DNA of 64,000 bases from positions 7,054-71,053 of the IMG/VR virus record IMGVR_UViG_3300042892_002528. One strand, given 5' to 3'. Both the position numbers and the translations under genes were made by a program. The DNA is from a virus. Shown in pieces: positions 1 to 64,000 of this stretch. Position 1 is the stretch's first letter. Each line of letters starts with the position of its first letter. The notes below the pieces were generated by a model, which had not been told where the DNA came from, searched no databases, and was given only the letters and a program-made list of their open reading frames with translations.

Positions 1-185
1 CCTTCAAGTTTTTGGTGCACTTTAATAGTTTTGCACTCTTCTTGAGGTTTACCTGCTTTATCTAAGATAACTTTACCAGCTTTATCTGTTTTTTCTTTAC
101 AGACTTTTTTAGTTTCTGCAGCTTCGCAAGCTAATGCAGAAACAAGTGCAAAACTAGCAATAACGGCTACAATAATTTTTTTCAT
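1..185 (-). CDS. small secreted protein (partial, runs off window)
   Basis: Not in ORF track. ATG at 185 overlaps the upstream stop (ATGA); MKKIIVAVIASFALVSALACEAAETKKVCKEK...ECKTIKVHQKLE; signal-peptide-like N-terminus. Confidence 0.75.
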   Translation of the reverse strand, partial: MKKIIVAVIASFALVSALACEAAETKKVCKEKTDKAGKVILDKAGKPQEECKTIKVHQKLE

Positions 186-400
186 TTAATTTCCTTAGTT
201 GGTGCAAACTTTTCGCTTGCTGTAAATCCTAATCCTGCAATTACAATATACATCATAGAATCAAATAATTTTGTGTCTATTGTATGACCAAGTACCATTG
301 CTATAAAAGCACCAGCACATAATAAAAATGCTAAAAAGGTAACTACTCGTTTACTGCTAACAGTATGGTCTTGTGATAACATGCACTTTAATGGTTCCAT
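182..400 (-). CDS. small 2-TM membrane protein, holin-like candidate
   Basis: 72 aa, two hydrophobic segments after SSKRVVTF; lies in lysis region. Confidence 0.6.
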   Translation of the reverse strand: MEPLKCMLSQDHTVSSKRVVTFLAFLLCAGAFIAMVLGHTIDTKLFDSMMYIVIAGLGFTASEKFAPTKEIK

Positions 401-856
401 TTAAATCTCCGGATGCGGTGCTTGTTGAGGAGCAGGCTTACCATTAATGTAAATAATGTTAGTACTAGGAGCGCTAGTTCCATTAAAACCTTGAGTAGTA
501 GAAAATCCTGGATTAAATGTAGGTTCTATTTTTACTGGATTAGCTTTAGCATAAGTATTTGAATTTTCTTGTGCTTGTTTAATCATGTCGCGTTTCATGT
601 CCATTTCTTCTTTGCTACCACCAGCTAACATAATTCCTGACAATGTACCTGTTAAGAAAGTAGCAATTGGAATAATCATTTCAAAAAATTTCTGGTCAAT
701 AGGACTAATAGCGTTTAATGGCTGAGTAATAAAAATAATTGAGTATAGCACTACAAACACAATGCCAGTTAGCGTAAGCGCAAGACAAATGCCAATAAAG
801 AATTTTAAGCGCGCCATTAGCTGATCTTCAGTATAGATAATTGGATTACTTTCCAC
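401..856 (-). CDS. 2-TM membrane protein
   Basis: Likely start GTG at 856 preceded by AAGGAG (track start 934); two hydrophobic helices and a Pro/Gln-rich tail. Confidence 0.65.
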   Translation of the reverse strand: MESNPIIYTEDQLMARLKFFIGICLALTLTGIVFVVLYSIIFITQPLNAISPIDQKFFEMIIPIATFLTGTLSGIMLAGGSKEEMDMKRDMIKQAQENSNTYAKANPVKIEPTFNPGFSTTQGFNGTSAPSTNIIYINGKPAPQQAPHPEI

Positions 857-1151
857 AGTTAGCTCCTTGTTTTTGTTGTACCACGCAAGCACCTGTTGGT
901 GCAACTGATTGATTAAATGTTTGAGTTTGTCCATCTTTGGGAGGTCCTAATCTTGGATCACGTTGGCCTTTAAAAATATGCTCTGGACAAGTTCGGGTAA
1001 CGTCACATACAGGTACTTTACAAAAATCTTTTTCCCAGTTTGCAGGGTCTTGACATGGGTATCGAAAGCTATCTTTACCAAAAAATGCTAAACCTACAGG
1101 TATTAACAATAGAGCTATCGCCCATTTAAATAATTTTAAATCATTGTGCAT
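846..1151 (-). CDS. membrane-anchored Cys-containing protein
   Basis: N-terminal hydrophobic segment followed by FRYPCQDPANW..C...C.....C. Confidence 0.65.
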   Translation of the reverse strand: MHNDLKLFKWAIALLLIPVGLAFFGKDSFRYPCQDPANWEKDFCKVPVCDVTRTCPEHIFKGQRDPRLGPPKDGQTQTFNQSVAPTGACVVQQKQGANCGK

Positions 1152-1301
1152 TTATAGTCCAATTTTTCCTAATAGTAAGTTAACGATTTTGTCTGATAGA
1201 TCATCTGGTAAGAATTTTAAAAATCCTAAGAAGTATAGTGCTACACATCCGTATACAAATATTTTTAAGCACATATCAAAGGTTTTTTGATACTCATTCA
1301 T
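1152..1301 (-). CDS. small single-TM protein (49 aa)
   Basis: Not in track. MNEYQKTFDMCLKIFVYGCVALYFLGFLKFLPDDLSDKIVNLLLGKIGL; exactly fills the gap with ATGA overlap and an abutting stop/start. Confidence 0.7.
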   Translation of the reverse strand: MNEYQKTFDMCLKIFVYGCVALYFLGFLKFLPDDLSDKIVNLLLGKIGL

Positions 1302-1795
1302 CTGCCACACCTATTACCTGTTTGGCAATATTGCATTAGTTCGTACCCGCCAATAAACATTATAAATAAAACAAAAGCGGTTCCGCCAAGTATCATGGCC
1401 CATTCATTAAGCTCTTCTTCTTTTTGTTTACGCTTGCGTTCTTGCGCATTAAAAAGTCTTATGTCATTAGCGTCATCAGCATCCATTTCTGCTTGGCGTG
1501 CTTTGATCTTGTTCCAAACATCAATTTTGCCTGTTTGCATAAATAGCATTTTGAGTTCTTCTTCAAAAGCTCTGGCTTGTTCTAGTGCCATCTCAATTTG
1601 AAGGGCCGTGCCCATGTTGTTGCCTTTTTTACTACTTTTAGCTTCCATTAAAGCTTTAGTAGCTGTACTCTTAGCATCAAACATTTTGCCAATCATTGGG
1701 GCCAATGACCCTAAATCGTTAGCAACTGCGCTTGCTTTTTTAACCATTGAAATGGCTGATTGTATCCCCGCTAGTGCGGTCATCGGATCTATCAT
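1298..1795 (-). CDS. coiled-coil protein with C-terminal TM
   Basis: 165 aa; AGGAG RBS; MIDPMTALA start; C-terminal hydrophobic helix. Confidence 0.7.
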   Translation of the reverse strand: MIDPMTALAGIQSAISMVKKASAVANDLGSLAPMIGKMFDAKSTATKALMEAKSSKKGNNMGTALQIEMALEQARAFEEELKMLFMQTGKIDVWNKIKARQAEMDADDANDIRLFNAQERKRKQKEEELNEWAMILGGTAFVLFIMFIGGYELMQYCQTGNRCGR

Positions 1796-1804
1796 ATTTA
1801 TCTC

Positions 1805-1942
1805 CTATCGGCGCTTTTTACGCCATTCTAAACAAATTACTTTTCTTGAGTATACGTCTCCAGTCCATGCCCACCTAACACATTCATATTCGTCAGGTTT
1901 GGCATAACTTAATGTTATTGAAATTAGCAAAGCGGAAAGCAC
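1805..1942 (-). CDS. small secreted protein (45 aa)
   Basis: Not in track. GTG start after AGGAG; MLSALLISITLSYAKPDEYECVRWAWTGDVYSRKVICLEWRKKRR. Confidence 0.65.
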   Translation of the reverse strand: MLSALLISITLSYAKPDEYECVRWAWTGDVYSRKVICLEWRKKRR

Positions 1943-1945
1943 CGC

Positions 1946-2560
1946 TTAGGCTCCTAGTACATGCTTGGCATGTTCATAATGTTTTTTACGATCTTCTAGA
2001 CCGATAGTACCGCCGTTGATACGTTTAGTTAGGGTTAAAATGTCGTCGGCATCTGCCCACTGATTTAATTTGTTTGTTTCCCAAAACCAGCACGCTGACT
2101 GTGCAGCACCTTCAAAGGTTTCCATATATTCCGAAGCTTCTTCAGGTGAAATTTCTAATGAACTAGCAAACCAAAAGTAGTTATCCTTGCCAGTTAACTG
2201 AATAAGACCGCGACCGCAGTAACGATAACCGTCTCCAGACTCTTCAGGACCATTACCCATTCTGTTGCAATATACTTTATTTGCGATTGCTTGGGGCTTG
2301 TTGGCAAACTGTGCTGCCATCTCGTCTGTTGGGAAATACTTAGGAAAAATTTTACGTAATGTGACTGCACGATAGTTTAAATTTTCTTTGATTGCACGAA
2401 ATCCGCCCGACTCATGAGCACATTGCGCTAAAAATGCAGCCATACGTTGTGGAGTATTGATTTCGTAATCTGGTAATAGTTGTACTAAGGCTTTGTGCCA
2501 GTACTCTATATAAGGATTCTTTTCAACAATTTGCTTTAGTTGATCTAATGTTAGTTCCAT
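1946..2560 (-). CDS. endolysin, glycoside hydrolase family 19
   Basis: AAFLAQCAHESGGF..ENLNY, GDGYRYCGRGLIQLTGKDNY and TKRINGG..GL.DR motifs. Confidence 0.92.
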   Translation of the reverse strand: MELTLDQLKQIVEKNPYIEYWHKALVQLLPDYEINTPQRMAAFLAQCAHESGGFRAIKENLNYRAVTLRKIFPKYFPTDEMAAQFANKPQAIANKVYCNRMGNGPEESGDGYRYCGRGLIQLTGKDNYFWFASSLEISPEEASEYMETFEGAAQSACWFWETNKLNQWADADDILTLTKRINGGTIGLEDRKKHYEHAKHVLGA

Positions 2561-2823
2561 TACTTTACGCTTTCATAAATAATTTTTTGTTCACGATACC
2601 AGCGCTGCCAAGCTTCTAGTTTAACAGCACACATATAGTATTCCGTGTAATTAACTGTTACAGTTTTTGCTACATCTGACAACTTAACCTCGTCTGCTAA
2701 TTTTTGCAAGTTAGGGCAAGGTTCTTGTACTAGTGTACCAGGCGCTTGCGGAAACTTTGCTGTAATTGGAACAGTTGTACAAGCACCGAGTAGTAAAATT
2801 AGTGGGATTAATAAAAACTTCAT
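2560..2823 (-). CDS. o-spanin (Rz1-like lipoprotein)
   Basis: Lipobox LLLGAC, Pro-rich segment after the Cys; directly follows the i-spanin candidate. Confidence 0.75.
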   Translation of the reverse strand: MKFLLIPLILLLGACTTVPITAKFPQAPGTLVQEPCPNLQKLADEVKLSDVAKTVTVNYTEYYMCAVKLEAWQRWYREQKIIYESVK

Positions 2824-3239
2824 TTCTTTGGTGCCTCTGCTGCTTGATTATGTACTACAACAAATTCTTTGGGAACAACACAATTAGCGTCAAACTTAAC
2901 GACTTCACGATCTACATACTTAATTATGTCTTGACCACGTTGTTTTACTATTTGAGTTTTTACAAGTGTTTTTTCCACAATCTCGCTATTAGCAGTTGCT
3001 GATTTAGCTTCTGCCTCAGCTACTTTTACCTCTAGATCTTTTATTTTAGCTAGCCATGCATCGTTGTTTGATATAGCACCTATCATGTAAACACTTATAA
3101 CAACTGCTGCAACGCTTGCTAGTTGAATTAACTGTGCATTTGGCAGCAGTTTAACAAACTTAGTAACTAAAAATGCAGCTACGCCTGCTAATAGCAGTGC
3201 ATAAAATATCCAGTTGGGTAAAAATTGTAATATCCACAT
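2820..3239 (-). CDS. i-spanin (Rz-like)
   Basis: N-terminal TM segments, periplasmic coiled coil, C-terminal Cys; 4-nt overlap with the lipoprotein gene. Confidence 0.7.
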   Translation of the reverse strand: MWILQFLPNWIFYALLLAGVAAFLVTKFVKLLPNAQLIQLASVAAVVISVYMIGAISNNDAWLAKIKDLEVKVAEAEAKSATANSEIVEKTLVKTQIVKQRGQDIIKYVDREVVKFDANCVVPKEFVVVHNQAAEAPKK

Positions 3240-3240
3240 A

Positions 3241-4287
3241 TTATTCCATTAATTTAAGATTACTAAGTAATCGTGTATCACTAGGAGCAAACTCTAGTGC
3301 TTTCTTTATAAATTCTACAGCTTCTTCTTTAAAACCTAAGTTCCAAGCTGCAATAGAAGCATAATCATATGGTTTTTCAGTCCAAACACTTGGATCCATA
3401 GTGTACACTAATGCTTTATCTTTAATTGCTAGTGCTGATTTACACGCAGAGTAACAATCTAACCACATATTAAGCCTATAAGATGTTTCTGCTAAGCCTA
3501 CCCAAGGCTCACGAGTATTAGGCGCTTCAGCAATAGCTAAACGGAACATCTTAATTGACATTTCCCAATTACCCAATTCTGAATAACATTTACCTAATAG
3601 TCTATAAGCATAGCAACGTTCGTTTACCCAGGTTGCTTCTGGCATTGCTAAATATTTATTAAGATAAATAATAGCTTCATCCCAATTACTGTAAAAAGTC
3701 AACTCTCGTGCGTGATAAAACGCATTACGAGGACAATGTGGATCTTCTGCAATAGCCAGTTTTAGTAATGGCATATACTGTCCACGTGACTTAGTATTGT
3801 CAGGATGATGGCTAACTAACAACATGTCAGTTTGCGCGTATATTTCTTTTGTGCGATTGTCTGGGCGAGGATATTCGTGAACTGGATGATGCCAGTGGTA
3901 GCCTGTTCTATGATGGATCTTTTCATAGAAAAAACTAATACCTTGACCCCAGTCAAATTTATAACGAAGTCGAGTTGTTTCTGTTGTCCATACTCGTTCG
4001 ATTTCTTCTCGCCAACCTGGCTCTAAGACTTCGTCTAAGTCTAGCGAAATGCACACGTCGTAATCCCCAGGGATTAAATTTAGTGCTGTATCGCGTGCTT
4101 TGTCAAATCGCCAAGGCTTAACTGAAATGTTGTATACCTCAGCACCATATTTTTTGGCTTCAGCAACTGTGTTGTCTGTGGAGCCAGTATCCGCAATTAG
4201 GATAAGATCAGCATCTATTGCGGATTTACAAAAACGTTCAACAAATTGTTCTTCGTTTTTACTGATAGCGTAAACTGCTATTTTCAT
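3241..4287 (-). CDS. family 2 glycosyltransferase with C-terminal TPR repeats
   Basis: ISKNEE, DTGSTDNT, FDKARD, SLDLDE (DxD), VHE motif, then TPR-like helices. Confidence 0.88.
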   Translation of the reverse strand: MKIAVYAISKNEEQFVERFCKSAIDADLILIADTGSTDNTVAEAKKYGAEVYNISVKPWRFDKARDTALNLIPGDYDVCISLDLDEVLEPGWREEIERVWTTETTRLRYKFDWGQGISFFYEKIHHRTGYHWHHPVHEYPRPDNRTKEIYAQTDMLLVSHHPDNTKSRGQYMPLLKLAIAEDPHCPRNAFYHARELTFYSNWDEAIIYLNKYLAMPEATWVNERCYAYRLLGKCYSELGNWEMSIKMFRLAIAEAPNTREPWVGLAETSYRLNMWLDCYSACKSALAIKDKALVYTMDPSVWTEKPYDYASIAAWNLGFKEEAVEFIKKALEFAPSDTRLLSNLKLME

Positions 4288-4335
4288 TTTTATTATTTTG
4301 GTTAGTTAAAAAATTATAGTACAAATATTTTCATA

Positions 4336-6594
4336 TTAGAATGTTACTACAGTAGGAGTACCTGTACCTGCTGCATCAGGTAACGCAATATCAGATAATG
4401 TTAAATAACTGGTTGCTGCGCTTAGTGATCCAATATTGTCAGCTAATGTACTTGTTGCAGGTGTAAGTGCACTTGCGGCATAGGTATAGCTGGATCCACC
4501 CAGTGAATATGTTCCAGTTAACGTACCGTCACTAGGAAACTTGGTTAATATTGCAGTACCATTTGTGTCTCCAATAGTGTACATACTGCCGGAGGAATCT
4601 AGTGTTATATTGTTAAATATATTGCTGACAGTAGTAGAAAAATTTCTTTGCCATTGTAGCGTACCAGCTGAATTGTATTTAGCAGTAAAATTTTCATACT
4701 TTCCACTGATGTTTCCGTTGGCAGTAATATAAACATTGTTGGAGGAATCCACTGCTATTCCATAACCACCTAGTGATGCACTTCCAGTCAAACTTCTTTG
4801 CCATTGAAGCGTACCACTAGAATTATACTTGACCACAAGGATCGCTGATTGATCTGCCATTCCCACAACATAGATATTGTCGGAAGAATCAACCGCTACA
4901 TTGTTACCAGTGTCACTTCCTCCATAATTATTTCCCAGCACTTTTTGCCATTGTAACGTACCCGAGTTATTATATTTGGCAAGCACAAGATCAAATGTAC
5001 CATTATTGTCGGAATATCCAGTAGTATACACATTGCTGGCAGAATCTAGTGCTATACTAATTCCAAAATCCATACTGCTTGTGCTGGTGCCGCTCAAACT
5101 GCGTTGCCATGACATACTACCAAAACTGTCTAATTTAAATGTTAAAAAATCAAAATTGCCGCCACCTGCATTTGCATTTGAATAGGCACTAACATAGACG
5201 TTACTGGCAGAATCTACTGCTATACCTACTCCATATTCATTTCTAGAAGTGCCACCTGATAATTGTTTTTGCCATTGAATAGTACCACTAGTATTGTATT
5301 TAACTATAATAACATTATTATATTGGCTGTATGGGGCAGAAACAGTAGAAGAACCGTTACTCTCAGAGTAACCAGTAATATATACATTTTCAGATGAGTC
5401 TATTGCTATTCCCAAACCTTCTTCAGCGGGGGAGATCTCGCCCAACGATCTTTGCCATTGTAGTGTACCAGAACTGTTATATTTGGCTATCAGTATGAAA
5501 GCAGACACATTTCCCACTATATAAATATTACCTGATGCTGCAACTGCCACATCTTTACCACGAGCACTAGATAATTGTGCTATAAAATACGTGGGAGGGG
5601 GTTCATTTATGGTAAAACTAAACGTTCCTATTATTGGGCCCTCTGCATAGGCTTCTCTAAGTTGTACTGTATGAGTAGTGGGGCCTTCGGTTACACCATC
5701 GTTGCGTGGTTGTATATAAAATTTGCCTGAACCAAAAGTCTCTTTTCTGGTAGTATTTGTTGGGCTACCATATCCAGGTCGTACTACATTATCAAAGTAC
5801 TCTGCATTTTTAACGTATATTTTTCCTGCAGGTAAAACTTGTGACCATTGCGTACCCTCATCTTTATTAAAAGCGTAAGTATAATACTGCGGGCTTGGAT
5901 AGTTATAATTAATTGTAGTATTGTCAATACTATAGTATATAAAATGACCATCAGGTGCTATAACTGGATACTCTTCACCAGTTGACAAATTAATTCCGTT
6001 AACTCTAAATTCGTAAGTAGTTCCTTCATTTAAACTATTTTGAGTAATAGTATTATTCCAAGCAGTATCAAAACTAAATGTTGCAGGTGCGCTAGTATCT
6101 GCTATACTAATTACGGGGCTTGTGAGCACTACAGGGCCACTAAGAGAGGCTTCTCGGATTTCTATTTGAAAAGTTTCGGTACCTTCAGTAACATTTTCAG
6201 CAATTGTATATACTCCAAAACGACCTAGTTCTTCTCCGTATGGGTTATTGTACCAAGAACCTGGCGACGGATACGCAGTTGTCCCCCAATTGTTGGAAGC
6301 AAATGTACCTGAAACTTCACCAAAATCAGCTGCAGTTGTTGTTATGTGTTTGATTCTCCAGAACAGCGGTCTGACTCCAGCGCCTGAACCATGTACATAA
6401 AATGTAAAACTTTGGGCATTCAAGTTGTTACTAGTTTCTAGTAAAACAGGTGGTACGGGAACCATAGGGTTGTAAACACTGTTTGCACCAAAAGGACTAT
6501 TAACAAAACTATACACGGCGCCTGATGGAAGTACTGCAGTTGAACCTGTAAAACCCAGTGCTTTACTACCACCTGTTGAAAAAGATAATGGCAT
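4336..6594 (-). CDS. putative fibre-tip/receptor-binding protein: Calx-beta-like domains plus beta-propeller (SBBP-like) repeats
   Basis: TEGTETF/TEGPTT Ig-like repeats and about seven G.AVDSS.NVY...KYNSSGTLQWQR repeats. Confidence 0.7.
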   Translation of the reverse strand: MPLSFSTGGSKALGFTGSTAVLPSGAVYSFVNSPFGANSVYNPMVPVPPVLLETSNNLNAQSFTFYVHGSGAGVRPLFWRIKHITTTAADFGEVSGTFASNNWGTTAYPSPGSWYNNPYGEELGRFGVYTIAENVTEGTETFQIEIREASLSGPVVLTSPVISIADTSAPATFSFDTAWNNTITQNSLNEGTTYEFRVNGINLSTGEEYPVIAPDGHFIYYSIDNTTINYNYPSPQYYTYAFNKDEGTQWSQVLPAGKIYVKNAEYFDNVVRPGYGSPTNTTRKETFGSGKFYIQPRNDGVTEGPTTHTVQLREAYAEGPIIGTFSFTINEPPPTYFIAQLSSARGKDVAVAASGNIYIVGNVSAFILIAKYNSSGTLQWQRSLGEISPAEEGLGIAIDSSENVYITGYSESNGSSTVSAPYSQYNNVIIVKYNTSGTIQWQKQLSGGTSRNEYGVGIAVDSASNVYVSAYSNANAGGGNFDFLTFKLDSFGSMSWQRSLSGTSTSSMDFGISIALDSASNVYTTGYSDNNGTFDLVLAKYNNSGTLQWQKVLGNNYGGSDTGNNVAVDSSDNIYVVGMADQSAILVVKYNSSGTLQWQRSLTGSASLGGYGIAVDSSNNVYITANGNISGKYENFTAKYNSAGTLQWQRNFSTTVSNIFNNITLDSSGSMYTIGDTNGTAILTKFPSDGTLTGTYSLGGSSYTYAASALTPATSTLADNIGSLSAATSYLTLSDIALPDAAGTGTPTVVTF

Positions 6595-6603
6595 TACGTG
6601 TCC

Positions 6604-8028
6604 TTATCCAAACTTTGTTTGCGAAACATACACTCTCCAATCCCCAGGAACTTTAACCATAAACATTACATAAAGATCACTAGCATTAGCACTAACAATA
6701 GTAGCACCTCCTTGAAATTGCGGTGTTACGGTTACACCATCAATTTTGAAAGCAGTAGGATAATAATTAGTAGTAGTTAAATTTTTAACAAAAAAGTTCA
6801 TTGTTATAGATTCATTATTAGCAAGAAGTGAGCCTAGTGTAGTATTAACGTCACCACGTACATTTATAATAAAATTACTTGTTGCCTGATTGCTAAAAAT
6901 TTTAATAGGTGCTTCGAGAACATCAAGATTTACTTGTGATGCTTGTGACCAATTAGACGGATCAGTTATAGATACGTTTTCTTTAAAAGTTTTAATTGTT
7001 TTATTAGATACTGATTGCGAACCTGTTAAAGTAACAAAATTACTAGTATCAGGAGTACTTACTGTAATTGCGGCATAGCCACCACCACTTGTACTCTGTG
7101 TTGTTGCAGTAACCGCGGAACCAACAAAGTTGAGATTAGTGAATGTACCTACAAAACCATCTTCATCCCAAACTGCTACACCTGTTTGTGAACCTGTAGG
7201 CCCTGTAATACCTTGGATACCTTGAGGACCTGTAGGGCCTGCTACTGTTGATGCAGCTCCTGTAGGGCCTGTAACACCTTGAATACCTTGAATACCTTGA
7301 ATACCTTGTACGCCTTGAACGCCTGTTGGTCCTTGAATACCTTGAATACCTTGAATTCCCTGAGTACCTGTAGGTCCTGCTACTATTGAATCTGCTCCTG
7401 CTAAACCCTGAGCACCCGTTGGTCCTGTAACACCTTGTATACCTTGAGTACCTGTAGGACCAGTAGTACCTTGAATTCCTTGAATGCCTTGAATTCCCTG
7501 AGCACCTGTAGGTCCTGTAGGTCCTGTAGGGCCCGTAACACCTTGGATACCTTGAATTCCCTGAGCACCTGTAGGACCGGTAGGACCTGTAACGCCTTGT
7601 AGACCTTGAGGACCTTGAAGTCCGCTAGCACCGCTTAAATCTGTTGTATAAGTGTATGTTGAACCATTCCAAAGATACAGTTTTGAATCATCTGGATTCT
7701 CTACATTACCTGTATCAATAATTGCAAACTGTCCTGCTATAATTCCACTAGGAGAAGTATCAGCAGTTAATGCAGCAACACTAACGTAAATTTTTGCAAT
7801 TGTAAAACCTAAACCTGTTGTTCCTGTAGGACCTGTAGGTCCCGTAACACCTTGAACACCTGTAGGTCCAATAAGAGTTGCGGGTCCTGCAATTGTTTGA
7901 TTTGGCCAAGCTCCTGTAATTGTAACATTAGTACCTGCTACGAGTCCTGGAGTAGGTGTACCTGTGCCTCCCTTGGCTATAGGTAGTACCAGTGTAGGGT
8001 CAAGTGCGTTCTGAACAATTAAGGTCAT
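6604..8028 (-). CDS. collagen-like fibre protein
   Basis: Gly-X-Y runs (GPT, GIQ); [10 protein letters not shown]-terminal motif; globular C-terminus. Confidence 0.8.
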
Positions 8029-8037
8029 AAATATTCC

Positions 8038-8406
8038 TTATAATACTTGCGTATTGTTGATTTCAATCCAAGATTTTGTTTCTTCGTTCCAGCCAAATAT
8101 CTTACCTTCTTCAACTGGTATTGGTATTGGGGCTTCCCAAAGGCAAGTAGTTTCATTTAATATCCATGAAAGAAATGGTTTTGGTGGAATAAATGCATCA
8201 CGTAAAACATTGTATGCATAACCAATACCTGCATAATTCTTGCGTAATGGAGTGCCACCTAAAGTATGAACACCACCAATTGTATTATAGCTTGTTTGAA
8301 CCCAAGATGCTGGATCACCAAACATACCTGTATCAATTACGTCTTGCTCGATAGCTAAAACTCTTGTAACAATATTGTTTACATCAATTTGTGCAAAATG
8401 ACTCAT
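8038..8406 (-). CDS. conserved phage protein (partner of glycine-rich fibre protein)
   Basis: MSHFAQID..NIVTRV, WVQTSYNT, RKNYAGIGY, FIPPKPF.SW motif set typical of aquatic phages. Confidence 0.7.
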   Translation of the reverse strand: MSHFAQIDVNNIVTRVLAIEQDVIDTGMFGDPASWVQTSYNTIGGVHTLGGTPLRKNYAGIGYAYNVLRDAFIPPKPFLSWILNETTCLWEAPIPIPVEEGKIFGWNEETKSWIEINNTQVL

Positions 8407-8418
8407 TGTTAAATTTCC

Positions 8419-10212
8419 TTAAAATGTAATTGAACCAGAATTTATCCATTTATATATTCTGTATCCGCCAGAGACTGTAATTGTTGGTGAACCTGTTGTC
8501 GCACTTGCTGGACCATATGTATCTGAATACCGAACAATTACAACACCAGAACCGCCGTTACTTCCTGGATTTGCATCACTGCCACCAGCACCACCACCAC
8601 CACGATATTCTTCAGCATTAGATGGTGTTGTTCTTGTTGCATTTGCACCACCATCACGACCAATTGCAAGATTTGTAGGATAAGGTCTAACAGAACTACT
8701 ATAAGTTCCACCACCGCCACCTCCTGAGTAAGTTGTTGCTGTTCCAGAATAAGAACTACTTAAACCTGCACCACCATTGCCGTTGCCTTCCACATCAATT
8801 GAATTACCAGCAGAACCCATGCCACCGCCACCGCCACCAGCAGTCAGATTATCAGCTGTTAACCCATAACGACCCTTACCACCATTAAATCCTAATGTTC
8901 CTGTACCACCATAGCCAGCAAAATTTGCCCATGGGTATGTTCCTGCACCACTAGAAGAAGCATAAGTTGCACCACCACCACCAGTAGCACCATTACCGCC
9001 TTGACCACCAACTGTAAAATTAGGTCCACCGCCACCACCGCCAGTTGCTGTTATCGTAGCAAAAGTTGATGGATTTCCTTGACTAGGTGTACCTTGTGCC
9101 GCAGACGCTGGGCCACCAGAACCAACTGTAACTGTGTATTCTAAACCTGCTGTTACTCCATAACCTGATGTAGTGCGAAGTCCACCGCCTCCACCGCCTC
9201 CACCGCCTGAACCAAATCCGCCACCACCACCCCCTGCAACTACTAGATAGTCAACAGATATTGGTGCTGTGGGTGCTGCCGTGGTAGTAATACTATTACT
9301 TGCTGAGCTTGGTAGACTAGTGCCTATATTATTTGTAGCAGTTACAGTAAATGTATAACCTGTACCTGCTGTTAATCCTGTAACATTAATAGTACCGCTA
9401 CCTGCTTGGCTTAATGTACCTGTAATACCGCCAGGACTACTTGTTGCTGTATAGCTTGTTATAGCAGCACCACCATTATTAGCAGGAGCAATAAATGCAA
9501 CTGTAGCTGTTGTTTGACCAGTAGATGTAGCAGTTCCTATTGTAGGTGCGTCAGGAGCCGAAATGGCTACTACAGTTAAACTAAACGCTCTATTAGTATC
9601 TTGATTTTGCGCATCTGTAGCACGTACAGTAAAGTTATAAGTAGTAGAGCTAGCAATATTAGGAGTAGTACCACTAATAACTCCTGTGCTGGTATTAAGA
9701 CTAATGCCAGCAGGTAGTGCTCCACTAACTACTAAATAAGAAACGGGTGCATCACCTGTTGCGGCTATAGTAGTTGAGAAACTTGTAGAAGTATCTGGAG
9801 TACCTAAACTACCTGATGCAGTAGACCAAGCAGGTACACCAGAGTATTGCACTCCAGGTACACTAATAGCTGAACTACCATCTGTATTAATAACATAAAG
9901 AATATAACTTCCTGCAGTGTTTGCAGGTGCTACAAAAGTAAGTTGAGTTGCTGAAACACGAGTTACTTGGGTTACTTGTACATCTCCAACTAATACAGTA
10001 ACTCCAGTATTAAAGTTAGTACCGTTTAGGGTAACAGTATCACCGCCTGCTGTATTAGTAGCAGTATCGTTACCTGTGTAAACAATAGAGGTAATAGTTG
10101 GAGAGTTGCCACCACCGCCAGTAGTAGTGCCTGTGCCCCCTTTTTCAGGCGCAATAATTCCGGAAGAGTTTACACCCAACCCAAGTTTTGCTAAATTTGT
10201 TGCTATACTCAT
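8419..10212 (-). CDS. virion protein with IPT/TIG, Ig-like, FN3 and glycine-rich domains
   Basis: GGDTVTLNGTNF (IPT), SGALPAGISLNTSTGVISG (Ig), APDAPTIG..YTFTVTATN (FN3), VDYLVVAGGGGGG...GGSGVVIVRY. Confidence 0.78.
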   Translation of the reverse strand: MSIATNLAKLGLGVNSSGIIAPEKGGTGTTTGGGGNSPTITSIVYTGNDTATNTAGGDTVTLNGTNFNTGVTVLVGDVQVTQVTRVSATQLTFVAPANTAGSYILYVINTDGSSAISVPGVQYSGVPAWSTASGSLGTPDTSTSFSTTIAATGDAPVSYLVVSGALPAGISLNTSTGVISGTTPNIASSTTYNFTVRATDAQNQDTNRAFSLTVVAISAPDAPTIGTATSTGQTTATVAFIAPANNGGAAITSYTATSSPGGITGTLSQAGSGTINVTGLTAGTGYTFTVTATNNIGTSLPSSASNSITTTAAPTAPISVDYLVVAGGGGGGFGSGGGGGGGGGLRTTSGYGVTAGLEYTVTVGSGGPASAAQGTPSQGNPSTFATITATGGGGGGPNFTVGGQGGNGATGGGGATYASSSGAGTYPWANFAGYGGTGTLGFNGGKGRYGLTADNLTAGGGGGGMGSAGNSIDVEGNGNGGAGLSSSYSGTATTYSGGGGGGTYSSSVRPYPTNLAIGRDGGANATRTTPSNAEEYRGGGGAGGSDANPGSNGGSGVVIVRYSDTYGPASATTGSPTITVSGGYRIYKWINSGSITF

Positions 10213-10296
10213 ATAGACTATACCTTTACTTAATTAAGGGATTTATGTACCTAGACCCAATAAACCATTGCTGCTAAACAGCGCAAATATTCTGTA

Positions 10297-10989
10297 CTAT
10301 ACTGAGATTTCAGGAAATAACTCTTTGTGTATGTACTCATGTACTTGATCATCGTTGAATCCTAATGTTTTTAATACTCTTGGAGTATGCGGATTACATT
10401 TTTGTTGCTGACAATAATAATTTTGCTTGTCAGTAAAATTGTGTTGTGCTACCATATCTTCATATTTTAACGCTGGGCGATATTTTGATATACTATCTAA
10501 GTAGTAAATAAGCGACTTCCTAGAAATCTCTAATAATACCGCTAGTTCAAAATCAGTATTAATATTACCGGCAGCAACCATACGATTGCTAAATATATTT
10601 CTTGCCCACTCGGGTAATTCACGAGGTTTTGCCCACGAAGTTGGTTCTACTAACTCTTGAAAATACTTGCATAAGGGATGTTCTGGGTCGCCTATAGGTG
10701 AAAAATCTAAAAACGCACCTGTAATTTTATTTGTACCAGCTATAATATCAAACCCGTATATAGGTGCTGTATCATATGTATGTGGAAATATACACAAGTG
10801 CATCATATACAATTTTTTGGATTCCGATACATCAATAACGTCTAAGTTGGCTCTGCGAACCCAGGCACTTGAAAAATTCTTAGTGTACCATTCTGAGGTG
10901 ATTTCGCTTGGCGAAGAAAAAGCCCTTGCAGCAAGAATTGCTTCCAACTCCGCTGCATGAGCTTTTAATTTATTGAATATTGTGCTCAT
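10297..10989 (-). CDS. pcyX: ferredoxin-dependent bilin reductase, PcyX/PcyA-like
   Basis: MMHLCIFP, PIYGFDIIAG.NKITGAFLDFSP, RELPEWA.IFS, QNYYCQQQK.NPHT.RVL motifs; adjacent to heme oxygenase. Confidence 0.85.
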   Translation of the reverse strand: MSTIFNKLKAHAAELEAILAARAFSSPSEITSEWYTKNFSSAWVRRANLDVIDVSESKKLYMMHLCIFPHTYDTAPIYGFDIIAGTNKITGAFLDFSPIGDPEHPLCKYFQELVEPTSWAKPRELPEWARNIFSNRMVAAGNINTDFELAVLLEISRKSLIYYLDSISKYRPALKYEDMVAQHNFTDKQNYYCQQQKCNPHTPRVLKTLGFNDDQVHEYIHKELFPEISV

Positions 10990-11509
10990 TGGCTAACTCT
11001 GTAAATAGTTCGATAGCAAAGGCAAAACACTCATTTGCTTCCGCAGCCATGTTAACGTCTAGTTTTTGACGTAATGCACTAATCAACTCACTACGATTGC
11101 TAAATTCGTACATAGTAGCTGCGCCAGGAACAACTTTCTTAATCATCTGACCACCGTACAGGTCGCCCATATGACGAACATATAAGTGAGCTAAAATCTG
11201 ATTATCACTTAAATTTCTATTGGTTATGTAATTGATATATTTTAATGTACTAGGATACAATGTTGTTTTGCATTTTGGTAAATTATCAAAATCAATGCCA
11301 ATTTGCTCACTACGCTCTATGCCATTTAAGCCGTTTAAAAGGTTTTTTCTTTTAGCCACTGCTTCAAGAGAATAATAAATTGCTTGCTGATTATATAAAA
11401 AGTCAGCATAAACATTTTCAGGAATATTACCACCTAATAACAGCTTGGTAAAAGGATGAGCTTCTGCAAGTTCATGGTTATCGTGGGTTAATTCTTTTAG
11501 AGTGGTCAT
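10970..11509 (-). CDS. hemO: heme oxygenase
   Basis: LKELTHDNHELAE (proximal His) and LAHLYVRHMGDLYGGQMI signature. Confidence 0.92.
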   Translation of the reverse strand: MTTLKELTHDNHELAEAHPFTKLLLGGNIPENVYADFLYNQQAIYYSLEAVAKRKNLLNGLNGIERSEQIGIDFDNLPKCKTTLYPSTLKYINYITNRNLSDNQILAHLYVRHMGDLYGGQMIKKVVPGAATMYEFSNRSELISALRQKLDVNMAAEANECFAFAIELFTELANEHNIQ

Positions 11510-12263
11510 AAACTTTGTTGGTTTTAGTCATGTCAGCACAAGTATACTTTTGATAACTTGCTTTTAACTGTTCGGGCATTGGTATTGTTTGTATAGGAAC
11601 ACCAAAAATTTCAGCTACTTCTAAGAAGCTCTGTGTAGTGCCAGTACCAATGTTAAATATGCCTGATTCTTGACTGTTTAAAAAAGCCAGATGAGTAGCA
11701 ATTACTTGCTCAACTGGTACAAAATCTCTGCGGTATTCGTGACTGTTTTCAAACACTTTTATTTCGCCAAACTCATTAGCTTGTTTTGCAAATTGGTAGT
11801 GTGGGCTAGCTTGTGAGCCTTTATGATTTTCACCTAAACCATATACATTAAAGTATCTGAATCCTTGTACTACGTTACCACCTTGGTGTTGTTGGTGATA
11901 GCGTTCAAACATATACTTTGACCAAGCGTATGCATTACGTGGGTCTACAGGTGCAGTTTCTGAAAAGTCCGTTCCTAAACCGTATACGCTGGCGCTACTT
12001 GAGTACTGCAAGTTTACTCCGTAAACTTTACAAGCAGCAAAAAGTTGACGACTAAAATCATAATTTTGTCGCATAATTTTGTCAACATCACGCTCTGTGG
12101 TTGAGCTGATTCCACCAATGTGAATAACCCAGTCTTGTTCCATAACACTAGGCATATTGCCGTCATCCCACTCAAAAACGCTAATCTCGTGGTTAGCATT
12201 TTCTAAGGCTTTGAGCATATTTTTGCCGATAAAGCCTTTATGCCCTGTTAGTAAAATTTTCAT
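11478..12263 (-). CDS. hldD: ADP-L-glycero-D-manno-heptose 6-epimerase-like NAD-dependent epimerase
   Basis: TGHKGFIG, ISSTTE, YSSSASVYG, YAWSK, FRYFNVYG, RRDFV, YQKYTCAD. Confidence 0.85.
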   Translation of the reverse strand: MKILLTGHKGFIGKNMLKALENANHEISVFEWDDGNMPSVMEQDWVIHIGGISSTTERDVDKIMRQNYDFSRQLFAACKVYGVNLQYSSSASVYGLGTDFSETAPVDPRNAYAWSKYMFERYHQQHQGGNVVQGFRYFNVYGLGENHKGSQASPHYQFAKQANEFGEIKVFENSHEYRRDFVPVEQVIATHLAFLNSQESGIFNIGTGTTQSFLEVAEIFGVPIQTIPMPEQLKASYQKYTCADMTKTNKVYDHSKRINPR

Positions 12264-12553
12264 TTAAAATATGTGTCTGCGTTAATTGCTTTGTCATCAA
12301 TCCAAATATCGTACGCAGGTTTTCCTGTTTTAGCAGAGGTGTATTTACAACCCCAGCTTGTTAATTGTTTAAGTGTTAAAGGCAACCAGTCAATTCCACT
12401 GTTGCTACCACGTGCTGTCCAATAATGTATTTCGTGTCCAGCATCGTATAATTCATTAATTTTTAGAATACGATTTGGTAGGGGCTGACTATTTTCATAA
12501 TCGTTACCTTGAGTTTCACAAATAGTATTGTCAATGTCTACAATATATCTCAT
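12260..12553 (-). CDS. small HAD-family phosphatase (possible GmhB function)
   Basis: VDIDNTIC (DxD), WTARG and GKP.YDIWIDDKA motifs. Confidence 0.75.
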   Translation of the reverse strand: MRYIVDIDNTICETQGNDYENSQPLPNRILKINELYDAGHEIHYWTARGSNSGIDWLPLTLKQLTSWGCKYTSAKTGKPAYDIWIDDKAINADTYFK

Positions 12554-12906
12554 TGTTGGCTGTCACCTTTGCCAACACGATAATTATCTTCTACTGAATC
12601 TGGTGTTGAAACTTCAATAATTGTGCCTGCTTCTAAGCAAATTAACTGATGCGGTAAAAGTACTGGATTATGCCAAGTATCGCCAACACTAAGTTCGTGC
12701 TCTGTTTGCGAAGCATCAGCTGTGTTAATAACTACGACTTTAAACTTGCCACTAAGCACATACCAAGTTTCATCTTTGTGGGCATGAAAGTGCATTGAAA
12801 ATTTAGCATTTTGATTAAACTGCAGTAGTTTACCACAATACTTGTCGTTGGTAGCCCAAATATTTTCTGAACCCCAGCCTTTTTCCACAAAACCTTCAAG
12901 CCTCAT
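12550..12906 (-). CDS. cupin sugar isomerase (mannose-6-P/D-lyxose ketol-isomerase-like)
   Basis: KGWG.E.IW, SMHFHAHKDETWYVLSG, PHQL, IEVST...DNYR. Confidence 0.75.
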   Translation of the reverse strand: MRLEGFVEKGWGSENIWATNDKYCGKLLQFNQNAKFSMHFHAHKDETWYVLSGKFKVVVINTADASQTEHELSVGDTWHNPVLLPHQLICLEAGTIIEVSTPDSVEDNYRVGKGDSQQ

Positions 12907-13681
12907 TTATTTCTTTCAGTGTAGGTGCGTATACGCCCATGTGTTTTACTGTTATTGCAGCTGCTTTGTTAGCAAACTCAATAGATTTAGCCATGTCTTT
13001 GGTATTTAAAAACTCGTAAGTTAGTGCTGCCAGAAACGTGTCGCCTGCTCCGCAAACATCTGCTACTTCTACAACTGGTGCAGGGTAAACAACATCATTA
13101 TATCGTGTACCATTTTTACCAAGTGTTACAATTAACTGACTAGGAATTGTTTTAGCTAATGAGTTTTCTAGGCTATTGATTTTTACAAATGTTCCTTCAA
13201 ACCTAGCTAAATCTGTTTTCTTAGTGTCAACAAATATAGGGCAAGAGAACATCCTTATTAGTTGTTCAACTAGTTCATAACTAACGCAGCCTTTGTTGTA
13301 GTCACTAATAACTACCGCATCAAAAATAGGAGGCAGCGGGTACTCAATCTCAAAAGGCCCGCCAGTAGCGTCTTGATCTAAACGCATAATATGTTGGTTA
13401 GAACGAGTGTCTATAAATCTAGTTTTTACGCTACCTTTTATAGTTAATAGCTGTACCGTACAACCTAAAGATTTTAAATTTTCTTCTACATTTCCTGCCA
13501 TACCTCTACGAGTTTCTTCGTGCTCAGGTACAAACACAGGAACTGGAGCTTCAGGGCTCAGCCTATCAATGTGACCATATACGTATTGGTCAACACAAGT
13601 GTCGCCTACTAATAAAATCTTCCAAGATTTGGGTACTTGAGAAAGGTGTTGTTCTATTATAGAATCTAAGTTGCTTTGCAT
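12896..13681 (-). CDS. hldA: D-glycero-D-manno-heptose-7-phosphate kinase (HldE/RfaE kinase domain, PfkB family)
   Basis: LLVGD..VDQYVYG..DRLSPEAPVPV, GMAGNV, ISDYNKG, DVCGAGDTFLA; start uncertain (ATG 13681 vs track 13693). Confidence 0.85.
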   Translation of the reverse strand: MQSNLDSIIEQHLSQVPKSWKILLVGDTCVDQYVYGHIDRLSPEAPVPVFVPEHEETRRGMAGNVEENLKSLGCTVQLLTIKGSVKTRFIDTRSNQHIMRLDQDATGGPFEIEYPLPPIFDAVVISDYNKGCVSYELVEQLIRMFSCPIFVDTKKTDLARFEGTFVKINSLENSLAKTIPSQLIVTLGKNGTRYNDVVYPAPVVEVADVCGAGDTFLAALTYEFLNTKDMAKSIEFANKAAAITVKHMGVYAPTLKEINEA

Positions 13682-13997
13682 ATTCCGAACCAATTACGGT
13701 TTTATCTTTATAATCTGACCCTACAATCATTATATCAGGTCTAAGTATTTTTACTGTTTGTGTTAATTCTATGTCGCTATCAAAAATCACTACTTCATCT
13801 ACTGCTTTTAGATTTTCTAATAATTTCATTCTATTATATTGTGGGTTGACAGGTCTATCCAAACCCTTTTTGCTGGCGACTCGGCTGTCCGAATCTATTG
13901 CCACCAGTAAAAAGTCACCTAGACTTTTTGCGTAGTTCAGCAAGTCTAGGTGTCCTGGATGTAAAACGTCAAAAGTGCCGTTTACAAATATTTTCAT
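13590..13997 (-). CDS. hldC: heptose-1-phosphate nucleotidyltransferase (HldE/RfaE C-terminal domain)
   Basis: NGTFDVLHPGH, KG.DRPVN, VGSDY, SST motifs. Confidence 0.82.
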   Translation of the reverse strand: MKIFVNGTFDVLHPGHLDLLNYAKSLGDFLLVAIDSDSRVASKKGLDRPVNPQYNRMKLLENLKAVDEVVIFDSDIELTQTVKILRPDIMIVGSDYKDKTVIGSEYAKQLRFYNRTTPFSSTQILEDFISRRHLC

Positions 13998-15793
13998 TTT
14001 TTAATTTTAACTGTTAAAAGCTTATTATACTCTGGTAAATACAAATAGTCAATACCAGATTTACTCAAGGTCCACAGAGCATCCTCTAGGGTTTCCACCA
14101 GAGGTTCGCCTCCCAAATTAAAACTTGTGTTAAAAATAATGGGAACACCCGTTTTATCTTTAAATGCTTTAATTACATCATAGTAATGTGGATTTTCTTC
14201 TCGTGTAACTGTTTGAATACGGCAAGTACCATCAACGTGAATAATTGAAGGAATTTTTTCTTCGATACCAGGCTGACAATTAACAGCATACATCATGTGT
14301 GGGCTGTTTGGCATACCACGAAGATCAAACCATTCGTGAACATCTTCTTCTAAAATAGAACCTGCAAAAGGTCTAAAGTATTCGCGATGTTTAATTTCAT
14401 TTACAAAATCTTTGCCGTCTGGGAACGTAGGGTCAAACATCAAACTACGATTGCCTAGTGCACGAGGACCATTCTCTGAACGACCTTGGAACATTGCAAC
14501 AATGTTCTTTTCTGTCATTAAGTTAATTACGTCTTCTTTAGTAGCATCACTAATTTCTGCATCATACTCAGCAGCAATGCGCTCAATGTCTTCTTCAGAG
14601 TAGTTATATTGTGGGCCTAAATAAATTTCACGTGGGTGTTTAGCATTAACTGCATCAGGCTCTGTCATATGATAGAATACCAGTGCAGCGCCAATAGCAG
14701 TACCGCCATCATTAGATACTGGCTCAACATACAGTTCAATACCACGTTTAGATAGCTCTGTTAAGTAAAAGTAATTTGCTACACAATTTAAAGCGTAACC
14801 GCCACTTAATACTACTTTATCTTTACCAGTAGTTTCTACAGCTTTTAGGATAAGATTAAGAACTTGTTCTTGAGTCTGTGTTTGACAAGCATAAGCAAGA
14901 TCTCTACGATTTTGTAGTAGTGTAGGATTATCAATATGAAATGCTGAACATAGTTCAGGATATGCCATATGACTAACTTCTGCTCCATTAGGCATTTGTG
15001 GTACAACTACATTAGCATTTGAAAGAGGTACTATAGTACCAGAGCTAAATAGCTTTGGAATATTATCGTTGGGTTTACCATATGGAAATAATCCCATAGT
15101 CTTTCCAGCTTCAATACCTTCAAAGCCACAGTATTCTGTAACAGCTTCATAAACTTTAGTAATTCCTGCATGTCCGCTGAATACTACTTCATGTGTGCCT
15201 TCTTCACCTAGTTTCTCGCTAGACTCTTCTAAGCTATGATATACAGGTATGGCCATTCTAGAAGCGTAGTGTTTATACAGCGTTTTAAAAGGTTTTGTAT
15301 ATTCACAGTCAAAAATAGACTCTACTTCCCATAACACAATAGGTTCATTTTTATAAACAGCTGGCATGGCACTACCAGCACCATCTACAATAACTGCTAC
15401 AGCATCTTCAAAGCCGCTACGATAAAATGCAGCAGCAGCATGAATTTTGTGGTGTTGACTACTAAGATCAATTACTTGAGGATGTCCCTCAGGCGTTCCT
15501 AGTTTACCGTCAATTAAACCTAATTTTCGTGCAAGTCCTGTATAAACAAAATCACCGTAAAAATCTACTTTGCCACAAGTTTCTACTAAGCTTTGAGTAT
15601 GTGAAACTACAATAAAGTCTACTTTTTTAGTATATTCTTTTACTTTAATCATAGCAGCATAGGGACCACCATCATACTTAGCTCTACTTAATCGTTCTTC
15701 TTCGATAGCAAATACAATTTTACCATCTTTTAATAAACATACTCCTGCGTTATGTCCACGACTAATTCCAAGTATATATCCTGTTTTTTCCAT
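13994..15793 (-). CDS. O-carbamoyltransferase, NodU/CmcH family
   Basis: EEERLSRAK, HHKIHA, VDGAG, GKTMGL.PYG, SGGYALNCVAN, E.GPRALGNRS, FRPFA, HVDGTCRIQT, NTSFN. Confidence 0.92.
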   Translation of the reverse strand: MEKTGYILGISRGHNAGVCLLKDGKIVFAIEEERLSRAKYDGGPYAAMIKVKEYTKKVDFIVVSHTQSLVETCGKVDFYGDFVYTGLARKLGLIDGKLGTPEGHPQVIDLSSQHHKIHAAAAFYRSGFEDAVAVIVDGAGSAMPAVYKNEPIVLWEVESIFDCEYTKPFKTLYKHYASRMAIPVYHSLEESSEKLGEEGTHEVVFSGHAGITKVYEAVTEYCGFEGIEAGKTMGLFPYGKPNDNIPKLFSSGTIVPLSNANVVVPQMPNGAEVSHMAYPELCSAFHIDNPTLLQNRRDLAYACQTQTQEQVLNLILKAVETTGKDKVVLSGGYALNCVANYFYLTELSKRGIELYVEPVSNDGGTAIGAALVFYHMTEPDAVNAKHPREIYLGPQYNYSEEDIERIAAEYDAEISDATKEDVINLMTEKNIVAMFQGRSENGPRALGNRSLMFDPTFPDGKDFVNEIKHREYFRPFAGSILEEDVHEWFDLRGMPNSPHMMYAVNCQPGIEEKIPSIIHVDGTCRIQTVTREENPHYYDVIKAFKDKTGVPIIFNTSFNLGGEPLVETLEDALWTLSKSGIDYLYLPEYNKLLTVKIKK

Positions 15794-16834
15794 TTATGCC
15801 TCTTTAGCAATTACATCTTCAATCAAACTAGTAGGCTTTTTTGCAAAGTTTGGCATACTTTGAGTTTGAGTGTTTATTGGTTTAACGTTTGTTGTAAAGT
15901 CTTTTTTGGCTTTACTAACACCTAGTTTATTTTCTACACTTTTAATAATTTTAGTGTAAGTATCAGTACTAAGAATCATTGAATCTTCATTGGTTCTTTC
16001 AGCGTCTATATCATGAGTTAACCTGATTGGAGTATATGTTCTTGTTGCTTTTCCATTATCAATAATAGTAAAGTTTTTGTTGTCTGGATAAGATATATTT
16101 TCAGGAAATGTTGAACCTATTACGACTGTAGTAGGCTTATCTAAAGCATGAGCAAAATGTTGCCCTACACTATCACATCCTAAAAAGTAGTCACAGGCTT
16201 TAATAATTCCTGCCCATTTAACTAAATCTATATTTTCTGGAATTGCTGCTGGTATATCCTTGTCTGTAGGCACTTTAAAAGGTAACATTAATATTACCGC
16301 GTAATTTTTGCTTAAATCAGTTACTAGTTTAATAGTATCGTTTAATTCAAAACTTCTACCAGTAGTATCAAATACAAAATTGCCTTCTAGTTTTACACCG
16401 CTTCCAAACGGCTGTACAACTACGCATTTTTCTTTACCAAGTTGCGCTTTTACTTGATTTACTAAATTATACCCATATACTTGTTCAGCTTTGCCAAGTT
16501 CTAAATTGATCGGTTTAGAACTTGGTACGCTTTCTAAGTTGTTTATAATTTTGTCAAATGCTTGAATAAGATTAGCTTTTTGGTTAAAATAAGCATTTAA
16601 TCTATAAGGTTCAGGACATTCAATTTCTCTATCTTTAAGTTTTTGTTCAAAAAGATTTTTATGGGCAACATGATATACGTTATTTCTTAAAGTTGGACTG
16701 AGTAAAAATAACTCAGGCCATGCTTCGGCAATAATAACTACATCTTTATCGATATTATTTTTATAGTACTCTAGAGCAGGAAGTGCACATAGTACTCTTC
16801 CTGCTCCCCCATTTATTGCAAATGCTTTTTTCAT
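15794..16834 (-). CDS. GT-B fold glycosyltransferase, GT9/heptosyltransferase-like
   Basis: GGAGRVLCALPAL N-terminus; IIKACDYFLGCDSVGQHFAHALDKPTTVVIG matches the GT9 D-S-x-x-x-H-x-A-x-A motif. Confidence 0.7.
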   Translation of the reverse strand: MKKAFAINGGAGRVLCALPALEYYKNNIDKDVVIIAEAWPELFLLSPTLRNNVYHVAHKNLFEQKLKDREIECPEPYRLNAYFNQKANLIQAFDKIINNLESVPSSKPINLELGKAEQVYGYNLVNQVKAQLGKEKCVVVQPFGSGVKLEGNFVFDTTGRSFELNDTIKLVTDLSKNYAVILMLPFKVPTDKDIPAAIPENIDLVKWAGIIKACDYFLGCDSVGQHFAHALDKPTTVVIGSTFPENISYPDNKNFTIIDNGKATRTYTPIRLTHDIDAERTNEDSMILSTDTYTKIIKSVENKLGVSKAKKDFTTNVKPINTQTQSMPNFAKKPTSLIEDVIAKEA

Positions 16835-16857
16835 AAATAATTATTAAATTTTTGTTT

Positions 16858-17937
16858 TTAATTCCAACTAACACAAACCATACCAAATCGTCCAGCATCT
16901 CCGCCATATGCACTCTGTCCGCCCTCCGCTACTAAGCCTGCTCCGCCTGCTCCAGGAATACGTAAGAATCCATTTGGCGCACCGTAATAACATCCTCCAA
17001 AACTACCGCCTTGGCAACTATTACCCCAAGGGTATGCAAATTCCAGCACACATTTTTCAAATCCAACTACGGGTGTAGATACTGAGCACCAACACATGCT
17101 AGTTCCAATTTGCATTGCGGGCCATAAACCTTGTACGCCCCAATAGTTTTGATTTCGGGATGTATCGGCACACTTTACAAACCAGTTCGCCTCTCCGGAA
17201 AATGCGTGAGGTATATAGGTGTTATCATCAGTACTGTCATAGCACCAATTCCATCCCGAACACTGAGTAGGAGCACAATTATCTTGCGCAGGATATTGAG
17301 TATTGTTAGCCGTTGTTGTAGAACCAACATCTTTAGACCAACAAGTTGCACAACTTTTAGCACCATTGGCGCAAATACTTAGACCTGGGCCAGTAATGTA
17401 GGTAGGTGTATTATTAAGTCCTGGAGTTGTTTGGTCAGCATAGCAGCAGTAAGAACATCCGGCGCATAGTGTATACACAGCACCAGCAGTTACCTCCATT
17501 TTTGTTAACATATATGCACCACTTGGTCCAAAAGGCGCACCACCACAGCAACACTGCGAACTAGTACTTCCGCCTGGCCCCCATATTTGAAACTGTACAC
17601 TAGTTACACCTGCAGGTACAGTCCACGTACAAGAAGCATCACATCTCCAATAACTTCCGTCAGTATTGCATACTTTAAGACCATTAGTCCGTGTTTCAAT
17701 ATTTGGGCTAACCCAGCACTTCCAAGCGTCTGTTACTACTTGCTGGGTCCCTGAAATTGGCATACTGCACCAGCATTTACTTGTTAGAAGAGGCCAACCT
17801 GTTAAAGTTCCTGTAGTACCTCTAAAACCGGCATCATTTGGTAAACTGGGAATTCCAGTCGAACTTTGTGTTTTTAAGTAGGCAACCAAAGTTTTTTGAT
17901 TTTCAATCATTGCCGAACTTGTTAATATATCGCTCAT
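16858..17937 (-). CDS. Cys/Gly-rich putative virion protein
   Basis: About 26 Cys in 359 aa; CTWTVPAGVT..FQIWG.GG; C-terminal GRFGMVCVSW. Confidence 0.65.
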   Translation of the reverse strand: MSDILTSSAMIENQKTLVAYLKTQSSTGIPSLPNDAGFRGTTGTLTGWPLLTSKCWCSMPISGTQQVVTDAWKCWVSPNIETRTNGLKVCNTDGSYWRCDASCTWTVPAGVTSVQFQIWGPGGSTSSQCCCGGAPFGPSGAYMLTKMEVTAGAVYTLCAGCSYCCYADQTTPGLNNTPTYITGPGLSICANGAKSCATCWSKDVGSTTTANNTQYPAQDNCAPTQCSGWNWCYDSTDDNTYIPHAFSGEANWFVKCADTSRNQNYWGVQGLWPAMQIGTSMCWCSVSTPVVGFEKCVLEFAYPWGNSCQGGSFGGCYYGAPNGFLRIPGAGGAGLVAEGGQSAYGGDAGRFGMVCVSWN

Positions 17938-17946
17938 ATTTATTCC

Positions 17947-18615
17947 TTAAGTTTGTACTGGGGCTGGTATAGCCACAGGAGTTAGTGTATTAAATAAAGC
18001 CATCAACTCACCAGGTATTTCTGGAACATCGTTTGCAATAGTAATAAATTTCCACTTATATGCAGGTTTAACTTTATTTACATAAGCTGAAATAACAGTT
18101 AAATAAGCTTCTACTTTTGTACGATCTTCTGCACTAAATTCGTGATCAGCTAAATATTTTTCTACTAACTGTTGTTTTTGTAGTGCAGGCATTAAATTAG
18201 GATTTGGCTCATTCTTTGCTATTGATATCAAAGATAGCACCCCTGTTTGACTGCTTACTACATCATAGTAGTCACTTAGCTTAGGATTACTTATTGCATA
18301 ATATACGCTATCATCATAGTTTATTTGTTTGGTATGAGTGTATACATGTGGTGTTAATTCTGGTTGTAAAATAATTGCTGCCGCTAGTTCGACTTCGGTT
18401 GCAGTAGCAATTTCAACAGGTACAGCAACTTGATTTTCATTTACTTGTGGTTCTGATGTATATGTAACAGGACTAACTATTACACTAACGCCTGTTTTTT
18501 CAACTAAGAACCAGACTTTGTCAGGTCCTGAGTAGGTAAAATCAGCTGTTTTATTTTCTGAAAAATCGTTTACCCAAAGTTCATTGGGTATTTTTATTGT
18601 TAAAGTTTTTTCCAT
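17947..18615 (-). CDS. hypothetical protein (possible fibre assembly chaperone)
   Basis: 222 aa ORF tightly packed between the two Cys-rich paralogues. Confidence 0.55.
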   Translation of the reverse strand: MEKTLTIKIPNELWVNDFSENKTADFTYSGPDKVWFLVEKTGVSVIVSPVTYTSEPQVNENQVAVPVEIATATEVELAAAIILQPELTPHVYTHTKQINYDDSVYYAISNPKLSDYYDVVSSQTGVLSLISIAKNEPNPNLMPALQKQQLVEKYLADHEFSAEDRTKVEAYLTVISAYVNKVKPAYKWKFITIANDVPEIPGELMALFNTLTPVAIPAPVQT

Positions 18616-18625
18616 GATTTATACC

Positions 18626-19606
18626 TTATGCCCAGCTAACTTTTACCATACCGGTTCTACCCCAGTCACCATATAAACTTGTACATCCGCCAAAAGCGCT
18701 GTTAAACATTCCGCCATGACCAGGAATTAAATTACATCCTGCACAAGCCATTACACCTCGACCACCGCAGCAAGTAGTTGTAAAACAATCACACGTAATT
18801 GAACTCATATTTCCATTTGGTAATGGTAGTGAATATGTGCAAACATTACCATACGAGCTTGCGTTTAGCATCATAGCAGCATTTTGGCTTTTAAGGCCAT
18901 AAACTGTAGCATTAGTAGCTGTACCAAAAAAGCTTGCTGCAGCTAAAAAGTCTCTGCGCAGTGGGCCAGTTGGGTAACCGTTCATACAAGTAGAGGCAAG
19001 ACCAAGTCCACATATACAAGCACCACTTGCACCGCCACCGTAACCTTGTCCAGCCCACCTAGTACAACCAGTAGCCCATTGATTTCCTAGTTGGCACATA
19101 GTATACACCAAGTTAGCGCAACCACCCATAGCACAAAAATTTGTTAAACCTGCGCCAGTAACAAAACTAGGGCATCCGCTTACATCACACTGTTGTGTGC
19201 AATATGACTGTATTAAGTGTGCAGCTCCTGCACACAGTACATATGCGTTTCCTGGTGTTACAGTCATGCAAACACTAGCGTAAGCACCTGAATTACCTGT
19301 GGGTGCAAATCCGCAACAAAGACCTGCTTGGCTGCCTGCTCCAGCTCCCCAAAGTTCAAATCGAGCTTTAGTTACACCTGCGGGTACAGTCCAGGTACAT
19401 GTTCCTCCGTCTCTGAAGTAAGTACCTGCGTCATATACACATATTTGACCTACTGGTGCAGGTATTTTTGGTAGTACTGCTGACCAAAAAGAGTAACACA
19501 AAGGATTATTTAATATTGGTATAATTTCTGTAGGTTCTCCTAAGAGCTCTACTCGCATATCTCTAGTTCCTTTAGAGATAGCGTTATGCATTAATATATC
19601 TGACAT
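18626..19606 (-). CDS. Cys/Gly-rich putative virion protein (paralogue of 16858-17937)
   Basis: About 25 Cys in 326 aa; same MSDIL start, CTWTVPAGVT core and GRTGMVKVSW end. Confidence 0.65.
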   Translation of the reverse strand: MSDILMHNAISKGTRDMRVELLGEPTEIIPILNNPLCYSFWSAVLPKIPAPVGQICVYDAGTYFRDGGTCTWTVPAGVTKARFELWGAGAGSQAGLCCGFAPTGNSGAYASVCMTVTPGNAYVLCAGAAHLIQSYCTQQCDVSGCPSFVTGAGLTNFCAMGGCANLVYTMCQLGNQWATGCTRWAGQGYGGGASGACICGLGLASTCMNGYPTGPLRRDFLAAASFFGTATNATVYGLKSQNAAMMLNASSYGNVCTYSLPLPNGNMSSITCDCFTTTCCGGRGVMACAGCNLIPGHGGMFNSAFGGCTSLYGDWGRTGMVKVSWA

Positions 19607-19617
19607 ATATAATTTCC

Positions 19618-22494
19618 TTAAACTACGGTAATGGTTTTTATACTACCATCAGTTTCGTTGTATGTAAGAGATACTGATTTAGTAACCCCCGCCTTTATTT
19701 CTTGATAGCTATTAACTACGGTTTGTAATTGTACATTACCAAATGTACCATAAACAACATTAGTAAAATTAATGCCTGTGGTATCTTGCATTGCAGTTAC
19801 CCTTGGAGCACCACGAATAGTACTATAAGCAACAGTATCTACGCTAGTATAATTTACTGTTTTATCACCTGAATTGTTGTCTACATAAGTTTTTACAGCA
19901 AATTCAGTAGGTACAGCATTATTTGAATTACCACTCATTGTACCATCACTGGAGAACTCATTAATAAGTTCGCCAAGCTGAGCACCAATTGATCCTAGTT
20001 TCAAACTAGTTAAACCTGCCAAATCGAAAGCAGAGGCATTTAGAGTTGCACGTCCAGTAGCTTGATCAATACGGAAGTATTCACCTACGCGGAAATTACC
20101 ATCTTGGTCAGTAGACACAAAGTAAACACGACCAGGGTATGCTTCATCAACTTCGTTGCCTTGAGCAGATGGTTGAGTAGGAGTATTTGGGTAATTAGTA
20201 GTAGCTGTTCCACCTGTACCAATACTTAAAAAGTCATGTCCTGTTAAACGAATTTGTGAATATTTATATCTTATTGTAACAGAAGAACCACTTGCACTTC
20301 CAGTCGGTTTTTCTTGTGCTAATACTATAGCTATTTTACTTGTAGCATCTACATAAGTACCTGTTACACTTTGTATAACATAGCTAATCGTATCGCCTGC
20401 AATACTAATAGAGGCTCCGGGGGTAGGTAAAGTAGCTAAACCTGTTACTACTAGTATAAATCCTTTTTGATCTTCTAAAGCACCAGCACTTACAACACCA
20501 GTTCCGCCACTTGTAAATGTTAGTGGATTACCTAATGTAAATGTTCCAGTAGCGCTAGTAACATAAATTTTATTAGCGTTAGACTGTACATTAGTTACTG
20601 TGGCTGTAGCACCTGTAGCAGTATTAGTAACTGTATCACCTACTACAATGTTACCACCAGTATACAAGAAGTTTAATTGTTGTCCAAATACACTTCCAGT
20701 TACAGGTGTTTCACCTGCTAAAAAGCCTCGGCTGGTTGCTCCCCAGGTTCCGTAACTGTTGTTACCATTAAGTGAGCGAATAAATCCACCACCAGTAGCA
20801 GTATATCCAAAATAATTATAATAAGTAAAACAACTAACAATTTCAGCTTTACCACCATCTTTTACCCAAAAGCCTACACCGTTGTCGTTAATACAAGTGA
20901 ATGCATGGAAGATCATACTCTTATTACCTTGTGCATTAACACTACCGTCAACTAAGGCAGCAATAGCACCTGATCCAATAAAAGAACACTCTAATACATA
21001 AGGAGATTTAAACAATATAGGAGCACTAGGATTTAATCTTACTACTACACCTCTAATAGTAGAAGTAGTAATGTCTGCGGCAGTAGTTCCAGGAACCCAG
21101 CCAGTCATACCTTTAAACGTCATCCTATTTAAAATAGAACCATCGTTCATTAAAAACATAGAAGAATTAATGTTTAAAACAGAACCGTCATCGCTAAAAC
21201 CGCTTTTAGGTTGAACAACTACAGTACGTTGATTGTCTCCGACAATAGCTACGTTTGCTGGAACTGTTATAGGTAATTGTTCGTTATAAACACCTGTACT
21301 AACAAAAATTGTACCACCATTAGTGCCAATATTATCACAAGCATAGCGAATAGAAGCATAAGGAGTAGCTAAATTTTTACCAGCAGCTGCTGTATCTGTT
21401 CCGTGTGGCGCTACATATCTGACGTTTAGACTCTCAGTAGCCCCTATCCAGTCTACACCGTTACCAGCTGCATTAACTGTTAAACTTCTACCAGAATCTC
21501 CTGCTTCAAGAGCAGGCAATAAATCTGAAGCACCTACTACAAATTCTTGCCATTTACCAGCTGTAAAATCAACAGTAAAATCAGAGCCAGCAGTATGATC
21601 TTGAGCAGCTATGTAAACACTACCTGTTGCACTTTTAACAATATCATCTTTAACATAAACTGTAGTAGCTGTCCAAGCATTTTTCCACTGAAGACCACTT
21701 GCAAATCGTGCCCATCTAGAAGCAGACAAATCAGTAGCAAAAGTTGTGGCTGTGTGTCTTAAAAGACATATATAGCTTGTTCCGCCACGAATAACAATAT
21801 CATTTATAAAGTATTCTGTACCAACTGTCCAAGTACCTTTTGTACGGAAACCTTCCGTAAATACTTCCCAGTAACCCGAATTTAAACTACCATTAGCTAA
21901 TGTAGGTAATTGATTAGTTGAATTAGTAGTTGCTTTAAAAGTATTAGCACCGTAGCTAACAACTCTTCCTGCAGCATAAGCTGTTGCTGAATTCCATGCT
22001 CCTGCAAAAGATATACCGTCTACTAGTTTATCCCAATAAGTTGCATTTATAGGATTATTTCCAGTACTATCTATTTTAGCTATATATGCCGATCCACCAT
22101 ATGTTACAACGTCATTTCTTTGATATGCAGTTGCATCTGAGTAGCTAGCTTCATATTGAATACCGTCAGCAAATTGCGACCAGTATGTAGTGTTAGGAGG
22201 TGTGTTTGCACTACCATCAGCAATAGCAATATATACTCTACCACCATATGCAATACCATCACCAACTTTATAAGCTGTTGAGGCGCTGTATACGCCTGTA
22301 AACTTTATACCCTCTACCAACAAAGACCAAAAATTGGTAAGAGTTGGTATACGTCCGGCCTCATTAACAGGATAAACGTAAACGTAAACATTTCCACCGT
22401 AACGAACGCAATCGTTGTATTCGTATATAGTAGTTGACGACCAATTGCCCTGAAATGATAGGCGTAATTTTCCTAAGTCAAGAATTTGTCCCAT
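19618..22494 (-). CDS. virion structural protein with carbohydrate-binding-like repeats and a beta-helix domain
   Basis: Six G.W...T.Y..ND.V.YGG..Y repeats (CBM5/12-like), then YVAPHGTD..PYASIRYA..EQLPITVP.NV.IVGD pectin-lyase-like region. Confidence 0.7.
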   Translation of the reverse strand: MGQILDLGKLRLSFQGNWSSTTIYEYNDCVRYGGNVYVYVYPVNEAGRIPTLTNFWSLLVEGIKFTGVYSASTAYKVGDGIAYGGRVYIAIADGSANTPPNTTYWSQFADGIQYEASYSDATAYQRNDVVTYGGSAYIAKIDSTGNNPINATYWDKLVDGISFAGAWNSATAYAAGRVVSYGANTFKATTNSTNQLPTLANGSLNSGYWEVFTEGFRTKGTWTVGTEYFINDIVIRGGTSYICLLRHTATTFATDLSASRWARFASGLQWKNAWTATTVYVKDDIVKSATGSVYIAAQDHTAGSDFTVDFTAGKWQEFVVGASDLLPALEAGDSGRSLTVNAAGNGVDWIGATESLNVRYVAPHGTDTAAAGKNLATPYASIRYACDNIGTNGGTIFVSTGVYNEQLPITVPANVAIVGDNQRTVVVQPKSGFSDDGSVLNINSSMFLMNDGSILNRMTFKGMTGWVPGTTAADITTSTIRGVVVRLNPSAPILFKSPYVLECSFIGSGAIAALVDGSVNAQGNKSMIFHAFTCINDNGVGFWVKDGGKAEIVSCFTYYNYFGYTATGGGFIRSLNGNNSYGTWGATSRGFLAGETPVTGSVFGQQLNFLYTGGNIVVGDTVTNTATGATATVTNVQSNANKIYVTSATGTFTLGNPLTFTSGGTGVVSAGALEDQKGFILVVTGLATLPTPGASISIAGDTISYVIQSVTGTYVDATSKIAIVLAQEKPTGSASGSSVTIRYKYSQIRLTGHDFLSIGTGGTATTNYPNTPTQPSAQGNEVDEAYPGRVYFVSTDQDGNFRVGEYFRIDQATGRATLNASAFDLAGLTSLKLGSIGAQLGELINEFSSDGTMSGNSNNAVPTEFAVKTYVDNNSGDKTVNYTSVDTVAYSTIRGAPRVTAMQDTTGINFTNVVYGTFGNVQLQTVVNSYQEIKAGVTKSVSLTYNETDGSIKTITVV

Positions 22495-22763
22495 TATAGA
22501 ATCCTCATTAATAATTTATTTTTCCATACTGTACTATTATCACCCCAGTAAAATAGTACGCTGTTCTTTGACCAAAACCATGCTTGGTATTGATTTCTAT
22601 CTATGTTATATACTGGTTGTGGTAAACTAACAGGCTCATTGCCGTCTAGAATATTCATATATAATTTCCCAGTTGTGGGATTAAAATTAAAACCGTAAAA
22701 TACCTTGTCAGCTATTTCTGTAGCTGTGTCAAGAAACGTATCTGGTTCAAAAGTTCCAGCCAT
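22494..22763 (-). CDS. hypothetical virion-module protein
   Basis: 89 aa; TAATG-coupled to both neighbours. Confidence 0.6.
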   Translation of the reverse strand: MAGTFEPDTFLDTATEIADKVFYGFNFNPTTGKLYMNILDGNEPVSLPQPVYNIDRNQYQAWFWSKNSVLFYWGDNSTVWKNKLLMRIL

Positions 22764-23083
22764 TATGCTACTCCTTGTAATATAGAAAAGACAGCATCTA
22801 TACTGGATGCTAATCCAGAAGAGATAACTAATGTATCTCCTGCCGCAAGTACTAGTTTAGTACCCTTGAATACGTCAAAAGCATCGCCCGCCTCAATACG
22901 TTTATTTTTTTGAAGATAAGTATCTGTAGTACCTCTGCGAAGTATTAAATTAATAGGTACTGATGTAGTCAAAAGATTACTTAGATTACCTCCAATAACA
23001 ATTGACTTTTCAGTAGCAGTAAAATTAATTACTTCAGTAGTACCTACACCCCTTGAAATTGCATTTATAAATATTGTTGCCAT
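22763..23083 (-). CDS. small conserved virion protein
   Basis: 106 aa beta-rich; KLVLAAGDTL...IDAVFSIL motif typical of aquatic phage fibre modules. Confidence 0.65.
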   Translation of the reverse strand: MATIFINAISRGVGTTEVINFTATEKSIVIGGNLSNLLTTSVPINLILRRGTTDTYLQKNKRIEAGDAFDVFKGTKLVLAAGDTLVISSGLASSIDAVFSILQGVA

Positions 23084-23087
23084 ATTT

Positions 23088-24545
23088 TTATCCTAACGCT
23101 ATTGCATAGACGGTTGCTGCATTTGTAGCAACTTCTTCTATCGATTGAGCACTTACTGAGTCACCTAATAGCTCTCGGACAATTATTTGAGCTCCACTAT
23201 TTAGTGTCGGGGAAGTAATTGTTAAAGTAGTTCCAGAAACAGTATAATCAGTAGTAGGTCTTATTACTACACCATTAACTACCACAAAAATAGTATTAGC
23301 AGTTAGTCCAGCATTAATTGTAAAAGTATTTGTACTTCCATTTGCCGTAAAAGATTCTGTTACCATGCTGTAAGGAGTAGTACCTACTGGACCAGTTGGT
23401 CCTTGAGCACCTTGTACTCCTTGAATACCTTGTGGCCCTTGTAATCCTGTTGCTCCTTGTAGTCCTATTGGTCCTGTAGGGCCTACTATTGTTGAAGCAG
23501 CCCCTGTAGGGCCTTGAAGACCTTGAGGTCCTGTTGCGCCTGTATCGCCTATAAGACCTTGAGGTCCTGGAATTATTGATGCAGGACCTTGAGGGCCTGT
23601 TGGACCATCACCAAGCATTTCTCTAATTACAATTTGACTTGCAGGACCTGGAGTTACTGTAAATCCTAAATTAGTACCAAGAACTGTATAGTCTGCACCT
23701 GGTCTTAATATTGTATTATTAACAATTACTAATAAATTATTAACACTAAGATTTGGACCTATAGCAAATGTAGCTGTAGTACCGTCCCCTGTATAAGTTT
23801 TAGTAGTAATTATAAAGGGGAATCCGTTACCTATAGGTCCTTGTATACCTTGGTCACCTTTGACACCTTGAGTACCTTGAGTACCCTGTGGACCTGTAGG
23901 TCCTTGAAAACCTTGAAGACCTTGAGGACCCTGGATACCTTGAGCTCCCTGAGGACCTTGTGCTCCCTGAATACCTGTTCTAGCAAAGGTAATAAGTATA
24001 TCTTCAGAATTTACAAAGGGAGTATTACTGCTTCCACTAACAAAAGAACAACCTATATTGAAGAAACCTTGCTCTTCGGAAATTGAAGTTATTGTAAATA
24101 ATCCAAATACTGAAAGATTAGACTTCTTAGAAATTCTAAAGTGACCTTTTATAGAGGCAGAAGAATTGTTAATTCCTCTTACGTATTCTTGAATATCTGA
24201 CGAACTATCATCTAGATCATCAATTCGCAGTATTGTTGCGAGATTGAGAGAAGCATTATTGAATTTTAACTTTCCTGGTCCAGGATCACTATTTGCTACA
24301 CTAGTATCAAATGTATAATCAAATGATGCACCACCAAAGTTACCGTCATTACCTTGTACACCTTGTGCTCCCGTGGGACCTATTGCTCCTGAAGAATATG
24401 GCAAGGAGTTCCAAGCGGATACTCCGTTACCAATCTTAAACTTTTCTGTGTCTAATTCTACACAAAGCTCACCTTCTACAAGAACAGGATTAACACTAGC
24501 CCACTGTGCCGCGGTGCCGCGTCTTAGTTGAACGTGAATTGCCAT
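23088..24545 (-). CDS. collagen-like fibre protein with Mtd_N-like N-terminus
   Basis: [40 protein letters not shown]; Gly-X-Y runs; C-terminal AIALG. Confidence 0.8.
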
Positions 24546-27500
24546 TAAATTACTCCTCCCCCATCAATTAAGGGTAAACCACCATAAACAGAATCAGGAC
24601 GTCCGCCGTCTAAATTGATTCCTTCGAGTGTACTTGTTAGTGTTAAACTTTTTGGACTTGTTGCGTTATTAGTATTAAGTATAATACCCGGTCCTGCAAC
24701 AAATTGTAACGTTGATTGTCCTGTTGCTACTAAACTTGTTTGCCCATTAACTGCTAAAGTGCTAAATGCGTCAGATAGACCCCCACCACCACCACCACCT
24801 GCTAGTGCGTTTAGAGTACCATCTTCAGTTATTGTTAAATTATTACCAACTTTAATACCGCCTAAGGCAGTTGTAGTTGCTGGTGAAAGTGTTGCTGTGC
24901 CGTTTTGACCGGCAGGTCCTTGGGCACCTGTAGGTCCCGTAGTACCTACTCCTGTAGCACCTGTAGGCCCAGTTAAACCTGTAGCACCTGTAGGTCCAGT
25001 TAAACCTGTAGCACCCGTAGGTCCTGCTACCGTTGAATCTAAACCATTTGCACCTTGTGCACCTGTTGGTCCTACAATACCTTGAGCACCTGTTGGTCCT
25101 GTATTACCTTGAACACCTGTTGGACCCGCTATTGTTGAATCAGCACCTGTAGGTCCTGCAATACCTTGCGAACCAGTGGGTCCTTGAATACCTTGTGAAC
25201 CAGTGGGGCCTGTAGTACCTTGAACACCTTGTGAACCAGTAGGTCCTGCAACTGTTGAGTCAGCACCTGTAGGACCTGTAATACCTTGTGAGCCCGTAGG
25301 ACCTGCAGTACCTTGATCGCCCTGGATACCTTGAATTCCTTGTGCACCTGTTGGACCTGCAGTACCTTGTATACCTTGAGCACCTGCGAGACCCGTAATA
25401 CCTTGATCGCCTTGTGCACCTTGAATACCTTGAATACCTTGTGAGCCAGTAGGACCTGTAGCACCTTGTGACCCTGTAGGTCCTGCAACGCCTTGTAAGC
25501 CAGTAGGACCTGCAACTGTTGAGTCAGCACCTGTAGGACCTTGAATACCTTGAATACCTTGTAGACCTTGAGGACCTTGTAGTCCGCTTGCACCACTTAA
25601 ATCTGTTGTATAAGTATAGTTTGTACCATTCCACAAGTACAATCGTGCATTGTCTGTGTCGCTAACGTTTCCTGTATCAATAACTGCGAACTGACCTGCT
25701 ACAATTCCTGTAGGAGCTGTGTCTGCAGTTAATGCAGCAACACTATCATAAATTTTTGCAATTGTAAAACCAAGACCTGTAGAACCAGTAGGGCCTGTGA
25801 CACCTTGAATACCTTGTGTACCTTGTGTACCTTGTATACCTTGAAGACCTGTCGGCCCTGTTGCTCCTGCAGTACCTTGATTGCCTGTAGGACCTGCAAC
25901 ACCTTGAGTACCTGTAGGTCCCTGTATACCTTGAATACCTTGAATACCTTGAGTACCCTGAATACCTTGAGCACCTGCAGGACCTGCTACTGTTGATGCA
26001 GCTCCTTGAATACCTTGAATACCTTGTGCACCTGTTGGCCCTGTAGGACCTGTAGCGCCATAACCAATACTTGTACCACCAACAGATAAAAATCCACCAC
26101 TAACACTAATTGGCGTACCGCCTAGGTCAATAGTATCAGCAGCAAAGTAACCAGTTTTCCAACGTTTTGTTGGAGAACCAATATTATATACTTGATCTAA
26201 TGCAGGTATAATATGGCTACTAACGTTAGTTAAGTCAATTGAGGGGCCTGTAGGACCTGTTGGGCCATCACCAATCATTTGTCTAACAACAATTTCTTCA
26301 CCAGTAAAAGGTGCTGCTGTAAACGTTAGTGTTGTTCCGCTTAGTGTATAATCTGTTATTGGTTTTAATACTAAACCATTAGAAATAACTATTATACTGT
26401 CAACAGTATATCCGCTATCAATAGTAAAATTAGTAGTACTGCTATCACCTGTATAAGTTTTAGTAGTAATTATAAAAGGGAATCCGTTACCTGTGGGTCC
26501 TGTTACACCTTGAATACCCTGAATACCTTGAATACCTTGAGCACCAGTAGGTCCTACAATACCTTGTATACCTTGTGACCCTGTAGGTCCTGCAACTGTT
26601 GATGCGGCTCCTGTAGGTCCTACAATACCTTGTGTACCTGTAGGACCTGTAGGACCTGCTACTGTTGATGCAACTCCTGTAGGTCCTTGTGTACCTTGTG
26701 TACCTTGAGGACCTGTAGGACCGTCACCAATCATTTGTCTAACAACAATTTCTTCACCAGTAAAAGGTGCTGCTGTAAACGTTAGTGTTGTTCCGCTTAG
26801 TGTATAATCTGTTATTGGTTTTAATACTAAACCATTAGAAATAACTATTATACTGTCAACAGTATATCCGCTATCAATAGTAAAATTAGTAGTACTGCTA
26901 TCACCTGTATAAGTTTTAGTAGTAATTATAAAAGGGAATCCGTTACCTATAGGTCCTTGAATACCTTGTGAGCCCTGAATACCTTGAATACCTTGTGACC
27001 CTGTAGGTCCTGCAACGCCTTGTAAGCCTGTTGACCCTGTAGCACCTGTTGGGCCTACTACTGTTGATGCAGCCCCTGTAGGTCCTTGATCACCTGTTGG
27101 ACCTGTAACACCTTGAATACCTTGTCCACCTGTAGGTCCTGTAATACCTTGAATACCTTGTATTCCTTGAGCACCTGTAGGGCCTGTAACACCTTGAATT
27201 CCTTGAATTCCTTGAACACCTTGAATTCCTTGAGTACCTGTGGGGCCTACAACACCTTGAATACCTTGATCGCCTTGTACACCTGTTGGTCCTGTAACAC
27301 CTTGTATTCCTTGATCGCCTTGTGCACCTGTTGGTCCTGTAACACCTTGAACACCTTGTATACCTGTTGGTCCTGTAACACCTTGAACACCTTGTGCACC
27401 TGTTGGTCCTGTAACACCTTGTATACCTTGATCACCTTGTATACCTGTTGGTCCTACAACACCTTGAACACCTTGTGCACCTGTTGGTCCTGTAACACCT

Positions 27501-29188
27501 TGAATACCTTGAATACCTTGTATTCCTTGATCGCCTTGTGCACCTGTTGGGCCTGTAACACCTTGAATACCCTGAATACCTTGGGCACCTGTTGGGCCTG
27601 TTACTGTTGATGCAGCTCCTTGAATACCTTGTACACCTGTAGGTCCTTGAGGACCCTGTAGTCCACTAGCACCGCTAAGGTCTGTTGTGTATGTATATGT
27701 TGTGCCACTCCAAAGATACAGTTTTGAATCATCTGGATTCTCTACATTACCTGTATCAATAATTGCGAATTGTCCTGCTACAATTCCGGTTGGTGCAGTA
27801 TCAGCTACTAAAGCAGCGACACTATCATAAATTTTTGCAATTGCAAAACCAAGACCAGTAGAACCAGTAGGGCCTGTGATACCTTGTATACCTTGTATAC
27901 CTTGATCACCTGTTGGGCCTGTTGGGCCTGTAACACCTTGTATACCTTGATCACCTGTTGGGCCTGTAACACCTTGAATTCCTTGAATTCCTGTTGGGCC
28001 TGTAACACCTTGTATACCTTGATCACCTGTTGGGCCTGTAACACCTTGTATTCCCTGAGCACCTGTAGGTCCTGTAACACCTTGAATACCTTGAATACCT
28101 TGAATTCCTTGAATTCCTTGATCACCTGTTGGGCCTGTAACACCTTGAATTCCTTGAATTCCTTGAATTCCTGTTGGGCCTACAACACCTTGTATTCCTT
28201 GATCACCTGTTGGGCCTACAATACCTTGTATTCCCTGAGCACCTGTAGGTCCTGTAACACCTTGAATACCTTGAATACCCTGAATTCCTTGAATTCCTTG
28301 ATCACCTGTTGGGCCTACAATACCTTGTATTCCCTGAGCACCTGTTGGACCTACAATACCTTGTATTCCTTGATCACCTGTTGGGCCTACAATACCTTGT
28401 ATTCCCTGAGCACCTGTTGGACCTACAATACCTTGTATTCCTTGAATTCCTGTTGGACCTGTAACACCTTGTATACCTTGTATACCTTGTATTCCTTGAT
28501 CACCTGTTGGGCCTACAACACCTTGAATTCCTTGATCACCTGTTGGGCCTACAACACCTTGAATTCCTTGAATTCCTGTGGGGCCCGTAACACCTTGAAT
28601 ACCTTGAACACCTTGAACACCTGTTGGGCCTGCAACTGTTGAATCAGCACCTGTTGGACCTTGGGCACCTGTTGGACCTACAACAGTAGATGCAGCACCT
28701 GTAGGCCCTACATCTCCATATCCAGATATTTCTCTGATTACTACCTGCAATCCTGCTGGAGGAGCAGTATTAAATATTACATTACTATTTAATACTGCAT
28801 AATCAGTAGTAGATTGGGCAATTCCGCCCATAAAAACTAAAACATTACTAGCACCTAGACCACTGCTAATTGCAAAAGTAACATTTGATCCGTCTGCTAT
28901 ATACTGTCTTGTAGTTGCGCTAAAAGGAATATTTCCGCTATTATTACTATTAATCCATTCAGTACCAGTATACTGTAGTGATTGTCCTACTACTGGATTT
29001 ACAATATTTACGTCTAGTAAATCATCAAGTCTAAGTATGTCTTTAAAATATTTAACTGAGTTGTTAGATGCTTTAAAATATATTTTGCCATCTGCATAGT
29101 TAATGGCTAACTCGCCATAGTCGAGATCACCAGCAAGTGGGACTTTGTCCACTACTGACGATTTCTTAAGAATAATCTTATTTGCCAT
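24545..29188 (-). CDS. giant collagen-like tail/whisker fibre protein (1547 aa)
   Basis: IILKKS...[16 protein letters not shown]-terminus; roughly 300 Gly-X-Y triplets interrupted by repeated globular modules. Confidence 0.85.
26268..26948. repeat. perfect 225-bp direct repeat (26268-26492 and 26724-26948)
   Basis: Base-by-base reading found no mismatch; encodes the [16 protein letters not shown]...RQMIGD module. Confidence 0.85.
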
Positions 29189-29207
29189 AGTTAGCCCTAA
29201 AAAGGAT

Positions 29208-29233
29208 AGGGAAACTTATAGAAGTTTCCCTTT
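29208..29233. terminator. intergenic hairpin AGGGAAACTT-ATAG-AAGTTTCCCT
   Basis: 10-bp inverted repeat between fibre genes; U-tract weak on the coding (-) strand. Confidence 0.45.
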
Positions 29234-29235
29234 TA

Positions 29236-31011
29236 TTAAAACGATCCGCCGTCAATTGCTGTTAATGTTACTGCACCTGAAGTAATTGTAAATTGAGTAG
29301 AATCAAAACTTGCTAGACCTTTTACGCTAGTAGAAGCATAAGGAATTGCACTAGATCCAGCGGCAGTAATTAAACCTTTAGCATTTACAGTAAAGTTAGG
29401 AACTGTTACTGAATTTCCGTAACTTCCGACGTTACTATTAACAGTTGCTAATGTAAGTGCTCCTGAAACATTTGCCGAACCATTAACACTTGTTAATGTT
29501 GCTGATGCATCCCCAGTTAAACTTAAGTCGCGAGCAGTAGCCCATATAGTAGCTGTTGAAGCATTACCAACCAAAGCACCGTAAACATTGGCAACCGTAA
29601 GGTCTTTATTTAAATTCCAGCGATTGTCAATAGCTGAATATGTTAATGTTGCTGCTGTAAAGCCATCTAAGGTATTACCTACTGTTAATCCGCCACCGTC
29701 ACTCAAGATTGCTGTATTTGCACCTTGTGCTAATTGCAAGTTTTTATCAGTAATTGTAACAGTTGTAGAATTTACAGCTGTCATTGTACCGTTTACTGTT
29801 AAATTACCAGTAATGGTTGCGTTACCATTTACAGAAATATCATTAACAGTGGTATTACCAGCACTAAGAGTTGTAGTAACTGTAAATGAATTAGCTGCTA
29901 AAGCACCTGTTAATGTCAATGCATCAAGTTGTGCAGAACCTTCAAGTTCAATTAGTAAAGAATTTGTAGTATCATTAAAAGAAGTTTTTAATCCTGATCC
30001 AGCAGTAACGTTTAAAGTATCAGTTAGTAAATTTAAACTGCCTGCTGCTCCTGTTGATCCAGCGACACCAAGTGTCGTAGCAATATTAGCTGTTGTTACA
30101 GCAGTTACTAAACCTTTTTCATTAACTGTAACAACTGGAATTGCTGTTGCAGAACCAAAACTACCAATATTAGTATTAACAGTTGCTAATGTAAGTGCTG
30201 CTGAAACATTTGCTGCACCGTTAACACTTGCAAGAGTAGCAGTACCATCGCCAGTCAAGCTAAGATTACGAGAGTTTAACCAACTAGTTGCAGTATCTGC
30301 ATTACCAGTTAAGTTACCTGTTACATTACCTGTTACGTTACCAGTTACAGCACCTGTGTGAATACCGGCACTATTACCTGTAAGATCACCAGTTACATTG
30401 CCAGTTACATTGCCAGTTACATTGCCAGTTACATTACCCGTTAAAGCACCAGTTACATTACCTGTTACATTACCAGTTAAATTTCCAACAACTCCTGTAG
30501 TAGCAGTAATTGTAGTACCAGTAATTGTAGAAGCTGTTGTTGCGCCAATAGCTGTACCGTCTATACTTCCACCAGTAACCGTTGCATTAGTAAAAGAACT
30601 TGCTCCAGTACTCGTTACATTACCAGTTACATTACCAGTTATATTACCAGTTATATTACCAGTTACATTACCTGTTAAATTACCTGTTACATCTCCGCTA
30701 ATTCCACCAGTAACACTACCAGTTACATTACCAATAATGTTTAAATATGCAGTATTAGTACCATTGCGTTTGACAATAGTATTATTAGTGCCAACACTAG
30801 TAGCTGCGTCAACCATGTCCGTATAGCGCTTACCGCCAACGATAATGTGATTTACAGCATTGTTGGCAGTTTCAGTGCCCATACCAATGTATAAGCGATC
30901 CCCACCATTTGATCCATTATCTAATAAAGCTGAGTATGCAAGCTCACCTGCTGCAAGTTCCGAGGGGTTTCCGCCGGTCTCACTACGTTTAATTCTTAAA
31001 ATAGAAGCCAT
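29236..31011 (-). CDS. fibre protein with GNVT tetrapeptide repeats
   Basis: LRIKRS...GELAYS N-terminus; tandem TGNV/TGNL repeats; C-terminal IDGGSF. Confidence 0.78.
   Translation of the reverse strand: MASILRIKRSETGGNPSELAAGELAYSALLDNGSNGGDRLYIGMGTETANNAVNHIIVGGKRYTDMVDAATSVGTNNTIVKRNGTNTAYLNIIGNVTGSVTGGISGDVTGNLTGNVTGNITGNITGNVTGNVTSTGASSFTNATVTGGSIDGTAIGATTASTITGTTITATTGVVGNLTGNVTGNVTGALTGNVTGNVTGNVTGNVTGDLTGNSAGIHTGAVTGNVTGNVTGNLTGNADTATSWLNSRNLSLTGDGTATLASVNGAANVSAALTLATVNTNIGSFGSATAIPVVTVNEKGLVTAVTTANIATTLGVAGSTGAAGSLNLLTDTLNVTAGSGLKTSFNDTTNSLLIELEGSAQLDALTLTGALAANSFTVTTTLSAGNTTVNDISVNGNATITGNLTVNGTMTAVNSTTVTITDKNLQLAQGANTAILSDGGGLTVGNTLDGFTAATLTYSAIDNRWNLNKDLTVANVYGALVGNASTATIWATARDLSLTGDASATLTSVNGSANVSGALTLATVNSNVGSYGNSVTVPNFTVNAKGLITAAGSSAIPYASTSVKGLASFDSTQFTITSGAVTLTAIDGGSF
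30300..30732. repeat. 12-bp degenerate tandem repeats (ACCAGTTACATT) encoding GNVT
   Basis: Visible tandem arrays inside CDS 29236-31011. Confidence 0.75.
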
Positions 31012-31023
31012 AATTATATTCCT

Positions 31024-31287
31024 TTAAAACTGACCGGACTCAAAAACTTGCTGTTCTAGCTTGTTTGTTGCGTGCCATTTTTCTGTTCCGGCATTGTAAA
31101 CTAATAAGCTTCCTGCCGCTAATTGGGTTAGATCTAAGTCGGCCAACCCTTTTAATGTAGTAGGAGTTGGGCCAATCATGCCGCCTACAACTACTTTAGT
31201 TTGCGATTGCGAAGAAACAACAACAGGTTCCTTCTTTTCTATAATAACTGTATTATTAACTTCGGTTACAATTATTTCAGTTGTCAT
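31024..31287 (-). CDS. small fibre adaptor protein
   Basis: LKGLADLD...GSLLVYN...KW motif; C-terminal FESGQF. Confidence 0.65.
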   Translation of the reverse strand: MTTEIIVTEVNNTVIIEKKEPVVVSSQSQTKVVVGGMIGPTPTTLKGLADLDLTQLAAGSLLVYNAGTEKWHATNKLEQQVFESGQF

Positions 31288-31880
31288 CTTGTAACCTCCT
31301 TGGTTAAGCTAATACTTCCGCTTAAGAAAGGTATTACATTATTTTGGTTATCAGTTAATTCCATTGAATATACTGCTGAATCAAAAGTAAATGTGCCTGT
31401 GATTGTTGCGGGTAATTTTATTAAAACAGTAAAATTTATTGGATCAATAATAATCCGATTATTTGCCGTGGATAGTTCGGCAATAACTGCTGTAGACTCT
31501 AAAGTTTCACGAATCTGCATTAGTGCAGTATATCCAGTTAAGGGTATAGGGGTATTCCAAGATAAAATACCTCCGCTAGCGTATGCTCCATATGCTGCCG
31601 AATTTACTTGGTTTAAGGTTACTGAATTAGAAGTCTTGCTAGTTACTAAATAGTATGCGTCATCTGCAACGGTATTAATATCTTTCATACCATTAACGCC
31701 AGTTACTCGTACTCGCCAATTTAGGGGCACTGAATGAGTTCCACTAGTAGTAATTACACAAGGGGCTGCTTGAGTAATTGCTGAAATTGGCATATATTGT
31801 TTTGTTTCAGACTCCCAGCGAAGAGTCTCTTCAAAGGTACTACCTTGGTAAATTTTATAATTAATCTTTGCTGGTTCCAT
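31284..31880 (-). CDS. BppU-N-like fibre anchor protein
   Basis: IYQGSTF, LTGYTALMQIR, AVYSMEL, C-terminal EVTR. Confidence 0.65.
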   Translation of the reverse strand: MEPAKINYKIYQGSTFEETLRWESETKQYMPISAITQAAPCVITTSGTHSVPLNWRVRVTGVNGMKDINTVADDAYYLVTSKTSNSVTLNQVNSAAYGAYASGGILSWNTPIPLTGYTALMQIRETLESTAVIAELSTANNRIIIDPINFTVLIKLPATITGTFTFDSAVYSMELTDNQNNVIPFLSGSISLTKEVTR

Positions 31881-31884
31881 TATA

Positions 31885-32235
31885 TTACCTTACTTTCTTT
31901 GCTGCTGCAAGCGTAGCCGATACTCTAAACTTATTTACTTCTTCGGTTAGTGCAACAACTTCGGTTTGTAGGTGCTGATTCTCAAGGCATAACTGTGCTA
32001 GTTGTGCATTTAATAAAATCATTTCTTGTTGCAAGCGGTTTAATTCGGTTGCTAGTAAGCCATTTTGTTGGCTCATACGCTCTAGCTCTGTATGCATTAA
32101 AGTAATTACGCTAGTTTCAGCATTAGTACTTTTCCAGTCTTTTAACAATTTCTGAATTCCAACTGAGAAAGCAACAACTGCTAACGCAACTAGTGAAACG
32201 GTCTGTATGAAACTGTGGTTATCTATCTCCACCAT
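31885..32235 (-). CDS. single-TM coiled-coil protein (holin-like candidate)
   Basis: AAGGAG RBS; N-terminal TM followed by a long heptad coil. Confidence 0.6.
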   Translation of the reverse strand: MVEIDNHSFIQTVSLVALAVVAFSVGIQKLLKDWKSTNAETSVITLMHTELERMSQQNGLLATELNRLQQEMILLNAQLAQLCLENQHLQTEVVALTEEVNKFRVSATLAAAKKVR

Positions 32236-32359
32236 AATCAGATCTCCTTATTAGCAGGGGGTTGTATATTTAATTATAATCTAAACGGCGAGTCTGCCTT
32301 TTGGATCTAGGTAAAAGCTTGTCAAGAAAAAATATTGAAACGTTCTGACATTTTGGTAT

Positions 32360-32388
32360 ATTATACCACAAGGGCGGGGTATTGTCAA
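32360..32388 (-). promoter_or_regulatory. sigma70-type promoter TTGACA-17-TATAAT with TG extension
   Basis: Perfect consensus just downstream of a terminator; heads the accessory/fibre/lysis block. Confidence 0.85.
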
Positions 32389-32391
32389 TGC

Positions 32392-32426
32392 AAAAAAATA
32401 CCCTGCCCAAAGAATGGACAGGGTAT
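32392..32426 (-). terminator. rho-independent terminator
   Basis: ATACCCTG...CAGGGTAT stem followed by T7 on the minus strand. Confidence 0.8.
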
Positions 32427-32448
32427 AGTTTTTGCGAAGGTTTAGGTT

Positions 32449-35400
32449 TTATGGTGAAACACCTGTCTCTAGTCTAAAGGTGCTGCTTTGAATATATGCT
32501 TGTCTGTCACTACCACCGCTAGCAGCAGTTACTGTTTTTGCAGAAATTTGAGCGTTTCCAACGTACACTTGACCAGGGTTTCCTGGACCTGTGTAAAAAG
32601 CACTTGTAGCACCTACTAACATTTCAACGTTTTCTCCGAAACCTCCATAGCCGTAAGAAGGAGCAAAACCTCCAGTAATTGTGCCGTTTGGAACATACAA
32701 ACTACCGTATGCGCCTGCAAATAATCGTACATTTAGATAAGTATTTGCAGTTATTGGTCCACTAAAATTAATAATAGCCTCTACCACGTCTCCTGAATAG
32801 TATGTACCACTAAGAACACTTACAGACGTTACTAATGGAGCACCAGCTGCTGGCGGAACATATCCACAATAAGCAGCATTATATTCAATAACTTGAGTAT
32901 AGCTACCACCACTACCATTAGCGTAAGTTCCAATCCTTGTATAGTTTCCATCGCATGCTTGACTTAACAAAGTTCCTGCCACAGGATAAGAGATACTAGT
33001 GTCTATAATCTGGACATATACTGAAGCTTTGCCGTTATCCAGTGTAAAAGTAAAATACTCCCTGCCTTCAGTAGTAGTATCTGCAGTTACAGTGTATGTT
33101 ATTACACTACCATTACTGACATTTCCGCTTAATGGCGCACCATTAAGATCTGCTGAAGTGACATTTGCAAGTTGATAACCAAAATTACCTGGTCTATTAG
33201 TACTAAAACTAATTGTAAAGCTACCGCCTTCATTAACCTCACCAAAATTACCAACAGAAGATGTTAATGTATATGTTGGTGTTGTATATCCGCAAGTAGG
33301 ACTATCAGGAGTACTTTCAGTATAAGTACCACCACTTCCGTTAGCGTATACTTTATTTAAGGTATAAGGTTCTGTACCATATGCTGCACAAGATTGACTT
33401 ATAAAAGTTCCTGCAGCAGGATAACTAGTAGTACTAGTATCATTTACAGTTGTTTGTCCAACGTATCCTATAAAATCGCCGTTATAACCAGCATTGTCGT
33501 AAAAGAATATCCAAACAGTTTCTTCGCCTTCTGTGGTAGCGTCGTTTCTTAGCTGTCTATTAAAACTACCGCTGTTGTTGTTTATTGTTACAAAACCTTC
33601 ATCAGTAAATGATGTAAAATCATTGGCATCTGTGCTACCATAGTTAACCCAATATATACGAGTACCGTTTGCAACATTAGTAGTTGTAACAGTATAAGTA
33701 ATAACTTCGCCTTCGTTTCTTAAACTTTGATCCCTATAAAATGAATAAGTTGGTGCTGGTGATGTAACGGTCCAGGCTGAAGTTTGACGAGTATGACCAT
33801 TGTCTATAAAATAAAAATAAATTGTATACGTTCCAGGATTAAATCCTGGCGCTGCGTTAGGATTACTCCAATTACCACTAGCGTCTAAATAATAAACAGC
33901 ACTATCATAATTAGTGTTATTAACACTAAATCTAAAGCTTCCATTTGGTGTGCCTCCGGTAATACTAACACTAACGGCACTTGGATAAACTACAGAAGTT
34001 GGGGTAACTGATACTGTTTCGTTATATACTGTTGTACTAGTGTCATTAAAAGTAACATATGCTGAGGCGGGTCTATCATTTAATGTAATAGTAAAGTACT
34101 GTGTACCTTCAGTACTACTATCTGCAGTTACATTATAAGTCAATACAGCACCGTTACTAATGCTTCCGCTTAAAGCTGCACCGTTTATATCCGCTGATTC
34201 AACACCTGTAATAGTATAAGCAAAGCTACCTGCTTGATTGGTACTAAAACTAATTGTAAAACTACCACCTTCATTAACACTATTAACAGAAGATGTTAAT
34301 GCATAGGTTGCTGCTGCTACTACTGTCCAAGAAGCTTGTCGAGTATTTTGTGTAGAGTCGAATTTTACATACACTGTATGTGATCCAACAACTTCACCAG
34401 GTCCTGCATTAGGATTATAGTAACTACCATTTGCGTCTAGTGTAAGAGATGCTGGATAATTAAGGTTATCTAAACCGTAACGAAAAACAGTATTAGGAGT
34501 GCCTCCAGTAATTGAAAGTGTTGTTGCGTTAGGGTATGTTACTAGTGAAGGACTAATAGTTAATACTTCGTTCTGATATATTACACTAGTATCGTTAATA
34601 GTTACTGTATTAGGGTAATTTGCTAAAGGAACTATTGTGCCGCCTGGTCCATAGGTAAATAAACTCATACCTGCTGTTTCAGGCCCTTCATAAGCGGCCG
34701 CATCTGCTTTAACTACACGTGTTATTGTTGCTGTATTATTAATAATATTAATAGTACTATAACTAAGATTGTCGTTATAATCAGCAGCTGTATTAGTTCC
34801 TGTTTGTTGCCAATATATTGTTGTTCCGTCTACAACATTCTCACTTGTAATTGTCCAGATAAGAGTACCACCCTCATTTATACTTGTAACATTTGGAGCA
34901 ACACTATAAGTAACTATAGGCACATCTCGTATAAAAAATCCAGTAGAACCATTAATTGACCCAGTATATCCACCTATGGGTCGTAGATATAGTTGTCCGT
35001 ATTCTGGCTGTTCTGTAACACCATCGTTATTAAGTATAAACTCTATAGCAAGCTGTAAATTGCTGGATTTAAGTCCAGACGTTGGAAAGCTAAATGTTCC
35101 TTGAGTACTAGGAGTAAAATTAGTATACTGAGCACCTCCGCTAATATTAGTTTCTGGATCATAGTACCTCATACTAGAAATGTCGGCTAGGCTGATTTCA
35201 CCATAAGAAGTTCCTAGATCTACCCCTTCCCAGTTCCAATGTACTGGATGAGCATAATCTAAACTAGAAGTAATTGTAATACGTAGTATTTCATTTTCAT
35301 TAGTAAATTGATTACTAACACTTAGACTATATACTTCTGGGGGCTTGGAAGTATCATTAATAAATACTGTTCCAGGATAAGTGTGTACTCTTGTACCTAA

Positions 35401-37563
35401 TGGATAATCTAATGCTACTGTAAAGTTTTCTGTACCTTCTAATAGTAAGTCAGCTACAGGAGTCATTCTAAATACTGCTGCGCCACCACTACCTAATGCA
35501 ACTCCGTTATAGCTACCGCTCGTATACCAAGGGCTTAAGTCAAGATCTGCAAATTGTGCTGTGTTTGCTATAATTCTTGGATATACCACAGTACCGGCAG
35601 GAAGGTTTGTAGCAGTTATAACCCATGCGTATTCTGTGCCCTCATCTAAGTAGACAGCACCAGTAGTATTACCACTTGGATTAAACATATTAAATACTGG
35701 TATTGGGGTAGTTGAGTTGTCTATGATATCAAAATTTAAGTAAACCGAAGGCATATCAGTTAATCTTATTCTAGCATTTTCTGTACCTTCTGTTTTTAGA
35801 TCTCTTTTTAGTATTATTGCTCCAGCATCTTGACCATTAAAACCATCTATTTGAGCATTTCCAACAGGTCTAGCTTCAATAATGAAGTCACCACTAGTTC
35901 CTTGAGTAAAATCGTCTGCATCTGTTGAAAGATTTAAAATACTCCAAGGAATATATGTGCCTGTTGCAACATTTTTTGTTTTTAGTTGAAATACTACTGC
36001 TCGATTATTGCCATTAATATCTTCATTAAATCCAGGTACTCCTGCTGTAGTTGTATCTGGTGCGGTTATAAATGATAGGCTATATGCTTTATCTTCTGTT
36101 AAAGAAACAGAAGCGCTAGATAGTCCATTATTCAAAGATAAAGTTAAAGTTTCATTACCTTCTGTTATGTAGTCTTCTGCTATATTTATGGTAATAGTAC
36201 CAATATTATTAATTATTCTAAAATAACCTGTCAAGGACCAAGGGTATACTATTTCCTCACTACTAGGAAGAGTAGTACCATAATTAGCACCACTTCGTCT
36301 AACTTGACTAATATCATCAACAGTAATATTAGTTCCTGTAATAGTATAATTAATTTGAGAGTTATCCTCTACTCGGGCAGTAGTTAAAGTAAAAACTATT
36401 TGATTACTTGAAGTTACACCATTATTTTCGGGTACTGTTGTTCTATTTACAGTAACACTGAAAGTAGCAGGGAAATCACTACCAGTATATCCTCGTTCAA
36501 GTGGGGTAGTATCTATTGCCAAGACACTCATTTTGTATTGTGCACCTGCCCAGCTACTATAAGAATTACTACCATAATTCCACAAAGTTCCGGAGGCTAA
36601 TCCTGGTATTGTATCACCTAACTGTAATGCTTGAGTACTTTGGCTAGTTACTTTAATGGTCCTAGTTCGTATTGTGCTATTAGTTCCTGTATCTGTTCCA
36701 CCGTCTACCCTTTGAACCATGGTTCTGTAAATATCAAAAACGCCAAGTCCATTGCTGATTCTATAATAAATCTGAGATGCTGTAGGTATTAAAAAAGCAG
36801 TATTACTAGGTGGGGAAGTAGTAGTTATTGGAAACGATCTAATATCGGCTCCATTATAATCAGGTCCTGGTGTACCTGTAGGAGGCGGTACTTGCCACTC
36901 TTGAAAAGAGTAATTTTTTAATTGAATATGTATTTTTGCAGAATCATACATACATTTAGCTGTACTGTCAAATACTTGCATACCATATCCGCTGCTAAGT
37001 ATGTTATTGCTTACTTCTTTATTTGAAAAAAAGTATACTTTTGGTATAGTTGCTATTGCTTGAGCACTAGTTGCTGTTGCAAACCAACGATCTGGAACTA
37101 TTGCAAATATTGAAACATAATTTTGACCTGTTCCTGGATAAGGTATAGTATCTATCTTAGGATTATTTAATAAGTGTATTGGGCCTGCTCCAGCAGTACT
37201 ACTGTTTGGTTGATTTATTCCTACATCTTGTGTAAAATACCAAACACCACTGTCATTGCTGCGAGGTAGTGTATATACAAAAAAACAATCACTAATATTT
37301 GGAGCTATATATCGTAACTCGTAAACTTTCCAAGTATCGCCTGTATAATAGGGTTGATTAACATAACTACTTGGTTGGAGTGGGGCATTATTTGCAAAAG
37401 TATTAAACTCATAAGCGTTTGCAGTAACATCTACGTTTTTATAATTTTGCCCAAAAAAGTTATTAGTACCAGCAACTGATCCGGTAAAATACCAAGGTTT
37501 AACATTAGAATCGTCAATAACTAATTCACCATTATTATTATTAAATTTAAATCCGTAAGTCAT
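32449..37563 (-). CDS. large tail-associated adhesin-like protein with Calx-beta/Ig-like repeats (1704 aa)
   Basis: Repeated NEG..../TEG.E motifs; YGF/YGMQVFD N-terminal motifs; follows tail-tip genes. Confidence 0.7.
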   Translation of the reverse strand: MTYGFKFNNNNGELVIDDSNVKPWYFTGSVAGTNNFFGQNYKNVDVTANAYEFNTFANNAPLQPSSYVNQPYYTGDTWKVYELRYIAPNISDCFFVYTLPRSNDSGVWYFTQDVGINQPNSSTAGAGPIHLLNNPKIDTIPYPGTGQNYVSIFAIVPDRWFATATSAQAIATIPKVYFFSNKEVSNNILSSGYGMQVFDSTAKCMYDSAKIHIQLKNYSFQEWQVPPPTGTPGPDYNGADIRSFPITTTSPPSNTAFLIPTASQIYYRISNGLGVFDIYRTMVQRVDGGTDTGTNSTIRTRTIKVTSQSTQALQLGDTIPGLASGTLWNYGSNSYSSWAGAQYKMSVLAIDTTPLERGYTGSDFPATFSVTVNRTTVPENNGVTSSNQIVFTLTTARVEDNSQINYTITGTNITVDDISQVRRSGANYGTTLPSSEEIVYPWSLTGYFRIINNIGTITINIAEDYITEGNETLTLSLNNGLSSASVSLTEDKAYSLSFITAPDTTTAGVPGFNEDINGNNRAVVFQLKTKNVATGTYIPWSILNLSTDADDFTQGTSGDFIIEARPVGNAQIDGFNGQDAGAIILKRDLKTEGTENARIRLTDMPSVYLNFDIIDNSTTPIPVFNMFNPSGNTTGAVYLDEGTEYAWVITATNLPAGTVVYPRIIANTAQFADLDLSPWYTSGSYNGVALGSGGAAVFRMTPVADLLLEGTENFTVALDYPLGTRVHTYPGTVFINDTSKPPEVYSLSVSNQFTNENEILRITITSSLDYAHPVHWNWEGVDLGTSYGEISLADISSMRYYDPETNISGGAQYTNFTPSTQGTFSFPTSGLKSSNLQLAIEFILNNDGVTEQPEYGQLYLRPIGGYTGSINGSTGFFIRDVPIVTYSVAPNVTSINEGGTLIWTITSENVVDGTTIYWQQTGTNTAADYNDNLSYSTINIINNTATITRVVKADAAAYEGPETAGMSLFTYGPGGTIVPLANYPNTVTINDTSVIYQNEVLTISPSLVTYPNATTLSITGGTPNTVFRYGLDNLNYPASLTLDANGSYYNPNAGPGEVVGSHTVYVKFDSTQNTRQASWTVVAAATYALTSSVNSVNEGGSFTISFSTNQAGSFAYTITGVESADINGAALSGSISNGAVLTYNVTADSSTEGTQYFTITLNDRPASAYVTFNDTSTTVYNETVSVTPTSVVYPSAVSVSITGGTPNGSFRFSVNNTNYDSAVYYLDASGNWSNPNAAPGFNPGTYTIYFYFIDNGHTRQTSAWTVTSPAPTYSFYRDQSLRNEGEVITYTVTTTNVANGTRIYWVNYGSTDANDFTSFTDEGFVTINNNSGSFNRQLRNDATTEGEETVWIFFYDNAGYNGDFIGYVGQTTVNDTSTTSYPAAGTFISQSCAAYGTEPYTLNKVYANGSGGTYTESTPDSPTCGYTTPTYTLTSSVGNFGEVNEGGSFTISFSTNRPGNFGYQLANVTSADLNGAPLSGNVSNGSVITYTVTADTTTEGREYFTFTLDNGKASVYVQIIDTSISYPVAGTLLSQACDGNYTRIGTYANGSGGSYTQVIEYNAAYCGYVPPAAGAPLVTSVSVLSGTYYSGDVVEAIINFSGPITANTYLNVRLFAGAYGSLYVPNGTITGGFAPSYGYGGFGENVEMLVGATSAFYTGPGNPGQVYVGNAQISAKTVTAASGGSDRQAYIQSSTFRLETGVSP

Positions 37564-37880
37564 CGTGCCATTACCATTAAAATTGTTCCACGTCTAATGG
37601 ACGGTGAAATAGTTGGGTTGATTTCGTTATATCTTATTTGTGGGTATCCGCTGACGCCGTTATCTATACCCTCATACCAATGATCACCACCGTATAAAGT
37701 TATTATTTTTAATTTTAATCCTTGTAAGCTTGCTTTACCGCCTACACCATTATAAGTAACATATCTATCGGCAGAGCTGCCTGTTATAAATAGTGTTAAA
37801 AACTCAACAAAAACTCCAGCCTCACTACTTGAATCGTAGTAAACATTGCCTAAAGCATCATTAATCTGCATACCGTACAT
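37560..37880 (-). CDS. small tail-tip accessory protein
   Basis: MYGMQINDALGNVYYDS motif shared with the next gene. Confidence 0.6.
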   Translation of the reverse strand: MYGMQINDALGNVYYDSSSEAGVFVEFLTLFITGSSADRYVTYNGVGGKASLQGLKLKIITLYGGDHWYEGIDNGVSGYPQIRYNEINPTISPSIRRGTILMVMAR

Positions 37881-37889
37881 AAATATTCC

Positions 37890-39245
37890 TTAGGATAATT
37901 TACCAATTTTAACTCGTGGCTTGCCGCTGTTACTGTTGTCCCAGACTTCAAGTCTGTCATTAAACAAAATAAGTCTATTGACAGTTGATGTATTATTAGT
38001 ATCGCCTATAACTAACTTTGATGCGTCAATAGTGCCTGTTACTATTCTATCGCTAGTAATAGTATTTTGAACAATTAAACTACCTGGAATATATGTAGTC
38101 ATTATTGCCCAAGTTGTGACCAATGTATTGGGATCAATACTAGTAGCTTGATAAACTTTAGCACCATTATAGTTGTTATAACTAACAGTTGCAAGATCGC
38201 CGAGTACTGGGCTTCTGCCAATTACTGCAATTACTTCTGCGTTTGTAGGTGAGGCATCTGAAGAACCTACAGCAGGTCGTTGAATTATATAACTTGCCGC
38301 ACCTGGTCCTCCGGTAGTACCTAGTGTGCCATTAAAAGAAATGGCTCTAATAGGATAACTAGTGCTTGCCCAATTAAGTGGGCTTGTTAGAGTTGTACCA
38401 GCAACAGAAAGTGGAATAGTTATTGACCACAAAGTAGCTCCAGGAGTGCTATTTATAGGAACAGTTGTTTCCCAGCCTCCGCCTACTACAAAGTCGATAC
38501 TACCCCACGTATAAGTACCCGCAGTTGGACGGGCAGGAGGACTAGAGCCGGTAGTCCATTGGTAAATAGTCGGAAAAGCAGACATTTTGCCAGCAATACC
38601 TACTTCACCTTTTGCCCCATTATACAATATAGGCAGTGTAATAGTTTTAGTTAAATTAGTTACTAAATTACCCGCGCTAACAGTTAGTGTAACTGTTACA
38701 TAAAGTGCAGTTTCATCAGGAGTTATTGTAATGCTTTCACCTGTACCACTGCTAGGACTGGCACCTGTAACTACCCAGGCATATTCAGGTGAAGTTATAT
38801 TTTGCGTTACTGCTGTTAAAGTGGCGTTTAAAGGTGTGAAAACAAGTGATGCATTTTGTACAAAACTAGTGTATCCTGAAATATCAATAACTTGTGCAGT
38901 AGCAGATATTGGCGTAGCAGTTAACTGATTAGAAACAGTATATACCTCTTCCTCAATATCACTAATAAAGGCATATTTGACATAATAAGGTGTGCCTGAT
39001 ACAAACGGAATTGCTGTAGCTTGACCATTAGGTAACCCAGATATAGTAATAGACAGACTTAATCCATCAAATACCAAGTTGGCATCTGATGGAGTAAAGC
39101 CTACTCCAGAAGGTCCTGCTACTGCAGAACACCATACTTTTACTTTAATTAAATCATCTCTAACATCGTCTGTTCTAATTGTATCGTATGGGGTATCTAG
39201 TTTTAATATTAACGAGTTTACGCCTGGAAATAAGGTTCCTGCCAT
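37890..39245 (-). CDS. tail tip/fibre protein (gpJ C-terminal-like)
   Basis: ITSDRIVTGTIDASKL and C-terminal RLEVWD...RVKIGKL resemble central-fibre C-termini. Confidence 0.6.
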   Translation of the reverse strand: MAGTLFPGVNSLILKLDTPYDTIRTDDVRDDLIKVKVWCSAVAGPSGVGFTPSDANLVFDGLSLSITISGLPNGQATAIPFVSGTPYYVKYAFISDIEEEVYTVSNQLTATPISATAQVIDISGYTSFVQNASLVFTPLNATLTAVTQNITSPEYAWVVTGASPSSGTGESITITPDETALYVTVTLTVSAGNLVTNLTKTITLPILYNGAKGEVGIAGKMSAFPTIYQWTTGSSPPARPTAGTYTWGSIDFVVGGGWETTVPINSTPGATLWSITIPLSVAGTTLTSPLNWASTSYPIRAISFNGTLGTTGGPGAASYIIQRPAVGSSDASPTNAEVIAVIGRSPVLGDLATVSYNNYNGAKVYQATSIDPNTLVTTWAIMTTYIPGSLIVQNTITSDRIVTGTIDASKLVIGDTNNTSTVNRLILFNDRLEVWDNSNSGKPRVKIGKLS

Positions 39246-39254
39246 GTCTATTCC

Positions 39255-42200
39255 TTAAACAATTGTTTTAATTTTAATTAAAGCATATGAACTTGCAGCA
39301 CTGTAGTTATTAGTTTTATCTAATATCCTACACTCTACCTTATAGTCAATACCACCCTCAGAAATACGAGGTATTGCTACCTTTTCTAAATCTAGAAAGC
39401 CTTGTCCTTGACTTTGTACTTCTGGTATAATTGGTGTAGTATCCCATAAGTCTGTAGTAACAGTACTTTTGTATAACCTATATGCATAAGCTTTAAAATC
39501 ACTCTGTTGATTTACAATAGTAGGAGTTGCTACAATATAAGTTTGTTGTAAATCTATTGCAAGTGTTGGAGACGCTGCAAAGTTAGTAGTTTTACCACCA
39601 TTTGTAAACCAATACGTGTCAGACCAAGGACCTACAATATTTCCAGAATTATTAGTATATCTAGCTCTAATTTTATAAAGAAGACCTGTTGTAAGTTGTT
39701 GTACAATAATACTTGAAGAATCTTTAGTACCGTAGTATGATGGAGAAGCTGCATCAAATAACCCATTTCCAGGAATCACTTGTAGTTGCACTCTTTCAGC
39801 ACTTACACTAAGTTTACTAGAGTTAGTATAACTAATAATAGCCGTATTTGTAAATGTACCATTAGCAATTGTATCACTAATAGCACTATCACTGTTTACA
39901 GAAACAATAGTAGGGGCTTCGTTAATTATTGCACTAACTAAATAATTTCCAGTAGTTGTAATATTTGAATTATACGCTAAATAACCAGATAAATCTGCTG
40001 TGTAAATTTGTGGAGAGTAATCAGCTAGCGTAAGTTTTGCACTAATATTGCTGTTGGCTTCTATACTTAATACTATTAGTTCTTGTGATTCTTTACTAAC
40101 TTCTCCTAGCATAAACAAGTCATCAATATTTATATTGTCACCACTTATTAGTGCTCCAGATAGTGTAATACTAGTATAATATCCTGTTGTAGCTACAGGC
40201 GCTAAAGTTTTTAGTGCGCTGCTACCTGTATTAGTTCTAACCCTGATATTGTAAGTTTTTGCTGTTTCTAAATAAATTTCTTCACTTAAAGTTATAACTG
40301 CACTGCCTACTGTGCAGTTGTTAATTCTACCACTGCCATTGCCCCAAAGTGGAACATCATGTGTAACTCGTACTAAATCTCCGCGATTACAAACTAAGTA
40401 CTCAAAGTCTACATTTAATGAAAACATTTCTGGGCGCAACTTTAGCTGCGCCATATGCCATTGAGCAATATGCTTTGCTTGAGCAAAATTAGTTACACCA
40501 GGTAAGCTAAGTTCTTCAAATAACTCTGCATTACTTTCGTTTTTACCAAGATTAAACACTCGGTACTCATTTGCTTGATAGCCTTTTTCTTCATCCGCAA
40601 TAGTAATACGAAATGCATCAGGTATACGAGGAAGTATTTTTGTAGCTTCAAAGCCCCAGCTATTATGTGGAGTAAAGTGCTGTACTACTCCAGTACGTGG
40701 TTTATCCACTACTACTGTCCACTTACCGTCTATGTAGTTAGGACTTGCTTTACCAGCTGAACATATATCTTTTAATACATCCATAACACTGGTAACATTG
40801 GTTACTACTGCATTATAGGTAAGCCAAGGTTTGGTACTATCTCTGGTATACTTATTATTTGCATAAGTCATAGGCTCACAAAATTTATACCAATCAGCTA
40901 GTGCGTTTAAATCTACATACTTTGCAGCATCTATAATGTTGTCAGCTACTCTGTAAGCATTGGCAGGATGCATTAACACATAAAGAAATAATGCTGCAGG
41001 ATTGTTAGTAACATCTACAGTTTTCCAATCGTTTGTTGCTCTATTTAATACATTAGCTTTAGTTTGTACTAAAGCGTTCACTCCCTCTAAACTGCCGTTT
41101 ATTTTATTAGTGCTTTGCAGTTTAATAAAAGTTCGTGCAAGATGACACTTAGGTGGATTTTTTACAACACGAATAGGAACTAATTGATTATTAGCGTTTA
41201 GTGTTTGTTTATTAAACCCAGTAACTGCATACAAAATTACCTTACTGTAATATCTATAATCGGGATCTTCTTCTTTTTCTGTGACGTCGTCGTTTGTTCT
41301 AATTACTTGAATAGAGTATTTTGCTCGCGGTAAACCACGCATTTTATAAACATAGTTAAAAGCGTCTTTTCTTTGTGAAAAGAATCCGTTTTTGCCAAAT
41401 ATTAACTCCGTACCCATAGAGCCAGCAATATTTAATCCAGCATCTTTAGTGTATGTAATAGTCAAAGCTGCTGCTGCTGCACCGCTTCCAGAATTTACAC
41501 CTTTCATTCTTACTGTATGAACACTGTTAGCTTCAGCATAGAACCATGTTACAGCTACTTGATCGTAAGCATTTTTAGGTATAGTAATTAAACGAGCACC
41601 GTCAATTAGTACTGATCCTTCATCGTCAATAGCTGCTGAGATTTCATAGTATCCTGCTTCTGGGAAAGTTACTTGTGCAGTTTTATCAAACTCAATGTTG
41701 GCTGTTTGACCTGTGTATGACCATCTTCCGTTATTTGTTAAAAATAAATTCCAGCCTCCCCAACCGCCATAGGGACCGCCTACGCCTGGAAATTGAGCAG
41801 TAGTAAATATAGTCTGTGGTGTGCCTGCGGCACCCGAATTATTTACAATTCGTCCTGCTCCTATAACAATGTCATAATCAGCTGTAGGCATCTGATTACC
41901 ACTATCAGGATCTAAAATAGCTGCACCCGCTGAATTACGCTGCACTGCTCGAGTAACAGATGTAAGCAATAATCCTTCTATGGTAGTGCTAGCAGTACTG
42001 GCTAAATGTGATACTGTAGAGGTGTCTAAATAATTTACACCAAAAAAGCAAATACTATGAAGCTTTACATATCCATTAGGAATAGTAGGTAGTCTTAGTA
42101 TTGCGTTATTATTTGTACCTACAAAAGACGCATACGATCCTTGTGTAGATAAAGTTTTTAAATAAGGAGATGGGTCTGCATACTGGTTATCAGTGGCAGC

Positions 42201-43802
42201 TCCGCTAAATACTGATATACCACCACCTGGTGCCATAGCAAGTACGTACCACTTGTAAAGATTCTGTAAATCACCATTACCATCAGTATAAGTAGGAGCT
42301 GAGCCAATAGTAACTTTAAAGGCTGTGTCACTAGGTGTTGGTGAGTTGTAGTTGCCTAGGTGATAGGCAGGTACTGTTGACCAAGCTGTTTCGCCTTCTT
42401 TACGTAGACGAATTTGAACTCCGCAAGTAGCATCACTAATTTTTCCGTCTTTGGTACTAATTTTGCGCATACCTTCTGGAAAAGTAAATGCTATGTCAAT
42501 ATCTTCAGCAAAATCTGCTAATGTAATAATTGCTGGAGGATTGCCATCTACGCTATTTTTAACTAATTCAATTTGTGGGAATTGTTGCTCTACGTCAGTT
42601 GGATATAGTTTATCAAAGGCATCTAATCTACCGTTTGTAGTTTCTTGAGGCACGCCTAACAAAGTGTCTGGTACAGGAGTATCTTGCCCGACGCCAGCTT
42701 GACTAGTATAGTAAACTTCGTTTAAAGTTTTTGCACCTACGCGAATGTCATCAACTGCTAGTGGGCCGAATCCCCATACAAGGGATAAATGTAATAGGCT
42801 AGTATCTGTTAATGTTTCTACGTAAGGCATTGCTCCAAGCATTGCATTCATACGCATTTTTCCTAGCACAACTGGAATTGCATTATAGCGATTTGCTTGA
42901 TTTGCTGCACCACTAAAAGCGTTTACAGGGGCAGAACTTCCTGGGTCTTTACCATTTAATGGGCGAATAGGAAAGGCGGCGTTAATAAGCGCCATACCTG
43001 CCATATTAATAGCCATAGTACCAACTATTTTGCCAGTTGCAGTAGTAACCATAGTGCCTTCAGCAACACCTACTCCTGCTTCCGTCATGCCCAAGGCACT
43101 GCCAACGTCTGCACCATAATTTACGGCTATATACAATACAACAAGCGTAAGTATTAAACGTTGAGTACTTTTACCTTCTGGTACTACTTTATAAACAACG
43201 TTCTGTCCTGCTTGTACACGCACAGTACTCCACTCGGATTGCGGGATTTTAACGCCATCTAAAAATAAAATTAATTTTTTAGCAAAGTAATCACTAATTT
43301 TATATGTATCTATTAAGTTTCGAGATACGTCGGCTAGTGTAGAGCCAGCTATAGCTAACTCTGTATATTTTGTTTGTTTAAAGGGATGTGGTCTACCTAC
43401 CAGCATTGTGTTAGCTTGTGTACTATATTTATAGTAACCTTCGATACGTTTAGACCATTTTGGACTGTTAACAGACTCTACAACGCTATCCATGCCGTCA
43501 CGAGCATGAATAAATTTATCTTCCCCAATATAAATTCCAACGTGAAAAGGCTCACCTAATATATTGAATACTATAACGGAGCCGGTTTCTGGTGTTTGAA
43601 CTTGTGACCAATTGTTTTTATACTGATCCATCATTTCAAGAATACGCGTATCGTATGCCCCTGAATACTCTTCAGTATAGCTGGGCAATTCAATAGCATA
43701 TTCCTGTTTATAAAATAAACGTACTAATCCCCAGCAGTCAATACCACTCTCATCTCTGCCATTTGTGGCATAAGGTAATCCAATATACTTATTATAATTC
43801 AT
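39255..43802 (-). CDS. fused NlpC/P60 (gpK-like) + gpI-like + gpJ-like central tail tip protein
   Basis: YIGLPY..GRD..GIDCWGLV...HVGIY....FIHA; ANRYNAIPVVLG; TNNPA, GKWTVV, RGDLVRVTHDV. Confidence 0.8.
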   Translation of the reverse strand: MNYNKYIGLPYATNGRDESGIDCWGLVRLFYKQEYAIELPSYTEEYSGAYDTRILEMMDQYKNNWSQVQTPETGSVIVFNILGEPFHVGIYIGEDKFIHARDGMDSVVESVNSPKWSKRIEGYYKYSTQANTMLVGRPHPFKQTKYTELAIAGSTLADVSRNLIDTYKISDYFAKKLILFLDGVKIPQSEWSTVRVQAGQNVVYKVVPEGKSTQRLILTLVVLYIAVNYGADVGSALGMTEAGVGVAEGTMVTTATGKIVGTMAINMAGMALINAAFPIRPLNGKDPGSSAPVNAFSGAANQANRYNAIPVVLGKMRMNAMLGAMPYVETLTDTSLLHLSLVWGFGPLAVDDIRVGAKTLNEVYYTSQAGVGQDTPVPDTLLGVPQETTNGRLDAFDKLYPTDVEQQFPQIELVKNSVDGNPPAIITLADFAEDIDIAFTFPEGMRKISTKDGKISDATCGVQIRLRKEGETAWSTVPAYHLGNYNSPTPSDTAFKVTIGSAPTYTDGNGDLQNLYKWYVLAMAPGGGISVFSGAATDNQYADPSPYLKTLSTQGSYASFVGTNNNAILRLPTIPNGYVKLHSICFFGVNYLDTSTVSHLASTASTTIEGLLLTSVTRAVQRNSAGAAILDPDSGNQMPTADYDIVIGAGRIVNNSGAAGTPQTIFTTAQFPGVGGPYGGWGGWNLFLTNNGRWSYTGQTANIEFDKTAQVTFPEAGYYEISAAIDDEGSVLIDGARLITIPKNAYDQVAVTWFYAEANSVHTVRMKGVNSGSGAAAAALTITYTKDAGLNIAGSMGTELIFGKNGFFSQRKDAFNYVYKMRGLPRAKYSIQVIRTNDDVTEKEEDPDYRYYSKVILYAVTGFNKQTLNANNQLVPIRVVKNPPKCHLARTFIKLQSTNKINGSLEGVNALVQTKANVLNRATNDWKTVDVTNNPAALFLYVLMHPANAYRVADNIIDAAKYVDLNALADWYKFCEPMTYANNKYTRDSTKPWLTYNAVVTNVTSVMDVLKDICSAGKASPNYIDGKWTVVVDKPRTGVVQHFTPHNSWGFEATKILPRIPDAFRITIADEEKGYQANEYRVFNLGKNESNAELFEELSLPGVTNFAQAKHIAQWHMAQLKLRPEMFSLNVDFEYLVCNRGDLVRVTHDVPLWGNGSGRINNCTVGSAVITLSEEIYLETAKTYNIRVRTNTGSSALKTLAPVATTGYYTSITLSGALISGDNINIDDLFMLGEVSKESQELIVLSIEANSNISAKLTLADYSPQIYTADLSGYLAYNSNITTTGNYLVSAIINEAPTIVSVNSDSAISDTIANGTFTNTAIISYTNSSKLSVSAERVQLQVIPGNGLFDAASPSYYGTKDSSSIIVQQLTTGLLYKIRARYTNNSGNIVGPWSDTYWFTNGGKTTNFAASPTLAIDLQQTYIVATPTIVNQQSDFKAYAYRLYKSTVTTDLWDTTPIIPEVQSQGQGFLDLEKVAIPRISEGGIDYKVECRILDKTNNYSAASSYALIKIKTIV

Positions 43803-44329
43803 TAAAATAGTCCTGGAAAGTTAGCTGGAGTAAACGTAAAACAAGGAAATGGTTCACGACTAAGGCTAACCATATTTAAGTCAAATGTAATTTGATCCGC
43901 GTTATAAGTAACATTCGTTATTTTGAAACCTGTAAAAGTAGCTTCAACAGTATTAGGGCTACTAGCTAGTACTAGATCTATTTGTACACTAACGGGGCTT
44001 GTTAAATGAGTACGGATAAGATCAATAGCTTCACGAGTAACAAAGTTTAATACTAAACTACACTGCCCTGCTCCTGCTTCTTCTTCCCCTGGCAAAGCTA
44101 TTTGCATAGGTAAGAAAATATAATCTTTTGAATTACTAGTTACACCATATACGATTTCTGCATCTGTTGTTAAAGAAGTAAGTCTATTAGTGTAGCCGTC
44201 TGCTAAACGAACAGGATTTGCAGCATCCGCAGGATTAGTAATAGTAACAAGTAAAATTACTGCTTCAGGTGTTTCTGAAGCAAACATTGCCCTAACGGCT
44301 GATTGTGATAAACTATTTAGTCTGCTCAT
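43802..44329 (-). CDS. minor tail protein (DUF1833-like)
   Basis: LLVTI, YIFLPMQIALP, EPFP...FTP..FPGLF; position between Dit and gpK-like domain. Confidence 0.72.
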   Translation of the reverse strand: MSRLNSLSQSAVRAMFASETPEAVILLVTITNPADAANPVRLADGYTNRLTSLTTDAEIVYGVTSNSKDYIFLPMQIALPGEEEAGAGQCSLVLNFVTREAIDLIRTHLTSPVSVQIDLVLASSPNTVEATFTGFKITNVTYNADQITFDLNMVSLSREPFPCFTFTPANFPGLF

Positions 44330-44718
44330 GGCATCACTTCTAATTTAAGACTGGTAGACCAGTATCCTGGTGCCATATATTGTAAGTTAAAGAATTCGCC
44401 ATCACTACCTGGTATAATACGCACATCTATAATTGTACCAAGTATTCGTGGATGTGGAAAAGTAAAACGATTAACACCAGCAATACCAGGAATTAACGGC
44501 AGAGTAGCGGTAGGTAAATTTTTAATAAAAGCTTCTAATGTTTGTGTTTGTGCGGTAGTCATTAAAAAGTTTACATTCAATACATTAGGACGCGAGGCCC
44601 TGCGTCTTTGCTTCGCAGGGCCAGCATCTGTAGCTGAACGTATAACAGTAATTCCAACCGATTCAGTAAAGCCTTTTTGAGGCACTTGCGGAAGCGATGC
44701 TGGCCATGCTATTGGCAT
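44326..44718 (-). CDS. distal tail protein (Dit/gpM-like)
   Basis: WPASLP..P, IRS..DAGPAKQRRR, FTFPHPR; directly follows tape measure. Confidence 0.75.
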   Translation of the reverse strand: MPIAWPASLPQVPQKGFTESVGITVIRSATDAGPAKQRRRASRPNVLNVNFLMTTAQTQTLEAFIKNLPTATLPLIPGIAGVNRFTFPHPRILGTIIDVRIIPGSDGEFFNLQYMAPGYWSTSLKLEVMP

Positions 44719-44721
44719 ATA

Positions 44722-47700
44722 TTATCTCCTTGCCAGTAATGGTGTTGTACCATAGTTGGCTGTCATTGCTTGTTGAGTATTTGAGCCTACGCGATTTAGT
44801 TCGCCTGCTACCATATCTCCAACCATTACTTCAATACGACGATTTCCACGTGAATCCATAGTCTCTTTAGTAGTTGCTTTTTCGCTGCCATAGTTGTTAA
44901 CAACTACGTCTACATTGCCGCCACCACCCCCACCACGAACTCCAAGATTACCGTTGTTGTCACGCTTTAGGGGCATGATAGCTTCGGGACCTGCTTCGCC
45001 CATTAATCCAGTACCTTTTGCAAATTTAAATAGTGTAGGTTGATCGACAACTGAATTTGTAAACATTCCGCCTTTGGCATACATTTTTAGTCCAGCATCG
45101 TATACTCCGCCTTTGGCCGAAAGAGTTAGAGGCCCAATCATACTTTCTGGTAAAGGTCCTACAAAACTATTGCTACCTGGAACACCTACACCAGTAAGCA
45201 TACCAAGCATACCACTTAGTCCACCTGCACCAGCAAATAGTGCGGACATTTGTGCACGCATTTCAAATCTAATTAAATCTACTAGCATTTGGTCTACTAG
45301 ACTTTTAAAATCCAGCTTACCTGTTCTGGCAAATTCAGCTAAAGCATCTCCCATACTTTGAAAACTATTTTCTACAATCTTAGAGAAACCAGTCATTTTA
45401 CTACCAAGTTTTTCGTTTAGATCAATAGCATTCATCTTTTGTAAGTTAGTGGCTCTTAAAGCTTCACTTTGACCATTAATAGCCCTAGTCATGTTTTCTA
45501 CTGCTTCGTAATCCCCTGCTAAAGCAGAGTCACCGCTGGCTTCAATAGCCAGAATTTTTTGTTCTATTAGGCTTTTCTTAGCTATTTCTTTATCTATTTT
45601 TGATTGTTCTTCAGCACTTTCTCTAGATACTCGTCCCCTGTCTAAGTTTGCTTTTTCTTTGACAGCGTCAAAACTAGTTACTAAACCTAATTCTTTTCTA
45701 TAATTTAATTCGTCTTCTGCCTGGCTGCTTTGAGCATCTGCTGTAGTTTTCTTAAACGCAGCTAGTTTTTGCTCTATATCAAAGCGTGCTTCTATAAGTT
45801 TTAATTGGTCTTGCAAACCCTTATTATCTTTTTCTTTTTCTTGCCTAGCTATGACTAGTTGTAAATTTACTTCTGCTAAAGCTATGCTTTTAGTATCTGC
45901 TGGTGAAGCTAATTTAAGTGCCTCAATATCGTTTATTATCTTTTGACGCTCTAGTAGGAATTTATTATTTAACTTTTCAGTTTCAAGTAGTGCTGTTACT
46001 TTTACATTCTGCTCTGAAGAGAATCCAACTAAACTACTAATTATACCTAATCTAGCTATATCTTGATCAAGCAATGCTTCGTTTAAACTATTTAAAGTTG
46101 TAGCTTGCTGCAGTTCTTGGGCTTTAAGTCTAATTCTATTCTCGACACCTTTATTGTCTTTTTCTTTTTCTTGTCTTTCTTTAACTTTGTCCAATAAAAA
46201 TTGTTGCTTATCAACTTCTAAAACTCCTTGAGCCGAGTTATCCAGTTTTGCATTTTTTATTGCTGTTTCGTATCCAAGTATTTCTTGATTAAACTTACTT
46301 TCTAACAGCTGCATGTCTAACATTTGTTTTTGTGCAAGATTTTCTGAGCCATTAAGTGTATTAATGCTCATTAAAATATCTTGTCTTGCTATATCTTGTT
46401 GCAGTATAGAATCTTTAACAGCTGCTATTTGCTTTTGATTAGCAAGTTCACCTAAGTTTACTTTTTGTGCAGTATCTAAAACGTTTGCTTTCTTTTCGCC
46501 CTGTTTTAATGTTAAAGCGGCAAACTGTGGGCCCAGCATATTATTTAATTTAGCAGCAAGATCTTTTTCATATTTAGTTTGTGGATTAGCTGGATCTCTT
46601 GCATCTAGTCTACCAGACGCTGAGAGATCTTCAGGTTTAATCATACCAGTAGTACCAGCAACTATATTTTTAAAACTTGTAGTACCTGCTAACCTGGCTT
46701 CTAGTTCTCTTATTATTTCTGGAGATTTATTAGAATCTTTAGCTTCTTGCAAAGCCATTCTAGCATTAGATTCTGCTATTGTTAGTTCTAATTCAGTATT
46801 AGATCTAATTAACGCCATAGTAGTAGTTATTGCGTCAATTTGAACTTTTATTTCTTGATCTTTTAACTGTCCAGAACGTGTTGCAGCTTCTGCTCCAGAT
46901 AGTGCACTAACCGTAGCTTGCGCAATAGTTAATGCAGCTTTTTGAGAAGCTTGACCAAGCGCAATATCTATATATTTTGCACCATTTTTAAAAGCAAGAT
47001 CTGCACCTGTTGCAAATAGCTGTGAGGCTACAACAAAAGATCTAGTGTCTAATCCGATTTGTAAAGCTTTAACTTCTTCCTTTTTACCTTCAAGCTCTAC
47101 TATTCTACTTTGAGCTATTGCTTTTCGTGGTACAGACTTAGTCTCTCTTTTTATTTGTTCTTGTTTGTCAATATCTTCATTTATTGTAGAGAGCTCTTGT
47201 TTATACTTTGCCGCTTGTTGAAGAGTAGTTTGAAATTCTTGTCTTATATCAACAAACTGCTGGACGAATTCAGAACCAAATTGAGCTGTAGCTTTAGGAT
47301 TATTAGCAAATTGATTGAAAGCTGCATTTATTGCATCTACACCTTTATTTGCTACATCTTGCATTGATGAAGATAAAACTTGTAAGTTATCGCCTACTTT
47401 AAATAATGGATTACTATTAGCAGTTGACTGAATAAATTCGTCATATGACTTAGTAAGTGCATCAATACTATTTTTAAAAGTCTGCAAAGAAGCATTAGTT
47501 TCACCTAATTTATTTTGTAGGATTTTAACACTAGCTGCATATCTGTTTTGGGCAGCTGTACTAGTTTTAAATCTATCTGTTACAGTTTCAAGATCTAGAC
47601 TTTGTACGCCTATTGCATCTTTAAAAGCTTTTCCAGCTTCTTCTCCCATTCCTGCTTCACGAAATACTTTTAATTGAGATTGTACTGTTGTTGCTAAAGA

Positions 47701-49758
47701 TTTTGCTCCTTTTGAAGCTATGTCTTGGTTAAATATTCCTGAAAGCACATTAGTAAAATCATCCCAGCCACTATCTTTAGTTACTTTTAACAATTCTTTC
47801 GTAGTTTTAATTTGTGTTTCAATACTGTCGGTTACTGCCTGACTTGCATTTGTTAATGCAAGAAATCCAGCTATTGAAGCTGTACCTATAGCGGGTTGTT
47901 TTCTTAAATAATCTATAGTTCTAGTCGCACTTGCAACTGATTCTGTAACACCATCTATAGCTCCATTGAAGGCGGTAGTTTCTTTACTTGTTTTTGTAAG
48001 TATAGCGTCAAGTATACCAAAAGCTGCAATTGCAGCACCTATAGCCATACCATAGGCTCCAAATGCCGAAATAGTTGTACCTAGCTTTTGTACAAACATA
48101 CCTGCAGTAGCACTAACCCTAACAAGGCCTCTATCAAAGGCAGTTAATTTAGGGGCATTTTGCGTTATGGCTTTGCCGTGTTCGTCAACTCCAGTTTTTA
48201 CTTTTAAATATCCTTCTTTTGATGCCGCAAGGTCTTCATTTAATTTTTGCCAAGCTGCACGCATACCTAATAATGACTGGGTTTCTGCAACATTAGATCT
48301 AATAGTATCTTTTGCTATGTTCTGTAATTTTGATTTATTAATCACGTCATTTGCAAAAGCAGTACTCCACCACTTTTCAGAACTGTCAATAAGTGTTTTA
48401 CTGGCCATATCGCCAACTGCAGCTGATTGTGCACGAATAGCTTTTAAATTTGCAAGATGTGCTTTAAGTCTGTCTGCTTCTTCTTTATTAGTTTTTGCTA
48501 AAGTTTTTGCGCGATTTTCTAGTGATTTTATTTCAGTATCTGTTAATGCAAAAGGATCTTTACTTGCTATTCCAGCATAGTCTACTTTTGTACCTTTAGT
48601 AAAAGTTTTGCCTGTTGCAGCTAACGCTTGTAACTTACTCTGAGTATCTTTTTGCTTTTTAAAATCGCGCTCTGCTACAGCTGCTCGATCTGCTGCCATA
48701 GTACTAAAAGCATCTTGTTGATTTGTATACATTCTTGTAAATGCTTCGGTGCTTTCATTAGCAGTTCTTTTTAAATTTTCTCTGTAATGTCCTAACGCAG
48801 GTATAGCACTTTTAACTATTGAAGCACCTATTGCGGTTAATATTGCTAATAATCCTGCAGGACTTTGTGATAACACACTTACTAGGGGCACAATAATTTT
48901 ATTAGTTAAGTCTAGTGCTACAAAGCTTAAATTCTTTAAACTTGCTAACAACTTATCATAAGGGTTTGCAGGTATATCAATAGAATTAAATTTGTCTATA
49001 CCTTCTGTTAATACAGCGTTAGCAAATGCTTGACGTCTTTCAAAATCAGTTAATTGAGACGCAGCTTTTCCTATACTACGAGCGTAGTTTTCAGTAGCAG
49101 GACCTATTTTTGTAAATAAACCCAGTTCATCTAACAATTCAGGCTCTAGTTTACTAATACCACGCGTTAATCTACTAATAGCGTCAGGCATAGCAACACC
49201 TAAAGCCTTAGATGCTTTATTGGCTACTTGACCTAATTGTTCCATTTGTTTACCGGACAATCCAGCAGCAGTACCTTTTGTAGTTGCTTCCATTGCTTCG
49301 CGCATACTAATTGCGCCGTCGGTAGCAGTCATTAAATTTTTAGCAATACTGCCTAAAGCTAGTCCAGTAACGGCACCTAATTGATTCATACCTTGAATCA
49401 TATTACTAGTATCTGCAGCATCACTTAACGCGCGGAAAGCCGCACCTGCTGCAAACAAATTAGCTGCGTAAGTAGCATATAAACGTACTAGGCCGTCAAG
49501 TCCGCGAGCTTGATTTGCAAAGTCACGACCTGATGCGCCAGTAGACCCGGCACTACCCCTGGCAATATCGTATTCATTGCCACCCATCATAGCGTTTTTC
49601 CAACCGCCTTTGCCTTTACCTCCACTGCCGCCTTTGCTCATCTGTTTTTCAAGTGAGTCATAGGTTCCTCGAACCTTTTTGAGACTCTTGTCAGTATTTT
49701 CAATGGATTGACCAACATCTTCTAATTTAATGTGTAAAACTGTCGTATTTTCAGCCAT
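44722..49758 (-). CDS. tail tape measure protein
   Basis: 1678 aa helical; T5 pb2-like YATYAANLFA and KLEPELLDELG; C-terminal AKGG..GLMGEAGPEAIMPL. Confidence 0.9.
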   Translation of the reverse strand: MAENTTVLHIKLEDVGQSIENTDKSLKKVRGTYDSLEKQMSKGGSGGKGKGGWKNAMMGGNEYDIARGSAGSTGASGRDFANQARGLDGLVRLYATYAANLFAAGAAFRALSDAADTSNMIQGMNQLGAVTGLALGSIAKNLMTATDGAISMREAMEATTKGTAAGLSGKQMEQLGQVANKASKALGVAMPDAISRLTRGISKLEPELLDELGLFTKIGPATENYARSIGKAASQLTDFERRQAFANAVLTEGIDKFNSIDIPANPYDKLLASLKNLSFVALDLTNKIIVPLVSVLSQSPAGLLAILTAIGASIVKSAIPALGHYRENLKRTANESTEAFTRMYTNQQDAFSTMAADRAAVAERDFKKQKDTQSKLQALAATGKTFTKGTKVDYAGIASKDPFALTDTEIKSLENRAKTLAKTNKEEADRLKAHLANLKAIRAQSAAVGDMASKTLIDSSEKWWSTAFANDVINKSKLQNIAKDTIRSNVAETQSLLGMRAAWQKLNEDLAASKEGYLKVKTGVDEHGKAITQNAPKLTAFDRGLVRVSATAGMFVQKLGTTISAFGAYGMAIGAAIAAFGILDAILTKTSKETTAFNGAIDGVTESVASATRTIDYLRKQPAIGTASIAGFLALTNASQAVTDSIETQIKTTKELLKVTKDSGWDDFTNVLSGIFNQDIASKGAKSLATTVQSQLKVFREAGMGEEAGKAFKDAIGVQSLDLETVTDRFKTSTAAQNRYAASVKILQNKLGETNASLQTFKNSIDALTKSYDEFIQSTANSNPLFKVGDNLQVLSSSMQDVANKGVDAINAAFNQFANNPKATAQFGSEFVQQFVDIRQEFQTTLQQAAKYKQELSTINEDIDKQEQIKRETKSVPRKAIAQSRIVELEGKKEEVKALQIGLDTRSFVVASQLFATGADLAFKNGAKYIDIALGQASQKAALTIAQATVSALSGAEAATRSGQLKDQEIKVQIDAITTTMALIRSNTELELTIAESNARMALQEAKDSNKSPEIIRELEARLAGTTSFKNIVAGTTGMIKPEDLSASGRLDARDPANPQTKYEKDLAAKLNNMLGPQFAALTLKQGEKKANVLDTAQKVNLGELANQKQIAAVKDSILQQDIARQDILMSINTLNGSENLAQKQMLDMQLLESKFNQEILGYETAIKNAKLDNSAQGVLEVDKQQFLLDKVKERQEKEKDNKGVENRIRLKAQELQQATTLNSLNEALLDQDIARLGIISSLVGFSSEQNVKVTALLETEKLNNKFLLERQKIINDIEALKLASPADTKSIALAEVNLQLVIARQEKEKDNKGLQDQLKLIEARFDIEQKLAAFKKTTADAQSSQAEDELNYRKELGLVTSFDAVKEKANLDRGRVSRESAEEQSKIDKEIAKKSLIEQKILAIEASGDSALAGDYEAVENMTRAINGQSEALRATNLQKMNAIDLNEKLGSKMTGFSKIVENSFQSMGDALAEFARTGKLDFKSLVDQMLVDLIRFEMRAQMSALFAGAGGLSGMLGMLTGVGVPGSNSFVGPLPESMIGPLTLSAKGGVYDAGLKMYAKGGMFTNSVVDQPTLFKFAKGTGLMGEAGPEAIMPLKRDNNGNLGVRGGGGGGNVDVVVNNYGSEKATTKETMDSRGNRRIEVMVGDMVAGELNRVGSNTQQAMTANYGTTPLLARR

Positions 49759-49811
49759 GCTTACTCCTGTTCGGATATTACCAAAATTTTTTGATAACTT
49801 AACTAGAGATC

Positions 49812-49840
49812 ATTATACCATGTGACCACGCAGTTGTCAA
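49812..49840 (-). promoter_or_regulatory. sigma70-type promoter TTGACA-17-TATAAT with TG extension
   Basis: Perfect consensus upstream of tape measure gene. Confidence 0.85.
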
Positions 49841-49859
49841 ACCAAAAAATTTTTAACGC

Positions 49860-49891
49860 AAAAAAGCCCGCTAATTTTAATTAGCAGGCTC
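49860..49891 (-). terminator. rho-independent terminator
   Basis: AGCC.GCTAATT/AATTAGC.GGCT stem with T6 tail on minus strand. Confidence 0.7.
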
Positions 49892-50227
49892 TTGTGTCTT
49901 TTTCTTATTATTGATTTCGTCTGATCTTACGTTGTCAATTATGCGTATTAGCATAATTATAAACTTCTGTTCAGAAGGTTCAATCTCTGTTGCTTCTAAA
50001 ACATCTTTTACACCTATCAAAGACTTACCTAAGTAGTTACCATTCATAGTATCCCACTCATCTCGTAACATTCGATAAGCATTAAATGCTTGTTGCACTT
50101 CAAATGGAAAATCTTCAAATTCCACCGGTATCTCAGACTCTACTGGATCTGAGCCTAACATTTCGCACATTTCAAAATACTGGTCTTTTGTCATTGACAC
50201 GCCCATATTTTGAATGTAGTTAACCAA
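49877..50227 (-). CDS. tail assembly chaperone, downstream (gpT-like) frame
   Basis: In the -1 frame of the upstream chaperone and open from the slippery site; WDTMNGNYLGK motif. Confidence 0.75.
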   Translation of the reverse strand: MVNYIQNMGVSMTKDQYFEMCEMLGSDPVESEIPVEFEDFPFEVQQAFNAYRMLRDEWDTMNGNYLGKSLIGVKDVLEATEIEPSEQKFIIMLIRIIDNVRSDEINNKKKTQEPAN

Positions 50228-50235
50228 CTGAGCGT

Positions 50236-50661
50236 TTACTTGCTGGAGTTGGTCGTCGAAAAGTTTCCCAAGTCTGTGACCTGTTCACTAATAAATGCAT
50301 CAAAATTGCTAGAGTTCTTCATTAAGTATAGTGCATTTTCAGCAGTATATCCTAGTTCGGCTTCCATGTCTTTACCACTTAAGTCAACTGGTGCTAGTTG
50401 TTCAAGATACTTCAGCTTAAAGCCAGACCATCCTTTAACTGCATTTTCAACATAAAGTTGTAAGAACAAGTCTTCGTTAAATTCTTCCGAAGCTTGACGA
50501 TTCTTAAAGCTAGTCTTTGTAGACTTTTTGCGAATCGACAAAAGTGTTTCGCGCGATAAAAATGCCAAATCAATCATAAAACCAGGCATACCAGGGTATT
50601 CTACCTGTACTGATTTGGAGGGAACTAACAGTGTTTTTAAAGAGAGAGTATTAATAGTCAT
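50236..50661 (-). CDS. tail assembly chaperone (gpG-like)
   Basis: Position after tube gene; VKGWSG motif; ends just after slippery G GGA AAC. Confidence 0.8.
   Translation of the reverse strand: MTINTLSLKTLLVPSKSVQVEYPGMPGFMIDLAFLSRETLLSIRKKSTKTSFKNRQASEEFNEDLFLQLYVENAVKGWSGFKLKYLEQLAPVDLSGKDMEAELGYTAENALYLMKNSSNFDAFISEQVTDLGNFSTTNSSK
50263..50269 (-). other. -1 programmed ribosomal frameshift site GGGAAAC
   Basis: X XXY YYZ heptamer in frame; the -1 frame is open into 49877-50227. Confidence 0.8.
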
Positions 50662-50675
50662 TTTATAATAAGATT

Positions 50676-50707
50676 AAAAAGAGAGACTGGAGATCAACCC
50701 AGTCTCT
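50676..50707 (-). terminator. rho-independent terminator after major tail gene
   Basis: AGAGACTGG...CCAGTCTCT stem followed by T5 on minus strand. Confidence 0.75.
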
Positions 50708-50726
50708 ATAAAAGTGCAGCCGTTAA

Positions 50727-52406
50727 TTAAACTGCTGCGCGGTAAACGATAGTTGCTTCGTTAGACTCTGTAATATCGTAACCAGTACCTGCAAAACCTT
50801 GAGCTGTAAAGTTAATTGTTGTAGAAATAACTTGCTCTGTGTTAATTGTAGGAATCTGCAACATAGCTGCAGGTAGCTTGATTTCAACACCAGTAGCATT
50901 TGTACTAGGTCCGCCAAGTTGTACATTAATTGTAAACTTAGGGTCGACTGTTGTAGCTGATTGGGCCAGCAAATCAGATAATAGTCCACCACTTTCAAGA
51001 CTACCTGTTTTTAGGTATGCATTGATAGTGCCGCTTATAGCGCGCGTACCTGTGAAGTACGTAATAGGTAAGTTAACTGTACCTAAGTTAGCAGGTGTCA
51101 AATACGTTAAGTTATTAGCAAAAGTGATGTTTCCACCAGTTAAAGCAATAGTATACACAGTACCAACATTAGCTGCAATTGTAGGAGTTGCAGCAGCAGC
51201 TGAACCGCCACCACCAGTAAAGGTAATTGCTGGTGCAGTCAAATATCCAGAACCTGCGTTAGTAATTGTAACACCAGTAATAGTAGAAGTACCTATAGTA
51301 ACTGCACCTGCAGTGGCGCCAGCACCATCACCAGCAATAGTGGCTGTTGGAGCAGAAGTGTACCCAGTACCAGCTGTTGTAATTACAATAGCTGTTACAC
51401 CGCCACCAGAAACTGTTGCGGTACCTAGTGCAGTTACACCATTAGCAACCTGAGGGGCAGAGAATGTTACTGTTGCAGCTGTGTAGCCAGTTCCAGGAGC
51501 AGATACTGCTGCTGCTGTTACACCGCCACCAGACAATACTGCGGTACCTGTAGCTGTTACACCATTAGAAGGTGCTGCAGCAAAAGCTACTGTAGGTACA
51601 GAGGTATAACCAGAACCAGCGGTACCAACTGTAACGGCCGTTACGGCTCCGCCAGCAGTGGCAACAAAATCATTGATACCGTCATTAACAATTAAAGTGC
51701 TCAACTTGTTAGTAATATAACGAGCTGCGGTATTCTTGGCAAGCGCAGTATTAGTGCCTGCAAAGCTACTGGTTGAAGTACCTACGTTTGTAAGCGCAAC
51801 AGGACTTGCTGTATCTGCTGCAGCCTTATCTACTACGCGAATTGCGGAACCTTTACCGGCCCATGCAACTGCAGCAATAGCGTCAATACCAAAATCAATA
51901 GTAGCAGAATCTAAGGCGCAGTTATCAATAACGTAACCAGCATTATCAAATAGGATAATTAAACCAAAAGGCAATAATTGATGTTTATTAGAATTAGTAA
52001 ATCCAACAGTACCAGTAGATGCTGTAGAAGTCCAAGCGGCACCAGCGGCACCAAAGTTAGCTGCACCACCAAAAGCATTCCATAAATACTGCTCTTCGGC
52101 AGTAATTGAACTACCTGTGTTATGTGGGCGAATATATGTAGAGAAAGTAAAGTCTACTGGCTCTAGGGCAGTGTTAAAACTGCGCTGACCACGAACAGGA
52201 GCAGCTCCTGCCTCGTTTAGTGTAACTGTATCTACAGTAGTATTTTGTGAAAAGCTCATGCCTTCCAGCACTTGAATTTCGAAAGTATTAGTTGCGGTCA
52301 TGGGACTTCCAGCATTTTTGAAGTCACCAATTTTTACACGACCGAAACTGTCAATGTTAGTAGTAAAGAAGACTCTACTATTACGAATTAAATTAACTGC
52401 TGCCAT
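50727..52406 (-). CDS. major tail tube protein (T5 pb6-like) with internal repeat insertion
   Basis: LIRNSRVFF, EIQVLEGMSFSQ, RGQRSFNTAL.P.DF.FSTYIRP, NNLTYLTP, FTGTRAISG. Confidence 0.88.
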   Translation of the reverse strand: MAAVNLIRNSRVFFTTNIDSFGRVKIGDFKNAGSPMTATNTFEIQVLEGMSFSQNTTVDTVTLNEAGAAPVRGQRSFNTALEPVDFTFSTYIRPHNTGSSITAEEQYLWNAFGGAANFGAAGAAWTSTASTGTVGFTNSNKHQLLPFGLIILFDNAGYVIDNCALDSATIDFGIDAIAAVAWAGKGSAIRVVDKAAADTASPVALTNVGTSTSSFAGTNTALAKNTAARYITNKLSTLIVNDGINDFVATAGGAVTAVTVGTAGSGYTSVPTVAFAAAPSNGVTATGTAVLSGGGVTAAAVSAPGTGYTAATVTFSAPQVANGVTALGTATVSGGGVTAIVITTAGTGYTSAPTATIAGDGAGATAGAVTIGTSTITGVTITNAGSGYLTAPAITFTGGGGSAAAATPTIAANVGTVYTIALTGGNITFANNLTYLTPANLGTVNLPITYFTGTRAISGTINAYLKTGSLESGGLLSDLLAQSATTVDPKFTINVQLGGPSTNATGVEIKLPAAMLQIPTINTEQVISTTINFTAQGFAGTGYDITESNEATIVYRAAV

Positions 52407-52478
52407 AGCTATTCCTTGTAGTTAGTAACCCAGGAGTACACTTACTAGACATTTATCTGTATTGGTACTATTAGGTAA

Positions 52479-52916
52479 TTAGAGTGCATAACGCACCTGT
52501 AAATTTATTTCACCGACACCATAAGGATTTAATAATCCTTCATCGGTTGTTATTGACTGAATTAATATTTCAGTAGTTGACAGATTATTAGTAATGTCAT
52601 ATACTAATACTCGGTTAGCATCTATTACATTTTCTAAATCGTCTAGTAAGTCTTCAAGTAATTGTTGCGCTTCGCTTTCGCTACGAACATAAACTTTTAC
52701 ACTAACGTTTAGGTGTCCCCAGGTAAAATCTCCTGGTAGATATTCTCTTAGTTCGGAACCAGCTGTAAGATACACACAAGGAAAGTCTTGAACTTCATCC
52801 CAGAATTTTAATTTAGGGTAGCTATTGTCAGACAAGTCACTTTTAAACTTACCAGTTCCGTCTATTATTTTAAATTTTTCAGCTAAAGCTGTTACAATGC
52901 TTATTCTTCTTGTCAT
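52479..52916 (-). CDS. tail terminator protein (T5 p142-like)
   Basis: KFWDEVQDFP, E.REY.PG, SITTDEGLL.PYGVGEI.LQVRY. Confidence 0.8.
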   Translation of the reverse strand: MTRRISIVTALAEKFKIIDGTGKFKSDLSDNSYPKLKFWDEVQDFPCVYLTAGSELREYLPGDFTWGHLNVSVKVYVRSESEAQQLLEDLLDDLENVIDANRVLVYDITNNLSTTEILIQSITTDEGLLNPYGVGEINLQVRYAL

Positions 52917-54613
52917 AGTGCAAATGCCCTTAATCTATTACCTACTGCTTGTTGCGCAATTTGTCTAATTGAATTAGAGATTAATAACTTAGGGTCTCTG
53001 GTTTTTGGATATTGCTGTACACCACCAACGCTAAAAGTTGCATAAGGGTATTTCATATAATTGTAAAATGCAGTTATCATTCCCTGCTTACTCATTGATA
53101 GACGCTCTACAGCAGCTGATTCAGCTAGTCTGCCGGTTCTATAGTTAAGTATATCTTCTCGAGTACCTTCACCCATATTATCACGAATAGCATTATGCAG
53201 TTGTGAATTTATTAAGACTAACAGTTTAGGTAAATTAACTGTGCTTTGTTCAGCACTAACTTTTAAATTTAAAGCCGGACCGACAGTATCACTAGATTTT
53301 TTCTTTACTTGCTTAAGTTTAGATAAGTTACTTTTTACTCTTTTAGCAGCTTCTTTAATTTCTTTTTCTAACGTATTACCTTTAGTAACAGTGGAACTAA
53401 AAGATTTTACGGGTACAGGTTTAACTTTTGCACCAAAAGGTTCAACTTTTGTTTTACGTAAAGCCGCTAGCTGTGTATCTTTTATATGTTTTCTTAATGT
53501 TTTAGAACTTTTTAAGTCTAGCAAAAAATTTGCTATTTCTTTTTTATTGTTAGGAAAGCTACTGTTTAAAGCTTTAGTAACTTCTGATAAATTAGCTTTA
53601 TAGTTTCTATAAATCTCATTAAGTTTAACAGCAATTATTTCACTGTCTTGACCAATTTTTCTAAGGGCTGTTTTGTCTTCGGAATATATACCTTCGGTAC
53701 TACCTATATCACGCAAAAGAGCTACAAAGTTTAAAGCTCTTGATAGTCTTCCAGAACCTTGATTAGTATTAGAAGCTAGTATACCAACTTTAGAATCTCT
53801 TTTAGTTTTAGAATCTTTTAGCTGCATTTCTACACTTACAAAAAGATTGTTTCTATTTTGTGTACCTTTTAATACAGAAGCAGTTAAAGCCTCATACTCT
53901 GGCAATAAGCTACTAGATGCTATATCTAAATACTCGTGTAGTTTAATTATTTTGTCAATAAACGTATTATTGTAAAATTCGCCTGCTTGTTTCGTAGTTT
54001 TTAATCTTATAAATGCTTGAGATTCTATATGACCTACTTCAAAATTTTGGCCGTACTCTGAAGCATCTTTCTGACTAAGCCCGCAAGCTTTTAAAAACTC
54101 TACCATAACGGTAGCTGTATTAGAGTATGTATCCGAATAGCTAATTCCTGTAGCTTCTTCTATGTTACCAGTATCGCCGGTATTAGAAAATAACTGTAAA
54201 GGATTTTCTTTATAATTTTGATTATACCAAACTATATATGCTTTTAGTAAGGGTTTATTAGTGTACTTATCTTTGCCTTTAGCAATACCAGTTTCCGTAA
54301 CTGTTGGCATTTTTAAGCCATAAAATTTCCAATGTCTACGTAATCCTTCTTCAGTAACTACGGACACATTATTACTTAACGCCTGCCCTAAGTTTCTAAA
54401 CTGTGAAATAGGTCTTCCATCTAAACTTTTACCATCTTGTATCATTAAAGATGCTGCTCTACCTAATACTTGTTTATCGATACTAGGAGCATTAGGTAAT
54501 TTTAAACTACTTTCTAGGGCATCTGTCCACGAGTCTATAGTTAAGAAAGTACTAGGATTATTATCTAAAGAAGCTCTTGCTCTCATTACTGAGCTAAACT
54601 CTGATATACTCAT
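52913..54613 (-). CDS. tail completion/neck protein (T5 p143-like C-terminus) with long N-terminal extension
   Basis: C-terminal LNYRTGRLAES...YNYMKYPYATF..RDPKLLISNSIRQIA; synteny. Confidence 0.65.
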   Translation of the reverse strand: MSISEFSSVMRARASLDNNPSTFLTIDSWTDALESSLKLPNAPSIDKQVLGRAASLMIQDGKSLDGRPISQFRNLGQALSNNVSVVTEEGLRRHWKFYGLKMPTVTETGIAKGKDKYTNKPLLKAYIVWYNQNYKENPLQLFSNTGDTGNIEEATGISYSDTYSNTATVMVEFLKACGLSQKDASEYGQNFEVGHIESQAFIRLKTTKQAGEFYNNTFIDKIIKLHEYLDIASSSLLPEYEALTASVLKGTQNRNNLFVSVEMQLKDSKTKRDSKVGILASNTNQGSGRLSRALNFVALLRDIGSTEGIYSEDKTALRKIGQDSEIIAVKLNEIYRNYKANLSEVTKALNSSFPNNKKEIANFLLDLKSSKTLRKHIKDTQLAALRKTKVEPFGAKVKPVPVKSFSSTVTKGNTLEKEIKEAAKRVKSNLSKLKQVKKKSSDTVGPALNLKVSAEQSTVNLPKLLVLINSQLHNAIRDNMGEGTREDILNYRTGRLAESAAVERLSMSKQGMITAFYNYMKYPYATFSVGGVQQYPKTRDPKLLISNSIRQIAQQAVGNRLRAFAL

Positions 54614-55176
54614 GTAAAGTCCGCTACATATTGGTCTAAAACACGTTTAATTGATGCAGGTAAATTAGTTGATGCAACGTAATTAATTTGCGTAGTGTTA
54701 GGGTTTAAATCACGAGTACTATGTACAGCACCATTATTGCGTGAATAATACTCGAGTAAGTCTAATACTGCTAATTTTAAGTCGCCTGGAATTGGATCAA
54801 ATCCGCCAAAATAACTTACACGATATCCATTAAGTGTTTCCGGAAATCCATTTGGATTAATAGAAATTACTGCGTCACCCTTAGTTACCCAATCAGTAAA
54901 TTTTACTAAACTTGTATAAGTTTTACCATAATCTGAACTATATGCTACTGAAGATACACTTACAACGGGAGTTTCTTTTAATAAGATCTCTTTAAATCCA
55001 CCATCAAAAACTTCAACCTTTATATCGCTGTAGTAATCTACAAAAGTGCGACGGCAGTATGATTTTACCAAGTCACTGACTTTAGGTATTAAGAAATCTA
55101 TTTCTGCGTCTGAATTTGTACTAGTAATCCCCATGTAAGATTTGTACTCAGATTTTGTTATTAAATCTATTGCCAT
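54610..55176 (-). CDS. head completion/head-tail adaptor (T5 p144-like)
   Basis: Start MAIDLITKSEYK after GAGGT RBS (track start 55248 is unlikely); YCRRTF, IPGDLKLA, LPASIKRVLDQY. Confidence 0.8.
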   Translation of the reverse strand: MAIDLITKSEYKSYMGITSTNSDAEIDFLIPKVSDLVKSYCRRTFVDYYSDIKVEVFDGGFKEILLKETPVVSVSSVAYSSDYGKTYTSLVKFTDWVTKGDAVISINPNGFPETLNGYRVSYFGGFDPIPGDLKLAVLDLLEYYSRNNGAVHSTRDLNPNTTQINYVASTNLPASIKRVLDQYVADFT

Positions 55177-55219
55177 AAATACCTCACTTGTTTTATAAAG
55201 GCACAATATACCTTTATAA

Positions 55220-55243
55220 AACAAGACCCCGAAGGGTCTTGTT
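55220..55243 (-). terminator. rho-independent terminator after capsid gene (UUCG tetraloop)
   Basis: AACAAGACCC-TTCG-GGGTCTTGTT then TTAT on minus strand. Confidence 0.8.
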
Positions 55244-55261
55244 AACAATTACACTAGCAGA

Positions 55262-57217
55262 TCAGGTTGCTGTGTACTTGTGTGCTGCAACAGCGTTACC
55301 TAAATTAGTAGTAACACGTGTCATGCCAGTACGGAGGCTAGCCACCATAACGCGACGTTGTGTTTCAACCAACTCTTGGGTATCAATGCGGAGACCGCGC
55401 TGATTACCAACGATAAAGTTGCCTGGGTGCAATGCAATAGCGCCTGCAACACCAGTACCTGGGGAAGCGAACTCTGCAGAGACCAACACAGGGCTTCCAC
55501 CGATTTGACCGATTTGACCGGTTAACAGTGTAGCTTGTGTACCAACTTGGTTCATTGTTTGGAAGGTTGTGTCTTCCAGCAATTGGTAATAAGTATCAGT
55601 ATTAATGATATAAATTACTTCTGATGGATCCAGACCCCATGCACCTAAACCTTGACGCAATGTGCGAAGCTTAGCAACGTTCATGCCGGCGGCAATAGTG
55701 TTACCAGTAGCAGTGGTGTTAGTAGCCCAGTTTGCCAAACCTTTGACAGGGTCGGAACCAGAACCAGCACCTAACAAGAAAGCCTTGTCAACGGCGCGAG
55801 CAACACGACGAATCATACCGTCACGAATCATTGGCATCAAAGCGATCAAAGAATCTTCTTCTTCTTCGTATGCTGTATACTCGTTTGTGGCAAGTTTATA
55901 AGCATTCAAAGTGATTTCTTTGAAAGCGTGGGTTTGTGTAGCACCAGCAGAAGCGCCAATAGTTGATGTACCAGGAGCAGCAGCAACGTTACCAAACTCA
56001 GCGTTAGTAACCCAAGTAGCAGTTCCTGCTTCTGGATTCACTGGCATGGTCATGACATTGGTTTGCATAGCGATGTTGCGGAAAATAGGAGCAACAACTA
56101 AACGACGACGAACTTCATTTTCCATGTTTAATGAAACTTCAAGTTCCCAAGTGCCGGTTGTGCCTGAAGGCTGGTGAGCACCGTATTTTTGTACTAATTC
56201 ACGACCAAATTTTGTGCCGTCCAATGACTTACCAGCCATTTTAGCCAACATAATTGCTTTTTCTTTGTCAGCGTAAGCCAAAACGTCTTTGCTGTCTTGG
56301 AAAGACATTTTTGATTTTGTGATTGCTTCGATTTCAGCAGCTTTTTCTTTCAAAGAAGCCTCTAAACCAGCGATAACTGATTTGCTTGAATCTTCAGCAG
56401 CAGCTAAACGCTTCTCAACTTCGGCCATCAAGCGCTCAGCACCTGTGTCGCCAGTAGAGATAGAAGCAACAGCGGCTTTAACGCGTGCATCTAATTCGGC
56501 TTCTGTTTTATCAGCAGCGGCTTTTTCGGCCAATGCTTTTGCCTGTGAGTCGGCGATGGCTTTAGCAGTGAGCTCAGCCGCTTTGTTAGCTGCATCAGCC
56601 AACATTTGTTCTAATTGTTTAGGATCCATTTCCCATTCCTTTTTAATTTCGCTGATTGCTTCCGTTGAGGATTCTAGCCCTTTAGCTGAATCGCTTTCGG
56701 GTGCAAACTGCTGTTTGAAAGATTTAAATTCTTCGGCTGTATCAAACGCCTTAGAAAGACTAAATAGTGTATTTTGATTAGCTGGTACTGACACTACTGA
56801 AATTTCGTGCAGTTCTAGCTCTTTTACCACAAACAACTCTTTGGCTGCATCATATTCCGCATCTACGATTCGGAAGCCGATACTAAATGCCGTTAAGATG
56901 CCATCTTTTACAAGATTGAAAACTTCGTCAGCTGCTGAAGAAATACGGGCTTTAACCCACAATCCTTTACTGTCAACTCTGTGATCTACCATCCTACCAA
57001 CTGGCTCGCTATGGTTGTGATATGCCAAAATTACTGGATTCTTCAAATAATTTTGTATACCCTTTTTCCATACACTTGCTGGGACAATGTCGCCTTGTCT
57101 ATCAATGTCATCAGTACTTGCGTACCCTTCGATTGTTATACTAGTTGTCTTTTCGTCGGTGGTATCGCTCTTGATAAATGAACTGTTTAAAAACAGTATT
57201 TTACTTTTATCTACCAT
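55262..57217 (-). CDS. prohead protease (HK97 type) - major capsid protein fusion
   Basis: IEGYAST..DRQGD, LAYHNH, FSIGF, EISVVSVPANQ (protease), then coiled-coil delta domain and HK97-fold capsid (GQIGGSPVLVS); no internal stop. Confidence 0.9.
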   Translation of the reverse strand: MVDKSKILFLNSSFIKSDTTDEKTTSITIEGYASTDDIDRQGDIVPASVWKKGIQNYLKNPVILAYHNHSEPVGRMVDHRVDSKGLWVKARISSAADEVFNLVKDGILTAFSIGFRIVDAEYDAAKELFVVKELELHEISVVSVPANQNTLFSLSKAFDTAEEFKSFKQQFAPESDSAKGLESSTEAISEIKKEWEMDPKQLEQMLADAANKAAELTAKAIADSQAKALAEKAAADKTEAELDARVKAAVASISTGDTGAERLMAEVEKRLAAAEDSSKSVIAGLEASLKEKAAEIEAITKSKMSFQDSKDVLAYADKEKAIMLAKMAGKSLDGTKFGRELVQKYGAHQPSGTTGTWELEVSLNMENEVRRRLVVAPIFRNIAMQTNVMTMPVNPEAGTATWVTNAEFGNVAAAPGTSTIGASAGATQTHAFKEITLNAYKLATNEYTAYEEEEDSLIALMPMIRDGMIRRVARAVDKAFLLGAGSGSDPVKGLANWATNTTATGNTIAAGMNVAKLRTLRQGLGAWGLDPSEVIYIINTDTYYQLLEDTTFQTMNQVGTQATLLTGQIGQIGGSPVLVSAEFASPGTGVAGAIALHPGNFIVGNQRGLRIDTQELVETQRRVMVASLRTGMTRVTTNLGNAVAAHKYTAT

Positions 57218-57226
57218 ATTACCCCT

Positions 57227-58402
57227 TTATTGCTGATTATCTGTGGGCCTACCACCTTTCGACGGATCAGCAGCCGAACCCGCAATATTGGCGGGTATTC
57301 TTATTTCGTCATTGCCATCTTTTGGCTCATAACGTAATTCTTTTCTTGCTTCATTAGCTGTAATGATGCCTGCATTGACTAAAGTCGAATGGTAAGCAGC
57401 AATATCTTTTAATTCTGGTTGCATTGCCGATACTGAACTAGTAACTGCTTCAATATCGTATCCATAGTATCGTTCTAAACTTGATGTAAATTTACGAACA
57501 ACCGGCATAACTGTTTCTAAATAAAATAATCGTAGATTAGGCGAAATGTTAGCATTATTTCCACCAGCTAATAAAATAGGTGGGATGCCAATACATTGCA
57601 TAATTAGTTCGTTGTGTGTTTTAATTGATTGATCAAAATCCATATCTTTGAAGTTTTGATTTGATACTTGTGCAGGCTTCAATCCTGAATCCAGAATAAC
57701 TGGACGCTTGCCGCCTTGTTTAGTTGAATATTTCTGTAACCAGTATTGAATTGTTTTTTCTTTTGCGATCTGTGAAAGCGTATTTTCGCTAGTTAAAACT
57801 AAACCAAATACAGCACCATTTTCAAAGAAGTTCTCTTGAAACTCTTTCATTGCATATAAAGTAGCAATGCTTCGTTGTGCTGCTTCTAAGCGTGAAGCGC
57901 CGCGATATATACTTTGACTATTAAGATCACGGAAGTGAAACACTTCTGGTTCTTTAAAATCAACCATACCGTTATAACGATACCCGCGTATAAATGTTTT
58001 TGTATCAGGCAAAATCTCAACTGATGTTGCAGGCAAGTGGTACATAAATACACCATCAAAGTGTATAAACACATTGCCTTCCAAGATCAAATCTGTGAAG
58101 ATTGCTTGGCGAAATTCTTGAGTGCTTTGATAGGGGTTAGGTCTGAAGTTCAAAAGTGTGTTTAGTGACTTTTGACGAATTCCAGCAACAACGCCTTCAT
58201 GAATCTTATCTTTTACGTCGTAGTCAAGTGAGCCAGCTGCATTAACAAGCATACTCACTGAACGATTAACTGCTTCTAGTTTTTGAAAAGCTTGACGATA
58301 TGTTATCTTGCTTTCTGTACCAATTTGCGTACCTGCTTCTTGAGCAATACGAGTTTGAGCTGGATTGAATTTTTCAACAATCCAGTCTGTAAATCTTGAC
58401 AT
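57227..58402 (-). CDS. portal protein (HK97 family, T5 pb7-like)
   Basis: LLNFRPNPYQS, DLILEGN, FFENGA, GIPPILL, GIITANEAR. Confidence 0.92.
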   Translation of the reverse strand: MSRFTDWIVEKFNPAQTRIAQEAGTQIGTESKITYRQAFQKLEAVNRSVSMLVNAAGSLDYDVKDKIHEGVVAGIRQKSLNTLLNFRPNPYQSTQEFRQAIFTDLILEGNVFIHFDGVFMYHLPATSVEILPDTKTFIRGYRYNGMVDFKEPEVFHFRDLNSQSIYRGASRLEAAQRSIATLYAMKEFQENFFENGAVFGLVLTSENTLSQIAKEKTIQYWLQKYSTKQGGKRPVILDSGLKPAQVSNQNFKDMDFDQSIKTHNELIMQCIGIPPILLAGGNNANISPNLRLFYLETVMPVVRKFTSSLERYYGYDIEAVTSSVSAMQPELKDIAAYHSTLVNAGIITANEARKELRYEPKDGNDEIRIPANIAGSAADPSKGGRPTDNQQ

Positions 58403-58411
58403 AGTTTTCCC

Positions 58412-58849
58412 TTAAGTGAACTCACTGAAAAAACTACCAAAGCTCTTTTTGGGTACAACTGCTTCCACCACACCACCAGTATGTTTTGCACGCTGCGTCT
58501 CTATCCAGTGAGCCTGTTTGGGTTCACTGCCAGGGCGGGGAGCTTTACCGTAAACACTGTGTAACGCTACATGATGACGATTACAAAGGGTGTAAACTTG
58601 GTCATATAACTCTACTTGGTGCTCATCAATAAACTCATCTCGCACAGCTAAAATACCGGCATCTGTTGAAATATCGTAACCCTTGGCTTCAGACCATTTG
58701 TCTAGGAGTATAGTAACTGAATGTAGGTGATGGAGTTCTAAGTCTGTGGCAGAGCCACAAACGCAACACTCCGTTTTCTTCTCGTAGGCCGCTTTGGCCC
58801 TATCACGAACCCACTTTACAGGGATTCGCTTATTTGTGTTTTTTGCCAT
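58412..58849 (-). CDS. HNH nicking endonuclease (T5 SciB-like)
   Basis: KWVRDRAKAAYEK...CCVCG....LELHH, TLCNRHHVALHSVYG; same position as in T5; ATG 58849 preferred over track start. Confidence 0.78.
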   Translation of the reverse strand: MAKNTNKRIPVKWVRDRAKAAYEKKTECCVCGSATDLELHHLHSVTILLDKWSEAKGYDISTDAGILAVRDEFIDEHQVELYDQVYTLCNRHHVALHSVYGKAPRPGSEPKQAHWIETQRAKHTGGVVEAVVPKKSFGSFFSEFT

Positions 58850-58878
58850 TATTTCAAAGTACTCCACAATTACCTAGT

Positions 58879-58907
58879 ATTATAGCAGAACAGCAACAAA
58901 AAGTCAA
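58879..58907 (-). promoter_or_regulatory. sigma70-type promoter TTGACT-17-TATAAT with TG extension
   Basis: Near-consensus; upstream of HNH/portal/capsid genes. Confidence 0.82.
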
Positions 58908-58927
58908 TGCACAAATTTTTTGTGGCA

Positions 58928-60214
58928 TTAAACAGTATAGGTGTACAGCGCATATCGAACTGCATCGGCCATGTGACTATAATCATCATGCATTGGTCGT
59001 TCACGTTGTAGCCCCTCACGTTGGTCCCAGCGATACTGGTCAAACATGGCTCGCACGTTAGTGCAATGTGGGGCAACCTTTAATCGACCCTGCTGTAGCA
59101 AGGTCTGAACATACGCAATGCCTGGTAAGACATCTTTTTTGGCTTTGGTAGTTGAAATGTTATATAAGTAGGCAAGGTCACCAGCAAATTGTGCGGCTGC
59201 CGAGTCGATAAACGTAACTTCAACTCCGTGCTTTTCATTAATTGCTGTAAATTCTGCTGCGTGTTCGGCTGTAGTCTTTTCCGACTTTAAGTATTCATCG
59301 ACAATATAAAAGCAATCGCGGTTCCAATCGTAAACGATAGCGCAATAAGCAGTAGCGTCTCGGTAACCAGGGTCGCATCCAGCAAACGCTTCGCCTTTAA
59401 TATCTTCTGGAATGTCAATAACATCTGTATCCTGTAGTGTATAAATCTGACCCTCAAATACGGAAAATGAGGCTAAATATTCTTGTTCGAACTCTGACTT
59501 TGACATTGATCGTCGCGCTTCGGCAACGTCCGACTCAGCCATGCGAGTATTTTCTGTGTAATCAGCTTGCAGGCTAATCCACTCGGGGAAACCGGGATCA
59601 AAACCACGCTGCCAAAATTGTGAAAACCAATTGTTTCGACCACGAGGTGTGGAGATAAAAATAGCTTTTGCTTGTGGCTTGTCCAGTGTAGGACGTAGTG
59701 CCACATTAAAGGCGGCTTCACCGCCTTCGCCTAGTGCAGCCTCGTCAAATATGATTAGGTCATATGATCGACCAACAGTACTATCAACGGTACTAAGAGA
59801 ACCCATACGAATGGTAGAACCGTTGCTGAGTTCGATAATTTTGTCTTTGAGGTTGTCACGTGCGACTTCGAGGTCGAAGTGTTTGATGAGTTTGCGTTGG
59901 AGTTCAAATGAGATCGAAGATAAGTTATAGTTAGGCGAAATGATTAAGACATTAGACCCAGGGACTAAGGTAACCAATTGACCGATGATATTGGCAATAT
60001 AAGTTTTGCCAAGCCTGCGTGCGAGTGCAGCACAGATAAACCTGTATTTGGGATCGTTGACTGCGTTGATTAAAGCAACCTGTGGGCGGTTGATTGTATC
60101 GTATACATCTAGCAGCTTTAGGTAATTTGTTATGGGTAGCTTAATAAACCTCTGTTGAGGATCAAACTCTTGGATAACGTCGACATTGATATCTGGTCGT
60201 GAGACTACTAACAT
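58928..60214 (-). CDS. terL: terminase large subunit (T5-like)
   Basis: Walker A ARRLGKT, Walker B LIIFDEAA, ISTPRG, EQEY.ASF, nuclease D.GY.D and HMADAVRY. Confidence 0.95.
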   Translation of the reverse strand: MLVVSRPDINVDVIQEFDPQQRFIKLPITNYLKLLDVYDTINRPQVALINAVNDPKYRFICAALARRLGKTYIANIIGQLVTLVPGSNVLIISPNYNLSSISFELQRKLIKHFDLEVARDNLKDKIIELSNGSTIRMGSLSTVDSTVGRSYDLIIFDEAALGEGGEAAFNVALRPTLDKPQAKAIFISTPRGRNNWFSQFWQRGFDPGFPEWISLQADYTENTRMAESDVAEARRSMSKSEFEQEYLASFSVFEGQIYTLQDTDVIDIPEDIKGEAFAGCDPGYRDATAYCAIVYDWNRDCFYIVDEYLKSEKTTAEHAAEFTAINEKHGVEVTFIDSAAAQFAGDLAYLYNISTTKAKKDVLPGIAYVQTLLQQGRLKVAPHCTNVRAMFDQYRWDQREGLQRERPMHDDYSHMADAVRYALYTYTV

Positions 60215-60606
60215 TATTTTGTGGCCTTTGCTAACTCGCGATAGCCTTGTGTGGTTGGATGTACTTTGTCGCTGCTTGGGGTAAATGGTAGTACAGTATC
60301 GTTATACTGTTGAGCAATTTCGTGGACGTGGGATTGGATATGTGGTTTGATGGCTGGTAAAATCCAAAACACTTTTGCAACGCCAACTTTTTCACGTATT
60401 CGTTGCAGCTCAGCTTTAGTTTTAACTCCGCTATGGTCATTACTGCCTAAACTGATAATTACAGTTTTAGCTGACAAGTTATTTTTTAAATAGTCGCGAT
60501 TCCATTGCCAGGTATTCCAGCCGCCTTTAGCATAGGCTACGCACTCTGGTCTTTGTCGATGAGTACCTACGGCAATTGAGTCGCCTAAAATTAAACAGTC
60601 TAACAT
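60214..60606 (-). CDS. SGNH/GDSL hydrolase
   Basis: ILGDSIA, ISLGSND, DKVHPT motifs. Confidence 0.8.
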   Translation of the reverse strand: MLDCLILGDSIAVGTHRQRPECVAYAKGGWNTWQWNRDYLKNNLSAKTVIISLGSNDHSGVKTKAELQRIREKVGVAKVFWILPAIKPHIQSHVHEIAQQYNDTVLPFTPSSDKVHPTTQGYRELAKATK

Positions 60607-60607
60607 T

Positions 60608-60910
60608 TTATATTTTGGGTCCGTTAAATATTTGAGTGCTATCTGTACCTGTACCTAGTACGCAAGCTATTTTATCATTAAACTGGATTATTGTCCAGGT
60701 TTTGGTTTGTTGGTTAACAAACACGCTGTACTTTGGTACTTCAGCACCAGGCTCTATACCTAACCACAAAGGAGTTTCTTTGTAATCACTACTTGTTAAT
60801 CCTTGTAGTAACATTTTAGTTTCTGTACAAGTTACAGGCTTTTGTATAATTAAGGGCTGTGCTAACGCCGCGCTTGATATAAAAAGTATTAATCCTAGTA
60901 AATATTTCAT
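60608..60910 (-). CDS. secreted hypothetical protein
   Basis: Signal peptide (ALA-Q); KPVTC...TWTII....ACVLG. Confidence 0.65.
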   Translation of the reverse strand: MKYLLGLILFISSAALAQPLIIQKPVTCTETKMLLQGLTSSDYKETPLWLGIEPGAEVPKYSVFVNQQTKTWTIIQFNDKIACVLGTGTDSTQIFNGPKI

Positions 60911-61380
60911 ACGCCTTCACCAGTAATTAAACGCTGCACTAGCTGTGAATACTTTGATCCATCTAGTGCGTCATTGATTTGTACGTTGACTTGTTTTTGT
61001 GGGCCAGTAGCTTGTTGCGCTTTGGCTAGCTGAATTTCACGATCCATTAAGTCCATTGACATTTTGTGCGACATTTGAAGTAGTTCAGCAATATCTTTGG
61101 CGCTACCAGTTTGTGATTCTTCCAACTCTGAAAACTTCTGCTTGATTAGTGCATCCATAGCACGTCGCATCAAAAATCTGTTGTTGTATCCACTATCAAA
61201 GAATACTGAATCAATGTATGCTTTTACTTCACGTTTAGCTAATAAGTTAGTTACCACTTCAGGGTCTAGATCAAGTTCTTGAGCTACGGCACGGGCGTCG
61301 TTAAGTTGGAGGTAGGCATTTGCTACTTCCAGTGCTTCCGGGGAGATACGTACGGTTTCAGCAGGTAGGTGAGTTGTCAT
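60907..61380 (-). CDS. terS: terminase small subunit (T5-like)
   Basis: ISPEALEVANAYL, EVKAYIDSVFFDSGYNNR, QVNVQIN; HTH-like N-terminus; position upstream of TerL. Confidence 0.75.
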   Translation of the reverse strand: MTTHLPAETVRISPEALEVANAYLQLNDARAVAQELDLDPEVVTNLLAKREVKAYIDSVFFDSGYNNRFLMRRAMDALIKQKFSELEESQTGSAKDIAELLQMSHKMSMDLMDREIQLAKAQQATGPQKQVNVQINDALDGSKYSQLVQRLITGEGV

Positions 61381-61400
61381 AGAATTGTCCTTTTTATGTG

Positions 61401-61429
61401 ATTATACCAGTTTAGGGATGTTTTAGCAA
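61401..61429 (-). promoter_or_regulatory. sigma70-type promoter TTGCTA-17-TATAAT with TG extension
   Basis: Upstream of terS and its AAAGGA RBS. Confidence 0.78.
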
Positions 61430-61485
61430 GTGTGGATTTTGGCACCTTAGGGTGTTTGCAAATTTTCCTTAAATAGGCCGTGTCA

Positions 61486-61613
61486 GGGGGCCCCTATACC
61501 CCTAGGGGTATATGTGTCTGATAACCCCCCCATACCCCTAGTAGTATGTTTTGAATACCCGAGTATTCAATTTAAATTATAGTACGAAAAATAGTTATGC
61601 AAATTTTGCATAA
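61486..61613. repeat. palindrome cluster at the strand switch
   Basis: GGGGCCCC, TATACCCCTAGGGGTATA, TTGAATAC-CCGA-GTATTCAA, TTATGCAAA-T-TTTGCATAA. Confidence 0.75.
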
Positions 61614-61618
61614 AGGGG

Positions 61619-61646
61619 TTGACCTCGTAAAAAATACGTGTAAAAT
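61619..61646 (+). promoter_or_regulatory. sigma70-type promoter TTGACC-16-TAAAAT
   Basis: First plus-strand promoter, upstream of HNH-like ORF. Confidence 0.6.
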
Positions 61647-61702
61647 ACAGTCAGAGGGAAGCAGATGGCAAGCCCTCATAATTGAATACAAAGGTTTTCA
61701 AA

Positions 61703-62065
61703 ATGGCTAAAAGCACACGTTCACCCCTTCAGCACTTCTTTGCAAAATCCCTGAAAATGGCACGTTCAAGGGATAAAATGAATAATCGGGTTTCAGATGA
61801 TAATGTAACTATTGATTATCTTTGCGGATTATATTATGGTCAAAACGCATTATGTTTTCATACTGGTGAAATAATGACTATTGAACGTGGATTAATAGAT
61901 GGTATTCCCTGCTTTACATTATGCACTATGGATAGAATAGATAATGCTCAAGGTTATAATGTAGGTAATATTATCTTGGCTTGTGATGGTATTAATCGGA
62001 TGCGTTCAGATATGCCATTATCTCAGTTTCGGGCATTATGCAACAAAATCGGAATGAATGGATAA
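61703..62065 (+). CDS. HNH-like endonuclease
   Basis: GQNALCFHTG, TMDRIDNAQGYNVGNIILACDGINRMR; ATG 61703 after AAAGG. Confidence 0.7.
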   Translation: MAKSTRSPLQHFFAKSLKMARSRDKMNNRVSDDNVTIDYLCGLYYGQNALCFHTGEIMTIERGLIDGIPCFTLCTMDRIDNAQGYNVGNIILACDGINRMRSDMPLSQFRALCNKIGMNG

Positions 62066-62069
62066 TATA

Positions 62070-62099
62070 ATATAATAAGGGGGAAACCCCTTATTATAT
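62070..62099 (+). terminator. hairpin with GAAA tetraloop
   Basis: ATATAATAAGGGG-GAAA-CCCCTTATTATAT. Confidence 0.6.
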
Positions 62100-62113
62100 A
62101 ATAGGATTATATA

Positions 62114-62254
62114 ATGAAACATAATACAATACCCTCGCATTATACTACTGCCCAAGTATATAGATTTAAACTGTTTTGCATTAAGCATGATATTCGTTTT
62201 AATAATATGACAGAATATCGTTCAGCATTATCACAATATTATTCTGGAGAATAA
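62114..62254 (+). CDS. small hypothetical protein (46 aa)
   Basis: Not in track; AGGA RBS; MKHNTIPSHYTTAQVYRFKLFCIKHDIRFNNMTEYRSALSQYYSGE. Confidence 0.6.
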   Translation: MKHNTIPSHYTTAQVYRFKLFCIKHDIRFNNMTEYRSALSQYYSGE

Positions 62255-62255
62255 A

Positions 62256-62414
62256 ATGGATTATCAAATAGTAAATGATTATATGGCTAGAAAATACTCT
62301 GCATATACTTGGGTTTTAAAACAGGGTAATAACTGTATATGGGTTATAATGAATAATATTAATATGTATTTTATTATCAAAGATAATAAGATAATGCGAA
62401 TTGATATTGATTAA
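62256..62414 (+). CDS. small hypothetical protein (52 aa)
   Basis: Not in track; GGAG RBS; MDYQIVNDYMARKYSAYTWVLKQGNNCIWVIMNNINMYFIIKDNKIMRIDID. Confidence 0.65.
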   Translation: MDYQIVNDYMARKYSAYTWVLKQGNNCIWVIMNNINMYFIIKDNKIMRIDID

Positions 62415-62655
62415 GGGTAAACCCTTAATCAGGAAAAGACCCTGATGCCAGCAGGGTTACTCAACGAAGTGAGCACTCACTTCGGCAATTTGGGCGCACG
62501 GAATCCGTGCGCCAGTGTGCAAGTTCGAATTCTTTTCGTGAGGGTGCTTTTGCAACTGGTCGCTTAAAGCGACCGCTAGTATTCAAAAAAGGTTTTTTAT
62601 GAATACTTTTGTTTGCAGGATTTTTTTAGAAAACCAAAGTACTACGCGCGGCGCG
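62408..62655 (-). ncRNA. putative multi-hairpin non-coding RNA / palindrome array 1
   Basis: No ORF; at least seven inverted repeats; lies downstream of leftward promoter 62660-62688. Confidence 0.4.
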
Positions 62656-62659
62656 CCAA

Positions 62660-62688
62660 ATTTTAGCAGAGTACAAAAGTGTAGTCAA
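62660..62688 (-). promoter_or_regulatory. leftward promoter TTGACT-17-TAAAAT with TG extension
   Basis: Elements conserved in the second cassette while the spacer differs. Confidence 0.7.
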
Positions 62689-62705
62689 TAGGTGTTTACA
62701 CCTAT
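62688..62705. promoter_or_regulatory. operator-like palindrome ATAGGTGT-TT-ACACCTAT
   Basis: Identical copy at 63432-63449; lies between divergent promoters. Confidence 0.65.
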
Positions 62706-62722
62706 GTTGTATTTTTACACAC

Positions 62723-62752
62723 TTGAACTTTTTAGGTTTTTTCTGCTATAAT
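62723..62752 (+). promoter_or_regulatory. rightward promoter TTGAAC-18-TATAAT with TG extension
   Basis: Upstream of small TM ORF and A2-like gene. Confidence 0.65.
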
Positions 62753-62775
62753 AAACACATGGTGAAAAGGTGAAA

Positions 62776-62889
62776 ATGAAAATGACTAAATTTGCAAACA
62801 AATTAATTCAAGATATTTTATGTGCTATTTTATTCGTTGCAATAACCTTTTTGCCATTGTGGGTATGGCTTGCGTTAATGAAGCCATGA
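62776..62889 (+). CDS. small single-TM protein (37 aa)
   Basis: Not in track; AAGGTG RBS; MKMTKFANKLIQDILCAILFVAITFLPLWVWLALMKP. Confidence 0.55.
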   Translation: MKMTKFANKLIQDILCAILFVAITFLPLWVWLALMKP

Positions 62890-62921
62890 TGTTATAATTT
62901 GTTTTTAAAGGAGAAAAGAAC

Positions 62922-63248
62922 ATGACTACCAAAGCCGTGAACTACACTCAGGATCAGACTGAGAAAATGATTGCCCAATACCAAGGCGGTATGACTGTTG
63001 AATCTATTGCAGATTCACTTGGCAAAACTGTTCGTTCTGTTGTTGCAAAATTGAGCCGTGAAAAGGTTTATGTTGCTAAAGCATACAAAACGAAATCAGG
63101 TGAAACACCAATTAAAAAAGATGTTCACGCTGATTTTATTGGTGATGCGTTGGGTTTGGCTGAATCTGATACAGAATCACTCACTAAAGCCAATAAAATG
63201 GCTTTGATGAAAATTGCTGACTTTATCAAGGCTGAAAAAACCTTGTAA
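62922..63248 (+). CDS. A2: T5 A2-like pre-early DNA-binding protein
   Basis: AAGGAG RBS; NYT...T..M...Y....IA..LGKTVRSVVAKLSREKVY...SLTKANKMAL resembles T5 A2; position after strand switch. Confidence 0.6.
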   Translation: MTTKAVNYTQDQTEKMIAQYQGGMTVESIADSLGKTVRSVVAKLSREKVYVAKAYKTKSGETPIKKDVHADFIGDALGLAESDTESLTKANKMALMKIADFIKAEKTL

Positions 63249-63274
63249 ACAAGGGGCTTATGCCCCTTGTTTTT
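63247..63274 (+). terminator. rho-independent terminator (possibly bidirectional)
   Basis: AAACAAGGGGC-TTAT-GCCCCTTGTTTTT. Confidence 0.8.
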
Positions 63275-63400
63275 GAATACCCAGGTTTTCAGTATTTTTT
63301 GAAAACCTAGGTATTCATTTTTGCGCCCGCTGCGAAGTAAGCACTCACTTCGCTATTAACTAGTCGCTTCAAGCGACTGTTGCGTAAAAGCAACAGGCGC
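63274..63400 (-). ncRNA. putative multi-hairpin non-coding RNA / palindrome array 2
   Basis: Four inverted repeats, three shared with array 1; downstream of leftward promoter 63404-63432. Confidence 0.4.
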
Positions 63401-63403
63401 CAA

Positions 63404-63432
63404 ATTTTAGCATAGTCTGTTTTGGCTGTCAA
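63404..63432 (-). promoter_or_regulatory. leftward promoter TTGACA-17-TAAAAT with TG extension
   Basis: Homologous to 62660-62688. Confidence 0.7.
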
Positions 63433-63486
63433 TAGGTGTTTACACCTATGTTGTATTTTTGCACACATAGTTTTTTATCGGTTTTT

Positions 63487-63496
63487 TGTGTATAAT
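63487..63496 (+). promoter_or_regulatory. extended -10 promoter TGTGTATAAT
   Basis: Upstream of HAD gene with AAGGA RBS; no clear -35. Confidence 0.55.
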
Positions 63497-63522
63497 CACA
63501 GAATACAGAAAAGGATTACAAA

Positions 63523-63999
63523 ATGGCTAAAATTAAAAAGGTTTCAATTTATGATATGGATGGAACTATTGTTTGCAGTTTGCATAGGTATCGCACAATC
63601 GTAGATGAGTCAGGCGAAAGAATAGATTTAAATTACTGGAGAGAAAATCAGGATTTAGCATTAAATGATTCTCTTTTGCCATTAGCCGAACAATATAAAA
63701 TGGATTTAAAAGATGAATCGTGTTATGTCATTATTGCTACTGCCCGTGTTCTTAATACCCCTGATTATACATTTATTAACTCGATATTGGGCGACCCTGA
63801 TTATATTATTTCAAGACCTGAGAATTCTAATATCTCTGGTAGTTTATTAAAAATTAATGGTTTGGCTAAGTTCTTTAATTTAGTTACATTTAAAGATGCT
63901 GAATTTACATTTTACGAAGATAATACAAATTATCTAAAAGCGGTTTGTGACAGATTTAATATAAGGGGTGTATATGTACCAAGTAAACAAGGGCATTAA
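63523..63999 (+). CDS. HAD-family phosphatase (polynucleotide 3'-phosphatase/nucleotidase-like)
   Basis: IYDMDGT (DxD), IIATAR, K, FYEDN motifs. Confidence 0.8.
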   Translation: MAKIKKVSIYDMDGTIVCSLHRYRTIVDESGERIDLNYWRENQDLALNDSLLPLAEQYKMDLKDESCYVIIATARVLNTPDYTFINSILGDPDYIISRPENSNISGSLLKINGLAKFFNLVTFKDAEFTFYEDNTNYLKAVCDRFNIRGVYVPSKQGH

Positions 64000-64000
64000 T

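Follow-up and report, generated by a model that had tools for sequence, protein, structure and literature searches.

Back-to-back arrangements of divergent or bidirectional bacterial promoters are exemplified by lambda PR/PRM and by symmetric -10 promoters. Temperate phages also produce short convergent antisense RNAs, such as the lambda oop RNA, which acts against cII, and likewise P22 sar. To our knowledge, the role of palindrome-rich DNA in the first-injected segment is still unexplained. The mechanisms that switch between the T5 gene classes remain unknown, according to Klimuk et al. (2020; PMC7472727). The PeSL (promoter-early stem-loop) cassettes of T4-like phages are intergenic elements of about 100 bp that are repeated in the plastic early region (Arbiol et al., 2010, PMC2839356; Comeau et al., 2014, PMC4122927). 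In each PeSL, a stem-loop that terminates the upstream gene is joined to an A+T-rich tract and an early promoter of the sigma-70 type, which serve the gene downstream (PMC2839356).

The DNA analyzed here (the window) is a stretch of 64,000 nucleotides from the IMG/VR record IMGVR_UViG_3300042892_002528. Its early-gene region holds two repeated intergenic cassettes, at 62415-62769 and 63249-63522, which share modules and a promoter, confirming what an earlier note had seen. Read along the plus strand, a cassette runs from the end of the upstream gene, with its hairpin or terminator, through two boxes phased by 26 bp (plus optional palindromic boxes) to PL, a near-consensus, backward-facing promoter. 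In the family PL has the form TTGACA-17/18-TGnTATAAT followed by a cassette-specific TTGGCGC. After PL come an ATAGG-N8-CCTAT box with a T-rich tract and then PR, a forward promoter for the next gene with a good -10 and a weak -35. This anatomy is conserved, co-oriented and restricted to the early cluster. We lean, a little more than evenly, towards reading these elements as PeSL-like cassettes that unite terminator, operator and divergent promoters, and in which the backward promoter would insulate or attenuate the early unit before it. With the PeSLs, the cassettes share the repeated intergenic stem-loop, the A+T-rich tract and the early promoter, although the forward -35 is weak in most copies here. 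They also seem to flank small orphan genes, and the genes beside them may vary among close relatives. They differ in belonging to T5-like siphophages rather than T4-like myoviruses, without any sequence similarity, and in carrying phased 18-bp boxes and other palindromic boxes. Moreover, their best-conserved element is an extra consensus promoter facing the opposite way, and we only infer recombination at the cassettes.

Marker-gene comparison places the source phage as an uncultured, distant T5-like freshwater siphophage, and not as T5. TerL is 49% identical to that of Vibrio Demerecviridae (1171 records match), the structural module is of the siphovirus, T5-like type, and the order TerS-TerL-HNH-portal is the same as in Vibrio phage 234P1. 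The last gene (63523-63999) matches T5 Dmp with an E-value of 8e-15 (36% over 85 aa), and the contig, a linear 71-kb fragment that is 66% complete, ends directly after it. At the DNA level, region 61380-64000 gave zero matches to cultured phages when compared with a phage collection (megablast and blastn), and the cassette of a relative (L010:3240-3470) gave just 23-27-nt matches, which is chance level. The T5 frame of the earlier note therefore holds at a distance, in TerL and Dmp, and does not extend to DNA similarity with cultured phages. The product of the 108-aa gene is not demonstrably related to T5 A2 (BLASTP E 0.018; hhalign probability 0.6%), and as a regulator candidate it yielded only a sub-threshold match to Sigma70_r4_2. 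Like the first-step-transfer (pre-early) region of T5 (NC_005859), the cluster has a Dmp homologue, an HNH gene, small membrane or DNA-binding genes, host sigma-70 promoters, palindrome-rich non-coding DNA and a GCGC-containing motif on one strand. In addition, the last cassette of relatives resembles the nick context of T5 iss. Gene order and orientation differ, however, and DNA similarity is nil. A scan of T5 positions 1-11000 for an antisense promoter array found none (43 sites vs 32.5 +/- 6.9 in shuffles), so T5 biology cannot be carried over to PL. Searches of an open-access library on T5 pre-early antisense features, freshwater T5-like phages and phage antisense starts yielded no account of the element. 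The lead 'PN25anti', taken as an antisense T5 promoter, was dropped, since the papers found pair that name with variants of the N25 initial transcribed sequence.

The shuffled modules shared by the two cassettes, a claim already made from the sequence alone, were all located. An exact 33-nt repeat, GTCAATAGGTGTTTACACCTATGTTGTATTTTT, occupies 62684-62716 and 63428-63460 (twice in the window, never in 100 shuffles), and GCGCCAAATTTTAGCA is present at 62653-62668 and 63397-63412. Module M1, of the form CGAAGT(G/A)AGCACTCACTTCG, lies at 62465-62484 as CGAAGTGAGCACTCACTTCG and at 63333-63352 as CGAAGTAAGCACTCACTTCG. Module M2, GTCGCTT-N-AAGCGAC, lies at 62559-62573 (GTCGCTTAAAGCGAC) and 63363-63377 (GTCGCTTCAAGCGAC). 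GAATAC inverted repeats are found at 62579-62617 and 63274-63317. Each cassette also has a private palindrome: M3, GGCGCACGGAATCCGTGCGCC (62493-62513), in cassette 1, and M4, CTGTTGCGTAAAAGCAACAG (63377-63396), with its CTGTTGC..GCAACAG arms, in cassette 2.

At the left border of cassette 1, direct reading reveals a palindrome, ATTAAGGGT-AA-ACCCTTAAT (62410-62429), that overlaps the stop codon of the ORF at 62256-62414; a similar one, AAGGGTTTACCCTT, is found again beside PL in relatives. It is followed by the minus-strand hairpin ACCCTGCTGGCATCAGGGT with the tail CTTTTCC (62439-62457), terminator-like in the scan (6 pairs, 4 of them G-C) and a candidate 3' end for the predicted leftward RNA of this cassette. 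On the minus strand M3 follows TTGCACAC-TG, and it looks similar to the nick site that T5 has in the iss region. The inverted repeat at 62579-62617, GTATTCA..TGAATAC, contains an 18-bp box, TGAATACTTTTGTTTGCA (62600-62617). PL1 (62653-62688, minus strand) consists of the -35 TTGACT at 62688-62683, TGc, the -10 TAAAAT at 62665-62660 and TTGGCGC at 62659-62653. Its -35 adjoins module M5, ATAGGTGTTTACACCTAT with a T-rich tail (62688-62716), which is terminator-like on the plus strand. Then comes PR1, TTGAAC-18-TGcTATAAT (62723-62752, plus strand; 10/12 with TG in the promoter scan), the predicted promoter of a 39-aa ORF (62770-62889) and of the 108-aa gene.

Cassette 2 begins with the intrinsic terminator of the 108-aa gene, AGGGGCTTATGCCCCTT followed by GTTTTTG (63252-63274, plus strand; scan and fold), whose G+C-rich stem can fold on the minus strand too. 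Two 18-bp boxes, TGAATACCCAGGTTTTCA and TGAAAACCTAGGTATTCA, follow at 63274-63317, 26 bp apart from start to start, and lead through M1, M2 and M4 to PL2 (63397-63432, minus strand). In PL2 the -35 TTGACA lies at 63432-63427, followed by TGc, the -10 TAAAAT at 63409-63404 and TTGGCGC at 63403-63397. Beyond it are a copy of M5 and its T-rich tail (63432-63460), identical to that of cassette 1, and the PR2 -10 TATAAT (63491-63496, plus strand), which lacks a good -35 and belongs to the forward promoter of the Dmp-like gene. An extra 18-bp box, TGAATACCCGAGTATTCA, is found at 61552-61569, in the divergent stretch that separates TerS from the first early gene and has no PL.

In both cassettes the minus strand reads TTGAC(T/A)-17-TGcTAAAAT-TTGGCGC, and the leftward TTGAC(T/A)-17-TAAAAT promoters proposed in the earlier note are borne out at 62688..62660 and 63432..63404. 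In a consensus scan of the A+T-rich region 61000-64000, PL2 (11/12, with TG) is the top of 26 promoter-like sites, compared with 12.4 in shuffles, and PL1 (10/12, with TG) stands in the 10-of-12 group just below. The TTGACA-17-TGnTATAAT design also precedes late genes of the same contig (49840, 32388, 58907, -39), so the phage clearly uses such promoters. When the starts are taken about 7 nt past the -10 (62653 and 63397) and the ends at the first terminator-like hairpins of the minus strand (62457-62439 and 63268-63241), the predicted RNAs would measure about 220 and 150-160 nt. These sizes replace the roughly 245 and 150 nt first put forward.

The pattern GCGCCAA-N21-29-GTCAA, which constrained GCGCCAA and GTCAA alone and left the -10, the spacer and the sixth -35 base free, occurs 304 times in 81 related IMG/VR loci plus the window. 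The matches comprise 174 distinct PL cores and are co-oriented in 299 of 304 cases. Among 245 unique contexts, the free -10 hexamer is TATAAT in 211 and TAAAAT in 33 (244 together), the spacer measures 18 nt in 218 and 17 nt in 24 of them, A fills the sixth -35 position in 217, and TG stands at -15/-14 in 182. All -10 positions but the third (1.4 bits) carry 2.0 bits of information, against 0.2-1.3 bits in the spacer, whose letters vary. These hexamers, the 17-18-nt spacing, the TG and the drifting spacer are those of an extended -10 sigma-70 promoter. Five relatives of about 100 kb (93-100% complete) carry 3, 6, 5, 6, and 8 copies, all co-oriented, all within 2-6 kb of the early cluster and antisense to its genes, and the reversed control pattern gave 0 matches in them. 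As the earlier note expected, more copies do lie past the equivalent point in these relatives; the whole 71-kb contig has just two. Every PL copy sits between plus-strand ORFs. A further 115 loci contribute 395 instances, co-oriented in 93 of the 98 multi-copy loci. The family spans at least 120 IMG/VR stretches, and it takes in 2820 protein clusters of a neighboring gene. In 596 Gb of bacterial genomes, 43 stretches have the motif, compared with about 26 expected by chance (our own arithmetic), which indicates that the element belongs to phages. A host or bacterial origin was rejected, the count being near chance level and the few multi-hit contigs looking like phage DNA in MAGs of unrelated taxa. 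Since the free -10, the 17-18-nt spacing, the co-orientation and the early-cluster restriction are kept across relatives, PL can very probably be counted as a genuine sigma-70 promoter that stands back to back with a weaker one reading forward. The leftward promoter that the earlier note had set against the early genes has thus proved to be the best-conserved cassette element, with constant orientation in relatives.

Part of this conservation could nevertheless reflect an operator, since a palindrome (>=8/10) covers the -10 in 105 of 168 unique PL cores (63%). This observation, together with the excess of promoter-like sites that an A+T-rich region yields, would suit a reading in which the forward terminator and promoter alone matter and PL, inactive in itself, is a side effect of an A+T-rich palindrome that binds protein or of a repeat that spread recently. 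We find this hardly credible. The 63 non-palindromic cores, which include both PL copies of the window, keep the -35, the 17-18-nt spacing, the TG and the -10. In the palindromic cores the center is asymmetric and favors TG on the PL strand, and the -35 TTGACA, with its freely chosen sixth base, lies outside the palindrome.

A second question is whether the palindromes act as RNA or as DNA. According to the earlier note, the modules form a system of non-coding RNAs or decoys that sponge host proteins; in its RNA form, PL would drive stable structured RNAs of about 150-220 nt from the hairpin modules, sponging host defense or regulatory proteins. PL looks real and is conserved, the DNA downstream of it has no conserved ORFs, and the 41-aa minus-strand ORF of cassette 1 is broken by a stop in the homologous cassette of relative L014. 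The two terminator-like minus-strand hairpins and the G.U mismatch that the window's two imperfect stems have on that strand also fit such RNAs. The minus-strand folds far exceed shuffles (z -3.8 for cassette 1 and -9.8 for cassette 2), but the plus strand folds alike (z -4.1 and -9.9), and across the family G.U-type mismatches show no strand bias (43 minus vs 36 plus). In related loci M1 has 43 matches (15 variants, 30 loci), M2 22 matches in 5 loci, M3 4 matches in 4 loci, and M4 42 loose matches with 25 variants, whose arms vary partly independently. For M1, M2, and M5, no compensatory changes beyond chance mixing were found in these loci, the sequence itself being conserved. In M5 the outer ATAGG..CCTAT is invariant while the inner pair (pair 6) varies independently and is non-pairable in 12 of 23 variants. 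Palindromes with 1-2-nt centers would also make poor RNA loops. A search of Rfam 15 with E-values up to 1 returned GcvB at best (E 0.63; 17.9 bits vs a gathering score of 42).

The modules are moreover missing in most relatives: the upstream stop codon lies a median of 53 nt from PL, compared with 238 and 148 nt in the window, and the palindromic modules are therefore optional inserts. A canonical minus-strand terminator occurs within about 120 nt in only 45 of 248 unique cassettes, the finder being empty in 155, so the length of a PL RNA is undefined and cannot be generalized. A sponge or decoy system of modular RNAs is on these grounds distinctly improbable. The palindromes look more like protein sites. 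The "GAATAC hairpin" is a pair of 18-bp boxes phased by 26 bp, which are putative protein-binding sites; the box family (TGAATAC-N4-GTWTKCA) counts 362 members vs about 8 in shuffles, 296 of them within 250 nt of PL, with 103 pairs phased at exactly 26 bp.

In both window cassettes a forward promoter for the following gene is present as well. Of 246 cassettes, 177 have an exact TATAAT no more than 220 nt away; its commonest position is 50-59 nt past GTCAA, and in 71 of the 177 this PR -10 lies 50-59 nt from the PL -35. The PR -35 mostly has 2-4 of 6 matches, and PL is closer to consensus than PR. The predicted PL and PR starts lie about 106 bp apart, with palindromic boxes between and over the promoters. 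As in lambda PR/PRM, two opposed promoters and palindromic boxes share one short control region, but here only one of the two promoters has a gene to serve, and the layout recurs at every early unit. RNA contigs from four lake or freshwater metatranscriptomes (X2-X5) cover the coding units (61666-62482, 62772-63230, and 63428-64000); they leave 62483-62771 uncovered, and only X5 bridges cassette 2. As such contigs are unstranded and small RNAs are usually lost from these data, this coverage counts neither for nor against PL RNAs. Contigs of two studies start at 62772 and 62777, near PR1, which is a weak hint. One RNA contig joins both M1 copies, one side being just 21 letters.

The strength of PL relative to PR invites another explanation, in which PL is a docking or trapping site for polymerase at the DNA level, either as a roadblock or insulator or by opening the weak PR through divergent supercoiling on the injected linear DNA. 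Consensus promoters and unfavorable initial transcribed sequences limit promoter escape, and under the twin-domain model transcription generates supercoiling. TTGGCGC, a G+C-rich start with a hairpin or box close behind it (5-9 nt past GCGCC in 92 cases), would hold RNA polymerase, and it is specific to PL, being missing from the gene-driving consensus promoters of the same contig. The preferred PL-PR distance also agrees with this idea. Supercoil coupling would be weak, however, because short untranslated RNAs give little rotational drag, and PR has a good -35 (5-6/6) in 21 of the 177 cassettes. We judge a trapping role to be unlikely.

TTG-GCGC may also be viewed as a T5-type strand-specific nick site that marks one strand of the first-entering DNA, the promoter being associated or secondary. 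The T5 nick consensus is 5'-NPu pGCGCN-3', with all annotated nicks on one strand (NC_005859). TTG-GCGC fits it in all PL copies, though the search pattern had fixed those letters, and the elements are likewise co-oriented. The major nick contexts of T5, for example TTGCACAAAA/GCGCAGGG plus a hairpin (iss), resemble the CACTGGCGCAG-plus-hairpin units in the last cassette of relatives, as well as 62493-62530 of the window on the minus strand. The phage is T5-like, and its HNH gene, between TerL and portal, sits where Vibrio phage 234P1 has a gene annotated as 'nicking endonuclease'. But PuGCGC is a low-information motif, no promoter-like hexamers precede the four major nick sites of T5, the window's other TGGCGC sites lack a common extended context, and the exact conservation of -35, spacer, TG, and -10 is left unexplained. 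A nick site in its own right therefore seems very improbable to us. A Chi-like role for TTGGCGC was also rejected, as the motif has no strand skew outside the cassettes (5 minus vs 3 plus in the window).

We hold it quite unlikely that both ideas apply at once, with TTGACA-18-TGnTATAAT-TTG/GCGC as a polymerase-trapping promoter fused to a T5-type nick or protein-recognition site at the end of each pre-early unit. Such elements would mark and control the first-entering DNA: they would time pre-early shut-off, or tie transcription to the way in which the injected end enters step by step or is protected. In that case the repeated CACTGGCGCAG-plus-hairpin units, at the far end of the cluster, would correspond to the injection stop signal of T5.

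In the favored reading, that of PeSL-like insulating cassettes, the cassettes would separate the transcription units of an early, T5 pre-early-like cluster in a large family of freshwater T5-like siphophages. Host RNA polymerase would start at PL, towards the upstream gene, and make a short non-coding transcript that enters the boxes and the upstream terminator or continues antisense into the upstream gene. PL would hence act as a convergent promoter and insulate or attenuate the preceding unit, either because polymerases collide or because its RNA pairs with the 3' end of the upstream mRNA. The boxes, together with the -10 palindrome of many relatives, could be operators that let a DNA-binding protein set the timing. 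The likeness to oop and sar lies in an intergenic promoter with a predicted short untranslated RNA aimed at the 3' end of the gene before it. For oop and sar there is one locus each, with a mapped RNA and an established target, whereas here there are 3-8 co-oriented copies, one per early unit, with a predicted RNA, and often only about 55 non-coding nt lie between PL and the upstream gene. The conserved blocks may also be places where crossovers reshuffle early genes, a role that PeSLs have in T4-like phages. In the 36 loci with a Dmp at least 90% identical, three different upstream contexts are seen (21, 14, and 1). Counting against interference, a promoter nearer to consensus than PR is odd for a merely modulating role, and the conserved, PL-specific TTGGCGC is unaccounted for.

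A large environmental phage family therefore shows a rigid and easily testable grammar: a backward consensus promoter closing each early unit, phased boxes and a TTGGCGC tail. Although the phage has no cultured host, its PL elements can probably be assayed in E. coli, since they match the sigma-70 consensus read by E. coli RNA polymerase. If PL turns out to be ordinary, what is left is still a clean description of promoter/terminator cassettes in an uncultured phage group. If PL is active, it would be a natural repeated case of gene-by-gene antisense insulation, and a compact part for synthetic circuits.

The window comprises bases 7054-71053 of a linear, 71,053-bp IMG/VR viral contig, with an estimated completeness of 66% and a G+C content of 38%. 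A siphovirus structural module occupies the minus strand as far as 61380: TerS (60907-61380), TerL (58928-60214), a 151-aa HNH protein (58412-58867), the portal (57227-58402), a protease-capsid fusion (55262-57217), the major tail protein (50727-52406) and the tape measure protein (44722-49758). The HNH gene lies between TerL and portal, and its positional counterpart in Vibrio phage 234P1 bears the annotation "nicking endonuclease". Also in the window are a 1547-aa tail fibre with many collagen-like repeat matches (24545-29188) and a 1704-aa ORF without any PHROG match (32449-37563). From 61682 the gene direction switches to the plus strand, with an endonuclease VII/HNH-like gene, two tiny ORFs, a 39-aa hydrophobic ORF, a gene for a 108-aa putative DNA-binding protein (62922-63248) and a HAD-type gene (63523-63999). 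Both cassettes are intergenic (62415-62769 and 63249-63522).

Judged by its proteins, the phage is a distant relative of T5. It is not T5 itself, since nucleotide searches of 50,697 cultured phage records yield no similar DNA. TerL is 49% identical to that of 114-118-kb Vibrio Demerecviridae, and its 1171 matching records are mostly T5-like phages. The HAD gene shows homology to T5 Dmp (E 8e-15) and 28-32% identity to the dmp genes that T5-like phages carry in their terminal repeats, and the TerS-TerL-HNH-portal order is that of 234P1. Because of these homologies and this gene order, the "pre-early" frame in which the cassettes were originally placed is reasonable by analogy, while not being established for this contig. 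The 108-aa protein has no above-threshold Pfam domain, and the similarity of its N-terminal half to T5 A2 is weak (BLASTP E 0.018, hhalign probability 0.6%). Its family is very large in the environment, with 2820 clusters at E ≤0.001, the best 120 of which are all 105-127 aa long.

The repeats and palindromes that the earlier note had described are all present where it had placed them, and a 33-nt block, absent from all shuffles, is identical in both cassettes. The promoter elements match the sigma-70 consensus. We class the two regions with a known kind, repeated promoter-terminator cassettes, here with divergent or antisense promoters. Among the 26 sites found by a consensus scan of 61000-64000, the first is the backward-facing promoter (PL) of the second cassette (TTGACA-17-TAAAAT, minus strand, 63432..63404, 11/12 with TG), and that of the first cassette is among the next best (TTGACT-17-TAAAAT, minus strand, 62688..62660, 10/12 with TG). 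The forward promoters (PR) of the next genes are TTGAAC-18-TGcTATAAT at 62723-62752 and a lone TATAAT at 63491-63496, both on the plus strand. If transcription begins about 7 nt past the -10, the usual distance, leftward RNAs would start near 62653 and 63397, facing terminator-like hairpins at 62457-62439 and 63268-63241. Their predicted sizes are ~220 and 150-160 nt rather than the ~245 and ~150 nt proposed earlier. Measured from upstream stop codon to PL, the window cassettes are long variants with extra inserts (238 and 148 nt); the typical gap in relatives (median 53 nt) only just fits two of the 18-bp boxes described below.

Relatives were collected as 80 IMG/VR loci encoding a Dmp-like protein (75-100% identity), and searched with GCGCCAA-N21-29-GTCAA, a pattern that fixes only TTGAC and TTGGCGC and leaves the -10 free. 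It occurs 304 times in 81 related loci and the window, with 174 distinct core sequences, and 299 of the 304 are oriented as in the window. Its minus-strand form is TTGAC(A)-N17/18-(TGn)TATAAT-(T)TTGGCGC. Across 245 unique contexts the unconstrained -10 reads TATAAT 211 times and TAAAAT 33 times, spacers measure 18 nt in 218 contexts and 17 nt in 24, the -35 has A as its sixth base in 217, and TG stands at -15/-14 in 182. Since all these features are kept while the spacer sequence drifts, PL bears the signature of a promoter under selection. Five relatives of ~100 kb (93-100% complete) carry 3, 6, 5, 6 and 8 copies, all co-oriented within 2-6 kb beside the TerS end; a reversed control pattern has no match in these genomes. 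ORF maps of the relatives place each copy between plus-strand genes. The leftward promoter, its antisense orientation and the prediction of further copies, all anticipated by the earlier note, are supported. A wider scan finds at least 120 further stretches with the motif; 115 of these loci hold 395 instances, co-oriented in 93 of the 98 multi-copy loci, and the long ORFs flanking them mainly run opposite to PL. Bacterial genomes, 596 Gb in all, contain the pattern 43 times, against ~26 expected by chance according to our own arithmetic.

An exact plus-strand TATAAT lies within 220 nt downstream of the PL -35 in 177 of 246 unique cassettes, most often starting 50-59 nt past GTCAA. The PR -35 mostly matches the consensus at only 2-4 of six bases, so the backward promoter is the stronger-looking member of the back-to-back pair. 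What had been called a GAATAC hairpin is better described as an 18-bp box, TGNAWAC-N4-GTWTNCA. It matches 362 times in 686 kb compared with ~8 in shuffles, and 296 of these boxes have a PL no more than 250 nt to their right, the proximal box most often ending 5-9 nt before GCGCC. Successive boxes are phased: 103 pairs are spaced at exactly 26 bp, and only 4, 4 and 3 at 25, 27 and 28 bp. Because the half-site is retained with or without a possible hairpin, and the TGAATAC half favours one side, the box points to protein recognition. Likewise, ATAGG-N8-CCTAT is a sequence motif rather than a conserved stem, since its outer five pairs are unchanged in 23/23 variants while the two sides of pair 6 vary independently and are non-pairable in 12/23. 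The palindromic modules M1, M2 and M4 are confined to part of the relatives, whose variants of M1 and M2 reveal no compensatory change. Of the 168 unique PL cores, 105 have a palindrome of at least 8/10 spanning the -10 and the four nucleotides after it, which looks like an operator. One relative with such a palindromic PL is L061 (5839-5874); both window copies are without it. In the divergent region between TerS and the early genes, the palindrome ATACCCCTAGGGGTAT occurs twice, 36 nt apart (61491-61547, second copy ATACCCCTAGTAGTAT), with the arms of the ATAGGGG..CCCCTAT box in swapped order. Beyond it come an 18-bp TGAATAC box (61552-61569) and a plus-strand promoter, TTGACC-16-TAAAAT (61619-61646).

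Does the cassette act as RNA or as DNA? No evidence from G.U bias, folding or Rfam favours a structured minus-strand RNA. Among unique hairpins with one transition-type mismatch, 43 would pair it as G.U on the minus strand and 36 on the plus strand, and both strands fold equally far below shuffles (minus versus plus, z -3.76 versus -4.09 and -9.81 versus -9.89 for the two cassettes). A 41-aa minus-strand ORF in the first cassette is not conserved, being interrupted by a stop codon in the related locus L014. Rfam has no match for the cassettes. The proposal of modular ncRNAs, decoys or A2-bound signals is not supported, and we do not class the cassettes as a new RNA family. Metatranscriptome contigs from four studies contain the early genes; the contigs are unstranded, blind to small RNAs, and break at the cassettes. 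Two RNA contigs begin at 62772 and 62777, just past the forward promoter, and one of them adjoins adapter. In metatranscriptome run X2, Illumina adapter sequence adjoins the contigs starting at 62777 and 61666. This suggests that both starts, which lie 20-25 nt past the two forward -10 elements, are genuine fragment ends; early mRNAs could begin there, either natively or after processing.

At the level of sequence, each early unit has on its 3' side a conserved, co-oriented consensus sigma-70 promoter that points back into it, back to back with the weaker promoter of the next unit and flanked by phased boxes. Transcription by host polymerase would start at PL and enter the preceding unit's boxes and terminator, or go on as antisense RNA, and would thereby insulate or attenuate that unit. 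DNA-binding proteins on the boxes, and in many relatives on the -10 palindrome, would set the timing. Full-consensus promoters of the same design (TTGACA/T-17-TGnTATAAT) precede late genes at minus-strand positions 49840, 32388 and 58907 and 39 nt ahead of the window, with a ribosome-binding site and a gene downstream and without TTGGCGC; host sigma-70 polymerase therefore appears to read the late genes too, as it does in T5. These promoters stand before the tape-measure operon, a tail gene block and the HNH-portal block, and a terminator hairpin with a T-run lies upstream of each.

This interference model leaves the PL-specific TTGGCGC and the greater strength of the backward promoter unexplained. 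Both are addressed by a reading of PL as a DNA-level polymerase trap, roadblock or supercoil source, which we consider improbable. They are also addressed if TTG-GCGC is a T5-type nick site, which is more doubtful still: the T5 record gives a one-strand nick consensus, NPu-GCGCN (nick at the hyphen), and the major nick contexts resemble both window 62493-62530 and the iterated CACTGGCGCAG-plus-hairpin units of the relatives' last cassette, yet the motif is short and T5 nick sites lack promoter hexamers. In that last cassette of the early cluster, whose position lies past the end of the window's contig, PL is followed on the minus strand by two to three units of TTTT(G/C)CAC(T)TG..CCACTGGCGCAG ending in a G+C-rich hairpin (L061 ~10558-10760; L068 ~10587-10790; L081 ~10795-10960; L055 ~9835-10040; L005 ~6645-6800). 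They resemble the T5 major nick context, TTGCACAAAA and GCGCAGGG on either side of the nick and then a hairpin, within the annotated injection stop signal (iss), and may be elements of an iss, nick or iteron type. The four annotated major nicks of T5 (NC_005859, 9748/9, 22336/7, 39746/7 and 78573/4; L086, L245, L246) share more than PuGCGC, namely A/G then, across the nick, GCGC(A/G)GG, and about 35 nt upstream the nicked strand carries the word (C)GTAA(T/C). A scan of the T5 first-step-transfer region finds no comparable promoter array, and we do not class the cassettes as the T5 injection stop signal.

The cassettes probably also serve as crossover points. Among loci whose Dmp is ≥90% identical, the upstream DNA falls into three different contexts, seen in 21, 14 and 1 loci. 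In metatranscriptome run X4, a contig from a relative joins 62482 to 63333, linking the two M1 copies (CGAAGT..CTTCG) and skipping 850 nt that include the 39-aa and 108-aa genes; with only 21 letters on one side and 8 other letters at the joint, it may reflect natural deletion or recombination at the module. Our searches of an open-access library turned up no published account of this cassette array. Crossover at the cassettes would follow the PeSL principle of T4-like phages (PMC2839356, PMC4122927), to which these phages add a backward promoter.
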